From: a virus | DNA: 64,000 nucleotides | IMG/VR virus record: IMGVR_UViG_3300030102_006951 | Coordinates: 64,001 to 128,000 of that record | Direction: 5' to 3' (one strand) | Shown: positions 1-64,000 of the stretch, piece after piece | Layout: each line of letters opens with the position of its first letter | Position numbering within the stretch: the first letter of the stretch is position 1 | Position numbers and translations under genes: made by a program | Notes under the pieces: model-generated | Seen by the model: the letters and a program-made list of their open reading frames with translations, nothing else | What the model was told of the DNA's origin: nothing | Databases searched by the model: none

Positions 1-1707
1 TGATTTATCTTTAATACCCAACCTATTTCGTTTTATGGATTTAGTTACCTTTTCAACTGCATCGTCTTGACCAATAACCCTACCTTTCAACTCTTCATTC
101 ATTGACATTAACTTTTTGGTTTCTTGTGAAGAAATCTTATTTACTGGAATACCAGTCATCATAGAGACCACCTGGCAAACAAGGTCGACATCTACTATTG
201 TTCTTTTTTTATCTAATGAGTTTAACCAATCAGCCTTTGCCGATTCTAATTCTTCGTTTACTTTTCTTTCTGAATCTCTAAGCTTTGCAGCCTCCTCATA
301 TCTTTGTTGTTTAACCACAGATATCTTATCTATATTAATCTTTTCCTTTTCTTCTTCTAGTTTTTTAATGTTTTCTGGCACATCTATTTCAATATTAGTT
401 GTTGAGCCAGCTTCATCTAAAACATCTATTGCCTTATCTGGCATGGCTCTATCTGATATATATCTATCTGCCATTTTAACACACTCTTCTATAGATTCTT
501 TAGTGTATATAACTCTATGATGGTCTTCGTATTTTTCTTTTATGTTATTTAATATAGTGATAGTTTCATCATTAGTTGGTTCATCGACCAAAACCTGTTG
601 AAATCTTCTTGTTAAGGCCCCGTCTTTTTCAACGTTTTCTCTAAACTCGTCCAGTGTTGTCGCCCCTATTATTTGTATTTCACCTCTTGCTAGAGCTGGT
701 TTAAATATGTTTGCTGCATCCATGCCGCCAGATGCATTTCCAGCACCAATTATTGTGTGTAATTCATCTATGAATAAAATAACGTTTGGGTTTACTTTTA
801 ATTCTTCCAATATGGCTTTCATTCTTTCCTCAAATTGACCCCTGTATTTTGTCCCAGCAACAATTGATGATAAATCCAGTGAGTATAATTTTTTATCCAA
901 AATAACTCTTGGGGCTTTACCCTCTTTTATTAAACTAGCTAGTCCCTCAACAATAGCTGTTTTTCCAACTCCAGGCTCACCGATTAAAACTGGGTTATTC
1001 TTTTTTCTTCTAGATAAAATCTGGGAAACACGCTTTATTTCGTCTTTTCTACCAACAACTGGGTCTAATAGACCATCTTCAGCACACTTAGATATATCTC
1101 TACAGAAGTTATCTAATATTGGTGTCTTGGTATTATATTTTTTTCCCTTTTTTTTCTGCTTATTTTTATCACTAAATAGCCCACTACCATCTTCTTCGTC
1201 ATCCATGAAAGAGGCTCTAATTTGCTCGTCTAAAGTCTTTTTATTTTTTTTCGGCTCTACATTTCCTAAATTCATAAGTTTTTCATTAAAATTATTATAT
1301 GTTATATTAAATTTATTTAATAATTTATTTAAATTTAATTTTCTATTATTTAATATGGCCAGCATTAAATGTGCTGTATCTATTACATGGTCATTTAAAT
1401 TATCGCTTTCTAACTCAACTGATTTTAATATTTTTTGAGTTTCTTCACTAAATGGTAATCTAAGCCGTCTACTTTGAGTTGTAATTATGTTTATATTCGA
1501 GTTTCTAGTGTATTCTGAAATTAAGTCATATAGCTCATTTAAATCAACATTCATTTCTATTAAAATTTTAACACACCTGTTGTTACCATTGCTTATGGTC
1601 GATAAAAGTATGTGTTCTGGCCTGACAACTTTATCATCATATGATTTTGCCTCCTCCTGAGCCTTATTCATGACTTTTTTTAACTTAGGTACTATTTCTT
1701 TTTTCAT
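1..1707 (-). CDS. clpC: ClpC/ClpB-family AAA+ chaperone ATPase (3' end runs off the window; absent from ORF track)
   Basis: Manual translation from ATG at 1707 gives MKKEIVPKLKKVMNKAQEEAK..VRPEHILL (Clp-N), LDPVVGRKDEI, RRKKNNPVLIGEPGVGKT (Walker A), AGTKYRGQFEER, LFIDELH (Walker B), GATTLDE and a UVR-like QRYEEAAKLRD. Confidence 0.95.
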   Translation of the reverse strand, partial: MKKEIVPKLKKVMNKAQEEAKSYDDKVVRPEHILLSTISNGNNRCVKILIEMNVDLNELYDLISEYTRNSNINIITTQSRRLRLPFSEETQKILKSVELESDNLNDHVIDTAHLMLAILNNRKLNLNKLLNKFNITYNNFNEKLMNLGNVEPKKNKKTLDEQIRASFMDDEEDGSGLFSDKNKQKKKGKKYNTKTPILDNFCRDISKCAEDGLLDPVVGRKDEIKRVSQILSRRKKNNPVLIGEPGVGKTAIVEGLASLIKEGKAPRVILDKKLYSLDLSSIVAGTKYRGQFEERMKAILEELKVNPNVILFIDELHTIIGAGNASGGMDAANIFKPALARGEIQIIGATTLDEFRENVEKDGALTRRFQQVLVDEPTNDETITILNNIKEKYEDHHRVIYTKESIEECVKMADRYISDRAMPDKAIDVLDEAGSTTNIEIDVPENIKKLEEEKEKINIDKISVVKQQRYEEAAKLRDSERKVNEELESAKADWLNSLDKKRTIVDVDLVCQVVSMMTGIPVNKISSQETKKLMSMNEELKGRVIGQDDAVEKVTKSIKRNRLGIKDKS

Positions 1708-1726
1708 AGATAAATTATTTAAGTCA

Positions 1727-1787
1727 AATATATAACTTTATTCTTTAAAAATCAACTATTGATTTTATTATAAATATTCTTTATATT
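1727..1787. promoter_or_regulatory. Divergent pair of sigma70-like promoters
   Basis: TTGATT-N17-TATATT on both strands: + 1759-1764/1782-1787; - 1755-1750/1732-1727. The -35 boxes form AATCAA-cta-TTGATT. Confidence 0.55.
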
Positions 1788-1815
1788 TAGTTAAGTTAAT
1801 AAATAAACAAAATAT

Positions 1816-2031
1816 ATGCAAGGAGCACCGATTTTTGGTAAAATAGAGTTATTAATTAAAGATAAGGGTGGAATTAATAAAGAAGAGTACTATGATTCTG
1901 GTATGGTAATTACTGGGAATTATATCATTATTGTTGTCAATGAAAGAGATGATGTTGAGACAACAAATTCAAGTACTGGAATAATATATAAAATGGAAGA
2001 CATAAAGTCTTACAGAACGCACGCAAAATAA
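1816..2031 (+). CDS. hypothetical protein
   Basis: ORF track; first gene after the + promoter, tightly packed with the next gene. Confidence 0.7.
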   Translation: MQGAPIFGKIELLIKDKGGINKEEYYDSGMVITGNYIIIVVNERDDVETTNSSTGIIYKMEDIKSYRTHAK

Positions 2032-2036
2032 AAATT

Positions 2037-2465
2037 ATGATTTTAGAAAGAGTAGAAAAAGATAATTTGGTAAATGTTATTTACGAGTCATCAAATATCG
2101 TAGCATCAACTTATGATAAAGCAAGGGGGGATTTAAATGTTATATTTAAGAATGGGGGTAGTTATACCTACCAAAATGTTCCGTCTACAGATTATTTTAG
2201 ATTTGAGACCGCTGATAGTCAGGGTAAAGAAATTAATAAGACAATTAAAAAATATTCATTTTTAAAACATGAGAAAGTTAATACTGACGATGTAATTAAA
2301 AAAATAAAGACCCTTAAAAACGATGAAATTAAATCTTTAGAAGTCGGTCTTGTGTCTTTAATGAAGAAAACAATAGATGATTACGAATCAAATGTTAAAT
2401 TAGTTGACCATGACATAGAAAAACTTAATAAAATGATTAATTTATTAATTAACGCTAAAAAATAA
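2037..2465 (+). CDS. KTSC-domain protein
   Basis: SSNI..YD....L.V.FKNG..Y.YQNVP...F..ADSQGK pattern typical of KTSC. Confidence 0.8.
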   Translation: MILERVEKDNLVNVIYESSNIVASTYDKARGDLNVIFKNGGSYTYQNVPSTDYFRFETADSQGKEINKTIKKYSFLKHEKVNTDDVIKKIKTLKNDEIKSLEVGLVSLMKKTIDDYESNVKLVDHDIEKLNKMINLLINAKK

Positions 2466-2469
2466 ATTT

Positions 2470-2787
2470 ATGGAAGATATTAACGAAGAGGCCAGGATAA
2501 AAATTGAGGATTTAAGAAAAAAATACGTAATATCAGATGAGGATTTAAAACTATATAAATCACAAAAGCTTTTAAAATCTTTTAAAGGTGTTACTAATTT
2601 GATGCGAAGTGAAGGGCTATACAAAACATTTAAAGGGGATTTACACTTTGAAGATATTGATGATGAAGAGTTTCATAAACTAAGGGGTTATTTAATTCAA
2701 CACATTGATTTAATGGAGTTTTATTTAAAAAATCAAATTAATAAATTAGAAAAAAATATTGATGACTATGATACAGACCAAGATTAA
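2470..2787 (+). CDS. hypothetical protein
   Basis: ORF track, operon packing. Confidence 0.65.
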   Translation: MEDINEEARIKIEDLRKKYVISDEDLKLYKSQKLLKSFKGVTNLMRSEGLYKTFKGDLHFEDIDDEEFHKLRGYLIQHIDLMEFYLKNQINKLEKNIDDYDTDQD

Positions 2788-2791
2788 AAGT

Positions 2792-3769
2792 ATGAACATA
2801 GATGAACAATACTTATCTATTGCTAAATTAATATTGGATGAGGGTATTAATAAAGAAGATAGGACTGGTACTGGTACTAAATCAATATTTTCTGCACAGG
2901 TGGTTCATAATATGTCTGAAGGGTTTCCTTTACTAACAACCAAAAAAATGTATTGGAAAGGAATTGTAACAGAATTGTTATGGTTCTTACGTGGTGATAC
3001 AAACATCAAATATCTTGTTGATAATGATTGTCATATTTGGGATGGGGACGCTTATAAGAGCTATAAAGTATGGGCTGATGATTTATCTAAAACCCATATG
3101 TATTTACCTTACACAAAAGAACAATTTATTGAGAAAATCAAAACAGATGATGAGTTCGCAAAGAAGTGGGGTGAATTAGGTCCAGTATATGGTAAGCAAT
3201 GGAGAGATTGGGGTGGTTATTTTTCAAACGGTCACTGGAATGGTCAAAATAATAGTACAGGTTTACATATTGGTGGGGTGGACCAAATCCAAAACCTAAT
3301 AGATTCGCTTAAAACAAATCCAGATAGTAGACGATTAATGGTTAACGCTTGGAATGTTGGTGAATTAGACCACATGACACTTCCCCCTTGTCATTGGGCA
3401 TTTGAGTTGTATACTGAAGAAACTGATTTAGGTAAAAGAAGGTTATCACTTAAGTGGCATCAACGAAGCGTTGATTTGCCATTAGGGCTACCTTTTAATA
3501 TTGCCTCATATGCTTTGTTATTGGAGATACTGGCCAAAGAGGTTAATATGATACCAGGTACGTTGATTGGTGATTTAACAAATGTTCACATATATAATGA
3601 CCAGATTGTAGGTATATTAGAACAACTTAATGCGAACCCATACAAATATGATTACCCAAATTTAGTTATTGGTGATAACGCAACTTGGGGTAATGATTTT
3701 TTAGTGTCTGATTTTCAACTTATAGGGTATAACAGTTACCCAAAAATTAAAATACCACTCAGTAATTAA
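2792..3769 (+). CDS. thyA: thymidylate synthase
   Basis: DRTGTGT, FPLLTTKK, ELLWFL, LGPVYGKQWR, PDSRR, LPPCH, QRSVD, GLPFNIASY, HIY. Start moved to the ATG at 2792. Confidence 0.97.
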   Translation: MNIDEQYLSIAKLILDEGINKEDRTGTGTKSIFSAQVVHNMSEGFPLLTTKKMYWKGIVTELLWFLRGDTNIKYLVDNDCHIWDGDAYKSYKVWADDLSKTHMYLPYTKEQFIEKIKTDDEFAKKWGELGPVYGKQWRDWGGYFSNGHWNGQNNSTGLHIGGVDQIQNLIDSLKTNPDSRRLMVNAWNVGELDHMTLPPCHWAFELYTEETDLGKRRLSLKWHQRSVDLPLGLPFNIASYALLLEILAKEVNMIPGTLIGDLTNVHIYNDQIVGILEQLNANPYKYDYPNLVIGDNATWGNDFLVSDFQLIGYNSYPKIKIPLSN

Positions 3770-3783
3770 AAATTTTAAAAGTA

Positions 3784-3921
3784 ATGATTATTAATATAAT
3801 ATTATTCATACTCGGTTTATTTTTATTTCATACCTATGTTTATCCCATCATAGATGGTTTCATAGACGGATATAGGGATGCCAAAAACGGAAGACCGTAT
3901 AATGATAAAGAAGAAGAATAG
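3784..3921 (+). CDS. small membrane protein (45 aa)
   Basis: Manual translation MIINIILFILGLFLFHTYVYPIIDGFIDGYRDAKNGRPYNDKEEE; hydrophobic N-terminus. Confidence 0.55.
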   Translation: MIINIILFILGLFLFHTYVYPIIDGFIDGYRDAKNGRPYNDKEEE

Positions 3922-4043
3922 TTACTAATTTAATACACTTAAACTTTAACTACATTAATAAATTAACGATATCTACATTATTAAAAAGCGCTAATAAAAT
4001 TATAAATAAAGGCAGATAAATGTCTTTTTTTTCTTTTCTTGGT

Positions 4044-4051
4044 ATATTTAT
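4044..4051 (+). promoter_or_regulatory. ATATTTAT candidate late promoter (first of about 13 positioned copies)
   Basis: Also on + at 4625, 11455, 15621, 17754, 18513, 21903, 50113, 53499, 63806, and on - at 26188-26195, 29742-29749, 50091-50098. Mostly 22-32 nt before the start codons of structural-module genes. Confidence 0.65.
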
Positions 4052-4075
4052 AATAAAAAAGAAACTAATTAGTTT

Positions 4076-4336
4076 ATGGCAGTTAATAGAAGAATAGCTT
4101 CAGTAATAAGGCGTTGGGATAATGCTGATTTCAATGAGCACAAATATACTATAGTATATGCTAGTAGGGATTCAGAAGCAATCATCAATGGTGAAGAGGT
4201 TTTTTTAGTTGCTACAACTCAATTAGATTTTAATGTTAGTAGTATTAGTGCTAACACAAATAATGTATATGTGTTAGGTGATAACTCTAATGTTGTTGAA
4301 GGTACAGCAACACTTAGTCATTACCCTAACCCTTAA
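4076..4336 (+). CDS. small beta-rich protein, paralog of the next gene (possible virion protein)
   Basis: Shares VYA..EA.ING..V, YV.GD..NVV.G..TLSHY.NP with 4350-4604. Confidence 0.7.
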   Translation: MAVNRRIASVIRRWDNADFNEHKYTIVYASRDSEAIINGEEVFLVATTQLDFNVSSISANTNNVYVLGDNSNVVEGTATLSHYPNP

Positions 4337-4349
4337 AAAAAATATTGTT

Positions 4350-4604
4350 ATGCCTTTAAAGAGTGGAGTTTATACAGTAATAGATTCAGCAGCTACTGCT
4401 AATTTTGATGAAAACACATATAATAAAGTTTATGCTGGGTCAAATACAGAAGCCGTTATAAACGGTACTACTGTTAATATGACTGGTGGTTCAACTATAG
4501 ATATTGCTGTTAGAAGCATAAGTGGTACAGATATTTACGTTATAGGTGACCCTAAAAATGTGGTTGATGGGCCACAAACGCTTAGTCATTATATTAATCC
4601 ATAA
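4350..4604 (+). CDS. small beta-rich protein, paralog of the previous gene
   Basis: Start moved to ATG 4350 (MPLKSG) so that it aligns with its paralog. Confidence 0.7.
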   Translation: MPLKSGVYTVIDSAATANFDENTYNKVYAGSNTEAVINGTTVNMTGGSTIDIAVRSISGTDIYVIGDPKNVVDGPQTLSHYINP

Positions 4605-4649
4605 TAACTTTGCAAAAAAAGATAATATTTATTAATAAAGTCAATTAAG

Positions 4650-5450
4650 ATGAAAAATAGAAACATTATAAAACCAACTGGTTTAAAAGGAAAAGAAGTT
4701 ATAAACAGAATGAGAGAACTTATGCGTTCTACATCAATTAACGAAGATGTTAAGGGTTCTGTTGTTGAGTTAACTAAAGAAGGTCCAGATGGTAAGGTTT
4801 ATGCAGTCATAAGAGAAAATCAAGAATACTACATTAAGGTATCTGAAAATAAAAGTAATCTAGTAACTGAAGATTTTAACTACATCGGTGGGTTACAAAA
4901 TAAGAAGGATAAGTCGTATCCATCTTACGCTAAAGCTATTAAACACCTAAATCTTAAATTTATGAGTCTTAATGAGGCTATTGGTAAATCTGGTCAAGTA
5001 AATGTATTTGAAGATGATAATTTAATCACAGAACATCACCCACTTAAGGCTGATATGAAATTGTCTGCTGAAAAGGGTATTGGTGATGGTGCTGAGTATG
5101 TGGTTGACAAGGATGGTGCTGAATTAAAATATGATTCTAAAGAAGGTAAAGAAGAAGACGGTTTCGGTGATAACGTTGCTGATTCTACTGCTAAAAAAGA
5201 TATCGAGGAAGTTAAGTTGAATGAGACTGAAGCTGCTATCGATGAAATGATTACTGATGAAGAAGTAATTGAAGAAGAAATTAAAGATGAAAAACCTAAA
5301 AAAGGGTTTTCAATCTCTAGAGCCATTCAAGAAATGGATGAGGTGATTGATTCACTTGCTACAGAAGACGATAAGGTTGATGAAATACTTGAATCTCTTA
5401 GTGAGGAAGAAAGAGCTATCATGATGGAGGCTTTAAAAAAAAAAGATTAA
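4650..5450 (+). CDS. acidic head-associated protein; ends in a slippery sequence
   Basis: Several INE/LNE/ITE motifs, ATATTTAT upstream, ends TTA AAA AAA AAA GAT TAA. Confidence 0.7.
   Translation: MKNRNIIKPTGLKGKEVINRMRELMRSTSINEDVKGSVVELTKEGPDGKVYAVIRENQEYYIKVSENKSNLVTEDFNYIGGLQNKKDKSYPSYAKAIKHLNLKFMSLNEAIGKSGQVNVFEDDNLITEHHPLKADMKLSAEKGIGDGAEYVVDKDGAELKYDSKEGKEEDGFGDNVADSTAKKDIEEVKLNETEAAIDEMITDEEVIEEEIKDEKPKKGFSISRAIQEMDEVIDSLATEDDKVDEILESLSEEERAIMMEALKKKD
5432..5444 (+). other. candidate programmed -1 ribosomal frameshift site
   Basis: T TTA AAA / A AAA AAA heptamers. The -1 frame is open from here (KRLNSNDSSVNE) into the ATG at 5477. Confidence 0.55.
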
Positions 5451-5476
5451 ATAGTAATGATTCATCTGTAAATGAG

Positions 5477-7045
5477 ATGAAGCACGATGATAAATCTACA
5501 GGTCTTTTTTCTGATGAAGAAGAAGGATATAATCTAGAGGAGGAGACTAAATATAAACTGAAGCTGGGCGCAAAAAGCGAACCAGCTTCTTCTGTTTCTG
5601 ATGATGAGGAAGAGTCTTTAGACGTTTTTGATGATGCGGAAGGTGGTGATGAGTTGTCTTTCGGTGATGATAAGGATGCTAAGGGTGATAATGATAAGCC
5701 ATTCGATGATGAACCATTTGATGCTGGAGTTGAGGCTGATGAGGGTGAGGACCCAGAAAAATTTATACAACAACTTGCTGGTAAATTAGGTACATCTCTT
5801 AGGAAGTATAATGACGAGAGAGGTGAACCAGATTTTGATTTAGAAAAATATGCTATTAATAGTGTAATATCTGCTACTCATACGGCTGAAATGGATGAAG
5901 AAGACCAAAAAGATATTATTAAGAAAGTTAAGATGTCTGGTGCTGGTGATGATAATGATGATGTTGACAAAGACTTAGACATGAGTTCTGAAGAAGAGCC
6001 TGAATCGGAAAAAGAATTAAATGAAAAATTTTTAGGTAAATTAAAAAACTTTTCTGCTGGAGTATTGGCAACGTTGGGTATTCAAGAGTATGGATGGAAG
6101 ATTTTTAACAGCATAACTAGTATAATAGCTAACAAATTACCAGAAGATAAAGCGCAAGAATTTTCGGACACAATTCAAAGTGCTGTAGATTACTTGGTAA
6201 ACTCAAATTTTGTTGGTGAAGGCTATACTGATAATGAACTTGATGAATTATTTAAAAAAAAATTAAGTAAGGATACTATTGAGTTACAAGGTGATGAGAT
6301 TAATAGATTAAAAAAAAAGTTTCCAGGTATAACTGATAAGGAAATTGCGGATATGTTATTAGACCCAAAAGCTAAGGCTGACGGAATTACTAGTGATGTT
6401 TTTTTGACTAGAGAGTATGATTTGGGGGAAGGTTATTACGAGGAGTCTTGGTCGGACCCAATGGAGTTAAAAGAGGGTACTGAGATTTCTGATGATTTGA
6501 GGTATCACCTAGATAATAATATTTCTTTAGGTGAGAGTGTATTTAGATATGGTTCAGATAAGTATGTTGAATTGTGTAGTGAGGTTAAGGATTTAAGAGA
6601 AAAAGAATTAATTAATCTTAATGAAAATGATGAGAAGTTACTTGAAGATTTTACTAATCAATCTATTATTATAGAGGGTGAAACAATTCTTTTAAACCTT
6701 ATTATTGAAGATAATGGTGAATATATTTTAGAGGGTGATAAGTACAAGGGTAAAAAAACCAATTCACCAACTAGGGGTGCTGGTGGTGGAAAGGCGTATA
6801 AGGTATTTGTACCTGGATGTGCCAAAGAAACTAAGTCAAATCCAAGAGGTATTAAAAAAATAACATTCGGTTCTGGTGGGCTAAAGGCTAAATTAACTAA
6901 TAGTGAGGCTAAGAAATCTTATAATGCTAGACACGGTTGTTCTAAAGGTAAACATAACGATAAGTGTAAGGCTGGATACTGGTCATGCAGATTACCTAGA
7001 TATGCTAATAAGCTAGGTTTGTCTGGTGGTGGTACTTGGTGGTAA
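5477..7045 (+). CDS. modular head-associated protein (acidic N-terminal part, basic Cys/His C-terminal module)
   Basis: C-terminal KKITFG..KKSYNARHGC..KAGYWSC module of the kind seen in small T4-like phage proteins; many xxE motifs. Confidence 0.65.
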   Translation: MKHDDKSTGLFSDEEEGYNLEEETKYKLKLGAKSEPASSVSDDEEESLDVFDDAEGGDELSFGDDKDAKGDNDKPFDDEPFDAGVEADEGEDPEKFIQQLAGKLGTSLRKYNDERGEPDFDLEKYAINSVISATHTAEMDEEDQKDIIKKVKMSGAGDDNDDVDKDLDMSSEEEPESEKELNEKFLGKLKNFSAGVLATLGIQEYGWKIFNSITSIIANKLPEDKAQEFSDTIQSAVDYLVNSNFVGEGYTDNELDELFKKKLSKDTIELQGDEINRLKKKFPGITDKEIADMLLDPKAKADGITSDVFLTREYDLGEGYYEESWSDPMELKEGTEISDDLRYHLDNNISLGESVFRYGSDKYVELCSEVKDLREKELINLNENDEKLLEDFTNQSIIIEGETILLNLIIEDNGEYILEGDKYKGKKTNSPTRGAGGGKAYKVFVPGCAKETKSNPRGIKKITFGSGGLKAKLTNSEAKKSYNARHGCSKGKHNDKCKAGYWSCRLPRYANKLGLSGGGTWW

Positions 7046-7057
7046 AATATAATTGAT

Positions 7058-8497
7058 ATGGATAGGTTACAAAATTATATGTTTTTTGAGAATCTAGAGC
7101 AAATCTCTAGAGATATTAATAAAATAATGTCCTTGGATAAGGAGCAAATTGATTCTATAATAACTAATGGGCATGACTGGGCTGGTGAACATATAACAAC
7201 AGCTAAAGATGATATTGAAGAGGTTACTAATTTTTTATTAAGTAATACTAAAGAAAATAAACCATACGGTGAAGAAATTGATGAGAACGGTATCATTAGA
7301 AGAACTTTCTATGAGAATGTCGATGAATCTGAACTAGAGTGGCATAGAGATAAAGAAGATAGAATCGTTCTTCCTATTAATGAAAATGATTGGTCAATTC
7401 AATTTGATAATGAATTACCTAAGAAGTTAAATGTAAACGAAGAGTTCTTTATACCAAAAGAAACTTTTCATAGAGTTATTAAAGGTTCCACAGACTTAGT
7501 TGTTGAAGTTATAGAAACTGAATTCGAAGAGGATGAGTATGAGCTTATTGAAGTATATGAAACTTATGAAGTTATAGAAGAGGGTAAAAAGAAAAAAAAG
7601 AAGAAAAAAAAGAAAAAGAAGTCGGAAGCTAAAAAAGATGCTTGCTATTATAAGGTTAAGGGTAGATATGAGGTTTGGCCTTCAGCGTATGCCTCTGCTG
7701 CGTTATCAAAATGTAGAAATGTTGGTGCCGCTAACTGGGGTAATAGTACTGATGAATCTGAATTAGATGAAGCTAAGAAAAGAAAACTAACAGCTAAACC
7801 AAGTTCTGAAAAAAACCTAGGCGACTGGTTCGCTAGAAAAGGTGGTGGTTGGGTAGACTGTAACACTTGTAGAAAGGATTCTAAGACTGGCAGAAAGAAA
7901 TGTAAACCTTGTGGTAGAAAAGAAGGTGAGAAAAGAGCTAAGTACCCAGCTTGCAGACCAACACCAGCCGCTTGTTCCACAAAGGGCAAAGGAACAAAGT
8001 GGGGAAAGAAGTCTAAGAAGAATGAAAGTTTGGATAATTCAGAAAAAAATCATATATTTGACGAAAATTCAAATATGAAGGATATTATATTACATAATTT
8101 ACATGAAACGACTAAACCAACTCCAGTTAGAGAAGAACCAGCGGTTGTTCCAGAAAGGGAGAAGTCACCATCACCAAGAAGGAGAAGGATATGGGAAACT
8201 AAACCATCTGTTAAGCCGAATCCTAAAATGGAGGAGGGTAAGATAGTTAACACTTTGGAATTAAATGACCTTGAGGCTAAATTAGACGTCATTATTGATG
8301 GCAAACTGGTTAAAAACATTAGTTTTGAAAATACTGGAGAATGTGTAGTTGAACCTATGGCCTATGATGAAGAGTGGGTTTACAGTTATGTCGGAGAACA
8401 TAATGGTAAAGAATATTCAGTTGGTGTGGGCTTTTTTGGTCACCCAGATTATAACTTAGAGATTTCAGATATTGGAGATTATGTAGAGGAATTATAA
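7058..8497 (+). CDS. modular protein: helical module, cupin-like module, poly-Lys, Cys-rich basic modules
   Basis: WHRD..IPKETFHRVIKG (cupin-like); K12 run; KKDACY..WPSAYAS; GGGWV..KPCGR..YPACRP. Confidence 0.65.
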   Translation: MDRLQNYMFFENLEQISRDINKIMSLDKEQIDSIITNGHDWAGEHITTAKDDIEEVTNFLLSNTKENKPYGEEIDENGIIRRTFYENVDESELEWHRDKEDRIVLPINENDWSIQFDNELPKKLNVNEEFFIPKETFHRVIKGSTDLVVEVIETEFEEDEYELIEVYETYEVIEEGKKKKKKKKKKKKSEAKKDACYYKVKGRYEVWPSAYASAALSKCRNVGAANWGNSTDESELDEAKKRKLTAKPSSEKNLGDWFARKGGGWVDCNTCRKDSKTGRKKCKPCGRKEGEKRAKYPACRPTPAACSTKGKGTKWGKKSKKNESLDNSEKNHIFDENSNMKDIILHNLHETTKPTPVREEPAVVPEREKSPSPRRRRIWETKPSVKPNPKMEEGKIVNTLELNDLEAKLDVIIDGKLVKNISFENTGECVVEPMAYDEEWVYSYVGEHNGKEYSVGVGFFGHPDYNLEISDIGDYVEEL

Positions 8498-8919
8498 TGG
8501 AAGAATTATATTTAATATACGTTAATAGAATAGGTGAGGATTGGACAGGCAAACATCTTTATGAGTTTTTATTTTCAGAAACTACTGAGAATGTAGATGG
8601 TGATGATTGGGATGCTTATCCAGCTTCTGGTAGACCGTCACCACCTAATGGTGGGTTTGTTAAGAAGGTCGGTAAATTAGTGTCTGACGAATTAAAATTT
8701 AAACTAATTCAAAATAGTTCTGAGTTTGCAGTTTGGGATGCCGTTGATGGTGTTATTGCATTGGCTTGGGAAGATATGGAGGATTATGATGATTATCCAG
8801 AAAATAGAGTTGCATTTCATTTTGGTGATTCTATTAAGGATGTAGAGGATAAATTATATGAACATGATTTAGTTCTAGAATATAACATTGCAACAAAAGA
8901 AGTAAGTAATGAGGATTAA
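8497..8919 (+). CDS. hypothetical phage protein
   Basis: ORF track; stop/start overlap with the upstream gene. Confidence 0.75.
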   Translation: MEELYLIYVNRIGEDWTGKHLYEFLFSETTENVDGDDWDAYPASGRPSPPNGGFVKKVGKLVSDELKFKLIQNSSEFAVWDAVDGVIALAWEDMEDYDDYPENRVAFHFGDSIKDVEDKLYEHDLVLEYNIATKEVSNED

Positions 8920-9841
8920 GAAAAAAAATGTTGGTGAAAACATAGATAAAGCTAAAGAATACGCTAAAGATAGTGTTGATAGACTTAAAACAGATTTAGA
9001 ACCAGTTTCAAAGGAAATTGAACAAGGTATTAAAGATATAACTGATAACCCAAAAACTGCAAGCACTATAGCTAAAAAAATGGCTGCTTCAGCAATAGAT
9101 AAGGCTTATAGTGATGTTAATGAAGCTGTCAATGGTAAACATACTGTTGAGTATCACAGTGACAGGACAGATGAAACACCTTTTATTATTAATGGTATTA
9201 AGTGGCAATATGTTAATGCTATTTATCCAGATGGTAAAAGAGATATAGGTGTTTACAGATTTGACCATGATTTGACTTATGATTTTAAATGGTTCATGGA
9301 TGAGGTTGTACCTAAACCAGCTAATTATGTCGTTATGGATGAATCTGTAGTGTCTGAGGCCATGTCAGACATTTCAGATACTAGAGAGAGTGTTAGTATG
9401 TTTGATTACGCTTGGCACTCTAATTTGAGTAGTATGATATCCGATAAGCTTGATGAGTTTGGTGTTCCGCATGAATTAAATGAACTTATCATTAGTAATT
9501 TGTCTAGTGCAATTTGGGATTCTTATCATGAGTATAGAAGAGACAATGGCGGTGATATAGATGAAAATGAGGATAGAATAGCTTCAGACGCAATAAAACA
9601 AGGTATTAAACAAGGTGAGGTTGGTGATTCTGAATACGATGAATATCAGACACTACTTAGGAGTCTTGCGGCAGATAGTAAAGAGATAGAAAATGACAAC
9701 AAAGAAACAAATGATTTACCATTTGAATCTATTAAGCCAAAAATGACTAAGAGTGAGTTGGTTGAGAGTATTTTGAAAAATTCAATTAAGAAAAGAAAAG
9801 TTATAAAAACAATTAGTGTTAAAAATTTAAGAAATGAGTAG
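8909..9841 (+). CDS. hypothetical head-region protein
   Basis: ORF track; contains VNE/VSE/LVE motifs. Confidence 0.7.
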   Translation: MRIKKKNVGENIDKAKEYAKDSVDRLKTDLEPVSKEIEQGIKDITDNPKTASTIAKKMAASAIDKAYSDVNEAVNGKHTVEYHSDRTDETPFIINGIKWQYVNAIYPDGKRDIGVYRFDHDLTYDFKWFMDEVVPKPANYVVMDESVVSEAMSDISDTRESVSMFDYAWHSNLSSMISDKLDEFGVPHELNELIISNLSSAIWDSYHEYRRDNGGDIDENEDRIASDAIKQGIKQGEVGDSEYDEYQTLLRSLAADSKEIENDNKETNDLPFESIKPKMTKSELVESILKNSIKKRKVIKTISVKNLRNE

Positions 9842-11021
9842 ATATAAAGACTTAGCCAAAAAAGCATTAGAAGAAAATAGAAAAGAAGGTAAAAACATTA
9901 TTAACGAAAACTTACTCTATGAAGATGGTATTACAGAAAGAATACACCCTAAAATAGAGCAGAGAATTAGGGATGGTAAGCATTCTTTATCTGGTTGTGG
10001 GGTTTTCCCAGAAGGAGATATTATATCTAGTGAAATGAAATTGATTCGTGAACGATTCAAAGAGGTTGTAGTTAGGTGTAGAGAGGCTTTTGATGTAGAT
10101 GAGGTTGAAAATTCAATGATTATTAGTCAACAAATGCCTTTAGTTATGGAAGCTATGGCTATGGAAGAAAAACACAAAGAAGAACTTGAGAAGTTGGCTG
10201 TTGAAATGATTATGGAAGAATTTGATATTCCAGAGGGTTCTGTTGAATTTGATGCTAAATTAAGGCCAAAGATAACTAGGGCGGGTACTATTAACGAACC
10301 AAAAGAGTCTTTAGATGAAGATTTTAATGATAATGATGAAAAGGTTATGGCTAATGAACACGTTCATAAAAGAAGAGCCCTAAATGCAATGACACAGGGG
10401 GCCGCTAAAAGTGTTAATCATATGTTTCATATGGTTCATGAACAACTAACGGATATGAACCCTAGGTTACCAGGTAATTATAAGAAAATGATGTCGGCTG
10501 CTGATTATATGTACTTTATAATTCCAGATATGGACTCACAAATTAATGGTGGTAGATGTGATTGCGATTATCAAGAAACTGAAGATGGGGTGTCAAAACC
10601 AGTTATAAAAGCTGAGGCTATGGTTTTCCCAGTTTTAATTCATGAGTTATATAAAGGCGTTATGGAGGTTTTATCTGCACATGGCCTACCTACACAAGAG
10701 AATATAGCTGAATATGTGATTGGTAAAGCTGATTTTATTAAAGCTGAGCCAGACGATATGCGATTGGGAACGCCTATGTGGAGAAGATTTTGTGATGCTG
10801 TACCAGCTGAAGATTTTAATTTAAAACACCACGTTTATGCTGATTTAGCCTCTTTAGAACCTAAAGAGTTTAATGTAGTTATGAAAGAAGTGTTGGGTAA
10901 GACTAAGAGGGGTAAGAGTTTAATTACTGAAATGGTCTCTAACATAAAAAAGGAAATGCAAGAGGATGATTATAACGAAGCGATGGGTGACGACCTTTTT
11001 GAAATAGGAGACATTTTATAA
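9834..11021 (+). CDS. hypothetical head-region protein
   Basis: 395-aa ORF; basic N-terminus ending ALEE/IINE. Confidence 0.75.
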   Translation: MSRYKDLAKKALEENRKEGKNIINENLLYEDGITERIHPKIEQRIRDGKHSLSGCGVFPEGDIISSEMKLIRERFKEVVVRCREAFDVDEVENSMIISQQMPLVMEAMAMEEKHKEELEKLAVEMIMEEFDIPEGSVEFDAKLRPKITRAGTINEPKESLDEDFNDNDEKVMANEHVHKRRALNAMTQGAAKSVNHMFHMVHEQLTDMNPRLPGNYKKMMSAADYMYFIIPDMDSQINGGRCDCDYQETEDGVSKPVIKAEAMVFPVLIHELYKGVMEVLSAHGLPTQENIAEYVIGKADFIKAEPDDMRLGTPMWRRFCDAVPAEDFNLKHHVYADLASLEPKEFNVVMKEVLGKTKRGKSLITEMVSNIKKEMQEDDYNEAMGDDLFEIGDIL

Positions 11022-11043
11022 TAAATTATTAATACGAAATAAA

Positions 11044-11400
11044 ATGAGCAAAAAATCACTAGAAGAAAAATTATTAAAACCTTATTCAGATGGTGCGATT
11101 AAGATTAGGAGAATCCTTTTTAATTTATATAGACCCATAATGCACGACAAGTCTGAATCTATTTGGAATCAACATGCGTTATCATATCTTATGTTGGTTT
11201 TATTTATTTGGACTTCAATTCTTGTTGGAATGGATAGTGCAAATTATTACATACCATTTCTTTCTGGTTGGATTTTAATACCTATCACTTGGGTATACTT
11301 TAAGTTTTGCCCACAAACCTGGGTTGAGATGTATGATTATGAGAAAGAAGCTTTTAGAGCTATATGGAAATTACCAGCTGACTGGACGCCCATTAAATAG
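11044..11400 (+). CDS. membrane protein (2 TM segments)
   Basis: Hydrophobic segments ALSYLMLVLFIWTSILVG and YIPFLSGWILIPITWVYF. Confidence 0.65.
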   Translation: MSKKSLEEKLLKPYSDGAIKIRRILFNLYRPIMHDKSESIWNQHALSYLMLVLFIWTSILVGMDSANYYIPFLSGWILIPITWVYFKFCPQTWVEMYDYEKEAFRAIWKLPADWTPIK

Positions 11401-11420
11401 TTTTTTTTAGTTTAAATACT

Positions 11421-11453
11421 CCAACACCTTTTCTTTTTTTTTAGGTGTGTTGG
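11421..11453. terminator. imperfect stem-loop directly before the TerL promoter motif
   Basis: CCAACACCT-N12-AGGTGTGTTGG. Confidence 0.35.
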
Positions 11454-11479
11454 CATATTTATATAATATATATAAAAAT

Positions 11480-13276
11480 ATGCTTACCAATAAAGAAATA
11501 CTTACTGAGTACTTTAAGTGCGTTAAAAATCCAATACATGCTATAGAGACCTATCTTGAAACTAAAGATTTGACTCAGGGTGGTTTTGTACCTTTTAGAC
11601 TATTTCCTAGACAAAAAGAAATTATATCTGCATATGAAAATCATAGGTTTAACTTAGTTACAAAGCCTAGACAGGCTGGTATTTCAACTACAACACAAGC
11701 TTACATGGCTATTAAGGCAGCTTTTTGTGACCCAGATAATCCAGAAACTATATTGGTGATAGCAAATAAATTGAAGTTGGCCCAAAAATTTGTTAGAGGT
11801 ATAAAAGATTACTTAAGTCAAGTCCCTAGATGGGCTTGGGGTCCAGAATATTATGGCTCAGATGAGAATAATAAGAAGTCGATATTTGTTACCGATTCAA
11901 AAATAGAGTTAGAATTACCAAATGGGACTCAAATCATTGCAGTCGCTACATCTGAAGATGCACTTAGGGGTTATACACCAACTTTTTTGGTTTTTGATGA
12001 GGCTGCGTTTATTGACAATGGTGATGCTGTTTATGCAGCGGCTATGTCTTCTTGTGCTACTGGTGGTAAGGTTATGTTAATATCTACCCCAAATGGTATG
12101 GACCCACTATACTACAAAACTTACGAACAATCTAAGGTTGGTAAAAACACGTATAATGTGATTGAGATGAGGTGGTATGAAGACCCAAGATATAATAAAG
12201 ATTTAAGGTGGATTAAAAAGAATGAACAAGGTGATGTTGTTGAAGAAATTGAGGAGTTTGAATTTATTGTTGAAGGGTATGAGACAAAATTTAAAGATGG
12301 TTATAAGCCCACATCTAGTTGGTATGAAAATATGTGTATGACTTTAAATAATAATACCAGAAAAATAGCTCAGGAGTTGGATGTTTCATTTCTTGGTTCT
12401 GGTGGTAACGTAATAAATGATGAAGACATAACATTTCACGAAGAAAATAATGTTAAAGACCCAGTTTGGGTTGATGGTAAAGAAAGGGAATTTTGGATTT
12501 GGGAGAAACCCACAGAGGGGCATAAATATATTTTGGGTGTTGACGTTGCAAGAGGTGATGGTGAAGATTCATCAACAATGGTGATAATTGATTTTACAAC
12601 TATGACTCAAGTGATGGAGTATCAAGGTAAAATTAAACCAGATAAATTGGCCGAAATAGTTTATGAGTATGGAAACTTATATAAAGCATATACTGTAGTT
12701 GATATAACTGGTGGTATGGGAGTATCAACAGTTCTTAAATTACTAGAATTAAAATATAAACATTTACATTATGATGAACCAAGAGGCAAAATACTTAATA
12801 GTAAAAAGGCTCAATTGGATTTATACACTAAAGATAATCAGACACCTGGTTTTAATATTAATGGTGTTAGGACACCAATGATTGACCATTTGGAGTTTAT
12901 GATTAGGAGTAATGGGATTAAGATTAGGTCTAGAAGAACCACATCTGAAATGAAGACCTTTGTTTATAAAAATGGTAAACCAGACCACATGGAAGGTTAC
13001 CACGATGATTTATTAATGGCTTTTGCAATGCCTTTATGGGTGTTGGAACATTCATTTAAAAAATTAGAAAAAATGGAAAAGCAGTCTAGAGCTATGTTGA
13101 GTAGTTGGATGATTGGTGATTCAACAAAAAATAACGATAATTATAACACTGGGTTTGTACCAGCAAATCAAAGAAATAAAAAAGCGCTAAATAAACCTAA
13201 ATTTAGTCCAGATGTGTCTAAAAACATGCAAGACCCAAATGGTGATTATTTATGGTTATTTAGCGGTAGTAAGTAA
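11480..13276 (+). CDS. terL: terminase large subunit (T4 gp17-like)
   Basis: KPRQAGIST (Walker A), LVFDEAAF (Walker B), ISTPNG, GVDVARG and HDDL nuclease motifs. Start moved to ATG 11480. Confidence 0.95.
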   Translation: MLTNKEILTEYFKCVKNPIHAIETYLETKDLTQGGFVPFRLFPRQKEIISAYENHRFNLVTKPRQAGISTTTQAYMAIKAAFCDPDNPETILVIANKLKLAQKFVRGIKDYLSQVPRWAWGPEYYGSDENNKKSIFVTDSKIELELPNGTQIIAVATSEDALRGYTPTFLVFDEAAFIDNGDAVYAAAMSSCATGGKVMLISTPNGMDPLYYKTYEQSKVGKNTYNVIEMRWYEDPRYNKDLRWIKKNEQGDVVEEIEEFEFIVEGYETKFKDGYKPTSSWYENMCMTLNNNTRKIAQELDVSFLGSGGNVINDEDITFHEENNVKDPVWVDGKEREFWIWEKPTEGHKYILGVDVARGDGEDSSTMVIIDFTTMTQVMEYQGKIKPDKLAEIVYEYGNLYKAYTVVDITGGMGVSTVLKLLELKYKHLHYDEPRGKILNSKKAQLDLYTKDNQTPGFNINGVRTPMIDHLEFMIRSNGIKIRSRRTTSEMKTFVYKNGKPDHMEGYHDDLLMAFAMPLWVLEHSFKKLEKMEKQSRAMLSSWMIGDSTKNNDNYNTGFVPANQRNKKALNKPKFSPDVSKNMQDPNGDYLWLFSGSK

Positions 13277-13287
13277 AATTAAAAATT

Positions 13288-13533
13288 ATGGGATTAGGTC
13301 CAAAAGTATTTATTAGAAATAATCAGGGTAAAAACCCTGTGTCATTGTATAAATGGTCACCAGGCAATCAAGATGCTAAAATTAAGAAGGGTAAAGGCTC
13401 GGCTAAATATTTTTGTGTCTCACCAAGTGGTTCGCAAGGTAATGATTTTATATCAACATATAGTTATGTTCTTGTCATTTTAGATGGTGTTGCTGAAAGA
13501 CACCCTTATGTTCAATGTGATTATGTGAAATAA
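13288..13533 (+). CDS. hypothetical protein between TerL and portal
   Basis: ORF track. Confidence 0.65.
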   Translation: MGLGPKVFIRNNQGKNPVSLYKWSPGNQDAKIKKGKGSAKYFCVSPSGSQGNDFISTYSYVLVILDGVAERHPYVQCDYVK

Positions 13534-13581
13534 GTATTTAATTTTTTAAAAAATTAAGTATAATTAAACAAAATAAGAGTT

Positions 13582-15600
13582 ATGGCTAAACAGAAACTGA
13601 CTGTATTTCAAAGACTAAATAATATTTTTAGTCCAGATGGTATAAATGTACCAAAAGATAAAACTAATAGATATTCTATTGGTAATGATGTTTTATTAAA
13701 AACTCAAGATAAAAGCGAGTATGAATATGCTAAATTACAAGCTCAGCAAAACAAATACCTTGGTGGTATGTGGAGAAAAACTGAAGCTGAGTTATTTAGA
13801 CAGTCTATACACTATGAAACAACTCGTATAGGTTCTTATAGTGATTTTGAATCAATGGAGTTCTATCCAGAAATATCAGCAACTTTAGATATTATGATGG
13901 AGGAGTCTAGTACCGTAAATGAAAAGGGTAGGGTTTTAAATATTTACTCAGATTCTGATAGAGTAAAGACTATTTTAGAAGACTTATTTTTTAATAGGTT
14001 AGACATTCACACATCACTACCTATGTGGACTAGAAACACATGTAAGTATGGTGATAACTTTGTATTTTTAAATATTGATGATAGGGCTGGAGTTATTGGG
14101 GCTAGACAAATGCCCAACTTTGAAATGGAAAGAAGAGAGGGTGATATATTTAATGGTTTAGCAACAAATAATCATAGTGGTAGTGATGTTGATGAAGATG
14201 GTGAGTCTAAAGTTAAATTCTTTTGGAGGGGTAGAGACATGGAATTCAATTCATGGCAAATGGCTCATTTTAGATTGTTAGGTGATGATAGAAGATTACC
14301 ATATGGGACATCCGTATTAGAAAAGGCTAGAAGAATTTGGAAACAATTAATATTATCTGAAGACGCTATGTTGATTTATAGAATAACTAGGGCCCCAGAA
14401 AGAAGAGTTTATAAAATATTTGTTGGTAACATAGATGATGAGGATGTAACGGCTTACGTAGATGACATAGCAAATAGGTTTAAACGTACACCTATTGTAG
14501 ACCCACAAACAGGTCAAGTTGATTTAAAATATAATCAAATGGCGAATGACCAAGATTTCTTTATACCAGTTAGAAGTGAAGACGCTCCAACGCCAATAGA
14601 TACGCTACCTGGTGCAACTAATCTTGACCAAATAGCAGATATAGAATATTTACAAAGAAAACTATTTACGGCTCTTAGGGTTCCTAAATCATTTTTAGGG
14701 TTTGAAGAACCAACTGGTGAGGGTAAAAATCTAGCATTACAGGATATCAGATTTAGTAGAACAATAAATAGGATTCAGCAAGCTATGATTATGGAATTAA
14801 ATAAAATAGCTATACTACATTTATTCTTGTTGGGATTAGAAGATGAATTAGATAACTTTACTCTAACGTTAAATAATCCTTCAACTCAAGCAGAAATGCT
14901 TAAGATTGAACAATTGCAGTCTAAGGTTACATTATTCAAGGACGCTGTATCTGATGCTGGGAATGGATTTTCACCTATGAGTTTAACAAGGGCTCACAGA
15001 GAAATTCTTGGCTGGTCGGATGATGAAATTAAAAACGACTTACTATTACAAAGAATGGAAAAAGCGGCTTCGGCTGAACTTGAGAATACTGCCAACGTTA
15101 TTAAACATACTGGTACATTTGATGAAGTTGATAAAATATACGGAGATATGGAAGCTGCACTAAGTGGTGGTGGAGATTCCGCTAGTGGTGGAGATTCTGG
15201 AGACGGAGATTCTTCTGGAGGTGGTTTCGGAGGAGGCGGTGGCTTCGGAGGGGGTGGAGGCCTTGACTTTGGTGAAGGTGGTGATGAAGATGTTCCAGCT
15301 GATGAAGATGTTCCAGCTGATGAAGGTGGTGCTGATGAAGGTGGTGCTGATGAAGGTGGCGCTGATGAAGGTGGATTTGGTGAGTCAATTAGGTCTGAAA
15401 GGGATAATTTATTAGTTGAAAATAATATGCGTAAAAGTGGTGTGGTTAGTAAAAATAAATTTAATGATTTATTAAAATCTATAAAGCCAGAAGAAAAAAC
15501 TATTTTAAATGAAAGAGTTAAAATCACCGATAAAAACATTAAAATTAACGAAAGTGTTAATGATATGATTAGTGATATTGACAAAATGTTAGATGAATAA
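13582..15600 (+). CDS. portal protein (T4 gp20-like)
   Basis: KYGDNF, EDAMLIYRITRAPERRVY, IDTLPG, DIEYLQRKLFTALRVPK, DIRFSRTINRIQ. Confidence 0.95.
   Translation: MAKQKLTVFQRLNNIFSPDGINVPKDKTNRYSIGNDVLLKTQDKSEYEYAKLQAQQNKYLGGMWRKTEAELFRQSIHYETTRIGSYSDFESMEFYPEISATLDIMMEESSTVNEKGRVLNIYSDSDRVKTILEDLFFNRLDIHTSLPMWTRNTCKYGDNFVFLNIDDRAGVIGARQMPNFEMERREGDIFNGLATNNHSGSDVDEDGESKVKFFWRGRDMEFNSWQMAHFRLLGDDRRLPYGTSVLEKARRIWKQLILSEDAMLIYRITRAPERRVYKIFVGNIDDEDVTAYVDDIANRFKRTPIVDPQTGQVDLKYNQMANDQDFFIPVRSEDAPTPIDTLPGATNLDQIADIEYLQRKLFTALRVPKSFLGFEEPTGEGKNLALQDIRFSRTINRIQQAMIMELNKIAILHLFLLGLEDELDNFTLTLNNPSTQAEMLKIEQLQSKVTLFKDAVSDAGNGFSPMSLTRAHREILGWSDDEIKNDLLLQRMEKAASAELENTANVIKHTGTFDEVDKIYGDMEAALSGGGDSASGGDSGDGDSSGGGFGGGGGFGGGGGLDFGEGGDEDVPADEDVPADEGGADEGGADEGGADEGGFGESIRSERDNLLVENNMRKSGVVSKNKFNDLLKSIKPEEKTILNERVKITDKNIKINESVNDMISDIDKMLDE
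15165..15375 (+). repeat. low-complexity coding repeats in the portal C-terminal tail
   Basis: GGDS units, an 18-bp unit (DEDVPA x2) and a 15-bp unit (ADEGG x4). Confidence 0.8.
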
Positions 15601-15643
15601 CATTTTTCTTTTAAAAATACATATTTATATTTAAAGGTTAATT

Positions 15644-16411
15644 ATGAAAAATTTTGGTAAGATTAAAAATGTATTTAATAATATATTAGGTGAAGCAATT
15701 GCCAACAAGGACGTTTCTAAAAAAAAATTATTTAACAAGTATGTTAATAATTTAAAAGAAGACGAAATACTTAAAAAGCAATTTGACGTATACACCTATG
15801 TTGAGACATTAATAGAGGAAAATCAATTTAAAGCTTCAGAAAAAATAAAATTAAATCTAGATACCCTAAGTGAAATAAAAAGAGATGATATTATAGAATC
15901 TAACAATAGATTATTGTCTTTGCTTGGTGATGTTAAGTTAGATAGTAAATACGATAATGAAGAAATTCATGAATCAATTTCTAATTTAATATTTTCTAAG
16001 GATATTAACGACTATGTTGATTACCTAAATGAAGTTATTGATTATGTTAAATCTAATAAACCTAAAAAGATTTTTGAATCTACTGAAATACCTAACAGCA
16101 TTTTAACTTCAATAGTTGTTGATAAGTTTAATGGAAAATATGGTTCATTGGATGAGTCTAGTAAAGAACTAATAAAGTTAATGTTCAATGGTTCTGAAAA
16201 AGAAAAAATTAATCTTTTCGAGACTTCTGTTAAAGATTGCTTAAATTTAATAAACGCAAAGCTAAGTGATGATGGGGGTGATATAGAAGATTTAGAAGTT
16301 AAAGAGGGTCTAATGTCGGCTAAAGAAAATCTTTTACTAAGAGAATACAAAAAAGATACATTCGAAAAAGACATGGTAAAAATTATTAATCTTAAGAACG
16401 ATTTAAATTAA
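15644..16411 (+). CDS. helical head-module protein
   Basis: ORF track; follows the portal and has ATATTTAT upstream. Confidence 0.75.
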   Translation: MKNFGKIKNVFNNILGEAIANKDVSKKKLFNKYVNNLKEDEILKKQFDVYTYVETLIEENQFKASEKIKLNLDTLSEIKRDDIIESNNRLLSLLGDVKLDSKYDNEEIHESISNLIFSKDINDYVDYLNEVIDYVKSNKPKKIFESTEIPNSILTSIVVDKFNGKYGSLDESSKELIKLMFNGSEKEKINLFETSVKDCLNLINAKLSDDGGDIEDLEVKEGLMSAKENLLLREYKKDTFEKDMVKIINLKNDLN

Positions 16412-16416
16412 TTGCC

Positions 16417-16869
16417 GTGAATAACTCAAAAGAAAATATCAATAAACTTAAGTTGTTGGTTGAAGAACTAACTATAAGAGATACTAAAGTTTTTAAAAGA
16501 AAAGAACTTTTAGAGTTGTTAATGACCATAACTTCTGACGGGTTATGGGATTGGAATTTATCAACTAATGAAGTTTTTTTAAACCCTAACTATAAGATGC
16601 AGTTAGGTTATAAACCAGAAGAGTTAGAGGACTCACCTAAAACATGGGAAAAGCTTATGTTAGATGATGATTTAAAAGTCATGGAAGATAAACTAAATAA
16701 ACATGTTGCTAGTAAGGGTAAAGAGCCTTTTAAAATGGTTGCTAGGTATACACACAAAAATGGTCATACAGTTAAAATATTGTGTAGGGGTATGGTTGTT
16801 GAGTGGGATGATAATAATAAACCTATAAGGATGGTTGGGACTCATGTTGACCTGACGGATATTTGTTAA
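16417..16869 (+). CDS. stand-alone PAS (PAS_3/PAC-like) domain protein
   Basis: DGLWDWNL..NEV....LGYKPEE...W....HKNG....RG.VVEWD..KPIRMVGTHVDLT; no output domain. Confidence 0.88.
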   Translation: MNNSKENINKLKLLVEELTIRDTKVFKRKELLELLMTITSDGLWDWNLSTNEVFLNPNYKMQLGYKPEELEDSPKTWEKLMLDDDLKVMEDKLNKHVASKGKEPFKMVARYTHKNGHTVKILCRGMVVEWDDNNKPIRMVGTHVDLTDIC

Positions 16870-16878
16870 AATATTAAT

Positions 16879-17205
16879 ATGAAAAAGGATATAAATCAAA
16901 ATGGCTGGAATGAGTATTCTAAATTAGTTTTAGCTGAATTAGAAAGGCTTAATGAGAATGATGAAAGAATACAGGATACCCTGAATGAGATTAATCTTAA
17001 ACTTGGTAAGATTGATGCAATGGAAAAGGATGTTCAAGATATAGAAAGATGGAAAAAATATATGGATGACGTTGCTAGCCCAAACACCTTAAAAGATATT
17101 AAAAAGGATGTTAAGTCTTTGATAACATTTAAGACTGTAGCTACAACAATCTGGGCCGTAGTTCAAATAGCTTTCGGTGTATTTATTGCTTTCTACAAAA
17201 AGTAA
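16879..17205 (+). CDS. coiled-coil protein with a C-terminal TM helix (possibly lysis-related)
   Basis: Heptad-rich N-terminus; TVATTIWAVVQIAFGVFIAFYKK at the C-terminus. Confidence 0.6.
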   Translation: MKKDINQNGWNEYSKLVLAELERLNENDERIQDTLNEINLKLGKIDAMEKDVQDIERWKKYMDDVASPNTLKDIKKDVKSLITFKTVATTIWAVVQIAFGVFIAFYKK

Positions 17206-17212
17206 TTTACAT

Positions 17213-17241
17213 TTGACTTTTAAAAAAAAAATCGGTATTCT
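17213..17241 (+). promoter_or_regulatory. sigma70-like promoter
   Basis: TTGACT-N17-TATTCT ahead of the ATG at 17260. Confidence 0.5.
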
Positions 17242-17259
17242 TAATGAAAATTAAGAGTT

Positions 17260-17703
17260 ATGATTAGTAAAACAGGTAAACAGTTAATGGTTAAAAACTA
17301 TGAAAATTATAAAGTGCTTTCTGGCACTGTAGATAATAGAAAACCTAAAACATTATATTTAAATATTTCAGCGTGGGGACTTCCGCTAATAGATGATGAT
17401 GATATAAATTATAATGGGGTTATTAGATACTTAACAAAATCAATAAAAACAGAATTATTTAATACTTTGGATAGGTCATTATTTATGCCAAATAGAACAA
17501 TTGTTGATTTTGACATGAGGACATCTGGTATACAGTATGGTAAAAAAAGTTATATGAATTGTGAAATAACATTATTCCAAAAACATAGTTTTAAATTACA
17601 GGAAAAGATAATACAAAGTTCAATAAAAAGTATAAGTGAAAATATAACTGATACTGTTTTGGATAAAAATATTTATTTTTCTTTTCATAAAACTAAAAAT
17701 TAA
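17260..17703 (+). CDS. hypothetical protein
   Basis: ORF track. Confidence 0.75.
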   Translation: MISKTGKQLMVKNYENYKVLSGTVDNRKPKTLYLNISAWGLPLIDDDDINYNGVIRYLTKSIKTELFNTLDRSLFMPNRTIVDFDMRTSGIQYGKKSYMNCEITLFQKHSFKLQEKIIQSSIKSISENITDTVLDKNIYFSFHKTKN

Positions 17704-17775
17704 AAATTAACCATACTTTTATTAATAAAGCTGGGTTTTTATTTTTAATAGACATATTTATAATAAAAGAAAAGT

Positions 17776-18471
17776 ATGTCTGAAATTAAAATCTTAAAAC
17801 CTGGTCAAAGTGGATTTGGTTACTTAATAGAGCAAGATGCTGGATACATTTCTCCAGAAGATTCTAGAAACAAGGCTTTTATTAGTGAAATTAAAAAACT
17901 AGATAAAGGACAACCCATAATGGCCGAACCACTAGTACTATATGTAGTATTGCAAAAGTGGGGGGTTAAAAACAGGAATGGTAGGATATACCCAAAAGAA
18001 ATATTAGAGAGGGAAGTAGAAAGATATCAAGACCTAATTAAGGAAAGAAGGGCCGTAGGTGAATTAGACCATCCAGAATCTTCTATAATTGCTGGTGATA
18101 GAATATCACATAATATTATAGAAACTTGGTGGGAAGGTAAAACACTTATGGGTAAAATGGAAATTCTAATGACCCCAGGATACATTAATTATGGTATTGT
18201 ATCAACTAAAGGTGACGAGGTTGCTAATCTAATTAGAAATAATATTATGATTGGTGTTTCATCTAGAGGTGTTGGTTCTCTTAAACAAATCAACGGTGAC
18301 CATATAGTTCAAGACGACTTTGAAATAATCTGTTGGGATGTAGTCACGTCCCCTAGCACCCCAGGTTCCTGGATGTTTAGAGAAAAAAGTGAAGCTAAAC
18401 CATTTACTGAATCAACAAAAAATAAGTCTAATTTGCTCAAAGATAATATAAATAAATTTTTATTGGATTAG
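17776..18471 (+). CDS. prohead core protease (T4 gp21-like)
   Basis: KNRNGRIYP, GELDHP, SH, GVSSRGVGS, WDVVTSPS. Confidence 0.95.
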   Translation: MSEIKILKPGQSGFGYLIEQDAGYISPEDSRNKAFISEIKKLDKGQPIMAEPLVLYVVLQKWGVKNRNGRIYPKEILEREVERYQDLIKERRAVGELDHPESSIIAGDRISHNIIETWWEGKTLMGKMEILMTPGYINYGIVSTKGDEVANLIRNNIMIGVSSRGVGSLKQINGDHIVQDDFEIICWDVVTSPSTPGSWMFREKSEAKPFTESTKNKSNLLKDNINKFLLD

Positions 18472-18579
18472 TATTTTTATTTAATAAAATGTGCTTTTTT
18501 AGAAAAAAGCGCATATTTATTAACAAGTGGGGATTATATCCTCGTTTCAATAATTATTTTTTTAAAAAAATGAAAAAAA

Positions 18580-20025
18580 ATGGCAAATGAGAAATCAATT
18601 TTAGATGAGGCTTTTTTGGATGCGAAAAGAATCCAAGAAGCTCTAAATGCCAACACAAAAGAAATACTTCGTTCTATTACGAAAGAAGAAATTGACAGTG
18701 TAGTGAAAGAATCTTTACAAGAAGATTATTTAGAAGAAGATGTTGAGGACATTAAAGAGTTAGAAATGGAAGCTGAAGCTGGTGCTGAAGTAGAAATGGA
18801 TAGCGAAGAAGGTGACCTCGAAGTTGGTGACATCGAAAACTCAGAAGAAGGTGATGACGTTGAAGGCGATGAGCTTGATGGTGATTACGAATCTGGAATG
18901 GATGCGGTAGCATCAGATGACGAAGTTGAGATGGATATGACAGCGGCATCTGACGATGACGTTATAGCAGTTTATAAAAAATTAACTGGCGATGATGAAA
19001 TCGAAGTTGTAGTTGATGACGAAGCTGGTGAAGTTCATTTATCTGTTGAAGAACCTGGTGAGTATGTTATTAAGACAGACGAAGCTGGTAAAGAAGCTGG
19101 TGAAGGACTTGAAATGGAAGAAGGTTATTATGAAGAATCTGAAAACATGAAAGAAACTGAGCACATGGAAGAAAAAGAAATGTGTGAAGATGAAAATATG
19201 GAAGAAGGTTATTATGAAGAATCTGAAAACATGAAAGAAGCTGAGCACATGGAAGAAAAAGAAATGTGTGAAGATGAAAACATGGAAGAAGGTTATTATG
19301 AAGAATCTGAAAACATGGAAGAAGCTAAGGATGTTGATGAAGAAATCGTTTATGAAATCGCTTTAGAAGAAGAAATCACAGAAAAAGAAGCTTGTGAAGA
19401 AGGTGAAGAACTTTCTGAAGAAGTTGTTTCTGAAGAAGAGGCTTGCGAAGAAGGTGAGGAAATCGCTGAAGAGGAAGTTGCTGAGGGTGATGAGATTGAA
19501 GAAATCGCTAGAACTAAAGGGTATTATGCTTTACCAAAGCAAAAGGGAAGTAAAAACCCAGTTGCTAAAAATTATAACCCAGGTGGTGAAAAAATCAATG
19601 AGTCTAAAGAGGATGAAAAATACAATGCATTGTTAACAGAAGCTAAAGAGCTTAAGGGTAAAAACGAAGAATACAAAACTGCTCTTAAGAAATTTAGAAC
19701 TATGTTAGCAGAAACGGTTGTTTTCAATTCAAATTTAACTTACGTTGCTAAGTTATTTATGGAACATTCGACTACTAAGGAAGAAAAAGAATCAATCTTT
19801 AAAAGATTTGATGATGAAGTTTCTACACTTAAAGAGTCTAAAAAATTATATAAAACAATTGATAGTGAGTTGGGTAATAGAAAACCAATTAACGAAACAA
19901 TTGAAAATAAAATAGTAACTGAGGTTGCTTCAAGTAAGTCTGCTCAATTAAACGAGTCTACGGCTTATGTTGATAAAGAAACCTCAAGGATTATGGACCT
20001 TATGAAAAGAGTCAATAATCGATAA
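18580..20025 (+). CDS. prohead core/scaffold protein (gp22-like position)
   Basis: Extremely acidic with a coiled-coil C-terminus; lies between protease and capsid. Confidence 0.8.
   Translation: MANEKSILDEAFLDAKRIQEALNANTKEILRSITKEEIDSVVKESLQEDYLEEDVEDIKELEMEAEAGAEVEMDSEEGDLEVGDIENSEEGDDVEGDELDGDYESGMDAVASDDEVEMDMTAASDDDVIAVYKKLTGDDEIEVVVDDEAGEVHLSVEEPGEYVIKTDEAGKEAGEGLEMEEGYYEESENMKETEHMEEKEMCEDENMEEGYYEESENMKEAEHMEEKEMCEDENMEEGYYEESENMEEAKDVDEEIVYEIALEEEITEKEACEEGEELSEEVVSEEEACEEGEEIAEEEVAEGDEIEEIARTKGYYALPKQKGSKNPVAKNYNPGGEKINESKEDEKYNALLTEAKELKGKNEEYKTALKKFRTMLAETVVFNSNLTYVAKLFMEHSTTKEEKESIFKRFDDEVSTLKESKKLYKTIDSELGNRKPINETIENKIVTEVASSKSAQLNESTAYVDKETSRIMDLMKRVNNR
19114..19326 (+). repeat. 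84-bp tandem repeat (about 2.5 copies) in the scaffold gene
   Basis: Copies start at 19114, 19198 and 19282; unit MEEGYYEESENMKE(T/A)EHMEEKEMCEDEN. Confidence 0.9.
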
Positions 20026-20061
20026 TAAGTAATAAAACAAGAAAAAAAATAATTTAAAATT

Positions 20062-21837
20062 ATGTCACATTTATTAAATTCAGGGGCTGTTGGAAATATC
20101 GGATTAAACCACATGAAGGAAATTCGTCAGCAGACTCAAGCAAAATGGGATTCTTTAGGATTTTTAGAAGGTCTTAAAGGTCACGTAAAAGAAAACGTTG
20201 CTCAATTATTTGAGAATCAAGCGTCTTCTTTATTAACGGAATCTACTACAGCTAGTAATAGTGGTTCTTTTGAAACAGTAGTATTCCCAATCGTTAGAAG
20301 AGTATTTTCTAAATTACTAGCTAACGATGTAGTATCAGTACAGGCAATGAACATGCCAATTGGAAAATTATTCTACTTCGTACCTCAAACTTCTTCAAGA
20401 GTTGATGGTACTGGAGCAGCTGGTCAAGGTCCTAACTTCTCTGCACACACTGCAATGAAAGACAGCTTACCAGAATGTACTGGTTTTGGCGGTTGTGTTG
20501 TAACCGAATATATGAAAAAAAATCTTTATGATTTATATTATAACGATGGACTATTTGATAACTCAAAAGGAACTATTACTTTTTCAGTTGGTACTGGTGT
20601 GTTCCAAACTTTAGGAGCTGACGGTGCGTTTGCTGAAGAGACTGGAAATATAGGTACTTTACCTAAAGCTACTGATGGTTCAACTAGAGCTGTTATCCTT
20701 AAAGTTGAAGGTTTTGATGGTACAAATAAAGGTAGATTAACTGGACCAGATGGTAATGAAATGGATACTGAGGCTTTCTTGGCATCTTTAAAAGTTACTT
20801 CTACTCTTGCTATTGAAAATACTACAGATGGAGGAGAGATTATCTGTGCTGCTGGAGGTGAACTTCCATTCAGATTGGTAACTCAGAAATACGGTAAGGG
20901 TATCGTTGCATATGATGATATCTGTGATTCTGATGGTGGTTTATTTATAGAATTAGATTTAAGTGTACCAAGAGCTGCTGATGCTAACGCCACTTTTGAT
21001 GGATACATTGGGGCTGAAGATGCTGATGCATTGAATGCTGCTAATTTCAATATTTCTTGGGCTACTTACGATACTCTAGAATTAGAAACAGAACTTGGTG
21101 AAGTTTCTTTCAAACTAGACGAAGTTGTTGTATCTGTAGAAGAAAGAAAATTAAGAGCTACATGGTCTCCAGAATTAGCACAAGATGTTAGTGCATTCCA
21201 CAACATTGATGCTGAGGCTGAATTGACTGCAATGCTTTCTGAGCAAGTTGCTGCTGAAATCGACAGGGAAATCCTTAGAGATTTAAGAAAAGCTGCTGCT
21301 TGGCAACTAAGATGGGATTACAACGGATGGAGAAAAGCTTCTTCTGCTGCAAGTCCTTATACACAAAAAGACTGGAACCAAACTTTAATTACTAAAGTTA
21401 ACCAAATTTCAGCTCAAATCCATAAGTCTACTTTAAGAGGTGGTGCTAACTTTATCGTAGTATCTTCTGAATTATCTGCAATCTTTGATGATTTAGAGTA
21501 CTTCCACGTAAGTGATGCTAACCCAGAGCAAGACCAATACAACATGGGTATTGAAAGAGTAGGTTCTTTATCTGGAAGATACCAGGTATATAGAGACCCA
21601 TATGCTCCTTCTTTCTCAATGATTATTGGACATAAAGGAAAATCATTGTTAGACACTGGTTACATCTACGCACCATACGTGCCAATGCAACTTACACCTA
21701 CAATGTACAATCCTTTCAACTTCGCGCCAGTGAAGGGGATTATGACAAGATACGCTAAAAAAGTGGTAAACAACAGATTCTACGGTCACGTAAGAGTTGA
21801 TGGTGTACCTACATTTAACGTAGCTGAATTAAGATAA
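20062..21837 (+). CDS. major capsid protein (T4 gp23-like)
   Basis: FPIVRRVF, VSVQAMNMPIG, RKLRATWSPELAQD, DAEAEL, EIDREI, YAPYVP, GIMTRYA. Confidence 0.97.
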   Translation: MSHLLNSGAVGNIGLNHMKEIRQQTQAKWDSLGFLEGLKGHVKENVAQLFENQASSLLTESTTASNSGSFETVVFPIVRRVFSKLLANDVVSVQAMNMPIGKLFYFVPQTSSRVDGTGAAGQGPNFSAHTAMKDSLPECTGFGGCVVTEYMKKNLYDLYYNDGLFDNSKGTITFSVGTGVFQTLGADGAFAEETGNIGTLPKATDGSTRAVILKVEGFDGTNKGRLTGPDGNEMDTEAFLASLKVTSTLAIENTTDGGEIICAAGGELPFRLVTQKYGKGIVAYDDICDSDGGLFIELDLSVPRAADANATFDGYIGAEDADALNAANFNISWATYDTLELETELGEVSFKLDEVVVSVEERKLRATWSPELAQDVSAFHNIDAEAELTAMLSEQVAAEIDREILRDLRKAAAWQLRWDYNGWRKASSAASPYTQKDWNQTLITKVNQISAQIHKSTLRGGANFIVVSSELSAIFDDLEYFHVSDANPEQDQYNMGIERVGSLSGRYQVYRDPYAPSFSMIIGHKGKSLLDTGYIYAPYVPMQLTPTMYNPFNFAPVKGIMTRYAKKVVNNRFYGHVRVDGVPTFNVAELR

Positions 21838-21860
21838 TATAATATAAATCTTATATAATT

Positions 21861-21897
21861 AAAAAGGCTTCTCATTAGAGAGGCCTTTTTTGTTTTT
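21861..21897 (+). terminator. Rho-independent terminator after the capsid gene
   Basis: AAAAAGGCTTCTC-atta-GAGAGGCCTTTTTT stem-loop with a T tract. Confidence 0.8.
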
Positions 21898-21926
21898 AAC
21901 ATATATTTATTATTAAAGACTAAACA

Positions 21927-22049
21927 ATGAGATTTTCAATAAAAGATAAACCTAAAAAAAAGAGACCTGGGGTTCATTCCAAAAATAAAACATCAAGGTC
22001 TAAAAACTCAAAATTCTACAAGAAGAAAAGTAGAGGTCAGGGTAAATAG
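21927..22049 (+). CDS. small very basic protein (40 aa)
   Basis: Manual translation MRFSIKDKPKKKRPGVHSKNKTSRSKNSKFYKKKSRGQGK; ATATTTAT 24 nt upstream. Confidence 0.7.
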   Translation: MRFSIKDKPKKKRPGVHSKNKTSRSKNSKFYKKKSRGQGK

Positions 22050-22070
22050 TATTAAATAAAATTTATAGTT

Positions 22071-22775
22071 ATGAGAAAGTTTGATAAAAAAAATAAAATG
22101 GTTTCAGCAAATATTATGGCTGAGAAAAGATATTTAGAATCTAAAGGGTTTATTAATGAAAATGTATTTCATGCTGAGGGTGGTATTAATGTTTTTTCAG
22201 AATCAAGTAACGCTAAATTTGATTTAAATTCTAACGATAATGAGTTTTCTAGAGAATTAAGTAAGTTAATTAACAGATACGTTGGTTTAAGTAACACAAA
22301 TGACGCTGGAATGAGTAATGATAATAGGGTTTTTATACATAAAAATCTAATGAAAATTGTAAATCAAACATTTCCAACAACATCTTTAAGAGTTGGTGTT
22401 GATGGTAAGGAATATTATACTAACAGACCTGAAGAAATGGGAGAGTTTTTAACTTCAATGGGTATTACTGATTTCAGATTAAAGGGTGTTAACGAGAGTC
22501 ATTATGGTTCTGAAGAAGGGGAAAGTTATGGTAGTAGCATAGATAGAGTAAATTATAGCCCAGAAAAAGGTAATACATTAACTCAATTTATGGACGAATT
22601 AATTGCTAAAGGACTCACTGGGGTTAGTTTTGTTAAGGTTGATGGTAACAAGATGATTTTTTCAACGGATACACCAATAGAAAATGAAATAGTTGTTGGT
22701 TTAGGTCGTCATTATGACGTTAAGTCTATTGATGGTGGTAACGGAAAAACCTTATTAGTTTTTAATATGGTTTAA
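22071..22775 (+). CDS. hypothetical (candidate internal head protein)
   Basis: Basic N-terminus ending YLES..INE. Confidence 0.65.
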   Translation: MRKFDKKNKMVSANIMAEKRYLESKGFINENVFHAEGGINVFSESSNAKFDLNSNDNEFSRELSKLINRYVGLSNTNDAGMSNDNRVFIHKNLMKIVNQTFPTTSLRVGVDGKEYYTNRPEEMGEFLTSMGITDFRLKGVNESHYGSEEGESYGSSIDRVNYSPEKGNTLTQFMDELIAKGLTGVSFVKVDGNKMIFSTDTPIENEIVVGLGRHYDVKSIDGGNGKTLLVFNMV

Positions 22776-22793
22776 TTAAATTTAAAAAGTTTT

Positions 22794-24044
22794 ATGGGTA
22801 GATTATTAATAATCTTATTTATTTGTTTTATAAATATAAATGGTTTTGGTCAGTTAAAATGTGGAACTGATGAATATAATAGACCATTCATAAGACAATA
22901 TCCCGAAAAATACGATAAGATAGAAAAAGATATTCAAAACTATCTTAGAAACCCAAAGGTTAAATCAGATGGTACTTATGTCATACCAGTTGTATTTCAT
23001 ATTGTGTATAATCACTGGAAAGAGAACCTTAACGACAGTGTTATTATTCAACAATTAAATGTATTAAATGATAGGTTTAATTTAAGAAACGCTGATACTA
23101 TACTATTAACCGATACACTACAAAATTGGAAGGGTAATTTTAAAATTACATTTGAATTGGCCCATTTAGACCCAGATGGTTATCCAACAACTGGTATTAC
23201 AAGAACTTATACAAATGTTGGTGAATTTTCATATTGGAGTAATCCAGTCAAAAAGGCAAGTCAGGGTAAAGCGGGCTGGCCGAATGACAGATATCTTAAT
23301 ATTTGGGTTTGTGACCTTTATGACGGGCTTATGGGTTATGCACAGTTTCCTGGTGGAGAAGACTGGTCGGACGGAGTGGTTATAGATTGGCAAAGTGTTG
23401 GTGATAGAGTTTATCCTTGGACTTATTCAATATATGATAAATGGGCTAAGGGTCACGTGTTAGTGCATGAAATAGGTCATTGGTTAAACCTTAAACACCC
23501 ATGGGGTAATTATGGGCCTTGTGGTGATGACCATATTCCAGAAACTGGGTTACAGGATGGACCTATTTACCCAAGTGCAGAATGTCCAGATACTCTATTT
23601 AGTACTTGCGACACACCAGAGAGGATATTTGTAAAACACTATATGGATTATGTTGGTGCGGATTGTATGTGTACGTTTACAAAAAATCAAGTAGTTAGGG
23701 GGATAGCCTCTATGGAGACATATAGACAAGACTTATTAAATAATTACGTCCCCAAACCAAATGTGACTGGTTTTGAAAACACTATGGTTAGACCAACATA
23801 TACTAAGGGTAGAGTCGTAATTGAGTTTCCGAAATACGAAGGTAAATTAGAAATAATGGTATTTGATATGATTGGTAGGTTAGTTTATAAAACCACAACT
23901 ACACATCCATTTATTGATTTTAAATTAAATATGGGTAATGGTAGTTACTTAATAGATATAATTAAAGACGAACGAAGGGTATTCCAGGAAAAAATAATTA
24001 TTAATTCTGCATCTCCTTATGGGGCTAATTTTTTAAATAATTGA
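22794..24044 (+). CDS. M43 (pappalysin/ulilysin-like) zinc metalloprotease with signal peptide and T9SS-like C-terminal domain
   Basis: Signal peptide ..NGFG/Q, Cys-switch CGT, IPVVFH, YLNIWV, GYAQFP, HEIGHWLNLKH, Met-turn YMDY; CTD-like VFDMIGRLV..GSYLI..KIII. Confidence 0.88.
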   Translation: MGRLLIILFICFININGFGQLKCGTDEYNRPFIRQYPEKYDKIEKDIQNYLRNPKVKSDGTYVIPVVFHIVYNHWKENLNDSVIIQQLNVLNDRFNLRNADTILLTDTLQNWKGNFKITFELAHLDPDGYPTTGITRTYTNVGEFSYWSNPVKKASQGKAGWPNDRYLNIWVCDLYDGLMGYAQFPGGEDWSDGVVIDWQSVGDRVYPWTYSIYDKWAKGHVLVHEIGHWLNLKHPWGNYGPCGDDHIPETGLQDGPIYPSAECPDTLFSTCDTPERIFVKHYMDYVGADCMCTFTKNQVVRGIASMETYRQDLLNNYVPKPNVTGFENTMVRPTYTKGRVVIEFPKYEGKLEIMVFDMIGRLVYKTTTTHPFIDFKLNMGNGSYLIDIIKDERRVFQEKIIINSASPYGANFLNN

Positions 24045-24061
24045 AAAAATTATTTATTATA

Positions 24062-24283
24062 TTAGTTAGATTTTTCTTGTATATCGGATATTTTTTTTAT
24101 AACACTTTTGGGATTTGACTTATTACTAAAAAATTCAACAAATGTGTGTGTATAGTATCCTGTATTACCATGTTCTCTTTGGACCTTCTCCATAACAATT
24201 CTTTTTTCCATAGAAATATAATAATCTCTAATATCATGTGTGGTATGGATAGTTTCAATATGTGTTAATTCATTTTCAATCAT
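24062..24283 (-). CDS. hypothetical protein
   Basis: ORF track; likely start at the ATG at 24283 (MIENEL), just after a TATATTTG element. Confidence 0.5.
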   Translation of the reverse strand: MIENELTHIETIHTTHDIRDYYISMEKRIVMEKVQREHGNTGYYTHTFVEFFSNKSNPKSVIKKISDIQEKSN

Positions 24284-24354
24284 AACACAAATATATATAT
24301 AAAAAATGAGACATACAACAGTATACCTCATTTTGTAAAAATTTTAATTTTTAT

Positions 24355-24465
24355 TTAGCAATCACAACATGCACAATCACATGATTTACTACAATTACAT
24401 TTCATACAGTTACATGCTTTTTGGCACTTACAATTTTCACAGTTACAATTTTGTCGGTTACGCAT
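24355..24465 (-). CDS. metallothionein-like Cys-rich peptide (36 aa, 13 Cys)
   Basis: Manual translation MRNRQNCNCENCKCQKACNCMKCNCSKSCDCACCDC; repeated CxC, no aromatic residues; starts 23 nt after the stop of the co-oriented upstream gene. Confidence 0.75.
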   Translation of the reverse strand: MRNRQNCNCENCKCQKACNCMKCNCSKSCDCACCDC

Positions 24466-24488
24466 AATTATTAATTTTAATTTAATTG

Positions 24489-24764
24489 TTATTTACAAAG
24501 TCTAGAGGCTATTTTATGGGTTGCGGTATTAAGTAAGTCTTCATCATTGGTTGCCTCATCATTTATATCAGATTTTAATTTATTTAGTATTCCTTGTATA
24601 TTATCCCAATCTTTTTGTTCAATATGTGATTTTTTTAATAAAGTTATTAGTTCATCATAAGTGTTAACACTTAAATCATTACATATGTTCCACACGCCTG
24701 AACTTGAGTTCTTAGTTGATTCTATAAGGAATTTTCTTACTCTATTTTTAATTAAGTTTTTCAT
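24489..24764 (-). CDS. hypothetical (candidate internal head protein)
   Basis: N-terminus MKNLIKNRVRKFLIES. Confidence 0.65.
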   Translation of the reverse strand: MKNLIKNRVRKFLIESTKNSSSGVWNICNDLSVNTYDELITLLKKSHIEQKDWDNIQGILNKLKSDINDEATNDEDLLNTATHKIASRLCK

Positions 24765-26173
24765 TACTGGCTAATTCTTAAGTCGCTTTGACTTACAATA
24801 TCAAAACTAAGCACTTCGGCTATTGTATTGACTTCTAAATTAGATTCTACCTTAACATCCAAATAGTAAGTGTTGGGCACTAGGCTTGCCGTATCTAGTA
24901 AAAAATAATTATTATTATTTGTCATCTCAACGTCTTGAAAGTCAATTACTGTGTATTGGTTCTTACCTTCTTTAACGTATAAGCGATATTTTAAGCTATC
25001 TACGGTCTGTTTTTGCTCTACTGTATAAGGAATTCTAGTAGAAACTATAACTTTCCTTATATCGCCTCTATGAATCTCCTCATCTCTTTTAATTCCAGTA
25101 ATATTAACACCAACTTTTTTAGGTAATTCGTCTGAGTCACCAATATTATAATAACCCATACTATCTTTTAATGCAAAGTCTAGCTCTATTTCAGGCCTAG
25201 AAACCCCATTAATAACTATTCCAGACCAAACATCACTAAATAATGTGCAGTCACCATAGTTTGCGGTTGTTGGTACGTTTATGTCTATTGAATATACACC
25301 CTTTGTTACATGGGTTACATCACCAGGTGCGTATGATGAGAATAACAACCCGTTATTGTCTAATATGTTTACACTAGGCATTGAGTCTAGGTTGGTTGGC
25401 TTACCATTTATATTAACGTATAAGTATAATTTATTGTCTTTATCTAGATAGAAGTCTGTTCTGTCATCTTTTATATGACAATCGTAAATAGTTTCAACGT
25501 ATGGTTCGTAAAATGATTGTGTGTGTCTTGTGAAAAACCCTACGTATTGATGTTCTGTTGTTGGTGTTTCCTCCAATACTCTAGTAAAGGCAATACCTAA
25601 ACCGTGATTTGTATCTCCAGTTATATATGAATTAACTATATCAGTTATATCCATTTCTAAATTTTCGTTACCTTTGTCGAAGTGTTGTGTGACTAACACT
25701 GTTGGTGAACCTGAGTAGACTCCGTTACCGTTAGTCCATGGCGTATTTGTTCTAGCGTCTAGCCAGTTTGATGGGCTGAATGATTGTGATACTTCACCCC
25801 CACCTATAAATGAACATGTTGCGTAATCATAACCGTAACCCTCGTCCCATTCTTCGTTTAATGGGAAAAGTATCAAGTCGAAAGAGCCAGTCCTTTCTTT
25901 TCCGAAACAAAATGGTTTGCCCAATAGTTCCTTATCGAATGCACCAGTATTAGTCATTCTTAATGTGTGTTTTAGTTTTGTTAAATCTGTATAAGTACCG
26001 CCACTGTATAAGTCTCTTAACCTTGTCTCATCAAAATAAAATATAAATCTACTATACGACTGTGATGCTGTATCACCACCGTAAAATAGCTCTGAAACTG
26101 GGTTTAAGCCAGTATTAACTTTACTATTATAAACTAATGTATTGTTCTTATCGAAAAATGTTCTTATTACCAT
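24764..26173 (-). CDS. probable virion structural protein (beta-rich)
   Basis: 469 aa with the late-type motif upstream; WDEGYG and DITDIVN segments resemble DNRLRE-type domains (by eye). Confidence 0.6.
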   Translation of the reverse strand: MVIRTFFDKNNTLVYNSKVNTGLNPVSELFYGGDTASQSYSRFIFYFDETRLRDLYSGGTYTDLTKLKHTLRMTNTGAFDKELLGKPFCFGKERTGSFDLILFPLNEEWDEGYGYDYATCSFIGGGEVSQSFSPSNWLDARTNTPWTNGNGVYSGSPTVLVTQHFDKGNENLEMDITDIVNSYITGDTNHGLGIAFTRVLEETPTTEHQYVGFFTRHTQSFYEPYVETIYDCHIKDDRTDFYLDKDNKLYLYVNINGKPTNLDSMPSVNILDNNGLLFSSYAPGDVTHVTKGVYSIDINVPTTANYGDCTLFSDVWSGIVINGVSRPEIELDFALKDSMGYYNIGDSDELPKKVGVNITGIKRDEEIHRGDIRKVIVSTRIPYTVEQKQTVDSLKYRLYVKEGKNQYTVIDFQDVEMTNNNNYFLLDTASLVPNTYYLDVKVESNLEVNTIAEVLSFDIVSQSDLRISQ

Positions 26174-26204
26174 TTTATACTTTATTAATAAATATCTAAA
26201 AATA

Positions 26205-27260
26205 TTAATTAATTCGTATATTCTTGGATAACATTGCTTTTTCTAATTCATCAGACCTTTTGATAAATTCGACTATCGGGTATCCTTCTGGCTGGGCTGG
26301 TACCTCATTTATTTGATGTCTGTGAGTTAAAAATGCTAGTTTTAATAATTTAAGATATTCAATTAATAAGTCCCCAAATACCAATGGGTGGGCATTATTT
26401 AATATTTTATCCATCTCAGATGAATTTATGTATTCTGCCGCACCATTTATATTTTCTTTTGCTGAAGTTATATTATATGTGTTGTCATTGTTGTGTGTTA
26501 ATAAATTAATTTTATTTGAAACTATGTTTGTTACTGAAACTTCTTTTGTTTTTTTATTACTGGTTTCATTAACATTATTTTTTTCTGCAACACCAAAATT
26601 ATTTAATTCCTTTTCATTAAAAATATGATTATGTTTTATTTGTATATAACCAGGATTTAAAGCATTGAATTCTTTGGGTTTATTCTCAACAAACTTACCA
26701 GCTCTAATTAAAATTTCACTCTTTCTTTGTATTATATCAGTGTTTTGTCTACCATTTATGATAACATTTTCAGGATTTCCGTAAGCCCCCTTAAGGGTTG
26801 GTATTTTGTTTATATCTTCACCTGGAGAAGATGTACCAGCTAATTTATTAGCGGTAGCTGTTGTGTCGGAAAAATCTCCACCAAATTTTAATTCATTTGA
26901 TATTAGTGGACCTATATAGTATCTATCACCGTTAATGTCTCGTTTACCTTCAACTAAAACTAAAACTATTTCACCAATTTTTGGTACAAAATTTAAGTGT
27001 TTTGGTAAAATTGGGAAGCAATTTGGAAGCTCTTCAGTCTGAGTTCCGTTATCATATTGTCTACCTTCAATTCTAACTCTTATACAATGTGTATCAGAAT
27101 TAAATCTAGCATCTTTTTTAATCCTGTCTGGTTTACCATTATTATCAATAGGTATTTGACCCACTTTTATTACTTTACCCAGAACAAAGTTTCTAAATTC
27201 AGTTGACTTATTAAATCTACTGGCTCTACCACTACTAAGTTTATTGCTAGCTATACTCAT
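26205..27260 (-). CDS. baseplate hub/spike protein (gp5/gpV-like)
   Basis: OB-fold-like N-terminus (IRVRI..VPKIGEIVLV..YYIG) and a C-terminal THRH (HxH) spike-tip motif. Confidence 0.6.
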   Translation of the reverse strand: MSIASNKLSSGRASRFNKSTEFRNFVLGKVIKVGQIPIDNNGKPDRIKKDARFNSDTHCIRVRIEGRQYDNGTQTEELPNCFPILPKHLNFVPKIGEIVLVLVEGKRDINGDRYYIGPLISNELKFGGDFSDTTATANKLAGTSSPGEDINKIPTLKGAYGNPENVIINGRQNTDIIQRKSEILIRAGKFVENKPKEFNALNPGYIQIKHNHIFNEKELNNFGVAEKNNVNETSNKKTKEVSVTNIVSNKINLLTHNNDNTYNITSAKENINGAAEYINSSEMDKILNNAHPLVFGDLLIEYLKLLKLAFLTHRHQINEVPAQPEGYPIVEFIKRSDELEKAMLSKNIRIN

Positions 27261-27261
27261 T

Positions 27262-27438
27262 TTATTTTGTGTTTAACCTTTTTGATACTATTTCGGAAGC
27301 TATTTTAGCTTCTTTTTCAATGTCGACTAGTTTATCAAAATCACGAAGCATTTTTTCTTTGAGGTTGAAATGGTCAATTTCCATTTTCTTTATACTCATT
27401 AGTATTTCATTGTTGGACATTTCTTGGTACTTACTCAT
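27262..27438 (-). CDS. small coiled-coil protein (58 aa)
   Basis: Manual translation MSKYQEMSNNEILMSIKKMEIDHFNLKEKMLRDFDKLVDIEKEAKIASEIVSKRLNTK; fills the gap between co-oriented genes. Confidence 0.7.
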   Translation of the reverse strand: MSKYQEMSNNEILMSIKKMEIDHFNLKEKMLRDFDKLVDIEKEAKIASEIVSKRLNTK

Positions 27439-27449
27439 GGCTAGTATGT

Positions 27450-27887
27450 TTATCTGCCACCCCCACTAATAGGTGTTATTATGTTATTTGCGCCTTGAAC
27501 CACTATTGGCCCCCCAGCGTTACCCCCAACCGCAGTAATTTGTATACTTCCTGGTGGTATTACAGCGTCTATTTTCATATTCGTTTGTATTTCATTAATC
27601 ATTTGTTGAGACATTGTTAAAACAAAAAGAGAAAATTTATTTTGTTCCCCACCGAATATATCATCAGTCATGGGTATTCCTTGTTGCTCTAATTTAGATA
27701 TTGTCTTTGCGGCAAGATTTCTTGCGCTCAACCCAGGCTTTAATTTAGCACCAACCATCAATAGTGGTGGTGGTATTTGTGGTAGTGGCTCAGAGCCAAA
27801 AGATGATTTACCAAAAGTCTTAAGCAGCTTAATTATTGAATAGATTGAACTTAAGTCTGTATTTTTAACGATTTCTTTTATACTCAT
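27450..27887 (-). CDS. hypothetical, likely baseplate-region protein
   Basis: ORF track; C-terminal GGNAGGPIVVQG. Confidence 0.65.
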   Translation of the reverse strand: MSIKEIVKNTDLSSIYSIIKLLKTFGKSSFGSEPLPQIPPPLLMVGAKLKPGLSARNLAAKTISKLEQQGIPMTDDIFGGEQNKFSLFVLTMSQQMINEIQTNMKIDAVIPPGSIQITAVGGNAGGPIVVQGANNIITPISGGGR

Positions 27888-27890
27888 AGT

Positions 27891-29339
27891 TTATAATAAA
27901 TTACTTAATATGTTTTTATGTTCTGAACTAACTGGTAGGTAACTGAATAATACTTTAGCGTAGCTTGTAGCTTGTTCTACTTTATCACCAGCTTTCTTTT
28001 TTATTAATTTTTTTAAATATAACCTTAACGCAAATATTAGTACTATTGCAATTATTGCTTGTATAATTCTTTTTCTTACAGCTTTAAAAATGTTTTCATT
28101 TTCCTTTATCAAGTCAACTGCGCTATTATACTTTGGTGTAACACCGCCATTAATTATTGTAAAATTAATCATTAGTATAGTTACAAACTTTGGTGAAATA
28201 AATTGAGTCATAATAATTAAAATCAATTTATCTATAATTTCTTTAAAGAAATTATATTTTATACTTTCACCATCTTCAGTATTAGCTTGTTCTGACTGCG
28301 TATTTGCTAAATTGTTTAGGGATTTATCAACCTGTTTTAATTCACCAGCCTTATCGTTGGGGGTTAATAAATCGAATTCTTGGTTAATTTCTAATATTTG
28401 ACTTAATGGTATTGTCAGTTCCTCTTCTTCACAACATCTGGCCTCTAATATACCCTTTTTTCTATTATTAACTTCATTACCTATTTTAGCTATTTCTTTA
28501 TTTGTGAATACATATGCCCCCTCTTCTATTTCATCTTCAGATTCTATTATTTTTTTTAAAACTTCTCTAACCTCAACCTCAGATTTTATTTGTTCTTTAC
28601 TTTTGTTTGGTGAGCTAAATGAACTAAACAATTCTTCAAGTATTAAATTAATCATTACTTGTGAGTTTAGGATATCTGGGTTTCCAAACAAACTTATTGA
28701 GTCTAAGTAGTTATCGTTAAAATCAACCATGGTCTTTCCGCTATCATATGTTTGACTCGCTTTAAATGTTAACATATTATTTTCATTGTTAACATTTGTT
28801 TGTTCAAATTTACTGTTTAAAATATCGAAACCAGAAACACTAGAACCAAAAATTTCATCAGTTCCAGCACTTTGTATTGTCCCATTTAGATATGTGTTGA
28901 AATCTTTACTGTTAACCCCAGAGTTAACGTCTGAATAAACCAGCCCACCACTAAATGTTGTTGGGTCTACTTTCATTATATCAAAAAAATCGATATCTTT
29001 TACGGGTACACTTATTCCGTCACCAGTTGATTTAAAATAATCTGGTATTGATGGATTTACATTACATGCAACACACTCTTTTAAACTATCCCTTAGAGCT
29101 TCTTTTATTTCTTCTTCTAGTCTGGGTAGTTGGTAGGTTATAATATCTATAGTTATTTTTTTTAAAGCATTTAGTTCTGCTAATACAACTAGAACATCAG
29201 CTAAAAATTTCATTGAGTTTTTACTGTTATCAGCAGATTCTAGAGAGTTGTTCTTACTTTCCTTTGGCATTTTACCATTCACGGTATTCAAAGCGGCTAT
29301 ATCCCCAAATATTTCTTTTTTGTCATCTATTATAGCCAT
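27891..29339 (-). CDS. hypothetical structural-region protein with a hydrophobic C-terminal helix
   Basis: 482-aa ORF; IIQAIIAIVLIFAL segment. Confidence 0.65.
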   Translation of the reverse strand: MAIIDDKKEIFGDIAALNTVNGKMPKESKNNSLESADNSKNSMKFLADVLVVLAELNALKKITIDIITYQLPRLEEEIKEALRDSLKECVACNVNPSIPDYFKSTGDGISVPVKDIDFFDIMKVDPTTFSGGLVYSDVNSGVNSKDFNTYLNGTIQSAGTDEIFGSSVSGFDILNSKFEQTNVNNENNMLTFKASQTYDSGKTMVDFNDNYLDSISLFGNPDILNSQVMINLILEELFSSFSSPNKSKEQIKSEVEVREVLKKIIESEDEIEEGAYVFTNKEIAKIGNEVNNRKKGILEARCCEEEELTIPLSQILEINQEFDLLTPNDKAGELKQVDKSLNNLANTQSEQANTEDGESIKYNFFKEIIDKLILIIMTQFISPKFVTILMINFTIINGGVTPKYNSAVDLIKENENIFKAVRKRIIQAIIAIVLIFALRLYLKKLIKKKAGDKVEQATSYAKVLFSYLPVSSEHKNILSNLL

Positions 29340-29341
29340 AA

Positions 29342-29725
29342 TTAATCTTCTATTTCTGAATCTTTGGATGAATCTTCTATCATCCTTCTGATTTCTCTAA
29401 AATCATTAATACCAACTTTACCTCCGCTTCTTTCTTTCATTGCAGCTTCAGCATCACCACTATGTTTTATAATATCGTTTTGTACTTTAGCTATCTCTAA
29501 TTTTATTTTAATGGCTGAGTCTTTAACTTTTAGAGCATTTGTTTTTTCTTTAGCTATTTTTGTTAAATCATCAACGTCTTCTGGTTCAGCGGAGTTTTCC
29601 ATCTCGTTTATAGTTTTCTGGGCGTCATTTATATTTCCACAAGCATCGTTGTAAGTTTCTTGTAATAACCCCTCTAAACTATCTATGTTATTTGTCTTTA
29701 TATCCTGTTTTTTCTTTCTAGGCAT
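29342..29725 (-). CDS. helical hypothetical protein
   Basis: ORF track; late-type motif 24 nt upstream. Confidence 0.7.
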   Translation of the reverse strand: MPRKKKQDIKTNNIDSLEGLLQETYNDACGNINDAQKTINEMENSAEPEDVDDLTKIAKEKTNALKVKDSAIKIKLEIAKVQNDIIKHSGDAEAAMKERSGGKVGINDFREIRRMIEDSSKDSEIED

Positions 29726-29766
29726 ATTCTATACTTTAATAATAAATATTATGATGACAATTTTTT

Positions 29767-30516
29767 TTAATCAGTTATACCATTTTCAATACCATCTATT
29801 TTAACAATACCATATAATTCTTTAAATCTCTTCATGGCAACCCTAATATCCTTTGTGTTCAATCCAGTATAATTTCTCATACTTTCTAAAACAGAATTTT
29901 TATTAAATTTTGTACCTCCAGCCATAGAGTCTAAAGTAACTTCCCAATCTCTTAGTATATCTATTAGTGCTAAACCAACCTTTTCTTCATTCTCGGTTAT
30001 TTTCTTTTTACCAACAATACTTTTGCCACCTTCTAGCTCATCGGTAATTGTATTTACTAATCTACCTATGAATTTATCCATAGTAAATTCTAAATCATCT
30101 AGCTCATAATGAAAGTCTTTCTTCTCTTCAAGAGCTGGTGCAATATCCTCATAAGAATATATTTGCTTGGTTTTTTTATCGTCACTAATTAGTAACCCTA
30201 AAATGTAGTTTTTACATATTGTTCCATAATAAGAATAGGCTTTGGTGCCTTTAGAATTTTCAAATTTATGAGCCTTTGTCATTAGGAATGATAGTGTGTC
30301 ACTATGTAATTGTTCAAAACTTTCGCTCTTCCTATACAATTTGTATTTCCTAATTATTGATTCAATCATTTTATTTAGCGGTTCACGTAGCCACTCATTG
30401 TAGATTGCATTCCTTTCTAATTCATCCTCTGAATTTAAATAATTTAAAACAGCCGTTTCTTGTTCTGGACCAAAGTATAAATTACTAGTCCGTTTACGTC
30501 CACGTTTCTTAGCCAT
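29767..30516 (-). CDS. phage RNA polymerase sigma-like factor (T4 gp55-like late sigma candidate)
   Basis: Region-2-like D..SFL..K..KF..SKG.KAYSYYGTICKNY; short, with a basic N-terminus followed by YF. Confidence 0.6.
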   Translation of the reverse strand: MAKKRGRKRTSNLYFGPEQETAVLNYLNSEDELERNAIYNEWLREPLNKMIESIIRKYKLYRKSESFEQLHSDTLSFLMTKAHKFENSKGTKAYSYYGTICKNYILGLLISDDKKTKQIYSYEDIAPALEEKKDFHYELDDLEFTMDKFIGRLVNTITDELEGGKSIVGKKKITENEEKVGLALIDILRDWEVTLDSMAGGTKFNKNSVLESMRNYTGLNTKDIRVAMKRFKELYGIVKIDGIENGITD

Positions 30517-30520
30517 TTTA

Positions 30521-31327
30521 TTAAGTTGTTTCTTCGTATGTTATCTCTCTTTCGTTATCAAAATAATATTCTTTTTTAGCTTGTGCTAACCACCAGTTAG
30601 CCTCAACTGGGTCCATTTCTTCTTTATATTTAACAAAAAGAGAGTCTGGCCTTTGATTTAAATGTTTATAACCTAATTTAGGTATAACCATAACTTTTTG
30701 GTCTTTGAAAGTGATTCTAAGTAAAAATTCATAAATGAATGTTAACTTAATATTTGATTTTAATCCACCACTTTCATTAAATGCTTCGGTTTTCATTGTT
30801 ATACCATCAATATTAAAGTTTTGGAATGATAATAATGCGTTGTTATCTAAAACGCCTAATTCATCTGAAAAACTGTTGGCCCATACTGCCTCATTTGTTA
30901 AGCCCATAAACGAACCGTCTTTTTGGTTAACGTCAATTATAATGGGCATGAATACATCAACATCTTTATGGGCTTCTTTGTATTTAACTACGTTTTTAAA
31001 CCACTTACTTGAGTACTCATCATCAAACTCTAAAATACTAAACCACTCTGTTTTGCACTGAGAAACACCATAGTTAACTTGACTTGAGAAATCAGTTCCT
31101 CCAGGATTTTCAAGTATTGTTGTTTTAACACCATGACTTGTTAAGTCCATATCTTTTAGTTTTTTATAAACATCTGAGCCTTTTGGCGTTACAATTAATA
31201 CTGAATCTGGTTTTACTTCTTGATTTCCAATACTTGTCATTGCATTATTGAATAATTTCATATTTTCTTCACCCACCAATTCATGCACTGGTAGAACTAC
31301 TGATATATTTGTTTTTTTATTTGCCAT
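30521..31327 (-). CDS. GT-A (GT2-like) glycosyltransferase
   Basis: ISVVLPVH, NYGV...TEWFSILEFDDEY. Confidence 0.75.
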   Translation of the reverse strand: MANKKTNISVVLPVHELVGEENMKLFNNAMTSIGNQEVKPDSVLIVTPKGSDVYKKLKDMDLTSHGVKTTILENPGGTDFSSQVNYGVSQCKTEWFSILEFDDEYSSKWFKNVVKYKEAHKDVDVFMPIIIDVNQKDGSFMGLTNEAVWANSFSDELGVLDNNALLSFQNFNIDGITMKTEAFNESGGLKSNIKLTFIYEFLLRITFKDQKVMVIPKLGYKHLNQRPDSLFVKYKEEMDPVEANWWLAQAKKEYYFDNEREITYEETT

Positions 31328-31340
31328 TTCTATTTATTTA

Positions 31341-32456
31341 TTATTGAGCCACTTCTGTTATTTGCTCTAAAACGTTATTAAATTCTGAAAGTCTGTTTTT
31401 AACTAATGTGCCGTAAACATTTTCAATAATCTCTTTTTGATTTTCTGCTGTATACGTGTTTTTAGTTGATTCCATACCATCCAATAAATCTTGTGGTACT
31501 GTGTCTTCAAGCCAAACTTTCATATAAGTTGCTATTAATTCTGGAATATTTAAGTGGGTATTTGTCCAAACACCGTTATTTTTAATCTTACCATTACCCT
31601 CAGCGTCTATCTCTTCCATCCACTCAGGAATCATATTTGGCATTTTACCAATTACTGGTGTGTTGCATTGAATGGCTTCTAGTGGGAAGGTGCCAAATCC
31701 AGCTCTGTCATCTAACCACACAGCTAGACATGATTTGCCTAACTCTTCAGCAAACTGTCTTTTTGGGATTCCTCTTAGTTCTTTAAATGTTATCCACTTA
31801 TATAATGGGTTTTGTAAGTAAAACATTTTAGCTATTTTAGCTGCGTCACCCTGTTCTCTAGCTACAATACTAACCACTGGTATTTTAGGTTTATCAGAGT
31901 CAACAAAATAATCGGATATACTTATTGGTACCGTATATGTGTTAATTGACGGGAACATACTTTTCAAATATTCACCTTGTTTTTTAGATGTAGTAATAAC
32001 ATCATTAAAACCATAATCCGTCCACCTTCTACCTATCGGTAGTAATTCAGTGATGTAGTCATAACTTTGAGATATAACTATTTTTTTACATGGGAATTGT
32101 TTGACTTGGTCCATTAAGTTTGAAAAGACTTCTGGAACTATTATAAAGTCTTGTGGGCCAACATTTAATTGTTGCGATTCTATAGACATGTGTGGTAGTT
32201 TAGTGTATTCCTCACCTAACCAATCAGATAGCCCCATGCCCTCTGAGTCACCATGCATTTTATAGTCATTTTTTTCGTGTAATATAGTCGCACTGTAACC
32301 AAGTTCATTTAGAACCTTAACATGCTCATAGATATTTGCAACGCCAGCTGTTGGGTTACCTTTAGTGTCTAGTGTGAAAAAATATAATCCAAATTCTTTA
32401 TTTTCTAGTTTGGATATGATTTCTTCCACTGTTGATTTTTTTACTTTTTCACTCAT
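31341..32456 (-). CDS. GT-B-like glycosyltransferase
   Basis: AGVANIYEHVKVL, IIVPE, GFGTFPLEAIQCNTPVIG. Confidence 0.75.
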   Translation of the reverse strand: MSEKVKKSTVEEIISKLENKEFGLYFFTLDTKGNPTAGVANIYEHVKVLNELGYSATILHEKNDYKMHGDSEGMGLSDWLGEEYTKLPHMSIESQQLNVGPQDFIIVPEVFSNLMDQVKQFPCKKIVISQSYDYITELLPIGRRWTDYGFNDVITTSKKQGEYLKSMFPSINTYTVPISISDYFVDSDKPKIPVVSIVAREQGDAAKIAKMFYLQNPLYKWITFKELRGIPKRQFAEELGKSCLAVWLDDRAGFGTFPLEAIQCNTPVIGKMPNMIPEWMEEIDAEGNGKIKNNGVWTNTHLNIPELIATYMKVWLEDTVPQDLLDGMESTKNTYTAENQKEIIENVYGTLVKNRLSEFNNVLEQITEVAQ

Positions 32457-32488
32457 TTTTTTTAATTATTTGATTATTATTTAAATTA

Positions 32489-32836
32489 TTATTCTATTTC
32501 AACTATAATTCCATAGTCTAATAGAGTGTTAAATGCCATTTTAAATGGTAGCGGGGCCGAATCAAGTGCTCTTGCTAAACCTAAGGTTGAATCTACTTCC
32601 TCGTTGTAAACTAAAACCACTTCCATGAACCCTCTAATTGATTCATATTTGGTTGCATCTATTTCTCTGGACCTCGGACTTTTTGTTTTTATAATTTCTT
32701 TGGTTACTAACTTATCATTAGAATCAGTTGTTATTTTTTCTTGAAATTCTTCAAATGTATCAGGATTATTTACCCTAATTATTTTTTCTAAAGCGTCTAA
32801 ATCAAACTTAAATATTTTACCGCCAATATCTAACAT
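32489..32836 (-). CDS. hypothetical protein
   Basis: ORF track. Confidence 0.7.
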   Translation of the reverse strand: MLDIGGKIFKFDLDALEKIIRVNNPDTFEEFQEKITTDSNDKLVTKEIIKTKSPRSREIDATKYESIRGFMEVVLVYNEEVDSTLGLARALDSAPLPFKMAFNTLLDYGIIVEIE

Positions 32837-32837
32837 A

Positions 32838-33443
32838 TTATTTAATTTCTTCGTATGTTGTTATCCTTGTGTTTAAAATTTTTTCTCTTAAATCACTATC
32901 TTTGATAAAGTCAATAATACTATCTAGTTCAAAATCAGAACCTGAAGTTTTATTGTAGCTTGAGTTTACTTTAACCGATATTTTTTCATTTGGTTTGGTT
33001 TCTAAAGCTTTTGGATTTGCTGTGATTAGTAAATCAATGTTATCCCAAATATCTTCATACTTTGAAACAAAAATTATCTTGTCTGCCCTACAACCTAACT
33101 TGGATAAGAAAAAGTATGTTGACGGTATACTTTTAGCGACTTCTTTAGAGGTTATTATTATTTCATGTTCCTCCTCATCTTTTATGTCCATCAAAAACAT
33201 ATTTAATTGAGCCATTAAGTTTTCGTGTAATTGGTCCGCATGTCCGAACACTTCTAAAGATGCTTCCATAAATAAAAATTTATTCATGTCATCCACCGTT
33301 TCAAATTTAAAATGTTTGATTAAATCAAAACTATCTACTGGGTTTTCTTCAATATCTAGTTCACCAATATATTTTTCATACGTGTATGCGAACTGACCTA
33401 TAAAGTCTCTTAAAACCTCATTAATATCTATACCAATTTTCAT
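32838..33443 (-). CDS. HAD-fold 5'(3')-deoxyribonucleotidase-like protein
   Basis: MKIGIDINEVLRD (degenerate DxD), IIITS, and YN near the C-terminus. Confidence 0.6.
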   Translation of the reverse strand: MKIGIDINEVLRDFIGQFAYTYEKYIGELDIEENPVDSFDLIKHFKFETVDDMNKFLFMEASLEVFGHADQLHENLMAQLNMFLMDIKDEEEHEIIITSKEVAKSIPSTYFFLSKLGCRADKIIFVSKYEDIWDNIDLLITANPKALETKPNEKISVKVNSSYNKTSGSDFELDSIIDFIKDSDLREKILNTRITTYEEIK

Positions 33444-33480
33444 ATTAATAAGAATACCCTAATTTAGGCTAAAGTAAAGT

Positions 33481-34329
33481 TTAAATATTAAATTTTCGTT
33501 TTAAGAAAATATTTATTCTTCTAATTAATTTTATCTTTTTATTTTTTCTTTTTGATTTGTTTTTAATAGAATCGATTTTTACATGATTTTTATTATCTAT
33601 CATGTTATCTGTATTATCATAATTATTAAGAATTTTAGATATGATTGGGTTTCTAACTATGTCTTCGATTTTAAATTCAAAGAACCCAATCTCAGATATA
33701 TTTCTATGTCTATTCATTGCATCATATAACCCGCTTTGTTTTACATTTTTATATCTATCTGATTGGTCTAGGTCTCCAGATAATACGTACTTTGAATTTT
33801 CACCTATTCTGGTTAAAATTGTTTTTACTTGTTCTGGTGACATGTTTTGGACTTCTTCCACAATAACTACTGAATTATCAATTGTCTTGCCTCTTATGAA
33901 ACCTAGTGGTTCAACTTTAATTATCTCTAATTCTTCTAATTTCTGCCTATTAGATTTACCAATTATTTTATCAATAATATCTAATGATGAAGCAACGTGA
34001 GGTTCCATTTTTTCTTTCATGTCACCTGGTAGATGACCTAGCTTTTCCCCAGCTTCTATGGCTGGCTTTGTAATTATTAATGTTTTATATGGGGTTGTTT
34101 TGTTTTGTATTAATTCAATACCTCTTGCAATTGCTATATAACTTTTACCTACACCAGCTGGTCCAGCAGCAATTATAATTTCTTTTTCATTGATTAAATT
34201 TGCAAATTCTTTTTGTTTTATGTTTTTACATTTTAACCTGTGTTTTTTTGTGAGAACTGAATCTATAACCCTATTTTGTTTTTTGGTTTCTAAAATTGAT
34301 GATGGGGCTCTTCTTTGTGTTTTTGGCAT
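33481..34329 (-). CDS. phoH: PhoH-family ATPase
   Basis: GPAGVGKS, EKLGHLPG, FIRGKT, EEVQN, LTRIGENSK, GDLDQSD, DIVRNP. Confidence 0.92.
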   Translation of the reverse strand: MPKTQRRAPSSILETKKQNRVIDSVLTKKHRLKCKNIKQKEFANLINEKEIIIAAGPAGVGKSYIAIARGIELIQNKTTPYKTLIITKPAIEAGEKLGHLPGDMKEKMEPHVASSLDIIDKIIGKSNRQKLEELEIIKVEPLGFIRGKTIDNSVVIVEEVQNMSPEQVKTILTRIGENSKYVLSGDLDQSDRYKNVKQSGLYDAMNRHRNISEIGFFEFKIEDIVRNPIISKILNNYDNTDNMIDNKNHVKIDSIKNKSKRKNKKIKLIRRINIFLKRKFNI

Positions 34330-34332
34330 ATA

Positions 34333-35307
34333 TTACCTTTTTGACTCTTTATTTTTGTATTTTTTATCCAACTCTTCTAGTCGGTACTTTTCTAATAAAT
34401 ATTCGCCATTTATGATAACTTCACATTTAAATTTAATTATATAGTGCCCATCAAACTCAACTACCTTGTCAAATTCTTTTATATCGTATTGAAATAAATA
34501 GAAATCTTTAACACCAATGTCTTTATATGTTGTAAACCCAACACCTTTGATGTCTAACATACTTGACTTTTTTGGGGTTTTTAAACACTTTTTTAACTCA
34601 GATATAAATAACCTACTTTTTCTATCATACTCATCTGGATACTTACTAACATAAAACTCTATTAACCTTTCATTATCATTTATAATTCTAATATTCATTT
34701 TATTTGTAAATGATTCAATTTCAAATTTACTCCTTGAATCCCTAATTACTTTAATAGGTTTTTCAGCTTTTATAGTTGAATGGTATTTTTCGCTATCTAT
34801 TTCTCCTAGTGTTGCTGATGTGGTATCTTTATTTGATATGATTGATTCTGACCTTTCATTAGAATTGTATTCACTTATATTTTTATTTGATAATATATCA
34901 TCGCTACTTAGTGTTATTTCTTTATTATCAATAACCATCTCAAGTGGGTAGTTGTCTTCTTTGTCTAGTTTAATCTTTTTCAAACCGCTTTTAATTGTTG
35001 CTGAAGTACTTTTTTTAACATTTAAGTCATGATAGCCTTCACTATCTGTTGATAGTGATTTTATCATCATCTTATCCGAAGCCTCTAATATTTTAAATAG
35101 TCTCCACCTTAGCTCTTTAACTTCTTGAGTTATTTCACCCCTATTTAAAGAGTCTGCAAGTGTACCTTGATTGTGTCTTTGGAATTTGCCGATAGCACCT
35201 TCCAATTCCTCTGATGATTGTCCTAGTAAATCTTTTTCAACGCTAGCGGTAGCTAAGGCTATAGTTGCCATCTTTCTTCTTAGCCAATTAACAGTCTTTT
35301 TTATCAT
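34333..35307 (-). CDS. hypothetical protein
   Basis: 324-aa ORF. Confidence 0.75.
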   Translation of the reverse strand: MIKKTVNWLRRKMATIALATASVEKDLLGQSSEELEGAIGKFQRHNQGTLADSLNRGEITQEVKELRWRLFKILEASDKMMIKSLSTDSEGYHDLNVKKSTSATIKSGLKKIKLDKEDNYPLEMVIDNKEITLSSDDILSNKNISEYNSNERSESIISNKDTTSATLGEIDSEKYHSTIKAEKPIKVIRDSRSKFEIESFTNKMNIRIINDNERLIEFYVSKYPDEYDRKSRLFISELKKCLKTPKKSSMLDIKGVGFTTYKDIGVKDFYLFQYDIKEFDKVVEFDGHYIIKFKCEVIINGEYLLEKYRLEELDKKYKNKESKR

Positions 35308-35318
35308 AAAATTTTATT

Positions 35319-36407
35319 TTAACGTTTATTCACTAGTTCCCTAGTATTTGGTTCAGAACCAAATTCTCTACGATAAACAGTTTTTCCGTTATCTGGACTT
35401 TCATAGACGTAAACTTTATTTTTCACTTGTTCATCTATCCATTCATAAGTTTTTTTCATACCTTCTATAAGTGGTTGAGAGACTGCCCACCCTATTTTTT
35501 CATTATAAAGTTTATTGTCAGAATTTCTACCTCTAACACCTAACGGACATTTAAAACCATATTTTTCAATAAAATCTTGTCCGTCTATATTACTAATTTT
35601 AACATCTTTATTTGATATGTCAATAGCCATTTGTGCGAGTTCATTAATAGTTACCATTTCTTCAGAACCTATATTGACAGGGCCTATAAAATCTGATTCC
35701 ATAAGACGAAGCACTGCTTCTACACATTCGTCTACATATAAAAATGAACGGGTCTGTTTTCCATCACCCCAGACTTCTACCGTTTTGTTTGATTCTGATA
35801 CTTTCCTACACATAGCTGCTGGAGCTTTTTCCTTACCCCCTGTCCACGTACCCATAGGTCCAAATATATTATGAAATCTTGCGATTCGAACATTTAAACC
35901 ATAGTTACGACTAAAGGATAAAAATAATCTTTCAGAAAATAGTTTTTCCCATCCATATTCCGAATCTGGGTTGGCGGGGTAAGCTGATGATTCTTCACAA
36001 TTAGGACTATTAGAATCAAGTTGATTATGTTCTGGATACATACATGCGGAAGAGGAGTAGAAAACTTTTTTTACTTTCTTTTTAGTACACTCATGAACAA
36101 CATTCAAATTAATTAATGCGGAATTGTGCATGACGTTAGCATCATTTTCACCTGTAAATATATAACCAGCACCGCCCATATCTGCGGCTAATTGATAAAC
36201 CTCGTCTACATCATCACCTATAACTTCTGACACTACTTTAGCATCCCTCAAATCCCCTTTAAAAAATTTGTCACATATGTCATCGTGATTGAAGAATTCA
36301 TGATTTTTTATATCACAAATTATTACTGTATTACCTTCTTTTTTTAATCTTTTCGCAAGATGACCTCCGATAAAGCCACCCCCACCTAGAACTACTATTT
36401 TTTTCAT
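35319..36407 (-). CDS. GDP-mannose 3,5-epimerase-like NAD-dependent epimerase
   Basis: GGGGFIG, LAADMGG, SSACMYPE, YGWEK, RFHNIFGP, EKAPAAMCRK, GDGKQTRSF, GVRGRNSDN; matches GME motifs including the catalytic Cys and Lys positions. Confidence 0.85.
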   Translation of the reverse strand: MKKIVVLGGGGFIGGHLAKRLKKEGNTVIICDIKNHEFFNHDDICDKFFKGDLRDAKVVSEVIGDDVDEVYQLAADMGGAGYIFTGENDANVMHNSALINLNVVHECTKKKVKKVFYSSSACMYPEHNQLDSNSPNCEESSAYPANPDSEYGWEKLFSERLFLSFSRNYGLNVRIARFHNIFGPMGTWTGGKEKAPAAMCRKVSESNKTVEVWGDGKQTRSFLYVDECVEAVLRLMESDFIGPVNIGSEEMVTINELAQMAIDISNKDVKISNIDGQDFIEKYGFKCPLGVRGRNSDNKLYNEKIGWAVSQPLIEGMKKTYEWIDEQVKNKVYVYESPDNGKTVYRREFGSEPNTRELVNKR

Positions 36408-36413
36408 ATTTTA

Positions 36414-36442
36414 ATTATACTATTAAAATTACATAAAGTAAA
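36414..36442 (-). promoter_or_regulatory. sigma70-like promoter
   Basis: TTTACT-N17-TATAAT just upstream of the epimerase. Confidence 0.45.
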
Positions 36443-36553
36443 GATTGTATTTACAATATTACATCAGTATCCTAAATAGATTATACCCCATTAATAAATT
36501 TTTCACAACTTTCTCAGGGCCATTCTGGTCTTGTGAGATATAAATTTGCAATG

Positions 36554-37177
36554 TTACTTCACCCATATCATTCCCCATTTATCTTTTCTGTTTATGTCTA
36601 TATCGTTGTGTATTTCACACTCTTCCCACGATGTATATATTTCTGGTTTTTTTAAATATTCATCACCATATATAACACCAAAATCAGTATATCCAATAGA
36701 TTTTAAATGTTCACAAGTTTTATTAATGTTAACATATTGTTCTTCAGCCCATTCAAAACAAATTTCTTTCTGCTTATTTGACAGTCCCTTTATAACTTCT
36801 AATTCATACCCTTCAACGTCAATCTTAATTAAGTCTGGTGTTTTGTGGTTAATAACTAAATCATCTAAGCTTATAGTGTTTTTAACAATAGTAGAGTTCC
36901 ATTTGTAATTATTAGAAAATCTAGAATTATTAATCCAATCAATACTAGCGGTAGATATTGTGTCTGCATTGCTTATGTGAAATTGAATTTTTTTATTACT
37001 TTCAGTAGAAACTAAATCTTCAATTATAACCACATTTTTATTAAAAAATTTCTTTTTTAACTTATTATATAACTCTATATTTGGCTCAACTGAAATAACT
37101 TTGCAATTTGGATATAATTCTAAACATTTATCTGTAAAATTACCCACGTTTGCACCTACATCAAAAATCAAATCCAT
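36554..37177 (-). CDS. FkbM-family methyltransferase
   Basis: FDVGANVG, VEPN, IKIDVEGYELEVIKG. Confidence 0.9.
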   Translation of the reverse strand: MDLIFDVGANVGNFTDKCLELYPNCKVISVEPNIELYNKLKKKFFNKNVVIIEDLVSTESNKKIQFHISNADTISTASIDWINNSRFSNNYKWNSTIVKNTISLDDLVINHKTPDLIKIDVEGYELEVIKGLSNKQKEICFEWAEEQYVNINKTCEHLKSIGYTDFGVIYGDEYLKKPEIYTSWEECEIHNDIDINRKDKWGMIWVK

Positions 37178-37179
37178 AA

Positions 37180-37809
37180 TTAATTATTTTTTATATAAAA
37201 AGCATCTCCCCATTCATAGGGTGTCATTTTTATTTCAACTCTTTTAAATCCAAATTGAGACAAATATTCATCTATCTCTTCTATTTTGGCGCACTTTTTG
37301 TAAACCTCTCCAGAATTAACTTCAGTATAAATGTAGTCTATTTTTTCTAAAGAATTTTTCATACCTTTCAATGCTAACAATTCAGCACCTTGTATGTCTA
37401 AGTTTAAAAAATTATAATCATAAGGATTGAATCCTTCCTCTTCAAAAAAAGTGTCAATTTTTTTAGTTTTAACAATTTTTTTATCAACTACGGTTATGTG
37501 GGGGTGATGCTTTGTATGTTTTCCCATCTCTAAAATTGAAGAAGACTCCCCATTGCTAGCCACATGGAAATCAATCTCTTTACCGTCTATATCAGATGCA
37601 GCAAAACAATAAGATTTATGTAATGGGTATTTATTAATAATCAGACTTAATTCTTTAAACGTATCAATGTCGGCCTCTACCCACAAAACATCTTTGACAC
37701 CAGACTGTACATAAGAGTCTGCTTCTTGAGCATGGTGAGCGCCAACGTGTAATATTCCCCTTGGTGTTATTCCGTACTTATTTACTATATCTTTAAATTT
37801 AATTAGCAT
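37180..37809 (-). CDS. FkbM-family methyltransferase
   Basis: HVGAH, SSSIL, LNLDIQGAELLALKG, YTEVN, WGDAFY. Confidence 0.9.
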   Translation of the reverse strand: MLIKFKDIVNKYGITPRGILHVGAHHAQEADSYVQSGVKDVLWVEADIDTFKELSLIINKYPLHKSYCFAASDIDGKEIDFHVASNGESSSILEMGKHTKHHPHITVVDKKIVKTKKIDTFFEEEGFNPYDYNFLNLDIQGAELLALKGMKNSLEKIDYIYTEVNSGEVYKKCAKIEEIDEYLSQFGFKRVEIKMTPYEWGDAFYIKNN

Positions 37810-37810
37810 A

Positions 37811-38479
37811 TTAATTGTATTTTTCTAAAATTTGTTTTAAATCATATTTCTTTGTATTAAAGTTGCTGCCCTTATGTATTCTATGTAACACTAACTCTTC
37901 TTTTATATTCATAAACTTAGCCCCGTGTTTCATTAACCTTAACCAAAAATCAAAGTCTTCAATACCAGATAATTTTTCGTCCCACCCATTAATTTTTTTA
38001 GCAATGCTTGTTTTTAAAATAGCAGAACTATTTGCAATTTGATTATCACCCATCATTGAGCGTGAAAATATTTCATCATGTTCTGCACACAAATTTGGTT
38101 GTCCTGTTATTATTTCAGATTCATTACAGTAAAATATTTTAGAACCTATAACATCGTATTTCCCAGTTTTAGAAAACTTATTTTGTATTTCAAGTTTTTT
38201 TGGTAACCATATATCGTCATCATCCTGAATTGCAATCCATTCACCCCTAACTTCTTTTAATAATTTGTTTAATGTTTTTGATTTACCTTTATCTAACCCA
38301 TAATCAAAAACTCTAATTCTTTTATCGTTATAATTTTTAACAATATTTTTTGAATTGTCGTTTGTTCCATTAAAACCAATAAGTAATTCCCAATCTGTAT
38401 ATGTTTGGTTTATTATTGAATCAATGGATTTACTAATATATTTTTCACCGTTGTATGTTGCTAATAATATTGATATCAT
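37811..38479 (-). CDS. GT2 glycosyltransferase
   Basis: SILLATYNGEKYI, QDDDDIW, EDFDFWLR. Confidence 0.9.
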   Translation of the reverse strand: MISILLATYNGEKYISKSIDSIINQTYTDWELLIGFNGTNDNSKNIVKNYNDKRIRVFDYGLDKGKSKTLNKLLKEVRGEWIAIQDDDDIWLPKKLEIQNKFSKTGKYDVIGSKIFYCNESEIITGQPNLCAEHDEIFSRSMMGDNQIANSSAILKTSIAKKINGWDEKLSGIEDFDFWLRLMKHGAKFMNIKEELVLHRIHKGSNFNTKKYDLKQILEKYN

Positions 38480-38490
38480 AAATTACTTAT

Positions 38491-39309
38491 TTAAATTACA
38501 ATCCAGTTTGTTTCGTATATATCTTTAACATCTTTAGGTCCTTTAGGTCCAAACCATATTCTGGGTGCAATTACCTTATTATTGTGTGGGCATAAATAAG
38601 CTCCCCACCAGCTGAAACTACTATTAGCTATAATGTGATTATTAGACTGTACTAGTAAACATAAATCATCTATTTCATTTTTAAAAGGTGAATAATATAT
38701 ATTTTTAGCTTTAAAGTTATCTTTGCACCACTCAATATCGTCTGATACAAATATAAATTTAGTATTATTATCACCTATAATATCCATACTTTTTTTATAA
38801 TAATCAACGCTACATGTTGGGTGGTAACCTGGGTTATTAAGGTAATCACCTCTACGAACATGAACAGATGTTATATTATTATCATTTCCAATATTATTTA
38901 CAAAATCACAAACTCTATCTACCCTTTCTTTTGAGAAATGAAAAAGTTTTGATATTTCATTTTTAAAATCGTGAAAATACTTTGAGCTTTGGAAGTAGCC
39001 GAATATTTCCAACCCCTCCGACCATTTTTTAGTGGGTGCAATTTCTGAATAAGAAAAACCATTTTCTTTATATTTGTGTTTTAAATTACCAATATTTTGG
39101 TTTGGGATATTTTTAAAGAAGTCATTTTTGTATGTGTTCGACACATTTCCCTGTAATTGTGTATCACATTTATTAAAATCAAACGTACATTTAACACTTT
39201 TATAGTCTTCTGGGTATAACTCTTTTAACTTCATGGTTAAACCCTTTGCGGCTGCTATCTGAAACATTTGGTTGCCGATGCCTCCCATTAATTGTGCTGT
39301 AATAATCAT
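38491..39309 (-). CDS. GT11 alpha-1,2-fucosyltransferase-like
   Basis: GGIGNQMFQ, GYFQS, HVRRGDY, SDDIEWC, IIANSSFSWWGAYL. Confidence 0.92.
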   Translation of the reverse strand: MIITAQLMGGIGNQMFQIAAAKGLTMKLKELYPEDYKSVKCTFDFNKCDTQLQGNVSNTYKNDFFKNIPNQNIGNLKHKYKENGFSYSEIAPTKKWSEGLEIFGYFQSSKYFHDFKNEISKLFHFSKERVDRVCDFVNNIGNDNNITSVHVRRGDYLNNPGYHPTCSVDYYKKSMDIIGDNNTKFIFVSDDIEWCKDNFKAKNIYYSPFKNEIDDLCLLVQSNNHIIANSSFSWWGAYLCPHNNKVIAPRIWFGPKGPKDVKDIYETNWIVI

Positions 39310-39316
39310 AATTATA

Positions 39317-39994
39317 TTAATTTCTAACTTCTTCGTGGTTTTTATCTAATGCTATTAATTTCTTATCAAATGGTATATTCATACTTTCACCATAACAATA
39401 ACTGGGGTTAAGAATCTTAGTTGGTGTGTTGTCAAAGAAATATCTATTCATGTGACTTTCATCATGCCACTTAGCGATAATACCATTTTTAAAATCAATG
39501 TCAATATTATCTGCTAAGTTTTTAGCCATTTTTAAATACTCTTCACTTGTACCGCCATTAAAACCACCAGCAAAATACTGATTTTGGTCGTTTGGGTCTA
39601 TGTAAGCTAATGAATTTGGGTTGGTTTCTGGAGTTCCTTTACTACCATAGAAACCAGGGTGTTGTGTTGCAACTCTTTCTGAAATTATTTCATCACCAAC
39701 CTCACTAACGAATTTCATATCGGCATCTGAATAAAATAAATAATCCATTTCAGATAATTCTTTTCTTGACTCGTTAAATATTTTATATCTACCTAGTGTC
39801 ATCCATGGCCAATCTTTATGTTCAACATTTATTTTAACCACATTTCTTTCAGTGAATAACTCAACATCTTCATTGGTAAATACAAAGTATGTAACCTCTT
39901 GATTTTTAAGTAAAAATTTATCAGCGCTAGTTATGAGTGGTTGTAAAAATCTAATATACTTGTTTGTTGCTATAATTAATAAACCTATTTTCAT
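39317..39994 (-). CDS. GT6 (ABO/alpha-1,3-Gal(NAc) transferase-like) glycosyltransferase
   Basis: IATNKY, YFVFT, WP..TL.RY, DAD (DXD), HPG, FAGGFNGG, WHDESHMNRY, LNPSY, LDK. Confidence 0.9.
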   Translation of the reverse strand: MKIGLLIIATNKYIRFLQPLITSADKFLLKNQEVTYFVFTNEDVELFTERNVVKINVEHKDWPWMTLGRYKIFNESRKELSEMDYLFYSDADMKFVSEVGDEIISERVATQHPGFYGSKGTPETNPNSLAYIDPNDQNQYFAGGFNGGTSEEYLKMAKNLADNIDIDFKNGIIAKWHDESHMNRYFFDNTPTKILNPSYCYGESMNIPFDKKLIALDKNHEEVRN

Positions 39995-40710
39995 GATTGT
40001 ATTTTTTTATATGGTGTCATATTTCTTATTTTAATGGCGATATCATTAACAAGTGCTAAGTCTACCTTGTGGTCATTAAGTGGATTTTCTTCATTATAAA
40101 TATAATTGATATCATCCATAAATTTATAGTGTTCTTGTCCAGCCATTTCTAGCATTGGGTACATGAATGATAAATCACCAGTTACTTTCCAATATACACC
40201 ATTTTCATCTTTTAAATCGTCTTGCTTTATATTTCTCCACAGAAATGTTCTCCACGTTCTTATATGTGACGCTGTAAATCTAGACTTGCGTAAGTTAGGT
40301 GTGATAATTTGTTCTGAAGAAAATCCAGGATTTCCATTAGAATATCTGAAGCTGCCGTTGGCAATCCATACTTCTGGGTCTGAATAGACCTCAGCTATTC
40401 TAGAAAGTGTTTTAGAATCTGGTAACCAATCGTCACCATCAACCTCAACGATTACTTCGTCATCAGAAATTTTGTCGTTATATCTAATAACTTGGTCATA
40501 ATTACCTGGTTGGTATAATTTTTCCTTATTCTCTATAAGAATGAATCTATCGTCACCATTAATCATGTTTTTAACTTTATCTACAGACCCATCAGTACTG
40601 ATATCATCCGTAATATAACATGTGAAACCTTTATAATTTTGGCCCATAAGTGAGCTAATACATTTTTCAACATAATCTTCTGCATTATATAATGTTGTAA
40701 TTATTATCAT
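39991..40710 (-). CDS. GT2 glycosyltransferase
   Basis: YNAEDY, DDISTDGS, VDGDDWL. Confidence 0.88.
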   Translation of the reverse strand: MIIITTLYNAEDYVEKCISSLMGQNYKGFTCYITDDISTDGSVDKVKNMINGDDRFILIENKEKLYQPGNYDQVIRYNDKISDDEVIVEVDGDDWLPDSKTLSRIAEVYSDPEVWIANGSFRYSNGNPGFSSEQIITPNLRKSRFTASHIRTWRTFLWRNIKQDDLKDENGVYWKVTGDLSFMYPMLEMAGQEHYKFMDDINYIYNEENPLNDHKVDLALVNDIAIKIRNMTPYKKIQS

Positions 40711-41501
40711 AATTCTAAAACTTTAACCCACTCTTTAATGATTTCTTCATTCGTTAAATCTTTAGTGTCGTGGTTAGTTGCGTGATTACCAAAAAATTTA
40801 GTGCCATTAGTTTCGCACTCGTCCTTAACCAGGCTGGCTACTTCTGATTTAGAAGAAAGGTAAACAGCGTCTATCATATTGTACATCTTTTCTTTATCAG
40901 ATATAAACCCATATTCAATTATCTTGTCTTTATTGTCTTCTATTATTGGTTTTACTTCGTTTTCATAAAATTGTTGGTCTGTTACATTACCAAATATATA
41001 TACTTTATCATACCCGTCATTAATTGCTCTAAGGATTGATATATGTGTTTGTTTGTTTTTATCTATTGAACCAATAACTCCAGCGCATTTATCAGCACCT
41101 TCTTCCTTAATGCTATTGGGTAGTGGTTCTTTTAAATTTGGTATTGTTACATAAGAACCCGTATATGCACTATGGTATTTTCTTTGTTTTTCATTAAGAA
41201 AAATACATTCATCCCAAAACGGAACAACTCTACTAACTTCATATACGTCTTTTTCGTGACAATTTAAGACTACTTTTTTAACTGGTGGTCTATCTGGTAA
41301 AGCTAAGAAGTGTATGATAAGTGTGTCATCAGGTTCTGGTTTAAAATTATCCAATTTATCTGATTTACACTTATCTAAGTGCCAATCATGCGGACCATAC
41401 ATTTTAGCTTCGTATCCAGCGTCATTTAATGCGTTTGTTAGTCGTATAAATGCAAATGTGGAACCACCTTTATTACTCCAACCAGTAAGTATTTTTATCA
41501 T
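40707..41501 (-). CDS. GT-B-like glycosyltransferase
   Basis: GGSTFAF, IGSIDKNKQ, YLSSKSEVASLVKDE (divergent E-x7-E). Confidence 0.65.
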   Translation of the reverse strand: MIKILTGWSNKGGSTFAFIRLTNALNDAGYEAKMYGPHDWHLDKCKSDKLDNFKPEPDDTLIIHFLALPDRPPVKKVVLNCHEKDVYEVSRVVPFWDECIFLNEKQRKYHSAYTGSYVTIPNLKEPLPNSIKEEGADKCAGVIGSIDKNKQTHISILRAINDGYDKVYIFGNVTDQQFYENEVKPIIEDNKDKIIEYGFISDKEKMYNMIDAVYLSSKSEVASLVKDECETNGTKFFGNHATNHDTKDLTNEEIIKEWVKVLEL

Positions 41502-42583
41502 GATAAAACTTTTTGATATACGTTTATTATTTCTTCAATATCGCCATCCACAGTAACGCAAGGTAATTCTGGATATAATTTTTTAAGGTCAGATGTTTTT
41601 TCAGTATCTGTGGTGTGTGTTAAATGGAATTTTACCTCACTCATTCTATATAACTTATTTGGTTCTGAAGTTACAGGTCCGTTGGGTGTGTTTACACCCC
41701 ATTTTCCATCTCCAATTCTGTAACCTGGGGGTTCGTTTATTGGTACGAATTTAACTCGCTTAAACATTAGTCTTTTAAAGTTGTTTTTATCCGAATCTAA
41801 TATAGGGGTTGAAACAGTGACATTATGTTTATCTTTTTTAAGTTTATCAACTAATTCAATAGTTTCACCAATACTGCTACCGACAACTAAAACGTTGTAT
41901 TTTTCCTTTCCAGTGAATACTTTATCTATTTTTACTGGTAAGTTTTCTTTAAACTTATTAGCGAACTCTTTTCTGTTGTCTTCCCATTCTTGATTTGTTT
42001 CACCAACCGATTTATGATTTACTCTAACATTAGTATGAACTCCAATTTTAACCCCAGATAAATAATTTCTGAAACAAAAATCTACATCATAAAAATGAAA
42101 CCCCTTAACATTTAAATCAAAGTCTTTATTTATTCTACCTCTATGAACACTAAAAAAAACTCCATCTACAATAACAACTTCAGTTATTTCATTTCCTAAA
42201 TCTTCACTATATGAAGATAACCAGGTTTTTCCATTTGATGTATGTGCCACCTTACCATACATTTTTTTCCTATCATCCCACCACCTTCCGCTTTCACTCA
42301 TGTATTTAGTTCCAGCAACTCCAATTATCCCAAATTCTGGATTGTCTTCAAAAAGCTTGGTTATTTTTTTGGCTATTTGTTTGGTTTCAATTGTTATGTC
42401 ATCATGACAAAAAACAATGATATCATTTTTAGCTTCCTTAATCGCTTTATGATAGTATTTTGTTAACCCTTCACCTTTGTTTATATATTCTATTATCTCA
42501 ACTTTTGGGTTACCACATGCTTTTGATAAATGCTCCTTATGTTCTGGTTTAGATTCTTTTGTACAATAAACTATACTAATCAT
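41498..42583 (-). CDS. GT-A-like glycosyltransferase with a C-terminal extension
   Basis: IVFCHDD, GIIGVAG, VDGVF, FHFYDVDF. Confidence 0.8.
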   Translation of the reverse strand: MISIVYCTKESKPEHKEHLSKACGNPKVEIIEYINKGEGLTKYYHKAIKEAKNDIIVFCHDDITIETKQIAKKITKLFEDNPEFGIIGVAGTKYMSESGRWWDDRKKMYGKVAHTSNGKTWLSSYSEDLGNEITEVVIVDGVFFSVHRGRINKDFDLNVKGFHFYDVDFCFRNYLSGVKIGVHTNVRVNHKSVGETNQEWEDNRKEFANKFKENLPVKIDKVFTGKEKYNVLVVGSSIGETIELVDKLKKDKHNVTVSTPILDSDKNNFKRLMFKRVKFVPINEPPGYRIGDGKWGVNTPNGPVTSEPNKLYRMSEVKFHLTHTTDTEKTSDLKKLYPELPCVTVDGDIEEIINVYQKVLS

Positions 42584-43263
42584 TTTATAATATTTTTATA
42601 TTTTTCATTATATATTTTTAATGCCTCTTCATAAAATTTTATTTCACCTGAAAGTAAATCCTCTAATTTATTCTTATCTTCTTCGATTATTTCTTTTTTA
42701 TTCTTGGTTTTATTAGTCGTTTGATATTTTGGAATCCAATTATTAGTTACACAACACAAATCAATAAATTCATTATAATTTTCAGTAAACCCAAAAATAA
42801 ATTTATCGTCTTTAATATTTTTTAATGCAATTTGTAATTTAGATTCATAAGGTAGGTCTTTTGGTGCACCAGAAACATGATTTAATTGATAAAATAATTG
42901 ACTTGTGTCTTCATTGAACCAGTCTATAATATTTTTGTTTTCATTTATCCAACCTCTGTCTATTGCGTATCGGTATGCTGAAATGGTTCTGGAAACTGGA
43001 TGTCTAAGCATAGCAATATATTGATAGTCTTTAGTTTTAAGGTATTCGTGTAGGCCATAAGTGAAGTGTTCCGAAAATAAATCATAGTGTTCTAGGGTTG
43101 CCATTCCATTTGGTTCTGATTCTAAAAATTTACCAATGTCTTTGACATCGGTTAAGTACCATAATTTACCATAACCCCAATAATGTTTTTTAATATTTGA
43201 TTCTAGAAAGTGTCTAAAGCTAGTTCCAGCGGTTTTACCTATATGTAAAAATATATGTTTCAA
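42580..43263 (-). CDS. sulfotransferase family protein
   Basis: FLHIGKTAGTS (5'-PSB loop) and LRHPVSRTISAY (3'-PB); TTG start. Confidence 0.82.
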   Translation of the reverse strand: MKHIFLHIGKTAGTSFRHFLESNIKKHYWGYGKLWYLTDVKDIGKFLESEPNGMATLEHYDLFSEHFTYGLHEYLKTKDYQYIAMLRHPVSRTISAYRYAIDRGWINENKNIIDWFNEDTSQLFYQLNHVSGAPKDLPYESKLQIALKNIKDDKFIFGFTENYNEFIDLCCVTNNWIPKYQTTNKTKNKKEIIEEDKNKLEDLLSGEIKFYEEALKIYNEKYKNIIK

Positions 43264-43427
43264 GATTTATTTTTATTAAACTTTATGGTTTTCAATTCAT
43301 TAACTAAGTTTTTAAGTTCTTTTTTTAAACCAGATAGTGTCCAACCATCATAGTATTCCCCCATAGCAATTTCAGTTTTCAACCATGAAATTCTTTTTTT
43401 AATTTTTTCTATCCTTTCTTTTATCAT
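43260..43427 (-). CDS. small hypothetical protein (55 aa)
   Basis: Manual translation MIKERIEKIKKRISWLKTEIAMGEYYDGWTLSGLKKELK...; its TGA overlaps the next TTG start. Confidence 0.55.
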   Translation of the reverse strand: MIKERIEKIKKRISWLKTEIAMGEYYDGWTLSGLKKELKNLVNELKTIKFNKNKS

Positions 43428-43557
43428 ACCTTAAATTTAAAAAATAATTTCTAATTTTAGAACCTAAATCCTGGTCATTCGGGTATTCCTTAACTAAGTT
43501 TATTAAATCTTTTAAGTGCTCTTTCTCAGTTTTTTTTAATTTATACATTATACTCAT
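43399..43557 (-). CDS. small hypothetical protein (52 aa)
   Basis: Manual translation MSIMYKLKK..LVKEYPNDQDLGSKIR.. Confidence 0.55.
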   Translation of the reverse strand: MSIMYKLKKTEKEHLKDLINLVKEYPNDQDLGSKIRNYFLNLRYDKRKDRKN

Positions 43558-43559
43558 TT

Positions 43560-44627
43560 TTATTTATTAAATCTTTTAAACGAATTATCACTAATTCTTA
43601 TAATATTTGCTTTATTAACAAATTCCTCTAGTGTATTTGAATCTGAATAACTCATTGCTGAACGTAAATATGACTTAAAATTATCAACCCAACCACTGAG
43701 AGTGTATTCTATCTTTCTATATGTGACTATACCTTCAGATGTTTTTAATACGGCATTTCCCCACTTTCTTTGAACCTCTTTTGTACTCATCCCTCTGAAC
43801 TTTTTGTACACTGGTATTGAGATATCTCTACATTTTTTAGCACCATATTGAGTTATGGGTACTCTTCTGAATATATAATTTTTACCACATGACTCTAAGG
43901 CTTTATTAAAAATACTACCAATCATTACATAATCAGCACCAAGAGCTAGAGCTTTTATTACGTCTGAATAGTTTTTCATACCCCCATCGGCAACTATTTT
44001 AGCTGGGTTGTCTAAGCTCAATGATTTATAGTAACACTCTCTAACTAGACTAGCCATTGGGAACCCAACGCCAGTTTGCTGTGTTGTTAAACATCCACCA
44101 CCATTTCCTATACCCACTCTTATATAGTCAGCCCCAGCATTTGATAATAAACCATACGTTTCAGGGTTGGCTACATTGCCTACCATTAATAATAATTTAT
44201 CACCCCATATTTCTTTTGATTTAGACACTGATTCAACCATTTCTTTGGTATGACCATTTGCAGTATCTATTAACACCTTAAATTGTGTTGGTGGGGTAGT
44301 GGATGATTTTATATATGACTCTAAAATTTTTTCTCTTATTATAAATGTGTTTATAAACTCCTTAAGTGAGTATGATTTAAAACTTGAATCGTTACCTTCT
44401 TCACCTCTTGGTAAACATATATTAATACCTAGCTCTTCAAATTTTTTGTAGTTGGTGTTATCAATAACGGTATCCATTGGTGCGGTGAATAATGGTAATT
44501 TACCATTTTCATCTATAATATTTATTCTAGACCTAGTACTAATATCACTTACTTTAGATGGTTCTATTAATACATCATTAAAATCTAATTTTAATGTATT
44601 CTCATTAAAAAAAGTATTCAAACCCAT
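43560..44627 (-). CDS. GMP reductase / IMPDH-family oxidoreductase
   Basis: [57 protein letters not shown]; no CBS insert. Start moved to 44627. Confidence 0.85.
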
Positions 44628-44634
44628 ATGTTTT

Positions 44635-45237
44635 TTATTTAATTCCTGTTGAGCCAAATCCACCATCACCTCTATTTGTTTGATTTAGGCTTTCAACCTT
44701 TGTAAAATTTACTAATGTCTTTCCCACCAAGCTCGATAAGACACCTTGAGCTATTCTATCACCATTTTCAATTATAAATGGTTCTTTACCATGATTTATA
44801 AGTATAATCATAACTTCACCTCTGTAGTCAGAATCTATAGTTCCTGGTGAATTTAATACTGTAACACCGTGTTTTGCCGCTAAACCACTTCTGGGTCTTA
44901 CCTGTAATTCCAAGTGTGTTGGTAGTTCAAAGTAAAGACCTGTTGATATCATTGTTTTTTCACCTGGTCCTAGTGTTACTACTTCATTTATATTAGCCCT
45001 GAAATCAAATCCAGCTGACCCCTCTGTAGAATATTCTGGGTCTGGGTTATTTGATTTATTAATAAATTTAATAGAGTATCCAATACTGAATTCATTTTTT
45101 GTTACATCGGTTTCTGGTAAGATATACTTATCTAATTGTGAATACTGTTTAGTGAATTCATCTAAATTATACCCGCCTTCTTCATTTATCGCTTTTAATA
45201 AATTTTCAAGCATTTCAATTTCCTTAAAATCTGACAT
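44635..45237 (-). CDS. dut: trimeric dUTPase
   Basis: [38 protein letters not shown]. Confidence 0.95.
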
Positions 45238-45254
45238 ATAATATATTAATTATG

Positions 45255-45809
45255 TTATTTTTCTGACATTATTGCGACCATGTTTGCAGTTCTTAATAAT
45301 GCGGATAATTTTTCACCTAAAGTTGTCATTGGTCTTTGTGAAAAATCGCTATTATAGTTATATATTGCAAAAACCTCATCTTCGTTTAAATTTATACCAC
45401 ATTTAAGTGCATAGTAAATTGAACGCTCAGCTGTAGACATACTTAATAGTTCGTCATTAAATGTATACATTTCTCCTCTATTATCTTTATGCCACTTAGA
45501 TGTTTGTTCTGAATACATTTTAGCTTTACCAATTTGGTGAATTAAACACACCCTAATTATGTTTTCTGAGCTAACTTGCTTATCTTCTGGCAAAGCCTCA
45601 TTAATATTTAAAGCGTACTTAGTTGTGTTCAATATGTGTTGTATTAAACCACCATCATAGGCACCGTAAAGGTTTGTTGTTGTAGTGCATGGAGCATCAA
45701 TAAACTCTTTTCCGAGCATATTCATTAAATCGTCATTTACGACATCGTATTTAAGTCCAGTATCATTAAATTTTTTTGCGTTTTTTAAAATTTTTTCTTT
45801 TGATAACAT
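45255..45809 (-). CDS. HD-fold-like protein with a degenerate HD motif
   Basis: AP....GAYDGGLIQH and LIHQIGK (HD replaced by HQ). Confidence 0.55.
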   Translation of the reverse strand: MLSKEKILKNAKKFNDTGLKYDVVNDDLMNMLGKEFIDAPCTTTTNLYGAYDGGLIQHILNTTKYALNINEALPEDKQVSSENIIRVCLIHQIGKAKMYSEQTSKWHKDNRGEMYTFNDELLSMSTAERSIYYALKCGINLNEDEVFAIYNYNSDFSQRPMTTLGEKLSALLRTANMVAIMSEK

Positions 45810-45832
45810 AAATATTTTTTTTAATTATTTGT

Positions 45833-46180
45833 TTAAACAGGAATGTGTTCTTTTAATGGGCCAACAACAACATTTGTTATTTTTCCTTCAGAATCTAATG
45901 TGACTCCAGTTCTATTTTTAAAAGATTCTTCTAAAGATTCACTATTTTTTTCGATTATTGCGTTTTTCTTAGCTTCTTCCTTTAAGTTATTCATCTTCTC
46001 TTTTAATTCGTTCTTAACTCTAGATTCAACATTGTCTATTTCATCTATTTTTTTCATGATATCGTGAGCCCTCGTCATATCACCTGTTTTATCATTGGTT
46101 TTGTTGTCTTCAACAACATCATCTTTTAAGTATTCTGCTATAAAGTCAAATACTAAATTTAGTTTTTCTTTTTTATTCAT
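45833..46180 (-). CDS. hypothetical protein
   Basis: ORF track; start moved to ATG 46180. Confidence 0.6.
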   Translation of the reverse strand: MNKKEKLNLVFDFIAEYLKDDVVEDNKTNDKTGDMTRAHDIMKKIDEIDNVESRVKNELKEKMNNLKEEAKKNAIIEKNSESLEESFKNRTGVTLDSEGKITNVVVGPLKEHIPV

Positions 46181-46202
46181 AAACACAAATTTAAAACAAT
46201 TT

Positions 46203-47483
46203 TTAAGATATTGCAACTTTTGCAACACTCGATTTTTTATTTTTTAATATATTAATATATAAATTTTTCCTATTTTCAGTCACGGCATCAATACTATATT
46301 TGTCTTTAACTGTATCGTTTAACTTACTACTTAGTTCAGTAACCAATTCTGGATTTTCAATCAATCTTTTTATGTTTCTAAACCAGTCTTTATGATTTTT
46401 ATTAGACTTGACCAACAACGCATTTCCCATTGGGTTTACTGGTAGGTTGTGTTGTCCTTTTTCTGGTTTATCATAGTAGTTAAATAAGTCTAGTTGATAT
46501 GGCCCAAAGTCTTGCGCAATAATAGCCTTATTATGAAAACCAGCTTCAATAACTTTTAATTGTGACTTAACCTTGTTAAAAGTATGTTCTTCAAGTGGTG
46601 CTAAAGATACATCAAATAAGTTATAATTTGTGGCATATGTGGAAATTGGTTTAGTCCATACTCTTCTATATGATTCATTTTCAACTCCGTCATATTCATC
46701 TTGTTTAAAACTAAGCAAATGTTTTCTATATTCATCACTAACTATAGAGTAATTATCTGTAAATATTTTTTCATACTGATACCAAACACTTTCTTTTGGT
46801 TGTATTGGCCTTTGTTTTCTTTTTCCAGTTTTTTCATCAATCATTGTTACTGAACCCCTTAAGTCGAAACCACATAATACTAATTGTATTTTGTCTATTA
46901 ATTTACTTGATTTTAATTGTCCAACAAAATTACCTAATAATTGTAGGTCTTTTAAGTGGCTACTACCTCCTAGCCATCCTATTCTTAATTTGTCTGAGGG
47001 TTCTGATTTTGGTTTATATTGTTTTTCTTTAGGGTCGATTGCGTTTGGTAAAACAAATACGTTTTCATTGTATTTTTTAATTTCATCAGCAAACAGTGGT
47101 GTTGTAGTTATTATATTTCTAGCCACTTTAATATTATTTAAAATATTTTTATCCATTCCAGATTGTTTAATCAATAGATAGGCTGGGTGGTGTTTCCCTG
47201 GAGACCAGTGGTCATCGATATCCATAAATGTTTTGATTCCCAATTTATCACACCTTTCTAATACGCTTTCGACTTTATCAAATGGGCCCAAGCTTCTATG
47301 ATAATGAATTATATCGTATTTTTTTAAAAAATTATCATCATTAATTTTTGGTTCATAATCTATGTCAATATGAAATTTATCTGGATAATTATTTTCTAGT
47401 GTGATGTGTGGTTTTGTTGAGCGGAAATAACCAACCCCTGTTCTGTCTGACGGTACTACTAATACCTTAATTTTTTTACTCAT
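46203..47483 (-). CDS. GT-B glycosyltransferase
   Basis: GVGYFR, MDIDDHW, VLPNAID, IGWLGGSSHLKDL, APL..FNKVKSQLKVIEAG. Confidence 0.85.
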   Translation of the reverse strand: MSKKIKVLVVPSDRTGVGYFRSTKPHITLENNYPDKFHIDIDYEPKINDDNFLKKYDIIHYHRSLGPFDKVESVLERCDKLGIKTFMDIDDHWSPGKHHPAYLLIKQSGMDKNILNNIKVARNIITTTPLFADEIKKYNENVFVLPNAIDPKEKQYKPKSEPSDKLRIGWLGGSSHLKDLQLLGNFVGQLKSSKLIDKIQLVLCGFDLRGSVTMIDEKTGKRKQRPIQPKESVWYQYEKIFTDNYSIVSDEYRKHLLSFKQDEYDGVENESYRRVWTKPISTYATNYNLFDVSLAPLEEHTFNKVKSQLKVIEAGFHNKAIIAQDFGPYQLDLFNYYDKPEKGQHNLPVNPMGNALLVKSNKNHKDWFRNIKRLIENPELVTELSSKLNDTVKDKYSIDAVTENRKNLYINILKNKKSSVAKVAIS

Positions 47484-47518
47484 ATACTTACTAGTTAAAA
47501 CTTTTATAATTATAGTTA

Positions 47519-47547
47519 AGTATAGATATAAAATTTATAAATGTAAA
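47519..47547 (-). promoter_or_regulatory. sigma70-like promoter heading the metabolic/glycan block
   Basis: TTTACA-N17-TATACT; on the - strand it follows a stem-loop at 47553-47576. Confidence 0.5.
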
Positions 47548-47601
47548 TGATAAAGGCCCAGAAAAACTGAGCCTTAAATTTTATATAATTAATTATTATA
47601 T

Positions 47602-48168
47602 TTATTTACTTCTTTTTGTTTTAATTTTACCTTCTTTAACTAAAGTATTAATAGTTTTTTTAATAACACTTTCGCTTATATTTTTACTATAGTCTACTGA
47701 CAAATATTCAATTAAAACATCTTTAATCATGTCTCTTAATCCAGACTTACTTATTGTAATCATATCACCGTTAACGATACTCTCATTTACGTTTTTATTG
47801 TTAGTCTGCATTGGTTTTTCGTTAATTAAATCTGAAACATCATCTAAATTGAATGTATGACCCATTGTTGGTTGTTTTATTGGGTTTTCTAACATTGCTT
47901 TTTTAATTTCTTCTGGCATTTTTGAATTTAAAATAGCTTCTTTATTAGGTTGTTTCATCTGTCTAGTGGCATTTCCCATTGTTTGGGCCTGAGTGCTAGT
48001 TTTTACATTTGTTTCACTAACATATCCTTCAGTGTTTTGCGTAAATGCATCACCATTAACATTTCCCGTTTCATAATTACCGTTATCTACTTTATTCATA
48101 ACAGCTTTAGCGCTACCAAGTATATTTTTTAACTTTGTCAAATCCGCTGGTGGTGGAACTCCATTCAT
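47602..48168 (-). CDS. hypothetical protein
   Basis: ORF track; INE/VNE/ISE motifs. Confidence 0.7.
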   Translation of the reverse strand: MNGVPPPADLTKLKNILGSAKAVMNKVDNGNYETGNVNGDAFTQNTEGYVSETNVKTSTQAQTMGNATRQMKQPNKEAILNSKMPEEIKKAMLENPIKQPTMGHTFNLDDVSDLINEKPMQTNNKNVNESIVNGDMITISKSGLRDMIKDVLIEYLSVDYSKNISESVIKKTINTLVKEGKIKTKRSK

Positions 48169-48188
48169 AATACTTTTTTTTTTAATTA

Positions 48189-48617
48189 TTAACTTTTATT
48201 TTCTACACCCTTTTCTAAACCGTTCATAAATGAACTGTCTTTGGTGGGGCCAACATATGGTGGTATGTTTTCACCACCTTTAATTTTATTAACTGGTTTA
48301 TACCATTTTAAGTCAGTTGGTTCTATTCTTTTAATTTTATCTATTAAGAATATTTTCCAAAACCCATTAGCTTTACCGCTAGTTGATTCACCGCTAGCTT
48401 GGAATGCTCTAATTGCTGGATTACCAGCTTTAGTTTTTCCTTTTCCATATATAAATACGTACCTCTGACTTAATGAACCGTCTTTATTTTCGTACCATAT
48501 TCTCGCTGAGCGATAAAACTTATTACCGCTTTTGGATATCTCACCATCAATCATTGAATCTATGGTACTTATATTGCTTTCTAATATAAGGCCTTTATAT
48601 ATATTGTAAAGCTTCAT
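48189..48617 (-). CDS. WYL-like domain protein
   Basis: IWY...G..SQRYV..YG.G...IRAFQ..G...WKIFLIDKI pattern. Confidence 0.55.
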   Translation of the reverse strand: MKLYNIYKGLILESNISTIDSMIDGEISKSGNKFYRSARIWYENKDGSLSQRYVFIYGKGKTKAGNPAIRAFQASGESTSGKANGFWKIFLIDKIKRIEPTDLKWYKPVNKIKGGENIPPYVGPTKDSSFMNGLEKGVENKS

Positions 48618-48624
48618 ATTTTTT

Positions 48625-48969
48625 TTATAGTACTACTTGACCAATATTTTCTGTTGTGTCAGGTGTTGTGTAATTATCTGATGGTGTGTATCCCCAGGTT
48701 GCACCGTTGTTTGCAAATGCTGCTAATCTACCAGAACCACCATAGAGTGGGTTACCGTTAATATCTACATCCCCACCACCATTATTTGTGTCTAAAAATA
48801 CACCAGTGCCTTTACCATAAATTGGTGTGACCTGGTCTGACAAGGCTTTAGTGTGTGTAGCACTGTAATTGTTTCCTGGGTCTGAGTTGTCGTAACTATT
48901 ACTTGCGATTAATGAATTTCTTTGCGATATAGCAATTTGTTCTAATCTATTACTTGTGTAATTTGGCAT
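48625..48969 (-). CDS. hypothetical, probably virion protein
   Basis: Asn/Gly/Thr-rich ORF in a late-type operon. Confidence 0.65.
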   Translation of the reverse strand: MPNYTSNRLEQIAISQRNSLIASNSYDNSDPGNNYSATHTKALSDQVTPIYGKGTGVFLDTNNGGGDVDINGNPLYGGSGRLAAFANNGATWGYTPSDNYTTPDTTENIGQVVL

Positions 48970-48971
48970 AA

Positions 48972-49442
48972 TTATAAAATTTTATTATCTTTATTGTTAT
49001 TCATATACTCTATTAAATATCTAACAGCTTCAATTTCTGACTCATATGACTCATAATATTGCAATCTATTATTCTCTATCTGGTCAGAAACCTTAGAGTG
49101 TTTACCGCTAGAGTTGATTTTGACCATGCCACCAATTTTAGTTGGATTTGCATTGTCCTTATCTTTGGTGTGTGTATCTTTAAATGCGTTACCACCCTTT
49201 TTTGAGCCAACGCCTTTGGTTTTCATTATAATTCTTTTAACACCGTCAATTTTTTTTATTTCCCCATCATGTTTAGCATTTAACCAGTTAAATATTTCTT
49301 CTTCTAATTCAGTTAAATTTTCTTTAGACTTTAACCTACTTAATCTGGTTGTTATATTATTTCCAGATATTTTATCACCTAATTCTTTTTTTAGGTTATC
49401 TGGAACAACATAATCTTTATTTATGAAATCATGATTGGGCAT
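48972..49442 (-). CDS. hypothetical protein
   Basis: ORF track. Confidence 0.7.
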   Translation of the reverse strand: MPNHDFINKDYVVPDNLKKELGDKISGNNITTRLSRLKSKENLTELEEEIFNWLNAKHDGEIKKIDGVKRIIMKTKGVGSKKGGNAFKDTHTKDKDNANPTKIGGMVKINSSGKHSKVSDQIENNRLQYYESYESEIEAVRYLIEYMNNNKDNKIL

Positions 49443-50074
49443 TACGTTATTATTTTTTTAATTTCATACTTTATTAATGTAGACATTTTTTTTAAATTAA
49501 CATTATCATTTAAACTTTTAAGTGTATGAAAAATAACGGTACCAAGTTCGTCATCCGTTAATTCAGAACCACTTATTGATGATATAAACTTGTTCATTGT
49601 TGTAATAACTTCTGGTTTATTTATCTCATCAATATCCATTATGTTATTATTATTTATGTCTTCTGGACTTGATTTATCCACTATCTCTCGACTTGAGGTA
49701 TAGTTGTTTAGTAACTCTTTTATTAAATCTTCCATTTTACCCTTAGCCTCTTCATTTTCTCTTACACCATACATTCCACCAATACCCCATGGATTACCCA
49801 TGTTTGGTCCAAACGGGTGAAACCTACTTAGTCTATTTTTAGCCATAGTTGCATAATCATCTCCAGTTGTCGGTATGTCTTCTTCATATTCCGATTCATC
49901 ATCAAAAGATTTTTGCGTGTTAGTACTTATTTGACTCACGGATGATAATTCTGGTTTATCTCCACCAAAATCACCTTCTGGTTCAAATATTTCATCAATG
50001 TCTTCGTCAACATTTTTATTATTTTTCTCTTTAGATAAATAATTTTCCTCGAATTCTTTTTTAGTGAATTTCAT
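49442..50074 (-). CDS. hypothetical protein
   Basis: ORF track; late-type motif upstream. Confidence 0.7.
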   Translation of the reverse strand: MKFTKKEFEENYLSKEKNNKNVDEDIDEIFEPEGDFGGDKPELSSVSQISTNTQKSFDDESEYEEDIPTTGDDYATMAKNRLSRFHPFGPNMGNPWGIGGMYGVRENEEAKGKMEDLIKELLNNYTSSREIVDKSSPEDINNNNIMDIDEINKPEVITTMNKFISSISGSELTDDELGTVIFHTLKSLNDNVNLKKMSTLIKYEIKKIIT

Positions 50075-50090
50075 AAATATTCTTTTTATT

Positions 50091-50120
50091 ATAAATATAA
50101 GCTAAAACCATAATATTTAT
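50091..50120. promoter_or_regulatory. back-to-back pair of ATATTTAT motifs
   Basis: - strand 50098-50091 (24 nt to the ATG at 50074) and + strand 50113-50120 (26 nt to the ATG at 50139). Confidence 0.65.
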
Positions 50121-50138
50121 ATAAAAAGATTTTTAATT

Positions 50139-51815
50139 ATGGGTTTTAAGACAAAATTAGATTATTCAGATAATAGACAAATAAGACAAACAGAGAAAAC
50201 CTCTACCACTCTATCTGGTGCAACAGTGTTTGGTATACCATTTAGTGGGTTAACAACTGGACCCGATTTATCAGCTACTGGTGATACTAGTGAATTTAGT
50301 TTAGTTATCAGTACATTTAGTGGTAATAATACAACTACAAATTTTACTTGGTTTGACCCTAGTATGGATATTGTCAACCCAACCGTTTCGGCTATAACTC
50401 CAGTTACTAGTGGTGTTACGCAAGAAATTGTACCCGTTTTTGGCCCTTCTACCACTGCGACCACGGTTGATGGGTATGATGTGGTTTTATCTTACAGTGG
50501 AGTTGGTTTTGATTTAACAGTTACTAATATAATTAGCGGTGCTGGACCAACTTATATTGGTACTGTTGTTCATAACTTAGTAACATTTTATAGTGCTGCA
50601 ACATTAGATTTCCTGGGTAGACCTATTTGGGTTGACAATCCAGAAATAACAAGAACTAATAGGCTTATAGTCAAAAACAATCCGACCATTGGTTATGTTT
50701 TAACTTGTGATACGGCTGAAGGGGAGGCTGTGTGGGGTCCTGTATCTGGTACATCGTCTTCTGGTGTAACATTCTGGGAGGAAGGTGGTACTGGTAATAC
50801 AGCAATTAAAGACAATAAAGGTACTCATACGATTAATGGTACTTCAAACAACTCCATGATAACTGGTGGGCTTAACAATATGGTTAAAACTTCATTAGGT
50901 ACTGGAATTTTAAGTGGTAGGGGAAATTCAATAGAGGATTTGGCTAATTATTCTACCATTATTGGTGGTTTAGATAATAAAATTGAAAATTCTCAAAGGT
51001 CATCAATTATAGGTGGTAATCAAAATATATTGATTGGAGCTTCTAACTCCACTATTTTAGGTGGTGAAGATATTACTGGAACATCTAATAATACCGTTTA
51101 TGTGGATAATTTAGATATTAAAAATGATTTAGTAATTAATAATTTAGGTTCTGGCCCAGGTACTACAGATTTAGGTGTTGACGCAACTGGCGTTGTTGTG
51201 GACCAAGCATCAGATATAAATTTAAAAGAAAATATTAATACAATAGAAAACGCATTAGACAAGGTTTTAAGCTTGAGAGGTGTGACATACAACTGGAAAG
51301 ATAGACAAAGGGGTGGTAACGACTTAAGAATGGGATTTATTGCTCAAGAAGTTGATGATGTCGAACCCAATTTATCTTATATGGGAACTTCTGGTTTTAT
51401 GGGTGTACATTACAAAGATTTTCCAGCGCTTATTGTTGAAGCAATAAAAGAATTAGTTAATAATAAAAAAATAACTTTTAATAAAGAGGAGTTAATTTTT
51501 GAGACTCAAACAATAGCTTCGGAAGATAATAATATAGAGTTAAATTATAATGGTACTCATGAGTCATCTATTGATGGTGGTATTACTGTAGTTAAGGGAA
51601 TTGATGAAGATAATGATTCCACATTCGTAGTTGATTCTGTGGGTGATTGGATTACAAATACACACTTAAAACCAAGTGGTTTAGTTATTCCAGAATATAC
51701 GCCAACATCGACTGAAGATTTAAACGGTAAGGTTGGTGAAATAAAGTGGGATGACAAATACTTATATGTAAAGACCAATAATGGTTGGAAAAGGTCTGGA
51801 CTTGAAACATTTTAG
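50139..51815 (+). CDS. tail fibre/spike protein with a peptidase S74 intramolecular chaperone domain
   Basis: SxIIGGxxN solenoid repeats; ASDINLKENI..ALDKV..LRGVTYNW..GFIAQEV..Y..LIVEAIKEL. Confidence 0.85.
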   Translation: MGFKTKLDYSDNRQIRQTEKTSTTLSGATVFGIPFSGLTTGPDLSATGDTSEFSLVISTFSGNNTTTNFTWFDPSMDIVNPTVSAITPVTSGVTQEIVPVFGPSTTATTVDGYDVVLSYSGVGFDLTVTNIISGAGPTYIGTVVHNLVTFYSAATLDFLGRPIWVDNPEITRTNRLIVKNNPTIGYVLTCDTAEGEAVWGPVSGTSSSGVTFWEEGGTGNTAIKDNKGTHTINGTSNNSMITGGLNNMVKTSLGTGILSGRGNSIEDLANYSTIIGGLDNKIENSQRSSIIGGNQNILIGASNSTILGGEDITGTSNNTVYVDNLDIKNDLVINNLGSGPGTTDLGVDATGVVVDQASDINLKENINTIENALDKVLSLRGVTYNWKDRQRGGNDLRMGFIAQEVDDVEPNLSYMGTSGFMGVHYKDFPALIVEAIKELVNNKKITFNKEELIFETQTIASEDNNIELNYNGTHESSIDGGITVVKGIDEDNDSTFVVDSVGDWITNTHLKPSGLVIPEYTPTSTEDLNGKVGEIKWDDKYLYVKTNNGWKRSGLETF

Positions 51816-51817
51816 TA

Positions 51818-53533
51818 ATGAGTAATTTAAAAAATTATAATTTTAATAAGATTGATACTTACTTAAGTGAAAGTGAGTACTATGATTTTTATTTAGCTCA
51901 AGATGAGATAGCCTCACCATGCGTTTGTGATGATTCAATCAATAACGAATGCTTAGTTGTGCACTACGACTTTAACAACCCTAATATATATTCAACTGGT
52001 ATTACTTCAGCTAATACAATATATAGTTTATCTACTTGGTCTGAAGCTTTTAACACTGGTCACACGTTTGAAACATTCGGTTTAACTGGAATTGACAACG
52101 GGTATATTGAATATATTAAAGAAATTGGTGATAATAAAAATACTGGGTTAACTAAAACTATTACTGGTACAACAACTGTAATACCTTCTGGAGATACAAG
52201 ATTAACATTAAATATAGTTAGTGGATATACTGGTCAATATATTTACCCAACTGAAATAATAGAAGACTATGGTGTGTTAGGTGATTACCTTTCACTTTGT
52301 GGTGGATTTTATCAAGGTTATTATAAACTAGATGGTTATTCATATGAGGTATTACCTACGAGGGTTCCAGAGGCTTGGGTTGCCGATTTTTGGTTAAATA
52401 AAACAGAGGCTTTATGTTCTTCAGTTACTGGAACTACATTAAATGATAAGTATCCAAATAATAAAGGGTTTTTCTTTTATATGGGTACTAGGGCTGAAAA
52501 CAAGTATTGGAATGTTTTTAGTGGTAATAGTAGTGGTTGTGTAAGTGGTTGTACATCAGGTACTGGTTGTACTGGAACGGTTGAAACCTTTTGTACAGTG
52601 CCTAAGGAAACAGACGTTTCTTTTGTTGGTAGTGAGGGGTTTCCAATTAATTTATCTCCACCACCTTTAGAGATAGACGAAATAAGAAATCAGTTCTTAA
52701 TATATGGTTACGCAGATGAAAATAAGTGTCATAAGTGTGGTTCTTCAATGGATGGTTATGCTACTAGAAGGGTTTGTGAATTTAGTGGTGATTCAATAAC
52801 TGTGACTGCTTATACTCAAGAGGTTACTAATTATCAGAACCCGTTTTTGGTGTATGGTCAGGCTGGTAGTAATGCCAGATGTGGTAAATGTGGTCATATA
52901 AATACAGATTATGGAGACAAGACTGTTTGTGATTTTAGTGGTTTTACTTCAGACTTACTGGAATTAGATAAAGATAACGATATTGTGGATAATGCTATAG
53001 GTTTCAGAGTTAAAGATGATGGTAGTATAGGTTATAGGTATTTATCTTTAACTGGTAAATGTGATGGTGATGATTATATTAGCGGTGTAACCGTAAATGA
53101 AGAATATTCATTACCAGGAGTTGTTAAAGATGACGAATGGACTAATATAACAATAAGATTTACTATGCCAGAATATGATGAGTGTGATTTAAAACACGGT
53201 GATAGAAGAAAAGGTAAGTTAATGTTTTATATTAATTCAAAATTAAAATTTGTTTCAGATGAAGTCGATGAGTTCATAGCTAAAAGACTTTATGAATATA
53301 AAGATAAACAGTTAGGTGTTCCGTTTAATATTAGTTTGGGTGGCGGTTCACAAGGCTTATTAGAGTCAATGACTTTTGACGGTCAAGACCCAGATGATTT
53401 ATCACTTATAATAGAAAATAATTTTGCTGGAACATTCATTGGAAATGTTTCTCAATTTAAATTTTTTACTTGTAATGTGAATTGGTGTGAAATTACACAT
53501 ATTTATAATAAAAATAAAGTTAGATATAATTAA
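51818..53533 (+). CDS. virion protein, Cys-rich, with a LamG/ConA-like C-terminal region
   Basis: WTNITIRF..LMFYINSKL..ISLGGG..FIGNVSQFKF; two CxxCG repeats. Confidence 0.6.
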   Translation: MSNLKNYNFNKIDTYLSESEYYDFYLAQDEIASPCVCDDSINNECLVVHYDFNNPNIYSTGITSANTIYSLSTWSEAFNTGHTFETFGLTGIDNGYIEYIKEIGDNKNTGLTKTITGTTTVIPSGDTRLTLNIVSGYTGQYIYPTEIIEDYGVLGDYLSLCGGFYQGYYKLDGYSYEVLPTRVPEAWVADFWLNKTEALCSSVTGTTLNDKYPNNKGFFFYMGTRAENKYWNVFSGNSSGCVSGCTSGTGCTGTVETFCTVPKETDVSFVGSEGFPINLSPPPLEIDEIRNQFLIYGYADENKCHKCGSSMDGYATRRVCEFSGDSITVTAYTQEVTNYQNPFLVYGQAGSNARCGKCGHINTDYGDKTVCDFSGFTSDLLELDKDNDIVDNAIGFRVKDDGSIGYRYLSLTGKCDGDDYISGVTVNEEYSLPGVVKDDEWTNITIRFTMPEYDECDLKHGDRRKGKLMFYINSKLKFVSDEVDEFIAKRLYEYKDKQLGVPFNISLGGGSQGLLESMTFDGQDPDDLSLIIENNFAGTFIGNVSQFKFFTCNVNWCEITHIYNKNKVRYN

Positions 53534-53542
53534 ACAAAAAAA

Positions 53543-56500
53543 ATGGCAAATAATAGGTTAATACTTAGAAAGATGGTTAGTCCATGGGTTACAGACGCTG
53601 TGGATATAACAAGAAATACAACATTAACACATGTTGAACTGGATAGTAATTTTATTTACTTAAAGGGTGAGGTGATAGAATCAGCATCTTTAGATGGTGG
53701 TAAATTATCTTTAGGTAAAATTAATGGTGGCTCCATAGAAGTTGATATGGGTTCATTATCTGGTGATACAGCACACACCGTTAATTTATTGAATGAATTA
53801 AAAAATGAATTAGAGGCTAATGTTCTTTGGGAGGCTGGTTCTTCTGGAAGAAAATCAATTAGACGTAAAAATGATACTCAAATTGATTCAAGAGGTAGTT
53901 ATTCTCTTTCTGAGGGTAAAAATACTTTAGCTAGTGGTGACGCTTCACACGCTGAAGGTGACGGAACTGTAGCTAGTGGTAAGGCTTCACATTCTGAAGG
54001 TACTAATACTGAGGCTAGTGGAGGTAATTCACACGCTGAAGGTTTTAGTAATGTTGCTAGTGGTAACAATTCACACGCTGAAGGTTCAGATAACGTAGCT
54101 AGTGGTAACAATTCACACGCTGAAGGTTCAGATAACGTAGCTAGTGGAGTCGCTTCACATGCTGAGGGTACTGGTAGTGTTGCTTCTGGTAATGCTTCAC
54201 ATGCTGAAGGTTCTGAGACTGTGGCTAGTGGAGTCGCTTCACATGCTGGAGGCTCTGTAAGCGAGGCTAATGGTGATGTTTCTTTTGTACATTCTAATAA
54301 TTCAAATTCAGATGGTAAAAGAAGTGCTATTTTAGGTGGTGATGATAATTTTGTTGAATCTGGAGGTCAAAACTCTGGTGTGTATGTCGGCTTAAGTAAT
54401 AGAGTTTTAGGTGTTAATTATGAAGATATTGTTAATAAACTAAAAGTTGAATTAGATAATTCAATTTCTAATAGGGCAAATGATAAAAAAGTATTTGATG
54501 ACGCTAAAGAAACTCTTGAAATAAAAATTGAACACGCTGATAAAAATATAAAGTTAAATGCATTGGATATTGAAGCTTACAAAGCTGATATTTCTGAAAT
54601 AGATGCGGAAATTGGTAAATTGGATGAAAACTCCAAAGAGGCTTTAGCATTACAAGACTTAAGAGATAAAAAAGAATCTGAATTAAAAATGAAGGAAGAA
54701 GAGAATGCCACTCTTTTAATTGAAAAAGAAAATTCAGAAAAAGAATTAAAAAAATTAATTGAAGATGAAAATGATGCTGTTAAGCTATTTGAACAAACAT
54801 CTTTAAAATTACAAGCTGAAATAAAATACAATGAAACTCTTTTAGAAACTGAAGATAATCATCCACCAGTTAATTCAGCTATTATAGCTGGTAAAGACAA
54901 TATGATTGATAGTTCTTCTGACTCAATTGTTGGCGCTGGTAGTGATAACGTACTAAAAACTGAAGTTAAAAATTCGGGGATATTTGCTGGTTCAGAAAAT
55001 GAGATAAGTGGTGATGAATATTCAAAATTAATTAAACAATTAAAATATGAATTGTCAGTGGCAAATGAAACTCATGATTATAAAACTTCAATATTAAAGG
55101 AAGAAATTGATTCATTAAAAGAAGAAATAGCTTTTACTAAGTTTACTATTGATAACACTAAAAAAGAAATTGCTGAACTAACAAAGGAATGTGAAGGTGA
55201 AGGCACTAATAATGGTGGTCTGGCCTTATTACAAGAAGATGAGAGTGCGTGTGAAAAGTTGAAGATAGCTAACGCTAATTTAGAAAAATTATCGAAAAAA
55301 TTAGAAGATTTAAATGAAACGCTAAAATCATTAGAAGATGAACTTTCTACCATAAATGAAAAACATGCGTCTTATCAGAAATTTATTACAGAAAAAATAG
55401 CTGAATTATCCGCTATATGTTCTGATGATAAAAACGCACCTGTAGATAACTCTGCAATTATTGCTGGGGCTAATAATCAAATTACTTTATTAAGTGATAA
55501 CTCTGCTATTGTTGGTGGTCAAGGAAATAGGATAATGAATTTATCAAATACGGTAATACTTGGTGGTGGAGATATTACTGCGAGAAAAGATAATACCGTG
55601 TATACACCTAGCCTTAATATTAAAGCTAATCTTGATAGAGATAATTCTTTAACTCAAGTATTAGTTAGGGATGCTGATGGTTATATTAAGTATAAAGATG
55701 TTAGTTCGTTTACAGATTTAAATGTTGTTAGTGGTTCTTATGACCCAGAAACTGGAACTGTAACTATGACTAATAATGAAGGTGATACATTTGAGATAAC
55801 TGGTTTCGCAAAAGAATTAACTGATAGCTACACTACAAATGCATATATAGAAGGTTCTACAATGTATTTTGATAATAACGTCAAAGGTGAAAAATTTTAT
55901 AGCGTTGATATAAGTAGTTTAATAGCTGAAGATGAAAAGGGTGATTGTGCTGAAGATAAATGGAAAGAATATAATGACCAAGCCGACTTATATTCAGAGT
56001 ATCTTAAACTAAAATTAATTAGTGATGAGATTAAAGAAGACATAGATGATAAAGAAGCTGAGCTAAAAAAATTACAAGGTCATCATTGTTCAACTCCTGG
56101 TTATATAATAGAAAGTCTTAATATATTAGGTGATATTGTTTCCATAGATGGATTTGCAGATAAATACCAAGACCTTAAAAATTTATCTAAACAAGAGGGT
56201 GATGGTAATATTATGCATGCTATTAACTCATTAATTAACTATCTTGGTGATTTAGATTTAGAAGGTTTAGGTGATGAAGATAAAAAAACTATTGAATCGT
56301 TTATATCGGCTAATAAAGAGCGTTTAGCAGCAATGCTTGGATATAATTCAGAATTATATGATTTGTATATTGAATTATATGGTAGATATCAAGCTGGTGA
56401 AATTATCAATTGGGATAATGATAAGAATAAATTACAGGTAGAGCTTTTCAATCTAAGAGATACTATAAATCAAATTATTAATGATTTGAATGGTCTTACA

Positions 56501-59500
56501 AATATATTAACTCCATCAGATGTAGATGCTATACAGGTGTATATTGATGAGTTAATTGATTCTGGCATGCCAGAAGACCCAGCATTAATTAAACAAATTA
56601 AGGAATTAATAAGTCTATTAGACGGATTAAATAAGTTGTTAAAAGATAATGAAGATAATCTAAATAAGTTCATTGAAGAGCATAACTTTTTTGATATAGT
56701 AAGTTTTGGAGCTTATATGCCAATTAATGACACTAACTTTGATTGTTGGGCTTTAAGTCAATTAGAAGACAGGATTGAAGAGTGTTGTACTGGTGGAGAA
56801 GAAGAAGTAAGGGGTAAATGTTCTGAAGCCCTTTATGCACAATATCAAAAACAAGCTTCTGAATATAGTAAAATTAAAGCTAGTTACGATACTTTATTAG
56901 CTACTCAATTAGAATTAAAAGAATCTATTTCTTTAGGTAAATTAGAGTTAGAAGGGTTGATGACCCAAATTAGTGATACTCAAGAGCAAATAATTACACT
57001 TGAAAAAGAGTGTGAAGCTTTTAGTAATCCTTCTGGACTAGCCTTATTGGAAGACCCACAAATTAACCCGTGTGAAGAGCTGGGTAAAACAAAAACACTT
57101 TTATTGAATTTACAATCACAATTAAAAGAACTCGCTGCTGATATTAAAGAAAAAGAAAAATCTTTAGGTGAAATCGAAATTCAAATGGGGGCTATAGAAG
57201 AATCAGAAATATTAGAATTTGAAGTTTATATGCCAGTTAATGAAGTTAATTTTGATTGTTGGACTGAGAATGAGTTAAAAATAGATTTAGAGACTCAAAT
57301 AACTAAAATTCTAGAAACAATTGGTTACGATTCTAGAGGTGAGTGTTCTGATGAACATTACAATGAATATAAAAAGTTAGTTAGTGAATTAATCAAATCA
57401 AATGAGGTTATTGAAACTAAACGTAAAGAATTAGCTGAGAATAATTTAATAAAAACAGAACTTGAAAAAGAGATTGATGACCTTGAGAAAGCGTGTGCCG
57501 AATTCAAAGCAAGCCAAGCCGATAAAAAGGCATTAAGTTTATTAGACCACGCGGAGTTTGAAAATAATCCTTGTAATACGCTTATGGGTAAAATAGAAAT
57601 TTTGGATTCTATAAATAAACAGATAGAAGACCAAATTAATTTTATTGATGCTTGGGAATCGTCTAGTGATTATGACTTATTTAACAGATACGCACCAATT
57701 AATGAGGTTAACTTTATTTGTTGGAGGATTGACCAATGTTGTAGTGAGGAAGAAGAAAAGGGCCCATGTGCTACTGAAAAATGGAAAGAATACACATCCT
57801 TAGGTGAACAGTATCTAGAATATGAGAAAATACAGTCTCAAATTGATGTTATTGATAAACAAATATCAGATAAAGAATCTGAAATTGATTCGTTATTAGA
57901 AAATCTTGGTTATATACCAAAAAGTCAGGCTATGTTGTCCCCAGCTAATATTATTTTTGCTGGTGATGATGATGATGATGGTAAGTCTTTAAAATTATTA
58001 TTAGAAGAGGATTTTAATCCTTTAAAATTATTATTATTAGAAAAAGATGGTGATGATGATAAATTAACTGGAAGTATTCGTTTTCGTGATTGGTGGTGTT
58101 GTAGAATTCAGAAAAACCCAGCTTGCTGTTATTTATTTGGTAAAAAATTATTTGGTAAACTTCAAAATATAGGTGGAGTTGGTATTGAGCCAGATGATAA
58201 TATTTTTGGTGCTGTTAAAGGATTGAAGGCTGAAATTGATAGTTTAAATAAAACCTCAGCAAGTGGTGACGGTCAAGTAAATATTCCAACTGAATTTTCG
58301 AATATGTTAATTGAGTTGACAAAAATGGAAGAACAAACTGTAGCTTTGAATAGTCAATATTTTAATAGTATTAAAATATTTGAGGAAGAGGGTGATGCTA
58401 AGTCGGCTTATACAAATCCTAAAATAAGTGGTTACCTTACAGATTTAGATAAAGGTTCGAAAGAATTACAAACTCAATTGGATTCACTGCCTGATGGTTC
58501 GGATACTAATGGTCAGTTACAAAAACTTATCAACGACTTAAGTCGCAAAGAAACTGAATTTGATTCACAATTAACATCATTAATTAATGATTTAGATGAT
58601 TTAATTAAACTAAGGGACGTCTTAATTGAGTCATTAGCCACTTTAGGTGATGTATCAGGTTTTGGAGCTTATATGCCAATTAATGACACTAACTTTGATT
58701 GTTGGGCTTTAAGTCAATTAGAAGACAGGATTGAAGAGTGTTGTGCTGAAGACGTAAAAGGTGAATGTGCTAGTGAAAAATATGCTAGCTATAAAAAACA
58801 AGCTCTTGAATATGAAGAACGTCAACAAGAAAATTTAGTTAGAGAGACTGAATTAAATAAAATTAATAATGAAATATCGGATAAAGAGAATCAATTAGCT
58901 GCATTAAAGGCAGAACTATTGAACTGTGAAAGTCAGGGTGCTGCGTTGGCATTATTGGAAGACCAAGACCCTTGTGATTTTTTAAAAGGCCAAATTGCTA
59001 AGTTGGAGGCTGAAATTAAAGCCCTTAAAGCCTCAGCGAAAAGCATTAGTGATGAAATTAAGGAATATAATGATTCGGGAGCTGAAGAATGGCTTAATAG
59101 GTTTATGCCAATTAATGAAGTTAATTTTGATTGTTGGACTGAGAATGAGTTAAAAATAAATTTAGAGGCTCAAATAACTAAAATTGTAGAAACAATTGGT
59201 TACGGTGATAGAGGTACTTGTTCTAGTGATAAATACAAGCTTTATCGAGATAAATTAAGCGATGCAGCTAATATTATTGAAAAACAGGGTATTATTGATG
59301 ATTGTAAAGATAATATTGTAAGCTGGGAATCGACCATTTCAGATTATGAAGCTTTAATTGCGAAACTTAGTTCGCAAATTCCTGTTGATGTTAGTCAGAT
59401 TGCAGTGTTAAAGTCTAATATTGATGAATTGAAAAAAGATATTAATTCATGTAAAGAAAACATCAATACAAACGAAAAGGAAATTAGAGGTTTACTTGAA

Positions 59501-60610
59501 AGTAGTGAATGGGCAGATATTACTGAAGTTAAAAGTTTCATATCAGCTTATGGTCCAGATAACGAAGTTAACTTTGATTGTTGGTCTGAGCAGCAGATTA
59601 TAGATAAGGTTGGTTATGAGAATAGAGGTGAGTGTTCTAATGAAGCTTATGCTACTTATTTGGATGAAGCTAGGGAAGCTGAAGAAGCTAACGCAGCTTA
59701 TGAAGCACAAAAAGCTGATTTAGAAAGAGCTGAAAATGAATTATCGGACAAACAGACTAGATTAGCTGAATTAAAGGCAAAACTAGTAGAGTTAGGCTGT
59801 AATGATGCTCAGAATAGTGATGGGTTGAAATTATTGCAAGAGCCAGACACTTGTGATGATATTATAGCTCAAATTCAGCTACTTGAGAATGAAATTAAGG
59901 CCGATAAAGAAAATATTAAGAGTTTAAATAATCAAATTAAGGAACATGAAGCTAGCGATGCTTATATTTTCAATGAAAGATACATGCCAGTTAATGAGGT
60001 TAACTTCATTTGTTGGGAAAACGACAACATTAAGGAACAATTAGATAGAGTTGAATCTAAAATAGATGAATGTTGTCAAACATCTATGGCATACGATTTT
60101 GAAAGCGCCTTAACTGAGCTTAGAGGTAAGGAAGGTAAGGGTGATGCTAATATAGTAGTTGGTAAATTCCCTAAAGTTTATGAAGCTTTTGAAGCTAACC
60201 CTAAATTTATTATGGGTGATTATGATGAACTTGTAGATATAAATAGTTCATTAGAGTCAAATAAAGATATTATAGTTTCGATGATTGGTAATGATGCCAA
60301 TTTAATTGAGAGTTTTAATAATACAAAAGTAGTTACTGAAACATTAATGGCTGAAGTTATAAAAACGAAAGATGAAACTATTAATGGACTTAATGGAAAA
60401 ATTGCTTTATATCAATCACAAATTAAAGCGTTAAAAGATTCAGGTGGAAAGTTAAATACTGATAATATAGAAGACCACGTTAAGTCTATAGAAGCTGAAA
60501 GAACCTCCAAAAATAAGTTATATGAATATATGACCACTAATTTACAAACGTTCAAAAGTGCTATTAGTGACATTTTAGATGCTTATGAGGCTACAAAAAA
60601 AGTAGGTTAA
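53543..60610 (+). CDS. giant (2355 aa) fibre-like protein: anchor, SHAEG repeats, solenoid with coiled-coil inserts, 7 Cys-bracketed coiled-coil cassettes
   Basis: N-terminus shared with 60625 and 63846; about 8 (A/N)SH(A/S)EG repeats; 7 x (K/R)GxC...PxNxxNFxCW. Confidence 0.8.
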   Translation: MANNRLILRKMVSPWVTDAVDITRNTTLTHVELDSNFIYLKGEVIESASLDGGKLSLGKINGGSIEVDMGSLSGDTAHTVNLLNELKNELEANVLWEAGSSGRKSIRRKNDTQIDSRGSYSLSEGKNTLASGDASHAEGDGTVASGKASHSEGTNTEASGGNSHAEGFSNVASGNNSHAEGSDNVASGNNSHAEGSDNVASGVASHAEGTGSVASGNASHAEGSETVASGVASHAGGSVSEANGDVSFVHSNNSNSDGKRSAILGGDDNFVESGGQNSGVYVGLSNRVLGVNYEDIVNKLKVELDNSISNRANDKKVFDDAKETLEIKIEHADKNIKLNALDIEAYKADISEIDAEIGKLDENSKEALALQDLRDKKESELKMKEEENATLLIEKENSEKELKKLIEDENDAVKLFEQTSLKLQAEIKYNETLLETEDNHPPVNSAIIAGKDNMIDSSSDSIVGAGSDNVLKTEVKNSGIFAGSENEISGDEYSKLIKQLKYELSVANETHDYKTSILKEEIDSLKEEIAFTKFTIDNTKKEIAELTKECEGEGTNNGGLALLQEDESACEKLKIANANLEKLSKKLEDLNETLKSLEDELSTINEKHASYQKFITEKIAELSAICSDDKNAPVDNSAIIAGANNQITLLSDNSAIVGGQGNRIMNLSNTVILGGGDITARKDNTVYTPSLNIKANLDRDNSLTQVLVRDADGYIKYKDVSSFTDLNVVSGSYDPETGTVTMTNNEGDTFEITGFAKELTDSYTTNAYIEGSTMYFDNNVKGEKFYSVDISSLIAEDEKGDCAEDKWKEYNDQADLYSEYLKLKLISDEIKEDIDDKEAELKKLQGHHCSTPGYIIESLNILGDIVSIDGFADKYQDLKNLSKQEGDGNIMHAINSLINYLGDLDLEGLGDEDKKTIESFISANKERLAAMLGYNSELYDLYIELYGRYQAGEIINWDNDKNKLQVELFNLRDTINQIINDLNGLTNILTPSDVDAIQVYIDELIDSGMPEDPALIKQIKELISLLDGLNKLLKDNEDNLNKFIEEHNFFDIVSFGAYMPINDTNFDCWALSQLEDRIEECCTGGEEEVRGKCSEALYAQYQKQASEYSKIKASYDTLLATQLELKESISLGKLELEGLMTQISDTQEQIITLEKECEAFSNPSGLALLEDPQINPCEELGKTKTLLLNLQSQLKELAADIKEKEKSLGEIEIQMGAIEESEILEFEVYMPVNEVNFDCWTENELKIDLETQITKILETIGYDSRGECSDEHYNEYKKLVSELIKSNEVIETKRKELAENNLIKTELEKEIDDLEKACAEFKASQADKKALSLLDHAEFENNPCNTLMGKIEILDSINKQIEDQINFIDAWESSSDYDLFNRYAPINEVNFICWRIDQCCSEEEEKGPCATEKWKEYTSLGEQYLEYEKIQSQIDVIDKQISDKESEIDSLLENLGYIPKSQAMLSPANIIFAGDDDDDGKSLKLLLEEDFNPLKLLLLEKDGDDDKLTGSIRFRDWWCCRIQKNPACCYLFGKKLFGKLQNIGGVGIEPDDNIFGAVKGLKAEIDSLNKTSASGDGQVNIPTEFSNMLIELTKMEEQTVALNSQYFNSIKIFEEEGDAKSAYTNPKISGYLTDLDKGSKELQTQLDSLPDGSDTNGQLQKLINDLSRKETEFDSQLTSLINDLDDLIKLRDVLIESLATLGDVSGFGAYMPINDTNFDCWALSQLEDRIEECCAEDVKGECASEKYASYKKQALEYEERQQENLVRETELNKINNEISDKENQLAALKAELLNCESQGAALALLEDQDPCDFLKGQIAKLEAEIKALKASAKSISDEIKEYNDSGAEEWLNRFMPINEVNFDCWTENELKINLEAQITKIVETIGYGDRGTCSSDKYKLYRDKLSDAANIIEKQGIIDDCKDNIVSWESTISDYEALIAKLSSQIPVDVSQIAVLKSNIDELKKDINSCKENINTNEKEIRGLLESSEWADITEVKSFISAYGPDNEVNFDCWSEQQIIDKVGYENRGECSNEAYATYLDEAREAEEANAAYEAQKADLERAENELSDKQTRLAELKAKLVELGCNDAQNSDGLKLLQEPDTCDDIIAQIQLLENEIKADKENIKSLNNQIKEHEASDAYIFNERYMPVNEVNFICWENDNIKEQLDRVESKIDECCQTSMAYDFESALTELRGKEGKGDANIVVGKFPKVYEAFEANPKFIMGDYDELVDINSSLESNKDIIVSMIGNDANLIESFNNTKVVTETLMAEVIKTKDETINGLNGKIALYQSQIKALKDSGGKLNTDNIEDHVKSIEAERTSKNKLYEYMTTNLQTFKSAISDILDAYEATKKVG
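53930..54250 (+). repeat. 42-bp/14-aa tandem repeats (SHAEG..VASG; YadA-head/Hep-Hag-like)
   Basis: Repeated GCTAGTGG..TCACA(C/T)GCTGAAGG; two copies are exact. Confidence 0.85.
56703..56788 (+). repeat. 86-bp perfect direct repeat, copy 1 (copy 2 at 58659-58744)
   Basis: Base-by-base comparison; encodes FGAYMPINDTNFDCWALSQLEDRIEECC. Confidence 0.9.
57230..57329 (+). repeat. 100-bp direct repeat, copy 1 (copy 2 at 59105-59204; 4 mismatches)
   Basis: Encodes MP(V/I)NEVNFDCWTENELKI(D/N)LE(T/A)QITKI(L/V)ETIGY. Confidence 0.88.
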
Positions 60611-60624
60611 ATAGAATTATTTAA

Positions 60625-62124
60625 ATGAATAGTAATTTAATATTAAGAGTACTTAACAGTCCTTGGATAACACCAGAGCCCGATATTACTAAGGGTTCTG
60701 TGTTATCTCATGACGATGTAGATAATAACTTTATTTATTTAAAGGGTGAGGTGGTATATACAGCTCAAACTTTAGGTAGCACCATAACACTTAAGAAAAT
60801 AAATGGTAATGATATATCGTTTGATATTGGTGGTTCTGGGGGTAGTGGAGTTTATTGGACTTCTGGTTCCACTGGTAATGGCTCAATAAGGGTTGTTAAT
60901 GGAGGTACTACTGATTCTGAGGGTGATTATAGTTTGGTCACTGGTTTTGATAATTTAATTAGTTCTTTAGGTGGTATTGATTCAGCTGATAATTCTTCAA
61001 TAATAGGTGGTAATCAAAATACTTTAGATAGGAGTAACGATTCTTCAATAATTGGAGGTAATTTAAATTTTATTAGAAGAGATAATAAAAGGTCTTTAAT
61101 ATTAGGTGGTCATAAGAATCAAATGTTAGGGCTATATAATACATCAATTAGTGGTATAACTACTTCTGATAATTCTATTATTGGTGGTAGTGATAACACG
61201 GTGGCTAACTCTTCAAACAGTGGTATATTGGGTGGTTTAGATAATGTTATAGAATCTACTGAAGGAAACTTATTGATACAGGATACCATACAAAATTCAC
61301 ATATAATTGCTGGTAGAGATAATGTAATCTCACCATCACATATTGATTCTGTAATTCTTGGTGGTAGAGAAAACTCATTAGTTGGTAATAGAAGTAATCC
61401 ACTTAATACTAATATTGATGGGATTGAGAATGGAATACTTGGTGGTTATCAAAATAAAATATCTTATGTTGGTAGAAACGGTATAGTTGGTGGTACTAAC
61501 AACTTAATAAATGGTGAGGGTAACCCAACTAATAATGTTATTTGTGGTGGTGATAGTAATCATATTAAAGAACTTGCAAATATAAACTCATTTATTGCTG
61601 GTGGTGTTAATAACACCATAGATGCAGAATTATCTACCCCTTCTAGGTATTCACCTAATTCAGCAATAATAGCTGGTAGTGGTAATACAATATTCGCTGA
61701 AAGTACTGAAACAGACGGTAACATAGTAATAATAGGTGGTAATAATATTACCGCAACTAGTAAAAATACGGTATATGTTCCTAATTTAGAAGTGACTGGA
61801 CAGGCTTATACACCTATTCATGATAATTTAACTGGTAGTACGTCATTCATTCCAGACTGGAATAATTCAAATGTACAAATATTAACTCTTAGTGGCAATA
61901 CTAGTATTAGTGGTGGTATAGCTACAATGAAGGGTGGTTCATCGTATACCATGATAGTTAAGCAATCTAACGGTGGTTCTCATAGTATAACTTGGGATTC
62001 TACTTATAAGTGGGAAGATGGTTTGGCTCCAGACCTAACATCTGCTGATGGTTCAGTGGATATATTAACATTCATATGTGACGGAACTAATTTACACGGT
62101 TTAATAGCAAAAAACTTTCAATAG
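60625..62124 (+). CDS. tail fibre protein with IIGGxxN solenoid repeats
   Basis: Shared N-terminal anchor; many GG-N repeats; C-terminal ITW...W..G.AP.LT...VDILTF domain. Confidence 0.75.
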   Translation: MNSNLILRVLNSPWITPEPDITKGSVLSHDDVDNNFIYLKGEVVYTAQTLGSTITLKKINGNDISFDIGGSGGSGVYWTSGSTGNGSIRVVNGGTTDSEGDYSLVTGFDNLISSLGGIDSADNSSIIGGNQNTLDRSNDSSIIGGNLNFIRRDNKRSLILGGHKNQMLGLYNTSISGITTSDNSIIGGSDNTVANSSNSGILGGLDNVIESTEGNLLIQDTIQNSHIIAGRDNVISPSHIDSVILGGRENSLVGNRSNPLNTNIDGIENGILGGYQNKISYVGRNGIVGGTNNLINGEGNPTNNVICGGDSNHIKELANINSFIAGGVNNTIDAELSTPSRYSPNSAIIAGSGNTIFAESTETDGNIVIIGGNNITATSKNTVYVPNLEVTGQAYTPIHDNLTGSTSFIPDWNNSNVQILTLSGNTSISGGIATMKGGSSYTMIVKQSNGGSHSITWDSTYKWEDGLAPDLTSADGSVDILTFICDGTNLHGLIAKNFQ

Positions 62125-62127
62125 TGT

Positions 62128-63816
62128 ATGGGATTTTTTACGCCATTTGTATATAGAAAGGGTGTTACTCAAGGTGGTGGGGGTAACCTACCAAATGGTT
62201 TTGACGTATTAGATGGTCATAATGCTATTATTTGGTTAGATAGTTCTATAGATGTATTTAATGATGCGTCTGGCACACTAGCTTCAACTGGACAAACAGC
62301 ATATCAATGGAACGACCAAACGTCCTATAATAATCATGCTATACAATCTAATTCTAGTAATAGACCCACATACACAAGTGGTGGTACATGCATTAATGAA
62401 GGTAAAGTATTATACTTTGATAAAGATGAAAACGATTTTATGTCAGTTACTAATGACGCCTCTTTTAATACTTTATCTGGGTTAACGTTATTTATGTATT
62501 TTAATAAGAATGATTCTCAGGATTGGTTTACTTGCTGTGATGTAATTACCGAATATGCTGACGGTGAATTTACTTATCCAGCTTCACCTTTTGGGGGCTG
62601 GACCGTAGATTGTGTTGAGCAAAATGTTGATGAATCTTATCTCAGATTTTCATATAGCGACCCAGCCGAATCGTCACCTTATGGATATAATGAATTAAAA
62701 ATTAGGACACCTAAATTGGATGACTCTGCTTCCAATGAATTTGAATTATATACATTTAGAGTTGGTGGTTCTGGGGGTACTGAACCCACACTTATTGAGT
62801 CTTGGATAAACACCACTTTTGAGGATAGCGAGTTGGGTGATGGTAGTGGTATCACTTATACTACAACTACTGAGCCTTTGAGTATTGGTGGTTCATCGGT
62901 TTCCACTAATAATCCGTCACCAGTTTCTTTTGGTAATTATATATTATATGATGGTCCATTAAGTAATTCAGCTGTCACTAAAGTTCAAAATTATATTATT
63001 AACAGATGTTGGGGTGATAGTCCTACACCACCTAGTGGTGATTTATTATTAGACTTGGACCCGACAAAGGGTGTTTATAGTGATGATGGTGTAACTTTTG
63101 CTTCTGACGGCTCTGATGTTTATAGGTGGGACGACCAAAGTAGTTATAATAATAATGCCATAACTAATAGAGTTATTTATGATAGTGGTTCTACTGACCC
63201 CACATTTAATGTTTTCGGTAATGCTGGTAAGCCAAATGTATTCATGTCCTGGTTTAATGATGAGACATTTGTTGTTGATAATTCTGATGCAGATTTTGAT
63301 GTTCAAGAATTAACTATGATTGCTGTTGTTGAACCTTATCAAACTAACCCAGGTTCTGGGGCCCCGTTAATATCAAATAACTGTACTTTTGGAGGTTCGG
63401 GTGTTAATGGTTATACTATTGAAGTTATAGGTACTTCTGGTAATAGGAAGTGGGCTGTTTGGATGCAAGGAACTGGCGTTAATGATAACTTCGGTAATGA
63501 ACCAGCTTATACGGGTGGCACACCACAAATAGTAACTTGGAGGTTTAGTGCTGGAACAATTGGTCAGCAATATGTTCAAATAAATAATGAAGTTAAAATG
63601 TCTGGAGATGCTGAGACTAGTATTAATTTTGGATTACCTAGTGATTTGTTAATTAATAGTAGATTTAATGCTGCTGTAGCTAATTGTGATGAGACTAATT
63701 TATCCCCAAACTTGGGTATGTATGTCTATAGATTAATGATTTATGGTGAATACCTGGATGATGCAACTATAAATAGTTTTATATCGGATTTAAATGATTT
63801 CCATGATATTTATTAA
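62128..63816 (+). CDS. tandem LamG/ConA-like domain virion protein (putative receptor-binding)
   Basis: Two repeats starting WLD/LD..V..W.DQ.SYNN.A and ending ILYD/MIYG..L. Confidence 0.7.
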   Translation: MGFFTPFVYRKGVTQGGGGNLPNGFDVLDGHNAIIWLDSSIDVFNDASGTLASTGQTAYQWNDQTSYNNHAIQSNSSNRPTYTSGGTCINEGKVLYFDKDENDFMSVTNDASFNTLSGLTLFMYFNKNDSQDWFTCCDVITEYADGEFTYPASPFGGWTVDCVEQNVDESYLRFSYSDPAESSPYGYNELKIRTPKLDDSASNEFELYTFRVGGSGGTEPTLIESWINTTFEDSELGDGSGITYTTTTEPLSIGGSSVSTNNPSPVSFGNYILYDGPLSNSAVTKVQNYIINRCWGDSPTPPSGDLLLDLDPTKGVYSDDGVTFASDGSDVYRWDDQSSYNNNAITNRVIYDSGSTDPTFNVFGNAGKPNVFMSWFNDETFVVDNSDADFDVQELTMIAVVEPYQTNPGSGAPLISNNCTFGGSGVNGYTIEVIGTSGNRKWAVWMQGTGVNDNFGNEPAYTGGTPQIVTWRFSAGTIGQQYVQINNEVKMSGDAETSINFGLPSDLLINSRFNAAVANCDETNLSPNLGMYVYRLMIYGEYLDDATINSFISDLNDFHDIY

Positions 63817-63845
63817 TAAATAATAAAAAGTATAAAAACAAAAAC

Positions 63846-64000
63846 ATGTCTTCTAACAATAATTTAATTTTAAGAGTACTTAATAGTCCTTGGACTGAAT
63901 ACAGCCCTTTGGATGTTAAACTAATGAGTAAAGTAGAGTTTACGAATGTAGATTATCCATTTTATAAATCATTAGATAATAACTTTATTTATTTAAAGGG
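63846..64000 (+). CDS. third fibre paralog (truncated by the window end)
   Basis: Manual translation MSSNNNLILRVLNSPWTEYSPLDVKLMSKVEFTNVDYPFYKSLDNNFIYLKG. Confidence 0.75.
   Translation, partial: MSSNNNLILRVLNSPWTEYSPLDVKLMSKVEFTNVDYPFYKSLDNNFIYLK

Follow-up and report, generated by a model that had tools for sequence, protein, structure and literature searches.

Does a run of 36 codons in a viral genome, short enough to fall below the length limits of gene finders, encode a real peptide, and if so, is this peptide a metal binder of the metallothionein type? The DNA analysed here (hereafter the window) spans 64,000 nucleotides, corresponding to bases 64001-128000 of a 158-kb IMG/VR record with a CheckV completeness of approximately 48%, and has a GC content of about 31%. 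The first-pass annotation drew attention to a 36-residue ORF containing 13 Cys and devoid of aromatic residues and His, and exactly such an ORF was located on the minus strand, reading from 24465..24355. The Cys residues (positions 7, 9, 12, 14, 18, 20, 23, 25, 29, 31, 33, 34, and 36) make up 36% of the peptide and are arranged in C-x-C, C-x-x-C and C-C motifs, while the number of Phe, Trp, Tyr and His residues is zero. By comparison, Cys accounts for 1.0% of the residues in ORFs of at least 200 aa in the window. When every frame was examined, the runner-up among the stop-free stretches of 36 codons contained at most five Cys, and when the window was simulated 30 times with a first-order Markov model, the maxima lay at 5-8 Cys versus 13 in the micro-ORF. 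Since the other stretches and the simulations reach only these values, the Cys content of the micro-ORF is not due to chance. The features discussed below are compiled in Table 1.

Table 1. Positions of the micro-gene, its subregions, its neighbors and its 36-aa orthologues. Positions without a contig name refer to the window.
Feature	Position	Strand	Description
Cys-rich micro-gene (P0001)	24355..24465	minus	36 codons + TAA stop, 13 Cys
N-terminal extension, residues 1-17	24415..24465	minus	one decayed unit + one intact module with linker
Nine-Cys core, residues 18-36	24358..24414	minus	stop directly after last Cys
A/T-rich 23-nt spacer	24466..24488	minus	from upstream-gene stop to ATG
Upstream co-oriented 91-aa gene	24489..24764	minus	conserved more widely than the micro-gene
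Intrinsic-terminator-like hairpin + U tract	24297..24334	minus	14 pairs, 4-nt loop
Downstream gene, 73 aa	24062..24283	minus	L002/L069 homologues start at the equivalent inner Met
M43 (pappalysin-type) Zn metallopeptidase	22794-24044	plus	convergent with the micro-gene
Minus-strand block upstream of the micro-gene	33481-47483	minus	PhoH, nucleotide-sugar epimerase, dehydrogenase, glycosyltransferase
36-aa orthologue	L555:511-621	minus	13/13 Cys kept
36-aa orthologue	L556:1898-2008	minus	13/13 Cys kept

To place the ORF in a comparative setting, 80 viral loci were gathered through the neighboring 469-aa protein. A co-oriented ORF of 24 aa with nine Cys fills the same slot in L002, L069 and L004, which rank within the five most similar loci (75-84% identity), and a DNA alignment of these three with the window revealed that the tail of the upstream gene, the spacer and the position of the ATG are all alike. 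L002 and L069 encode an identical 24-aa peptide from sequences that differ at five nucleotides, 5/5 of the differences being synonymous; the L004 peptide carries five residue changes and retains 9/9 Cys, with four TGT/TGC swaps. A scan of metagenomes using the sequence where the extra module joins the core yielded two marine contigs, L555 (Ga0315315) and L556 (TARA), and these hold the two 13-Cys copies found besides that of the window. The two orthologues differ from the window ORF at 8-10 nt, 3-4 of which are synonymous, and their identity to the window is 91-93% over the ORF versus 78-85% over the flanks. Residue 21, a Met in the window peptide, is Thr in both orthologues and therefore does not represent an internal start; moreover, no in-frame start codon is present between M1 and the nine-Cys core. 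A frameshift fusion to the upstream gene was considered and rejected, as the frame of the peptide is closed by a stop codon 27 nt 5' of the ATG, within the final two codons of the upstream gene. The conservation and synteny proposed as a check on the ORF were borne out by the 36-aa orthologues in L555 and L556 and the 24-aa version in L002, L069 and L004, and based on these comparisons the 36-codon ORF is very likely a real, conserved gene.

The ORF exhibits internal periodicities of 15 nt and 33 nt (P<0.0005 versus codon shuffles) and is missing from gene callers and protein databases, both of which could be accounted for by a DNA or RNA repeat element that is untranslated and open in one frame by accident. 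However, the substitutions are codon-periodic, those between L002 and L069 are synonymous only, all Cys codons are kept though TGT and TGC interchange, and start and stop are fixed across the family described below; an untranslated repeat is therefore scarcely credible. In INPHARED, no match was obtained with the locus (blastn), the peptide (tblastn) or the 469-aa neighbor (tblastn), and a word-based homologue search with the 45-aa stop-to-stop stretch gave no candidates. A profile search with the alignment of the 24-aa relatives returned 0 matches from 1.84 billion representative proteins, because a profile of 24 positions is too short and such ORFs are seldom called.

The distance of 23 nt from the co-oriented upstream gene (24764..24489) to the ATG was confirmed. 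The 91-aa product of this gene showed only sub-threshold matches in Pfam. No Shine-Dalgarno sequence was found in the spacer, 24466..24488, which together with the ATG position is kept in L002, L069, L004, L555 and L556. A terminator-like stem-loop (24334..24303; free energy -12.8 kcal/mol, z -4.3) begins 20 nt past the micro-gene stop. This hairpin is also found in L555 and L556, and its counterpart in L002 and L069, which differs from that of the window by two A-U to G-C double changes, has a free energy of -16.3 kcal/mol (z -6.3). The micro-ORF is the last gene before the hairpin, and conservation of such a structure after its stop indicates that the micro-gene ends a transcription unit. 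That this unit is a late-type operon, as the first-pass annotation had it, was not confirmed: the same minus-strand block has PhoH and sugar genes, and the T4 late-promoter motif is not enriched and has no occurrence near the micro-gene. A T4-type late promoter for the micro-gene was rejected on the same grounds. The genes at 33481-47483 constitute a sugar/polysaccharide-modifying auxiliary cluster within a T4-like phage.

Beyond the hairpin, the downstream ORF had been listed in an 89-aa version (24062-24331, minus strand) that starts within the terminator hairpin, so that an inner Met is the likely start and the product would be 73 aa in length; no family match was found for it. In L004, an epimerase-like gene replaces the 73-aa gene, and the next gene begins 8 nt past the micro-gene stop without a hairpin. 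Judging from this gene order, the 73-aa gene need not accompany the micro-gene. A short ORF with so many codons for one amino acid, located 20 nt 5' of a strong terminator hairpin and of a further gene in the same orientation, could also be a Cys-codon-rich leader that senses Cys-tRNA and controls the terminator before the 73-aa gene through attenuation. The minimum-free-energy fold, however, contains no anti-terminator pairing (the region overall, with a z of -1.1, shows no unusual degree of structure), and the hairpin-free arrangement in L004 and the downstream gaps in the wider family, often just 14 nt among the matches listed, argue against a leader as well. More than 100 loci keep the precise Cys spacing together with several residues other than Cys, which is unlike leader peptides. 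We consider attenuation extremely improbable.

The wider family came to light through a DNA pattern of pure Cys spacing, which was swamped by TGC/TGT simple repeats and served only to surface peptides with nine Cys. Residues 17-36 of the window peptide align without gaps to these phage peptides of 20-23 aa, with up to 71% identity. A scan of IMG/VR with the pattern C-x-C-E-[NK]-C-x-C identified at least 119 stretches, and 94 of the matches listed lie in ORFs of at most 90 aa with at least seven Cys. A second scan, using the Cys spacing of the core (C-x-C-x2-C-x-C-x3-C-x-C-x-C-C-x-C), yielded at least 119 loci, and by our own calculation the expected number of chance matches is far below one. 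Among the matches listed, 116 of 119 contain exactly nine Cys and 113 of 119 are 20-23 aa in length; 72 of the 119 sequences are distinct, with 67 distinct nine-Cys peptides of at most 23 aa. In the same listed matches, the start Met is located 0-2 residues before the first Cys and the stop directly after the last Cys, and neither these positions nor the Cys count or the length were imposed by the search pattern. The entropy of the free codons, again among the matches listed, is 1.18 at the third position versus 0.80 and 0.80 at the first two; every Cys codon shows T/C wobble. Of 108 loci from this list, 106 have an upstream neighbor in the same orientation, and the median distance to it is 14 nt. 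The window form matches the family in core spacing, terminal stop and tight co-oriented embedding (23-nt gap), and departs from it in having a 17-residue extension and 13 Cys versus 20-23 aa and nine Cys. As read from these alignments, the window peptide belongs to a large family of phage micro-peptides, of which it represents an expanded form with 13 Cys. No paper on this family was found in the literature, and the strict nine-Cys pattern was not found in the Flavobacteriaceae genomes searched (401 sampled).

A second family of phage mini-proteins (33-62 aa, 8-11 Cys, 2-5 His) was also observed, with the motif C-x-x-C-x-x-x-C-H-C ... H ... C-x-C-E-N-C-x-C and often a C-terminal C-x-x-C; examples are L084:4889-5053:+, L083:66-233:- and L141:9507-9692:-, with about 40 more loci among the matches listed, and the family has no Pfam match. 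In the L003 relative, whose 469-aa protein is 77% identical to that of the window, the micro-gene slot is occupied by two small zinc-ribbon-like proteins with paired C-x-x-C motifs (L003:6808-6990 and 6981-7217, plus strand), a different type of Cys-based mini-protein in the same variable island.

A gene whose 433-aa product carries an FAD/NAD(P)-binding (Pyr_redox_2-like) motif at its N-terminus (L481:4557-5855:+) is located 58-134 nt 3' of the nine-Cys gene and, among the matches listed, follows it in 40 of 114 family loci. The protein has no sequence relative in the PDB. This oxidoreductase-like neighbor, together with the C-terminal Cys and immediate stop of the listed family members, would suit the precursor of a modified or secreted Cys-rich peptide, for example a RiPP, a thioether peptide or a disulfide-rich product. 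Yet the peptide is without a leader or signal sequence, the oxidoreductase-like gene is absent from the genome of the window, and no maturase-like neighbor is present in the window, L002, L004, L069, L555 or L556. A gene for radical SAM (PF04055), the enzyme type that matures Cys-rich RiPP precursors of the SCIFF/ranthipeptide kind, was likewise not found in the 158-kb record, itself about 48% complete, whereas 14/14 control genomes were positive. Such a precursor is very unlikely.

Comparison of the orthologues disclosed how the window peptide may have been assembled. Its extension includes an intact extra module of four Cys, C-x-C-x2-C-x-C, and in the decayed first unit, the Cys codons (TGT, TGC) of the 24-aa relatives are matched at positions 2 and 4 by Arg codons (CGT, CGA); position 2 is Gly in L555 and L556. 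The second half of the 24-aa syntenic relatives differs from that of the window peptide. The peptide reads as a series of C-x-C-x-x units of 5-6 residues. For mollusc metallothioneins, modular evolution by gain and loss of Cys modules is described in a published study (PMC7826182). The phage peptide is similar in that C-x-C-x-x units added, repeated or decayed set it apart from its orthologues, and dissimilar in that the units are of 5-6 residues rather than whole domains and the change is seen among closely related phages.

With the gene and its family in place, the evidence leans modestly towards a metal-thiolate-binding, metallothionein-like peptide. In terms of the operational criteria for metallothioneins, the peptide has a low mass (36 aa, below approximately 10 kDa) and the corresponding Cys and aromatic content, and the first-pass view that composition and motifs accord with how metallothioneins are operationally defined (13/36 Cys; no Phe, Trp, Tyr or His) proved correct. 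Equally sound was the distinction drawn from the His-containing SmtA, as evidenced by the lack of His and of any match to the SmtA/BmtA model PF02069. Searches of Pfam returned nothing for the peptide at E<=1 and no metallothionein for ten related peptides at E<=10, under HMMER bias filters that may hide Cys-rich matches; one repetitive relative produced a spurious pentapeptide-repeat match in Pfam-type searches. Neither PF02069 nor PF00131 matched the genome even at E<=10, PHROGs and NCBIfam gave no family match for the peptide and its relatives, and a PDB sequence search with the peptide returned nothing. In the ESM Atlas, weak look-alikes below 0.9 were obtained, the best at 0.83 and a Metallothio_5 cluster at 0.81.

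Modeling with AlphaFold2 from a 70-row alignment resulted in a pLDDT of 54.6, no secondary structure and no stable apo fold, and the predicted absence of an apo fold is compatible with a fold that depends on metal. There is no hydrophobic segment among the 36 residues and therefore no signal peptide, so that the peptide should remain in the reducing cytoplasm. No metal-related gene adjoins the micro-gene in any phage locus examined, and the 158-kb phage record contains no CsoR or CDF gene. No publication on a phage metallothionein emerged from the literature search, in agreement with the earlier statement that no well-characterised phage metallothionein is known; the single phage paper found to use the word does so for a bacterial gene.

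The beta domain of vertebrate and crustacean metallothioneins contains nine Cys around an M(II)3 cluster. Like the phage core, it has nine Cys, C-x-C and C-C motifs and no aromatic residues, and is probably unstructured without metal; the phage core, in contrast, accommodates the nine Cys within 20 residues rather than about 30, is phage-encoded and has no PF00131 match. Fungal Cu metallothioneins of the Neurospora/Agaricus type are about 25 aa in length, with 7 Cys and a Cu(I) cluster. They resemble the phage peptide in their comparable size, single domain and composition of mostly Cys and small polar residues, but Cys spacing and number differ and there is no demonstrable homology. The N-terminus of SmtA includes a C-x-C-E-x-C-x-C stretch that resembles the first module of the phage peptide. 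The SmtA/BmtA metallothioneins (PF02069) form a Zn4Cys9His2 cluster in a 56-aa protein (PMC10119931). These are Cys-rich and of the prokaryotic world, as is the phage peptide with its predicted metal binding; the latter, however, has no His, is shorter and is without zinc-finger-like fold elements.

The pattern C-x-C-E-[NK]-C-x-C, when scanned against one bacterial genome per species, identified about 50 short ORFs rich in Cys, from Alphaproteobacteria, Bacteroidota and mycobacteria. Over 20 aligned bacterial mini-proteins the core C-x-N-P-x-C-x-C-E-N-C-x-C-G-x-x-C-x-C is conserved, and the motif C-x-C-E-N-C-x-C-x3-C-x-C is common to this core and residues 7-20 of the window peptide. Alignment of the phage family with the bacterial set in hhalign gave a probability of 96.7% (E 4e-10), a Cys-inflated score that, like the kinship itself, is partly circular because the bacterial proteins were chosen by a motif taken from this peptide. 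In contrast to the phage peptide, the bacterial proteins carry one more Cys at the N-terminus as well as an N-P turn, are 28-62 aa in length and are chromosomal; they are without database names and are found beside CsoR/CDF, AraC or ECF genes. A gene for a CsoR/RcnR-type repressor (PF02583) is located 4-70 nt away in eight alphaproteobacterial loci, with a ninth about 1.6 kb off, and a CDF cation-efflux pump (PF01545) is encoded near the mini-protein in six. Because the proteins were chosen by that motif, this context supports metal binding by the phage peptide only indirectly.

The alphaproteobacterial loci merit description in their own right. At L250, genes for a Cys-rich protein (L250:1506-1682:+), a CsoR/RcnR repressor (L250:1695-1973:+) and a CDF pump (L250:1993-2883:+) form an apparent operon, and similar CsoR/CDF-linked loci are present in L210, L255, L311, L291 and L300, the proteins being 33-62 aa in length with up to 17 Cys. 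Five relatives, all without names, were found in a set of 5.8 billion proteins. From their sequences and gene context, these proteins look like an unannotated bacterial metallothionein family.

The Bacteroidota relatives have other companions: one sub-family follows an AraC regulator in 14 loci, and a further sub-family precedes an ECF sigma factor in seven, with no canonical anti-sigma gene behind. The two-gene unit L256:4991-5089:+ and L256:5173-5712:+ is an example of a Cys-rich peptide and an ECF sigma factor, and ECF-linked peptides also occur in L252, L278, L243, L271, L315 and L266 (33-60 aa, 11-20 Cys); these may act as very small anti-sigma factors that sense metal or redox state, or else be the product of a regulated stress gene. 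The AraC- and ECF-linked sub-families are indicative of regulation and not directly of metal handling, and it is from them that the main rival to a metal-thiolate peptide derives, namely a small regulator or inhibitor which, by means of one or two structural Zn or a thiol redox switch, would bind a protein of the host or the phage, for instance a sigma factor, without storing metal. Tiny host-takeover proteins are often encoded by phages, and both the pairing of same-motif Bacteroidota peptides (33-60 aa) with an ECF sigma factor and the AraC linkage speak for this function. On the other hand, 13 Cys in 36 residues far exceeds what a structural Zn site needs, the peptide lacks His as well as a hydrophobic core or interaction surface, and no partner gene is conserved beside the phage gene across lineages; the bacterial adjacency, moreover, fits equally well with the peptide as a regulated stress gene. 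A regulator is rather unlikely in our assessment; the precursor, attenuator and untranslated-repeat alternatives are minor.

If the peptide is a metal-thiolate binder, which proteins might it serve? The first-pass annotation suggested a supply of metal to a nearby Zn protease and to many Cys-rich virion proteins. The protease does exist, as an M43 metallopeptidase, but the supply role did not stand, since L556 has the 36-aa gene without the protease (115 nt where the window has 1336), and genes other than M43 adjoin the micro-gene in L002, L004 and L069. A functional tie between the two genes was rejected for these reasons. Absence of the M43 gene from a relative as close as L556 marks it as a recent arrival, inserted between the capsid module and the cluster that includes the micro-gene. 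As for Cys-rich virion proteins, the window does not provide for many, as ORFs of at least 100 aa have a median Cys content of 0.62% and a maximum of 3.8%.

The tail of the M43 peptidase contains a sub-threshold match to the T9SS C-terminal sorting domain Por_Secre_tail (E 5.5e-4), which implies secretion via the type IX system of a Bacteroidota host. The window also encodes a T4-type Gp23 capsid protein, the sole query with distant cultured relatives in INPHARED, the best being from a Flavobacterium phage (41.6% identity). The T9SS tail and the capsid relative both point to Bacteroidota, which is probably the host group of the phage.

In the metal-thiolate model that we favor, the ORF would be translated as an accessory micro-gene, carried by a marine T4-like phage that is uncultured and probably infects a Bacteroidota host, and would be transcribed last in its unit, before the conserved terminator. 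The product would be a 36-residue cytoplasmic peptide of little intrinsic structure that folds upon binding several soft metal ions via its 13 thiolates, in the manner of a metallothionein of very small size. Known Cys-to-metal ratios would suggest, by analogy, approximately 4 Zn(II)/Cd(II) or approximately 6-9 Cu(I) per peptide. Its architecture of a nine-Cys core, an extra four-Cys module and a decayed module would have arisen from gain and loss of 5-6-residue C-x-C-x-x units, and the presumed benefit to the phage would be buffering of Zn or Cu, or relief of thiol redox stress, during infection. More broadly, we propose, tentatively and with the balance tilted slightly towards doubt, that marine phages own an as yet undescribed lineage of the smallest known metallothionein-type peptides (20-36 aa) that retunes the metal or thiol economy of the infected cell, with fast addition, duplication and decay of 5-residue C-x-C-x-x units and the 13-Cys form as a higher-capacity variant of the nine-Cys core.

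The locus demonstrates that micro-ORFs of 20-40 codons can be verified through comparative genomics alone. The 9-, 9'- and 13-Cys orthologues in one slot represent a natural series for relating cluster size to Cys modules, and if metal binding applies, these peptides would be the shortest natural metal-thiolate scaffolds for bioinorganic study. They would likewise constitute a hidden, abundant class of phage metal-handling genes that annotation pipelines have overlooked because the genes are below ORF length cut-offs, and metal/thiol buffering would then join the auxiliary functions that phages bring to ocean bacteria.

Follow-up and report, generated by a model that had tools for sequence, protein, structure and literature searches.

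A giant marine phage fibre protein with seven probable clamp-and-hairpin modules in tandem

The 2355-residue protein P0001, encoded by a single gene of an uncultured phage, is best explained, with a probability of approximately 0.65, as a fibre with seven successive modules, each formed by a small clamp and a helical hairpin, in which clamps and linkers build the shaft and the hairpins stand out from it as side arms. The fibre would probably be barbed or branched, rather than a smooth rod. The initial annotation of this DNA described cassettes bounded by cysteine-containing motifs, and read them as antiparallel hairpins, closed at the base and tip, that display hydrophobic loops. Its observation is confirmed by the present analysis, while its interpretation is partly supported.

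The gene is found in a window of 64,000 nucleotides (the whole stretch of DNA analysed), which belongs to a marine jumbo myophage that is uncultured and has a capsid protein of the T4 type. The phage record is approximately half complete as a genome. Genes for the terminase, the portal, and a gp23-like capsid protein are all present in the window, and the best match of this capsid protein is that of the Flavobacterium phage vB_FspM_immuto. The fibre-like genes form a tight block on the + strand (positions 50139-63816, with gaps of 2-14 nt), which includes the P0001 gene, and the genes adjoining it have matches to Peptidase_S74 and to tail-fibre PHROG or tail-fibre C-terminal families in the Pfam and PHROG scans. 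The N-terminus of P0001 is 44-47% identical to the N-termini of the ORF at 60625-62124 and the ORF starting at ~63852, and this attachment domain is also kept in the relatives P0005, P0006, and the L006 protein. On the evidence of these alignments, P0001 appears to belong to a set of three or more paralogous virion fibres with a common N-terminal anchor. The protein is thus read as a phage fibre because of the capsid, terminase, and portal context, the fibre-like neighbours, the anchor found in three genes, and the matches of its SHAEG repeats.

The proximal half of the protein (Table 1) would be conventional, with a beta-solenoid and a beta domain preceding the seven modules. The solenoid contains six SHAEG repeats of 14 residues, and the region is matched by phrog_25468 (E 8e-27) and phrog_3279 (E 8e-4), with an identity of 43-48% to the immuto tail spike and the tail fibre of the Verrucomicrobia phage P8625 (tblastn). 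This repeat match, the location within the fibre module, and the attachment domain together place P0001 in the SHAEG-solenoid class of tail fibres and spikes. The 14-residue repeat presumably resembles the head repeat of the trimeric autotransporter adhesins (Hep_Hag/YadA_head); a Pfam scan at E <= 0.01 found no such repeat in the solenoid, and gave only a weak match to YkyA. As initially described, two coiled coils of ~150 residues interrupt the solenoid (here read as NSxxxxG), and given that an insertion in a solenoid must come back to its origin, both are forced to be hairpins. The second is also present in the ortholog P0005, where it has no cysteine pair. The earlier claim that the appendage is unlike the beta-rich fibres does not hold for the fibre as a whole, as the first 800 residues consist of the solenoid and the beta domain, and the L006 relative has a beta-rich end.

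Table 1. Features of the P0001 gene, with the predicted domains and modules (positions are those of the window).
Feature	Residues	Position	Strand	Remarks
Whole gene, fibre protein P0001	1-2355	53543..60610	+	Single uninterrupted ORF (ORF list and translation)
N-terminal attachment domain	1-100	53543..53842	+	Common to two downstream paralogs
SHAEG beta-solenoid repeats, 14 residues	108-292	53864..54418	+	42-nt tandem DNA period
Helical hairpin insert 1	293-447	54419..54883	+	EALALQD midpoint (residues 367-373), without Cys; a/d heptads
Helical hairpin insert 2	490-631	55010..55435	+	Apex C550-GGLALLQED-C570
Solenoid end and beta domain (TVYTPSLNI ... YSVDIS)	632-798	55436..55936	+	Kept in P0005
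Module 1, long	799-1069	55937..56749	+	Clamp, hairpin, and extra apex region; C802 open, C1068 close
Module 2	1090-1240	56810..57262	+	Arms 64/62 residues; apex C1157-SGLALLEDP-C1177
Module 3	1265-1394	57335..57724	+	Arms 50/49 residues; apex C1318-ALSLLD-C1344
Module 4, long	1406-1721	57758..58705	+	Apex region: two LKLLLE(E/K)D copies and a cationic peptide
Module 5	1739-1865	58757..59137	+	Arms 53/53 residues; apex C1795-ALALLED-C1811
Module 6	1890-2014	59210..59584	+	Turn at IPVDV
Module 7	2028-2158	59624..60016	+	Arms 55/53 residues; apex C2086-DGLKLLQEPD-C2104
C-terminal domain	2159-2355	60017..60607	+	Kept in orthologs

In the distal half, regular-expression searches recovered the seven opening motifs, (K/R)GxC..(W/Y)xxY, at residues 799, 1090, 1265, 1406, 1739, 1890, and 2028, and the seven closing motifs, PxN(E/D)xNFxCW, at residues 1060, 1231, 1385, 1712, 1856, 2005, and 2149, just as they had been annotated. 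A CC pair follows four of the seven closing motifs (residues 1081, 1399, 1733, and 2177). In a fuller form, GY-x-DRG-x-[CA]-S..[FY]..Y and then [FY]-x-P-x-NE-x-NF-x-[CA]-W, the paired motifs are found in all seven of the modules, and across the family there are 62 open-close pairs in 22 proteins. The distance between the two motifs is approximately 88-170 residues in most repeats and 266-311 in the long ones, although ten repeats of the distant relatives P0056, P0032, P0040, and P0053 have only 33-34 residues between them, and no hairpin. In the complete arrays, the open motif is always first and the close motif is always last, with 15-29 residues separating the close of one module from the open of the next. 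Because the two motifs may lie 34 residues apart when no hairpin is present, and because the arrays run from open to close, the motifs of a given cassette would appear to make up one small clamp domain, into which the hairpin is inserted. Both of the motifs of the original description are thus real, but they mark a single domain, rather than the two ends of a cassette. The C-terminal domain that follows the array is 25% identical to the C-terminus of P0005 (E 3e-12), and has the same motifs in P0006 and P0007.

All of the 40 cysteines of P0001 lie between residues 550 and 2178, and 36 are in motif-defined pairs. At the base of the hairpin, the open and close positions are both Cys in 47 cassettes and both Ala in 13, including those of the distant relatives with the 34-residue spacing, and Cys is never paired with Ala. 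The two conserved cysteines of the clamp most likely form a buried disulfide, given that Cys and Ala switch together at both sites, although this switch tracks two clades, and therefore represents few independent events. The assembly of phages takes place in the reducing cytoplasm, which argues against disulfides, and neither an Evr1_Alr sulfhydryl oxidase nor DsbA was found in the half-complete phage record, where the oxidase control matched in no genome, so that this negative carries no weight. At the clamp, the metal site that had been offered as an alternative form of closure is rejected, since each chain provides only two ligands, both of which are replaced together by Ala in the relatives, the pattern that a buried disulfide would produce. 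A disulfide between the close Cys of one module and the open Cys of the next was also discarded, considering the open-first, close-last arrays and the 34-residue form, which joins the motifs of one and the same unit. One ordinary thioredoxin is encoded in the phage record, outside the window.

The interpretation of each cassette as an antiparallel helical hairpin, which had already been proposed, is supported by the equal length of the arms, the central helix breaker found at any cassette length, and the AlphaFold2 models with their arm-like structural matches. The insert between the open and close motifs is symmetric about this breaker, one of the features that define the proposed module. The arms measured from the loop Cys pairs differ by no more than two residues in modules 2, 3, 5, and 7 (Table 1), and Pro or Gly is found within two residues of the midpoint in 16 of the 23 short cassettes (104-161 residues, from four proteins), whereas 5000 shuffles averaged 3.6 and never exceeded 10 (P = 0.0002 for the 17 non-redundant cassettes). 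The AlphaFold2 model of module 5, based on an alignment of 23 rows, consists of a helix (12-70), a loop, and a second helix (78-122), with a pLDDT of 84 and pTM of 0.73, a hairpin predicted with confidence, although AlphaFold2 tends to turn any helix-loop-helix into a hairpin when run on monomers. In a three-module model, all three modules are hairpins, with clamps below a pLDDT of 50 and a pTM of 0.32, and no inter-module geometry.

The best structural matches of the single-module model are all antiparallel coiled-coil arms, including those of p85 iSH2, the dynein stalk, the SerRS arm, Rad50, IpaB, and the efflux adaptor hairpins, with a VIA Z of 10-11 and a Foldseek TM of up to 0.68, and no Foldseek match in the PDB at E <= 0.001. 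The wide VIA-align list is a flat distribution of generic helical hairpins, so this likeness does not represent homology. As in the P0001 model, these arms (and those of the SMC proteins) project rigidly from a base and carry an apex element, but none is a tandem fibre repeat, and none has the NEVNFxCW/DRGxC clamp.

The hairpins of three chains may also bundle, module by module, as axial six-helix segments of a thick rod without free arms, an arrangement with parallels in the P22 gp26 needle tip and the post-fusion class I fusion proteins. Fibres with beta-solenoids of this type are usually trimers, and coronavirus S2 fusion cores are found among the structural matches of the single-module model. 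Even so, the chain returns to the base of each module, which means that no more than two bundles could be collinear, and seven modules would have to branch or stack sideways. The heptads also have an occupancy of approximately 0.8/0.6 at positions a/d, while e/g are polar (30-50% charged), and the hydrophobic seam is therefore narrow, which is better suited to two strands, although this is not decisive. When one module was predicted as a complex of three copies, the score was 0.13 (the mark being 0.42), which bears neither way on trimerisation. Overall, this bundled rod is considered to be unlikely.

At the apex, the five Cys-bracketed C-x-(G/A)L(A/S/K)LL-x-C loops that had been listed were recovered exactly as quoted (residues 550, 1157, 1318, 1795, and 2086). 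The [GA]L[ASK]LL motif is thus found five times, in comparison with 0.07 expected and a maximum of three in 20,000 shuffles, and its LxLL core is present at eight apex sites, among them two within module 4 and those of both solenoid inserts. The apex motif of module 2 and the LSLL of module 3 are both kept in P0012, a fragment with 52% identity, which suggests that the motif is under selection; seven strain variants that were aligned are near-identical, and too alike for selection to be located. In module 6, a mid-arm cysteine pair is formed by C1921, 26 residues away from the turn, and C1970, 23 residues away. Module 4 and the long module of P0003 have an identity of 43%, and a nearly invariant WWCC..CCY motif, which is part of the cationic peptide of its apex region, WWCCRIQKNPACCY (residues 1512-1541, window positions 58076-58165).

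The abundance and conservation of the LxLL core are consistent with the earlier suggestion that the apex loops are hydrophobic tips which insert into a membrane or surface, and form the business end of the fibre. This is improbable, however, as the loops are acidic (net charge of -2 to -5), contain no aromatic residues, and have an unfavourable summed Wimley-White interfacial energy of +5 to +10 kcal/mol, a favourable energy being found solely for the cationic module 4 peptide, WWCC..CCY. A second Cys pair that closes the tip fits the geometry in P0001, but this pair is missing in four of the five relatives with a readable apex (P0003, P0004, P0005, and the L006 protein), where the turn is a plain Pro/Gly one without the loop motif. 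In the relatives, the return helix begins with a turn of the sequence IALLEE or IAVLEQ, and given that such LALLE-like sequences start this helix, LALLE may be a structural cap.

A continuous parallel coiled-coil shaft, similar to that of the T4 fibritin, in which the NFxCW...RGxC junctions would be nodes between segments, with bulges at the mid-cassette loops, must also be considered. Segmented parallel coils are the common design of the alpha-helical phage fibres (T4 fibritin; T5 pb1 coiled-coil domain, PMC12750041), and the short spacing between the close motif and the following open motif would suit a node of this type. This shaft cannot account for the helix breaker at the midpoint of cassettes of very different lengths, the equal arms measured from the Cys pairs, the open-first, close-last arrays, or the 34-residue spacing, however, and the solenoid inserts, which are topologically hairpins, bear the same apex motif, all of which makes it very improbable. 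An SMC/SbcC-like protein, as implied by the JGI name of the homologs P0005 and P0006 ("chromosome segregation ATPase") and a match to the SbcC-like phrog_77 (E 1.8e-7, residues 1640-1982), can be practically discounted, since this match is confined to the coiled coil, the Pfam scans of P0001 and P0006 found no ATPase head (SMC_N, AAA_23, or similar), there is no hinge and no apex CxxC zinc hook (the apex cysteines being 16-26 residues apart), and the protein starts with a fibre anchor, after which comes a solenoid of the tail-fibre type.

In the favoured architecture of clamps with lateral hairpins, the clamp would comprise approximately 45 residues, in which a helix would pack, through its first turns (GY-x-DRG-x-C-S..Y..Y), on an extended segment (Y-x-P-x-NEVNF-x-C-W). 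The clamp helix would extend into a two-stranded antiparallel coiled coil with arms of 50-64 residues (~7-9 nm), modules 1 and 4 having an extra apex region on the coil, which would then run back to the clamp, so that the chain ends where the module began. Every apex in the phage lineage of P0001 would present a (G/A)LxLL(E/Q)(E/D) loop, mostly shut by the second Cys pair. As each module brings the chain back to where it started, the shaft would be formed by the clamps and linkers of 15-30 residues, with the hairpins as side arms (or shingles), in a branched or bottle-brush topology, which is in agreement with the branched appendage originally envisaged. The 1590-residue L006 relative has its array in the middle of the fibre, between two copies of the beta domain, with a beta-rich distal part of ~550 residues after it, which points to a role of the module array in the shaft.

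The module family is very rare, with approximately 20 cluster representatives among 1.8 billion, all of which are metagenomic, and either unnamed or misnamed. The Pfam and PHROG scans of eight members produced only sub-threshold noise, and no Pfam, PHROG, or PDB family spans the clamp-hairpin module. A search of the PDB with the module profile recovered generic coiled-coil matches on the arms, never covering the clamp positions, and the minimal clamp repeat of P0056 has no match in the PDB. The megablast of the P0001 gene against 50,697 phage records found no match, and the clamp-hairpin modules are matched nowhere in these records; the homology with the immuto spike and the P8625 fibre is restricted to ~150 residues of the solenoid, only 6-7% of P0001. 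No account of the module was found in the literature on hairpin-bearing fibres.

Other known systems share some of these properties. The T4 fibritin, the coiled-coil domain of T5 pb1, and the reovirus sigma-1 likewise have heptad-based alpha-helical segments with short non-helical breaks, but in fibres of the fibritin type, the parallel trimeric coils add length, whereas the segments of P0001 would fold back and be clamped at the base. Olia and colleagues are said to have described, in 2007, a distal "inverted coiled coil" in the P22 gp26 tail needle, in which the helices fold back antiparallel. Here the trimer is parallel and folds back once, at its end, in contrast with the seven serial clamped hairpins proposed here, and gp26 (4lin) gave only a generic coiled-coil match (E 2e-4) on the arms. 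The CHCH domains are helix-turn-helix structures with arms stapled by two disulfides (twin Cx9C), but the spacings in P0001 are C-x50-64-C and C-x49-62-C, with no twin Cx9C pattern (the cysteines within the arms being 49-64 residues apart), no sequence relation, and an extracellular virion context. The virion of the Agrobacterium phage Milano, a tailed phage, has a network of many structural disulfides (PMC10811340), although these are found in the sheath and tube proteins, while the putative disulfides of P0001 would be in the hairpins of a fibre.

The best guess for the function of the array is that of a rigid spacer, or of weak multivalent adhesion arms, which would widen the reach of the fibre into the surface polymer layer of the host. 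A more far-reaching proposal, which is quite unlikely, is that the barbed shaft is a receptor-binding organelle, with up to 27 arms per trimer, in which the host envelope would be bound multivalently by the disulfide-closed LxLL-acidic loops together with the WWCC..CCY peptide of module 4, with specificity residing in the apex loops rather than in a beta-rich distal knob, and the conserved DNA of the clamp junctions providing recombination points for the swapping of arms.

To our knowledge, nearly all the phage fibres of known structure are formed by beta-structure or parallel trimeric coiled coils. This would be the first description of the clamp-hairpin module family, and if the proposed architecture is correct, fibres would have a new building block, namely a self-contained clamp, present in repeated copies, whose helical arm is adjustable. 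The length of the arm differs within the family, from none, through ~45-85 residues per arm, to far longer arms with an extra apex region, and the module would be attractive for protein engineering, as a source of rigid arms whose length can be set and whose apex loop can be used for display. Giant marine phages would, in this case, put lateral arms on their fibres, which bears on how these viruses find and hold hosts that are thickly coated with polysaccharides.

The Cys-stapled antiparallel hairpin that the initial annotation proposed for the cassettes of the fibre protein (P0001) is supported by evidence that is indirect but convergent, and for the hairpin itself there are three independent lines: sequence geometry, homolog comparison and structure prediction. 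The motifs on which the proposal was based were all found where it had placed them, with seven openings, (K/R)GxC..(W/Y)xxY, seven closings, PxN(E/D)xNFxCW, a CC pair behind four of the seven closings, five Cys-bracketed (G/A)L(A/S/K)LL loops (0.07 copies of this core being expected by chance), six SHAEG repeats, and two helical stretches of about 150 residues within the solenoid. The helical part contains all 40 Cys residues, 36 of them in motif-defined pairs.

Counted from the conserved Cys, arm lengths are matched inside each of modules 2 (64/62 residues), 3 (50/49), 5 (53/53), and 7 (55/53), and differ from module to module, while the odd Cys pair of module 6 lies 26 and 23 residues away from the predicted turn. 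Both motifs also occur in three metagenomic homologs (P0003-P0005), and in 16 of 23 short cassettes (104-161 aa) the exact midpoint has a Pro or Gly no more than two residues away, against an average of 3.6 and a maximum of 10 among 23 in shuffled controls (P = 0.0002 for the non-redundant set, n = 17). The AlphaFold2 model of a single module, based on the alignment of the 23 cassettes, consists of a helix (12-70), a loop, and a second helix (78-122), with a pLDDT of 84 and a pTM of 0.73, and a three-module model has a hairpin in every module, with a pTM of 0.32 and low-confidence clamps. The only structures matched by Foldseek and VIA-align are antiparallel coiled-coil arms (p85 iSH2, the dynein stalk, the seryl-tRNA synthetase arm, Rad50/SMC, IpaB, and efflux adaptor hairpins), with flat Z-scores of 10-11, which indicate shared architecture rather than homology. 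The heptads have high a/d occupancy and polar e/g positions, which fits a two-stranded seam. The two coiled-coil inserts in the beta-solenoid, which have the same apex motif as the modules, must also be hairpins, given that the chain has to return to its origin.

Searched with a profile, 1.84 billion cluster representatives yielded 993 matches, nearly all confined to the coiled-coil positions, with about 20 also covering the ends of the profile. In a Cys-free branch (P0014, P0032, P0040, P0053, P0056, P0061, and P0080), the motifs take the form DRGxAS...NFxAW, and ten repeats have the two at a distance of just 33-34 residues and lack a hairpin altogether. The opening and closing of one cassette are thus parts of a single small clamp domain, whose helix is prolonged into the hairpin; across the family, the hairpin is absent, roughly 90-170 residues long, or about 270-310 residues long where the apex has an additional region. 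All complete arrays begin with an opening motif and end with a closing one. At the two Cys positions, 47 cassettes have C/C, 13 have A/A, and none is mixed, which is the pattern of a putative buried disulfide, although the split follows two clades, so that the number of independent events behind it is small. The extended YxPxNEVNF segment is probably the packing surface for the conserved Y..Y face on the first turns of the helix, and the model lengths would allow the closing Cys to reach the opening one. One thioredoxin is encoded in the phage record, where a search for DsbA, in a record itself only about half complete, found none.

The module matched no entry in Pfam, PHROG, or the PDB, and a second profile search, of 5.8 billion clusters with the minimal clamp, retrieved just 14 proteins, all the named ones being called "hypothetical". 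The JGI name "chromosome segregation ATPase", given to two homologs, was rejected, as the ATPase head is absent and the name reflects coiled-coil bias. The rigid antiparallel arms of SerRS, dynein, and Rad50 and the disulfide-stapled hairpins of CHCH proteins work in a similar way, but the module belongs to none of these groups; phage Milano offers a precedent for disulfide networks in a virion (PMC10811340). The fibre is built from an undescribed clamp-and-arm repeat, with a function that is a matter of inference only.

An LxLL-acidic element occupies eight apex sites in the P0001 lineage, and it is retained with its flanking Cys in P0012, a Tara fragment that is the only closer relative found (52-56% identical), which indicates that both are under selection. 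The claim that these loops are hydrophobic, membrane-inserting tips was not supported, given that they are acidic (net charge -2 to -5), lack aromatics, and have an unfavourable interfacial energy. In P0003-P0005 and the fibre of the viral contig L006, the turn is a plain Pro/Gly without Cys, and in several relatives IALLEE or IAVLEQ is simply the turn with which the return helix begins. Membrane insertion is thus unlikely, and a ligand is no more likely than a structural cap. The sole part of P0001 with favourable membrane-interface energy is the peptide WWCCRIQKNPACCYLFGKKLFGKL in the apex region of module 4, which is cationic (+6), Trp/Phe-rich, and has two CC pairs, and is nearly invariant in a P0003 module that is 43% identical.

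Coordinates of the features of the fibre gene and associated loci
Feature	Position	Strand	Remarks
Block of five large, tightly packed genes, including the fibre gene	50139-63816	+	
19-Cys protein	51818-53533		571 aa, directly upstream of fibre gene
Fibre gene	53543-60610	+	single ORF, 2355 codons
Shared N-terminal domain	53543-53770; 60625-60850; 63852 to window end		third gene extends beyond window end
SHAEG copy-number variation	54050-54091 (aa 170-183)		
Junctions, modules 1 and 4	56692-56792; 58648-58748		
Junctions, modules 2 and 5	57229-57363; 59104-59238		
WWCCRIQKNPACCYLFGKKLFGKL peptide	58076-58165 (aa 1512-1541)		
C-terminal domain	60017-60607 (aa 2159-2355)		
LxLL site	insert 1 midpoint		EALALQD
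LxLL site	insert 2		GGLALLQED
LxLL sites	modules 2, 3, 5, 7		one apiece
LxLL sites	module 4		two LKLLLE copies
Thioredoxin	G000:C1:59614-59895		outside window
Cys-free clamp protein of L001	895-3864		989 aa

Between modules 1 and 4, the junction DNA has 95% identity, and for the pair of modules 2 and 5 the figure is 89%, with no DNA repeat of at least 60% in the module interiors, where protein identity is only 22-40%. This suggests that the clamp junctions may be subject to gene conversion, or be points of recombination. Strain variants of P0001 have 2340-2341 residues rather than 2355, a difference of one 14-residue SHAEG unit.

The first gene of the block has a Peptidase_S74 intramolecular chaperone domain, and the fourth has PHROG matches to tail-fibre C-termini; the proximal solenoid groups with proteins annotated as tail fibres and tail spikes in PHROG and sequence comparisons. 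A terminase, a portal, and a gp23-type major capsid protein, closest to that of Flavobacterium phage immuto, are also encoded in the window. As the viral record is 158 kb long (about 48% complete), and a protein identical to P0001 occurs in metagenomes, Tara Oceans surface samples among them, on contigs as long as 280 kb, the phage is an uncultured marine jumbo myophage. Three fibre genes share an N-terminal attachment domain of about 75 residues (NLILR..SPW...D.NFIYLKGE, 44-47% identity), which suggests alternative fibres using one docking site. The 19-Cys protein has a 572-residue homolog, likewise with 19 Cys, directly upstream of the cassette fibre of L006, and this conserved pairing makes it a candidate partner or assembly factor. 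At the C-terminus, a domain of about 200 residues (YPxxYxxFxxNPKFIxGxFDxL) is conserved in the relatives P0005, P0006, and P0007, has no family assignment, and could contact a chaperone or some distal component of the fibre.

The chain is back at its starting point after each module, so the shaft can consist only of clamps and linkers (15-29 residues, or 47 in the Cys-free branch), and the arms, 7-9 nm long, must either project from it or run along it. The Cys-free, hairpin-less clamp repeat of L001, the 65.7-kb contig of P0056, is encoded alongside a family B DNA polymerase and methyltransferases, which places the clamp in a second, quite different virus lineage. In the 1590-residue relative from L006, four modules lie mid-fibre with a copy of the same beta domain on each side, and about 550 distal, beta-rich residues follow, an arrangement which indicates that the array is a shaft element, and not necessarily the receptor-binding end.
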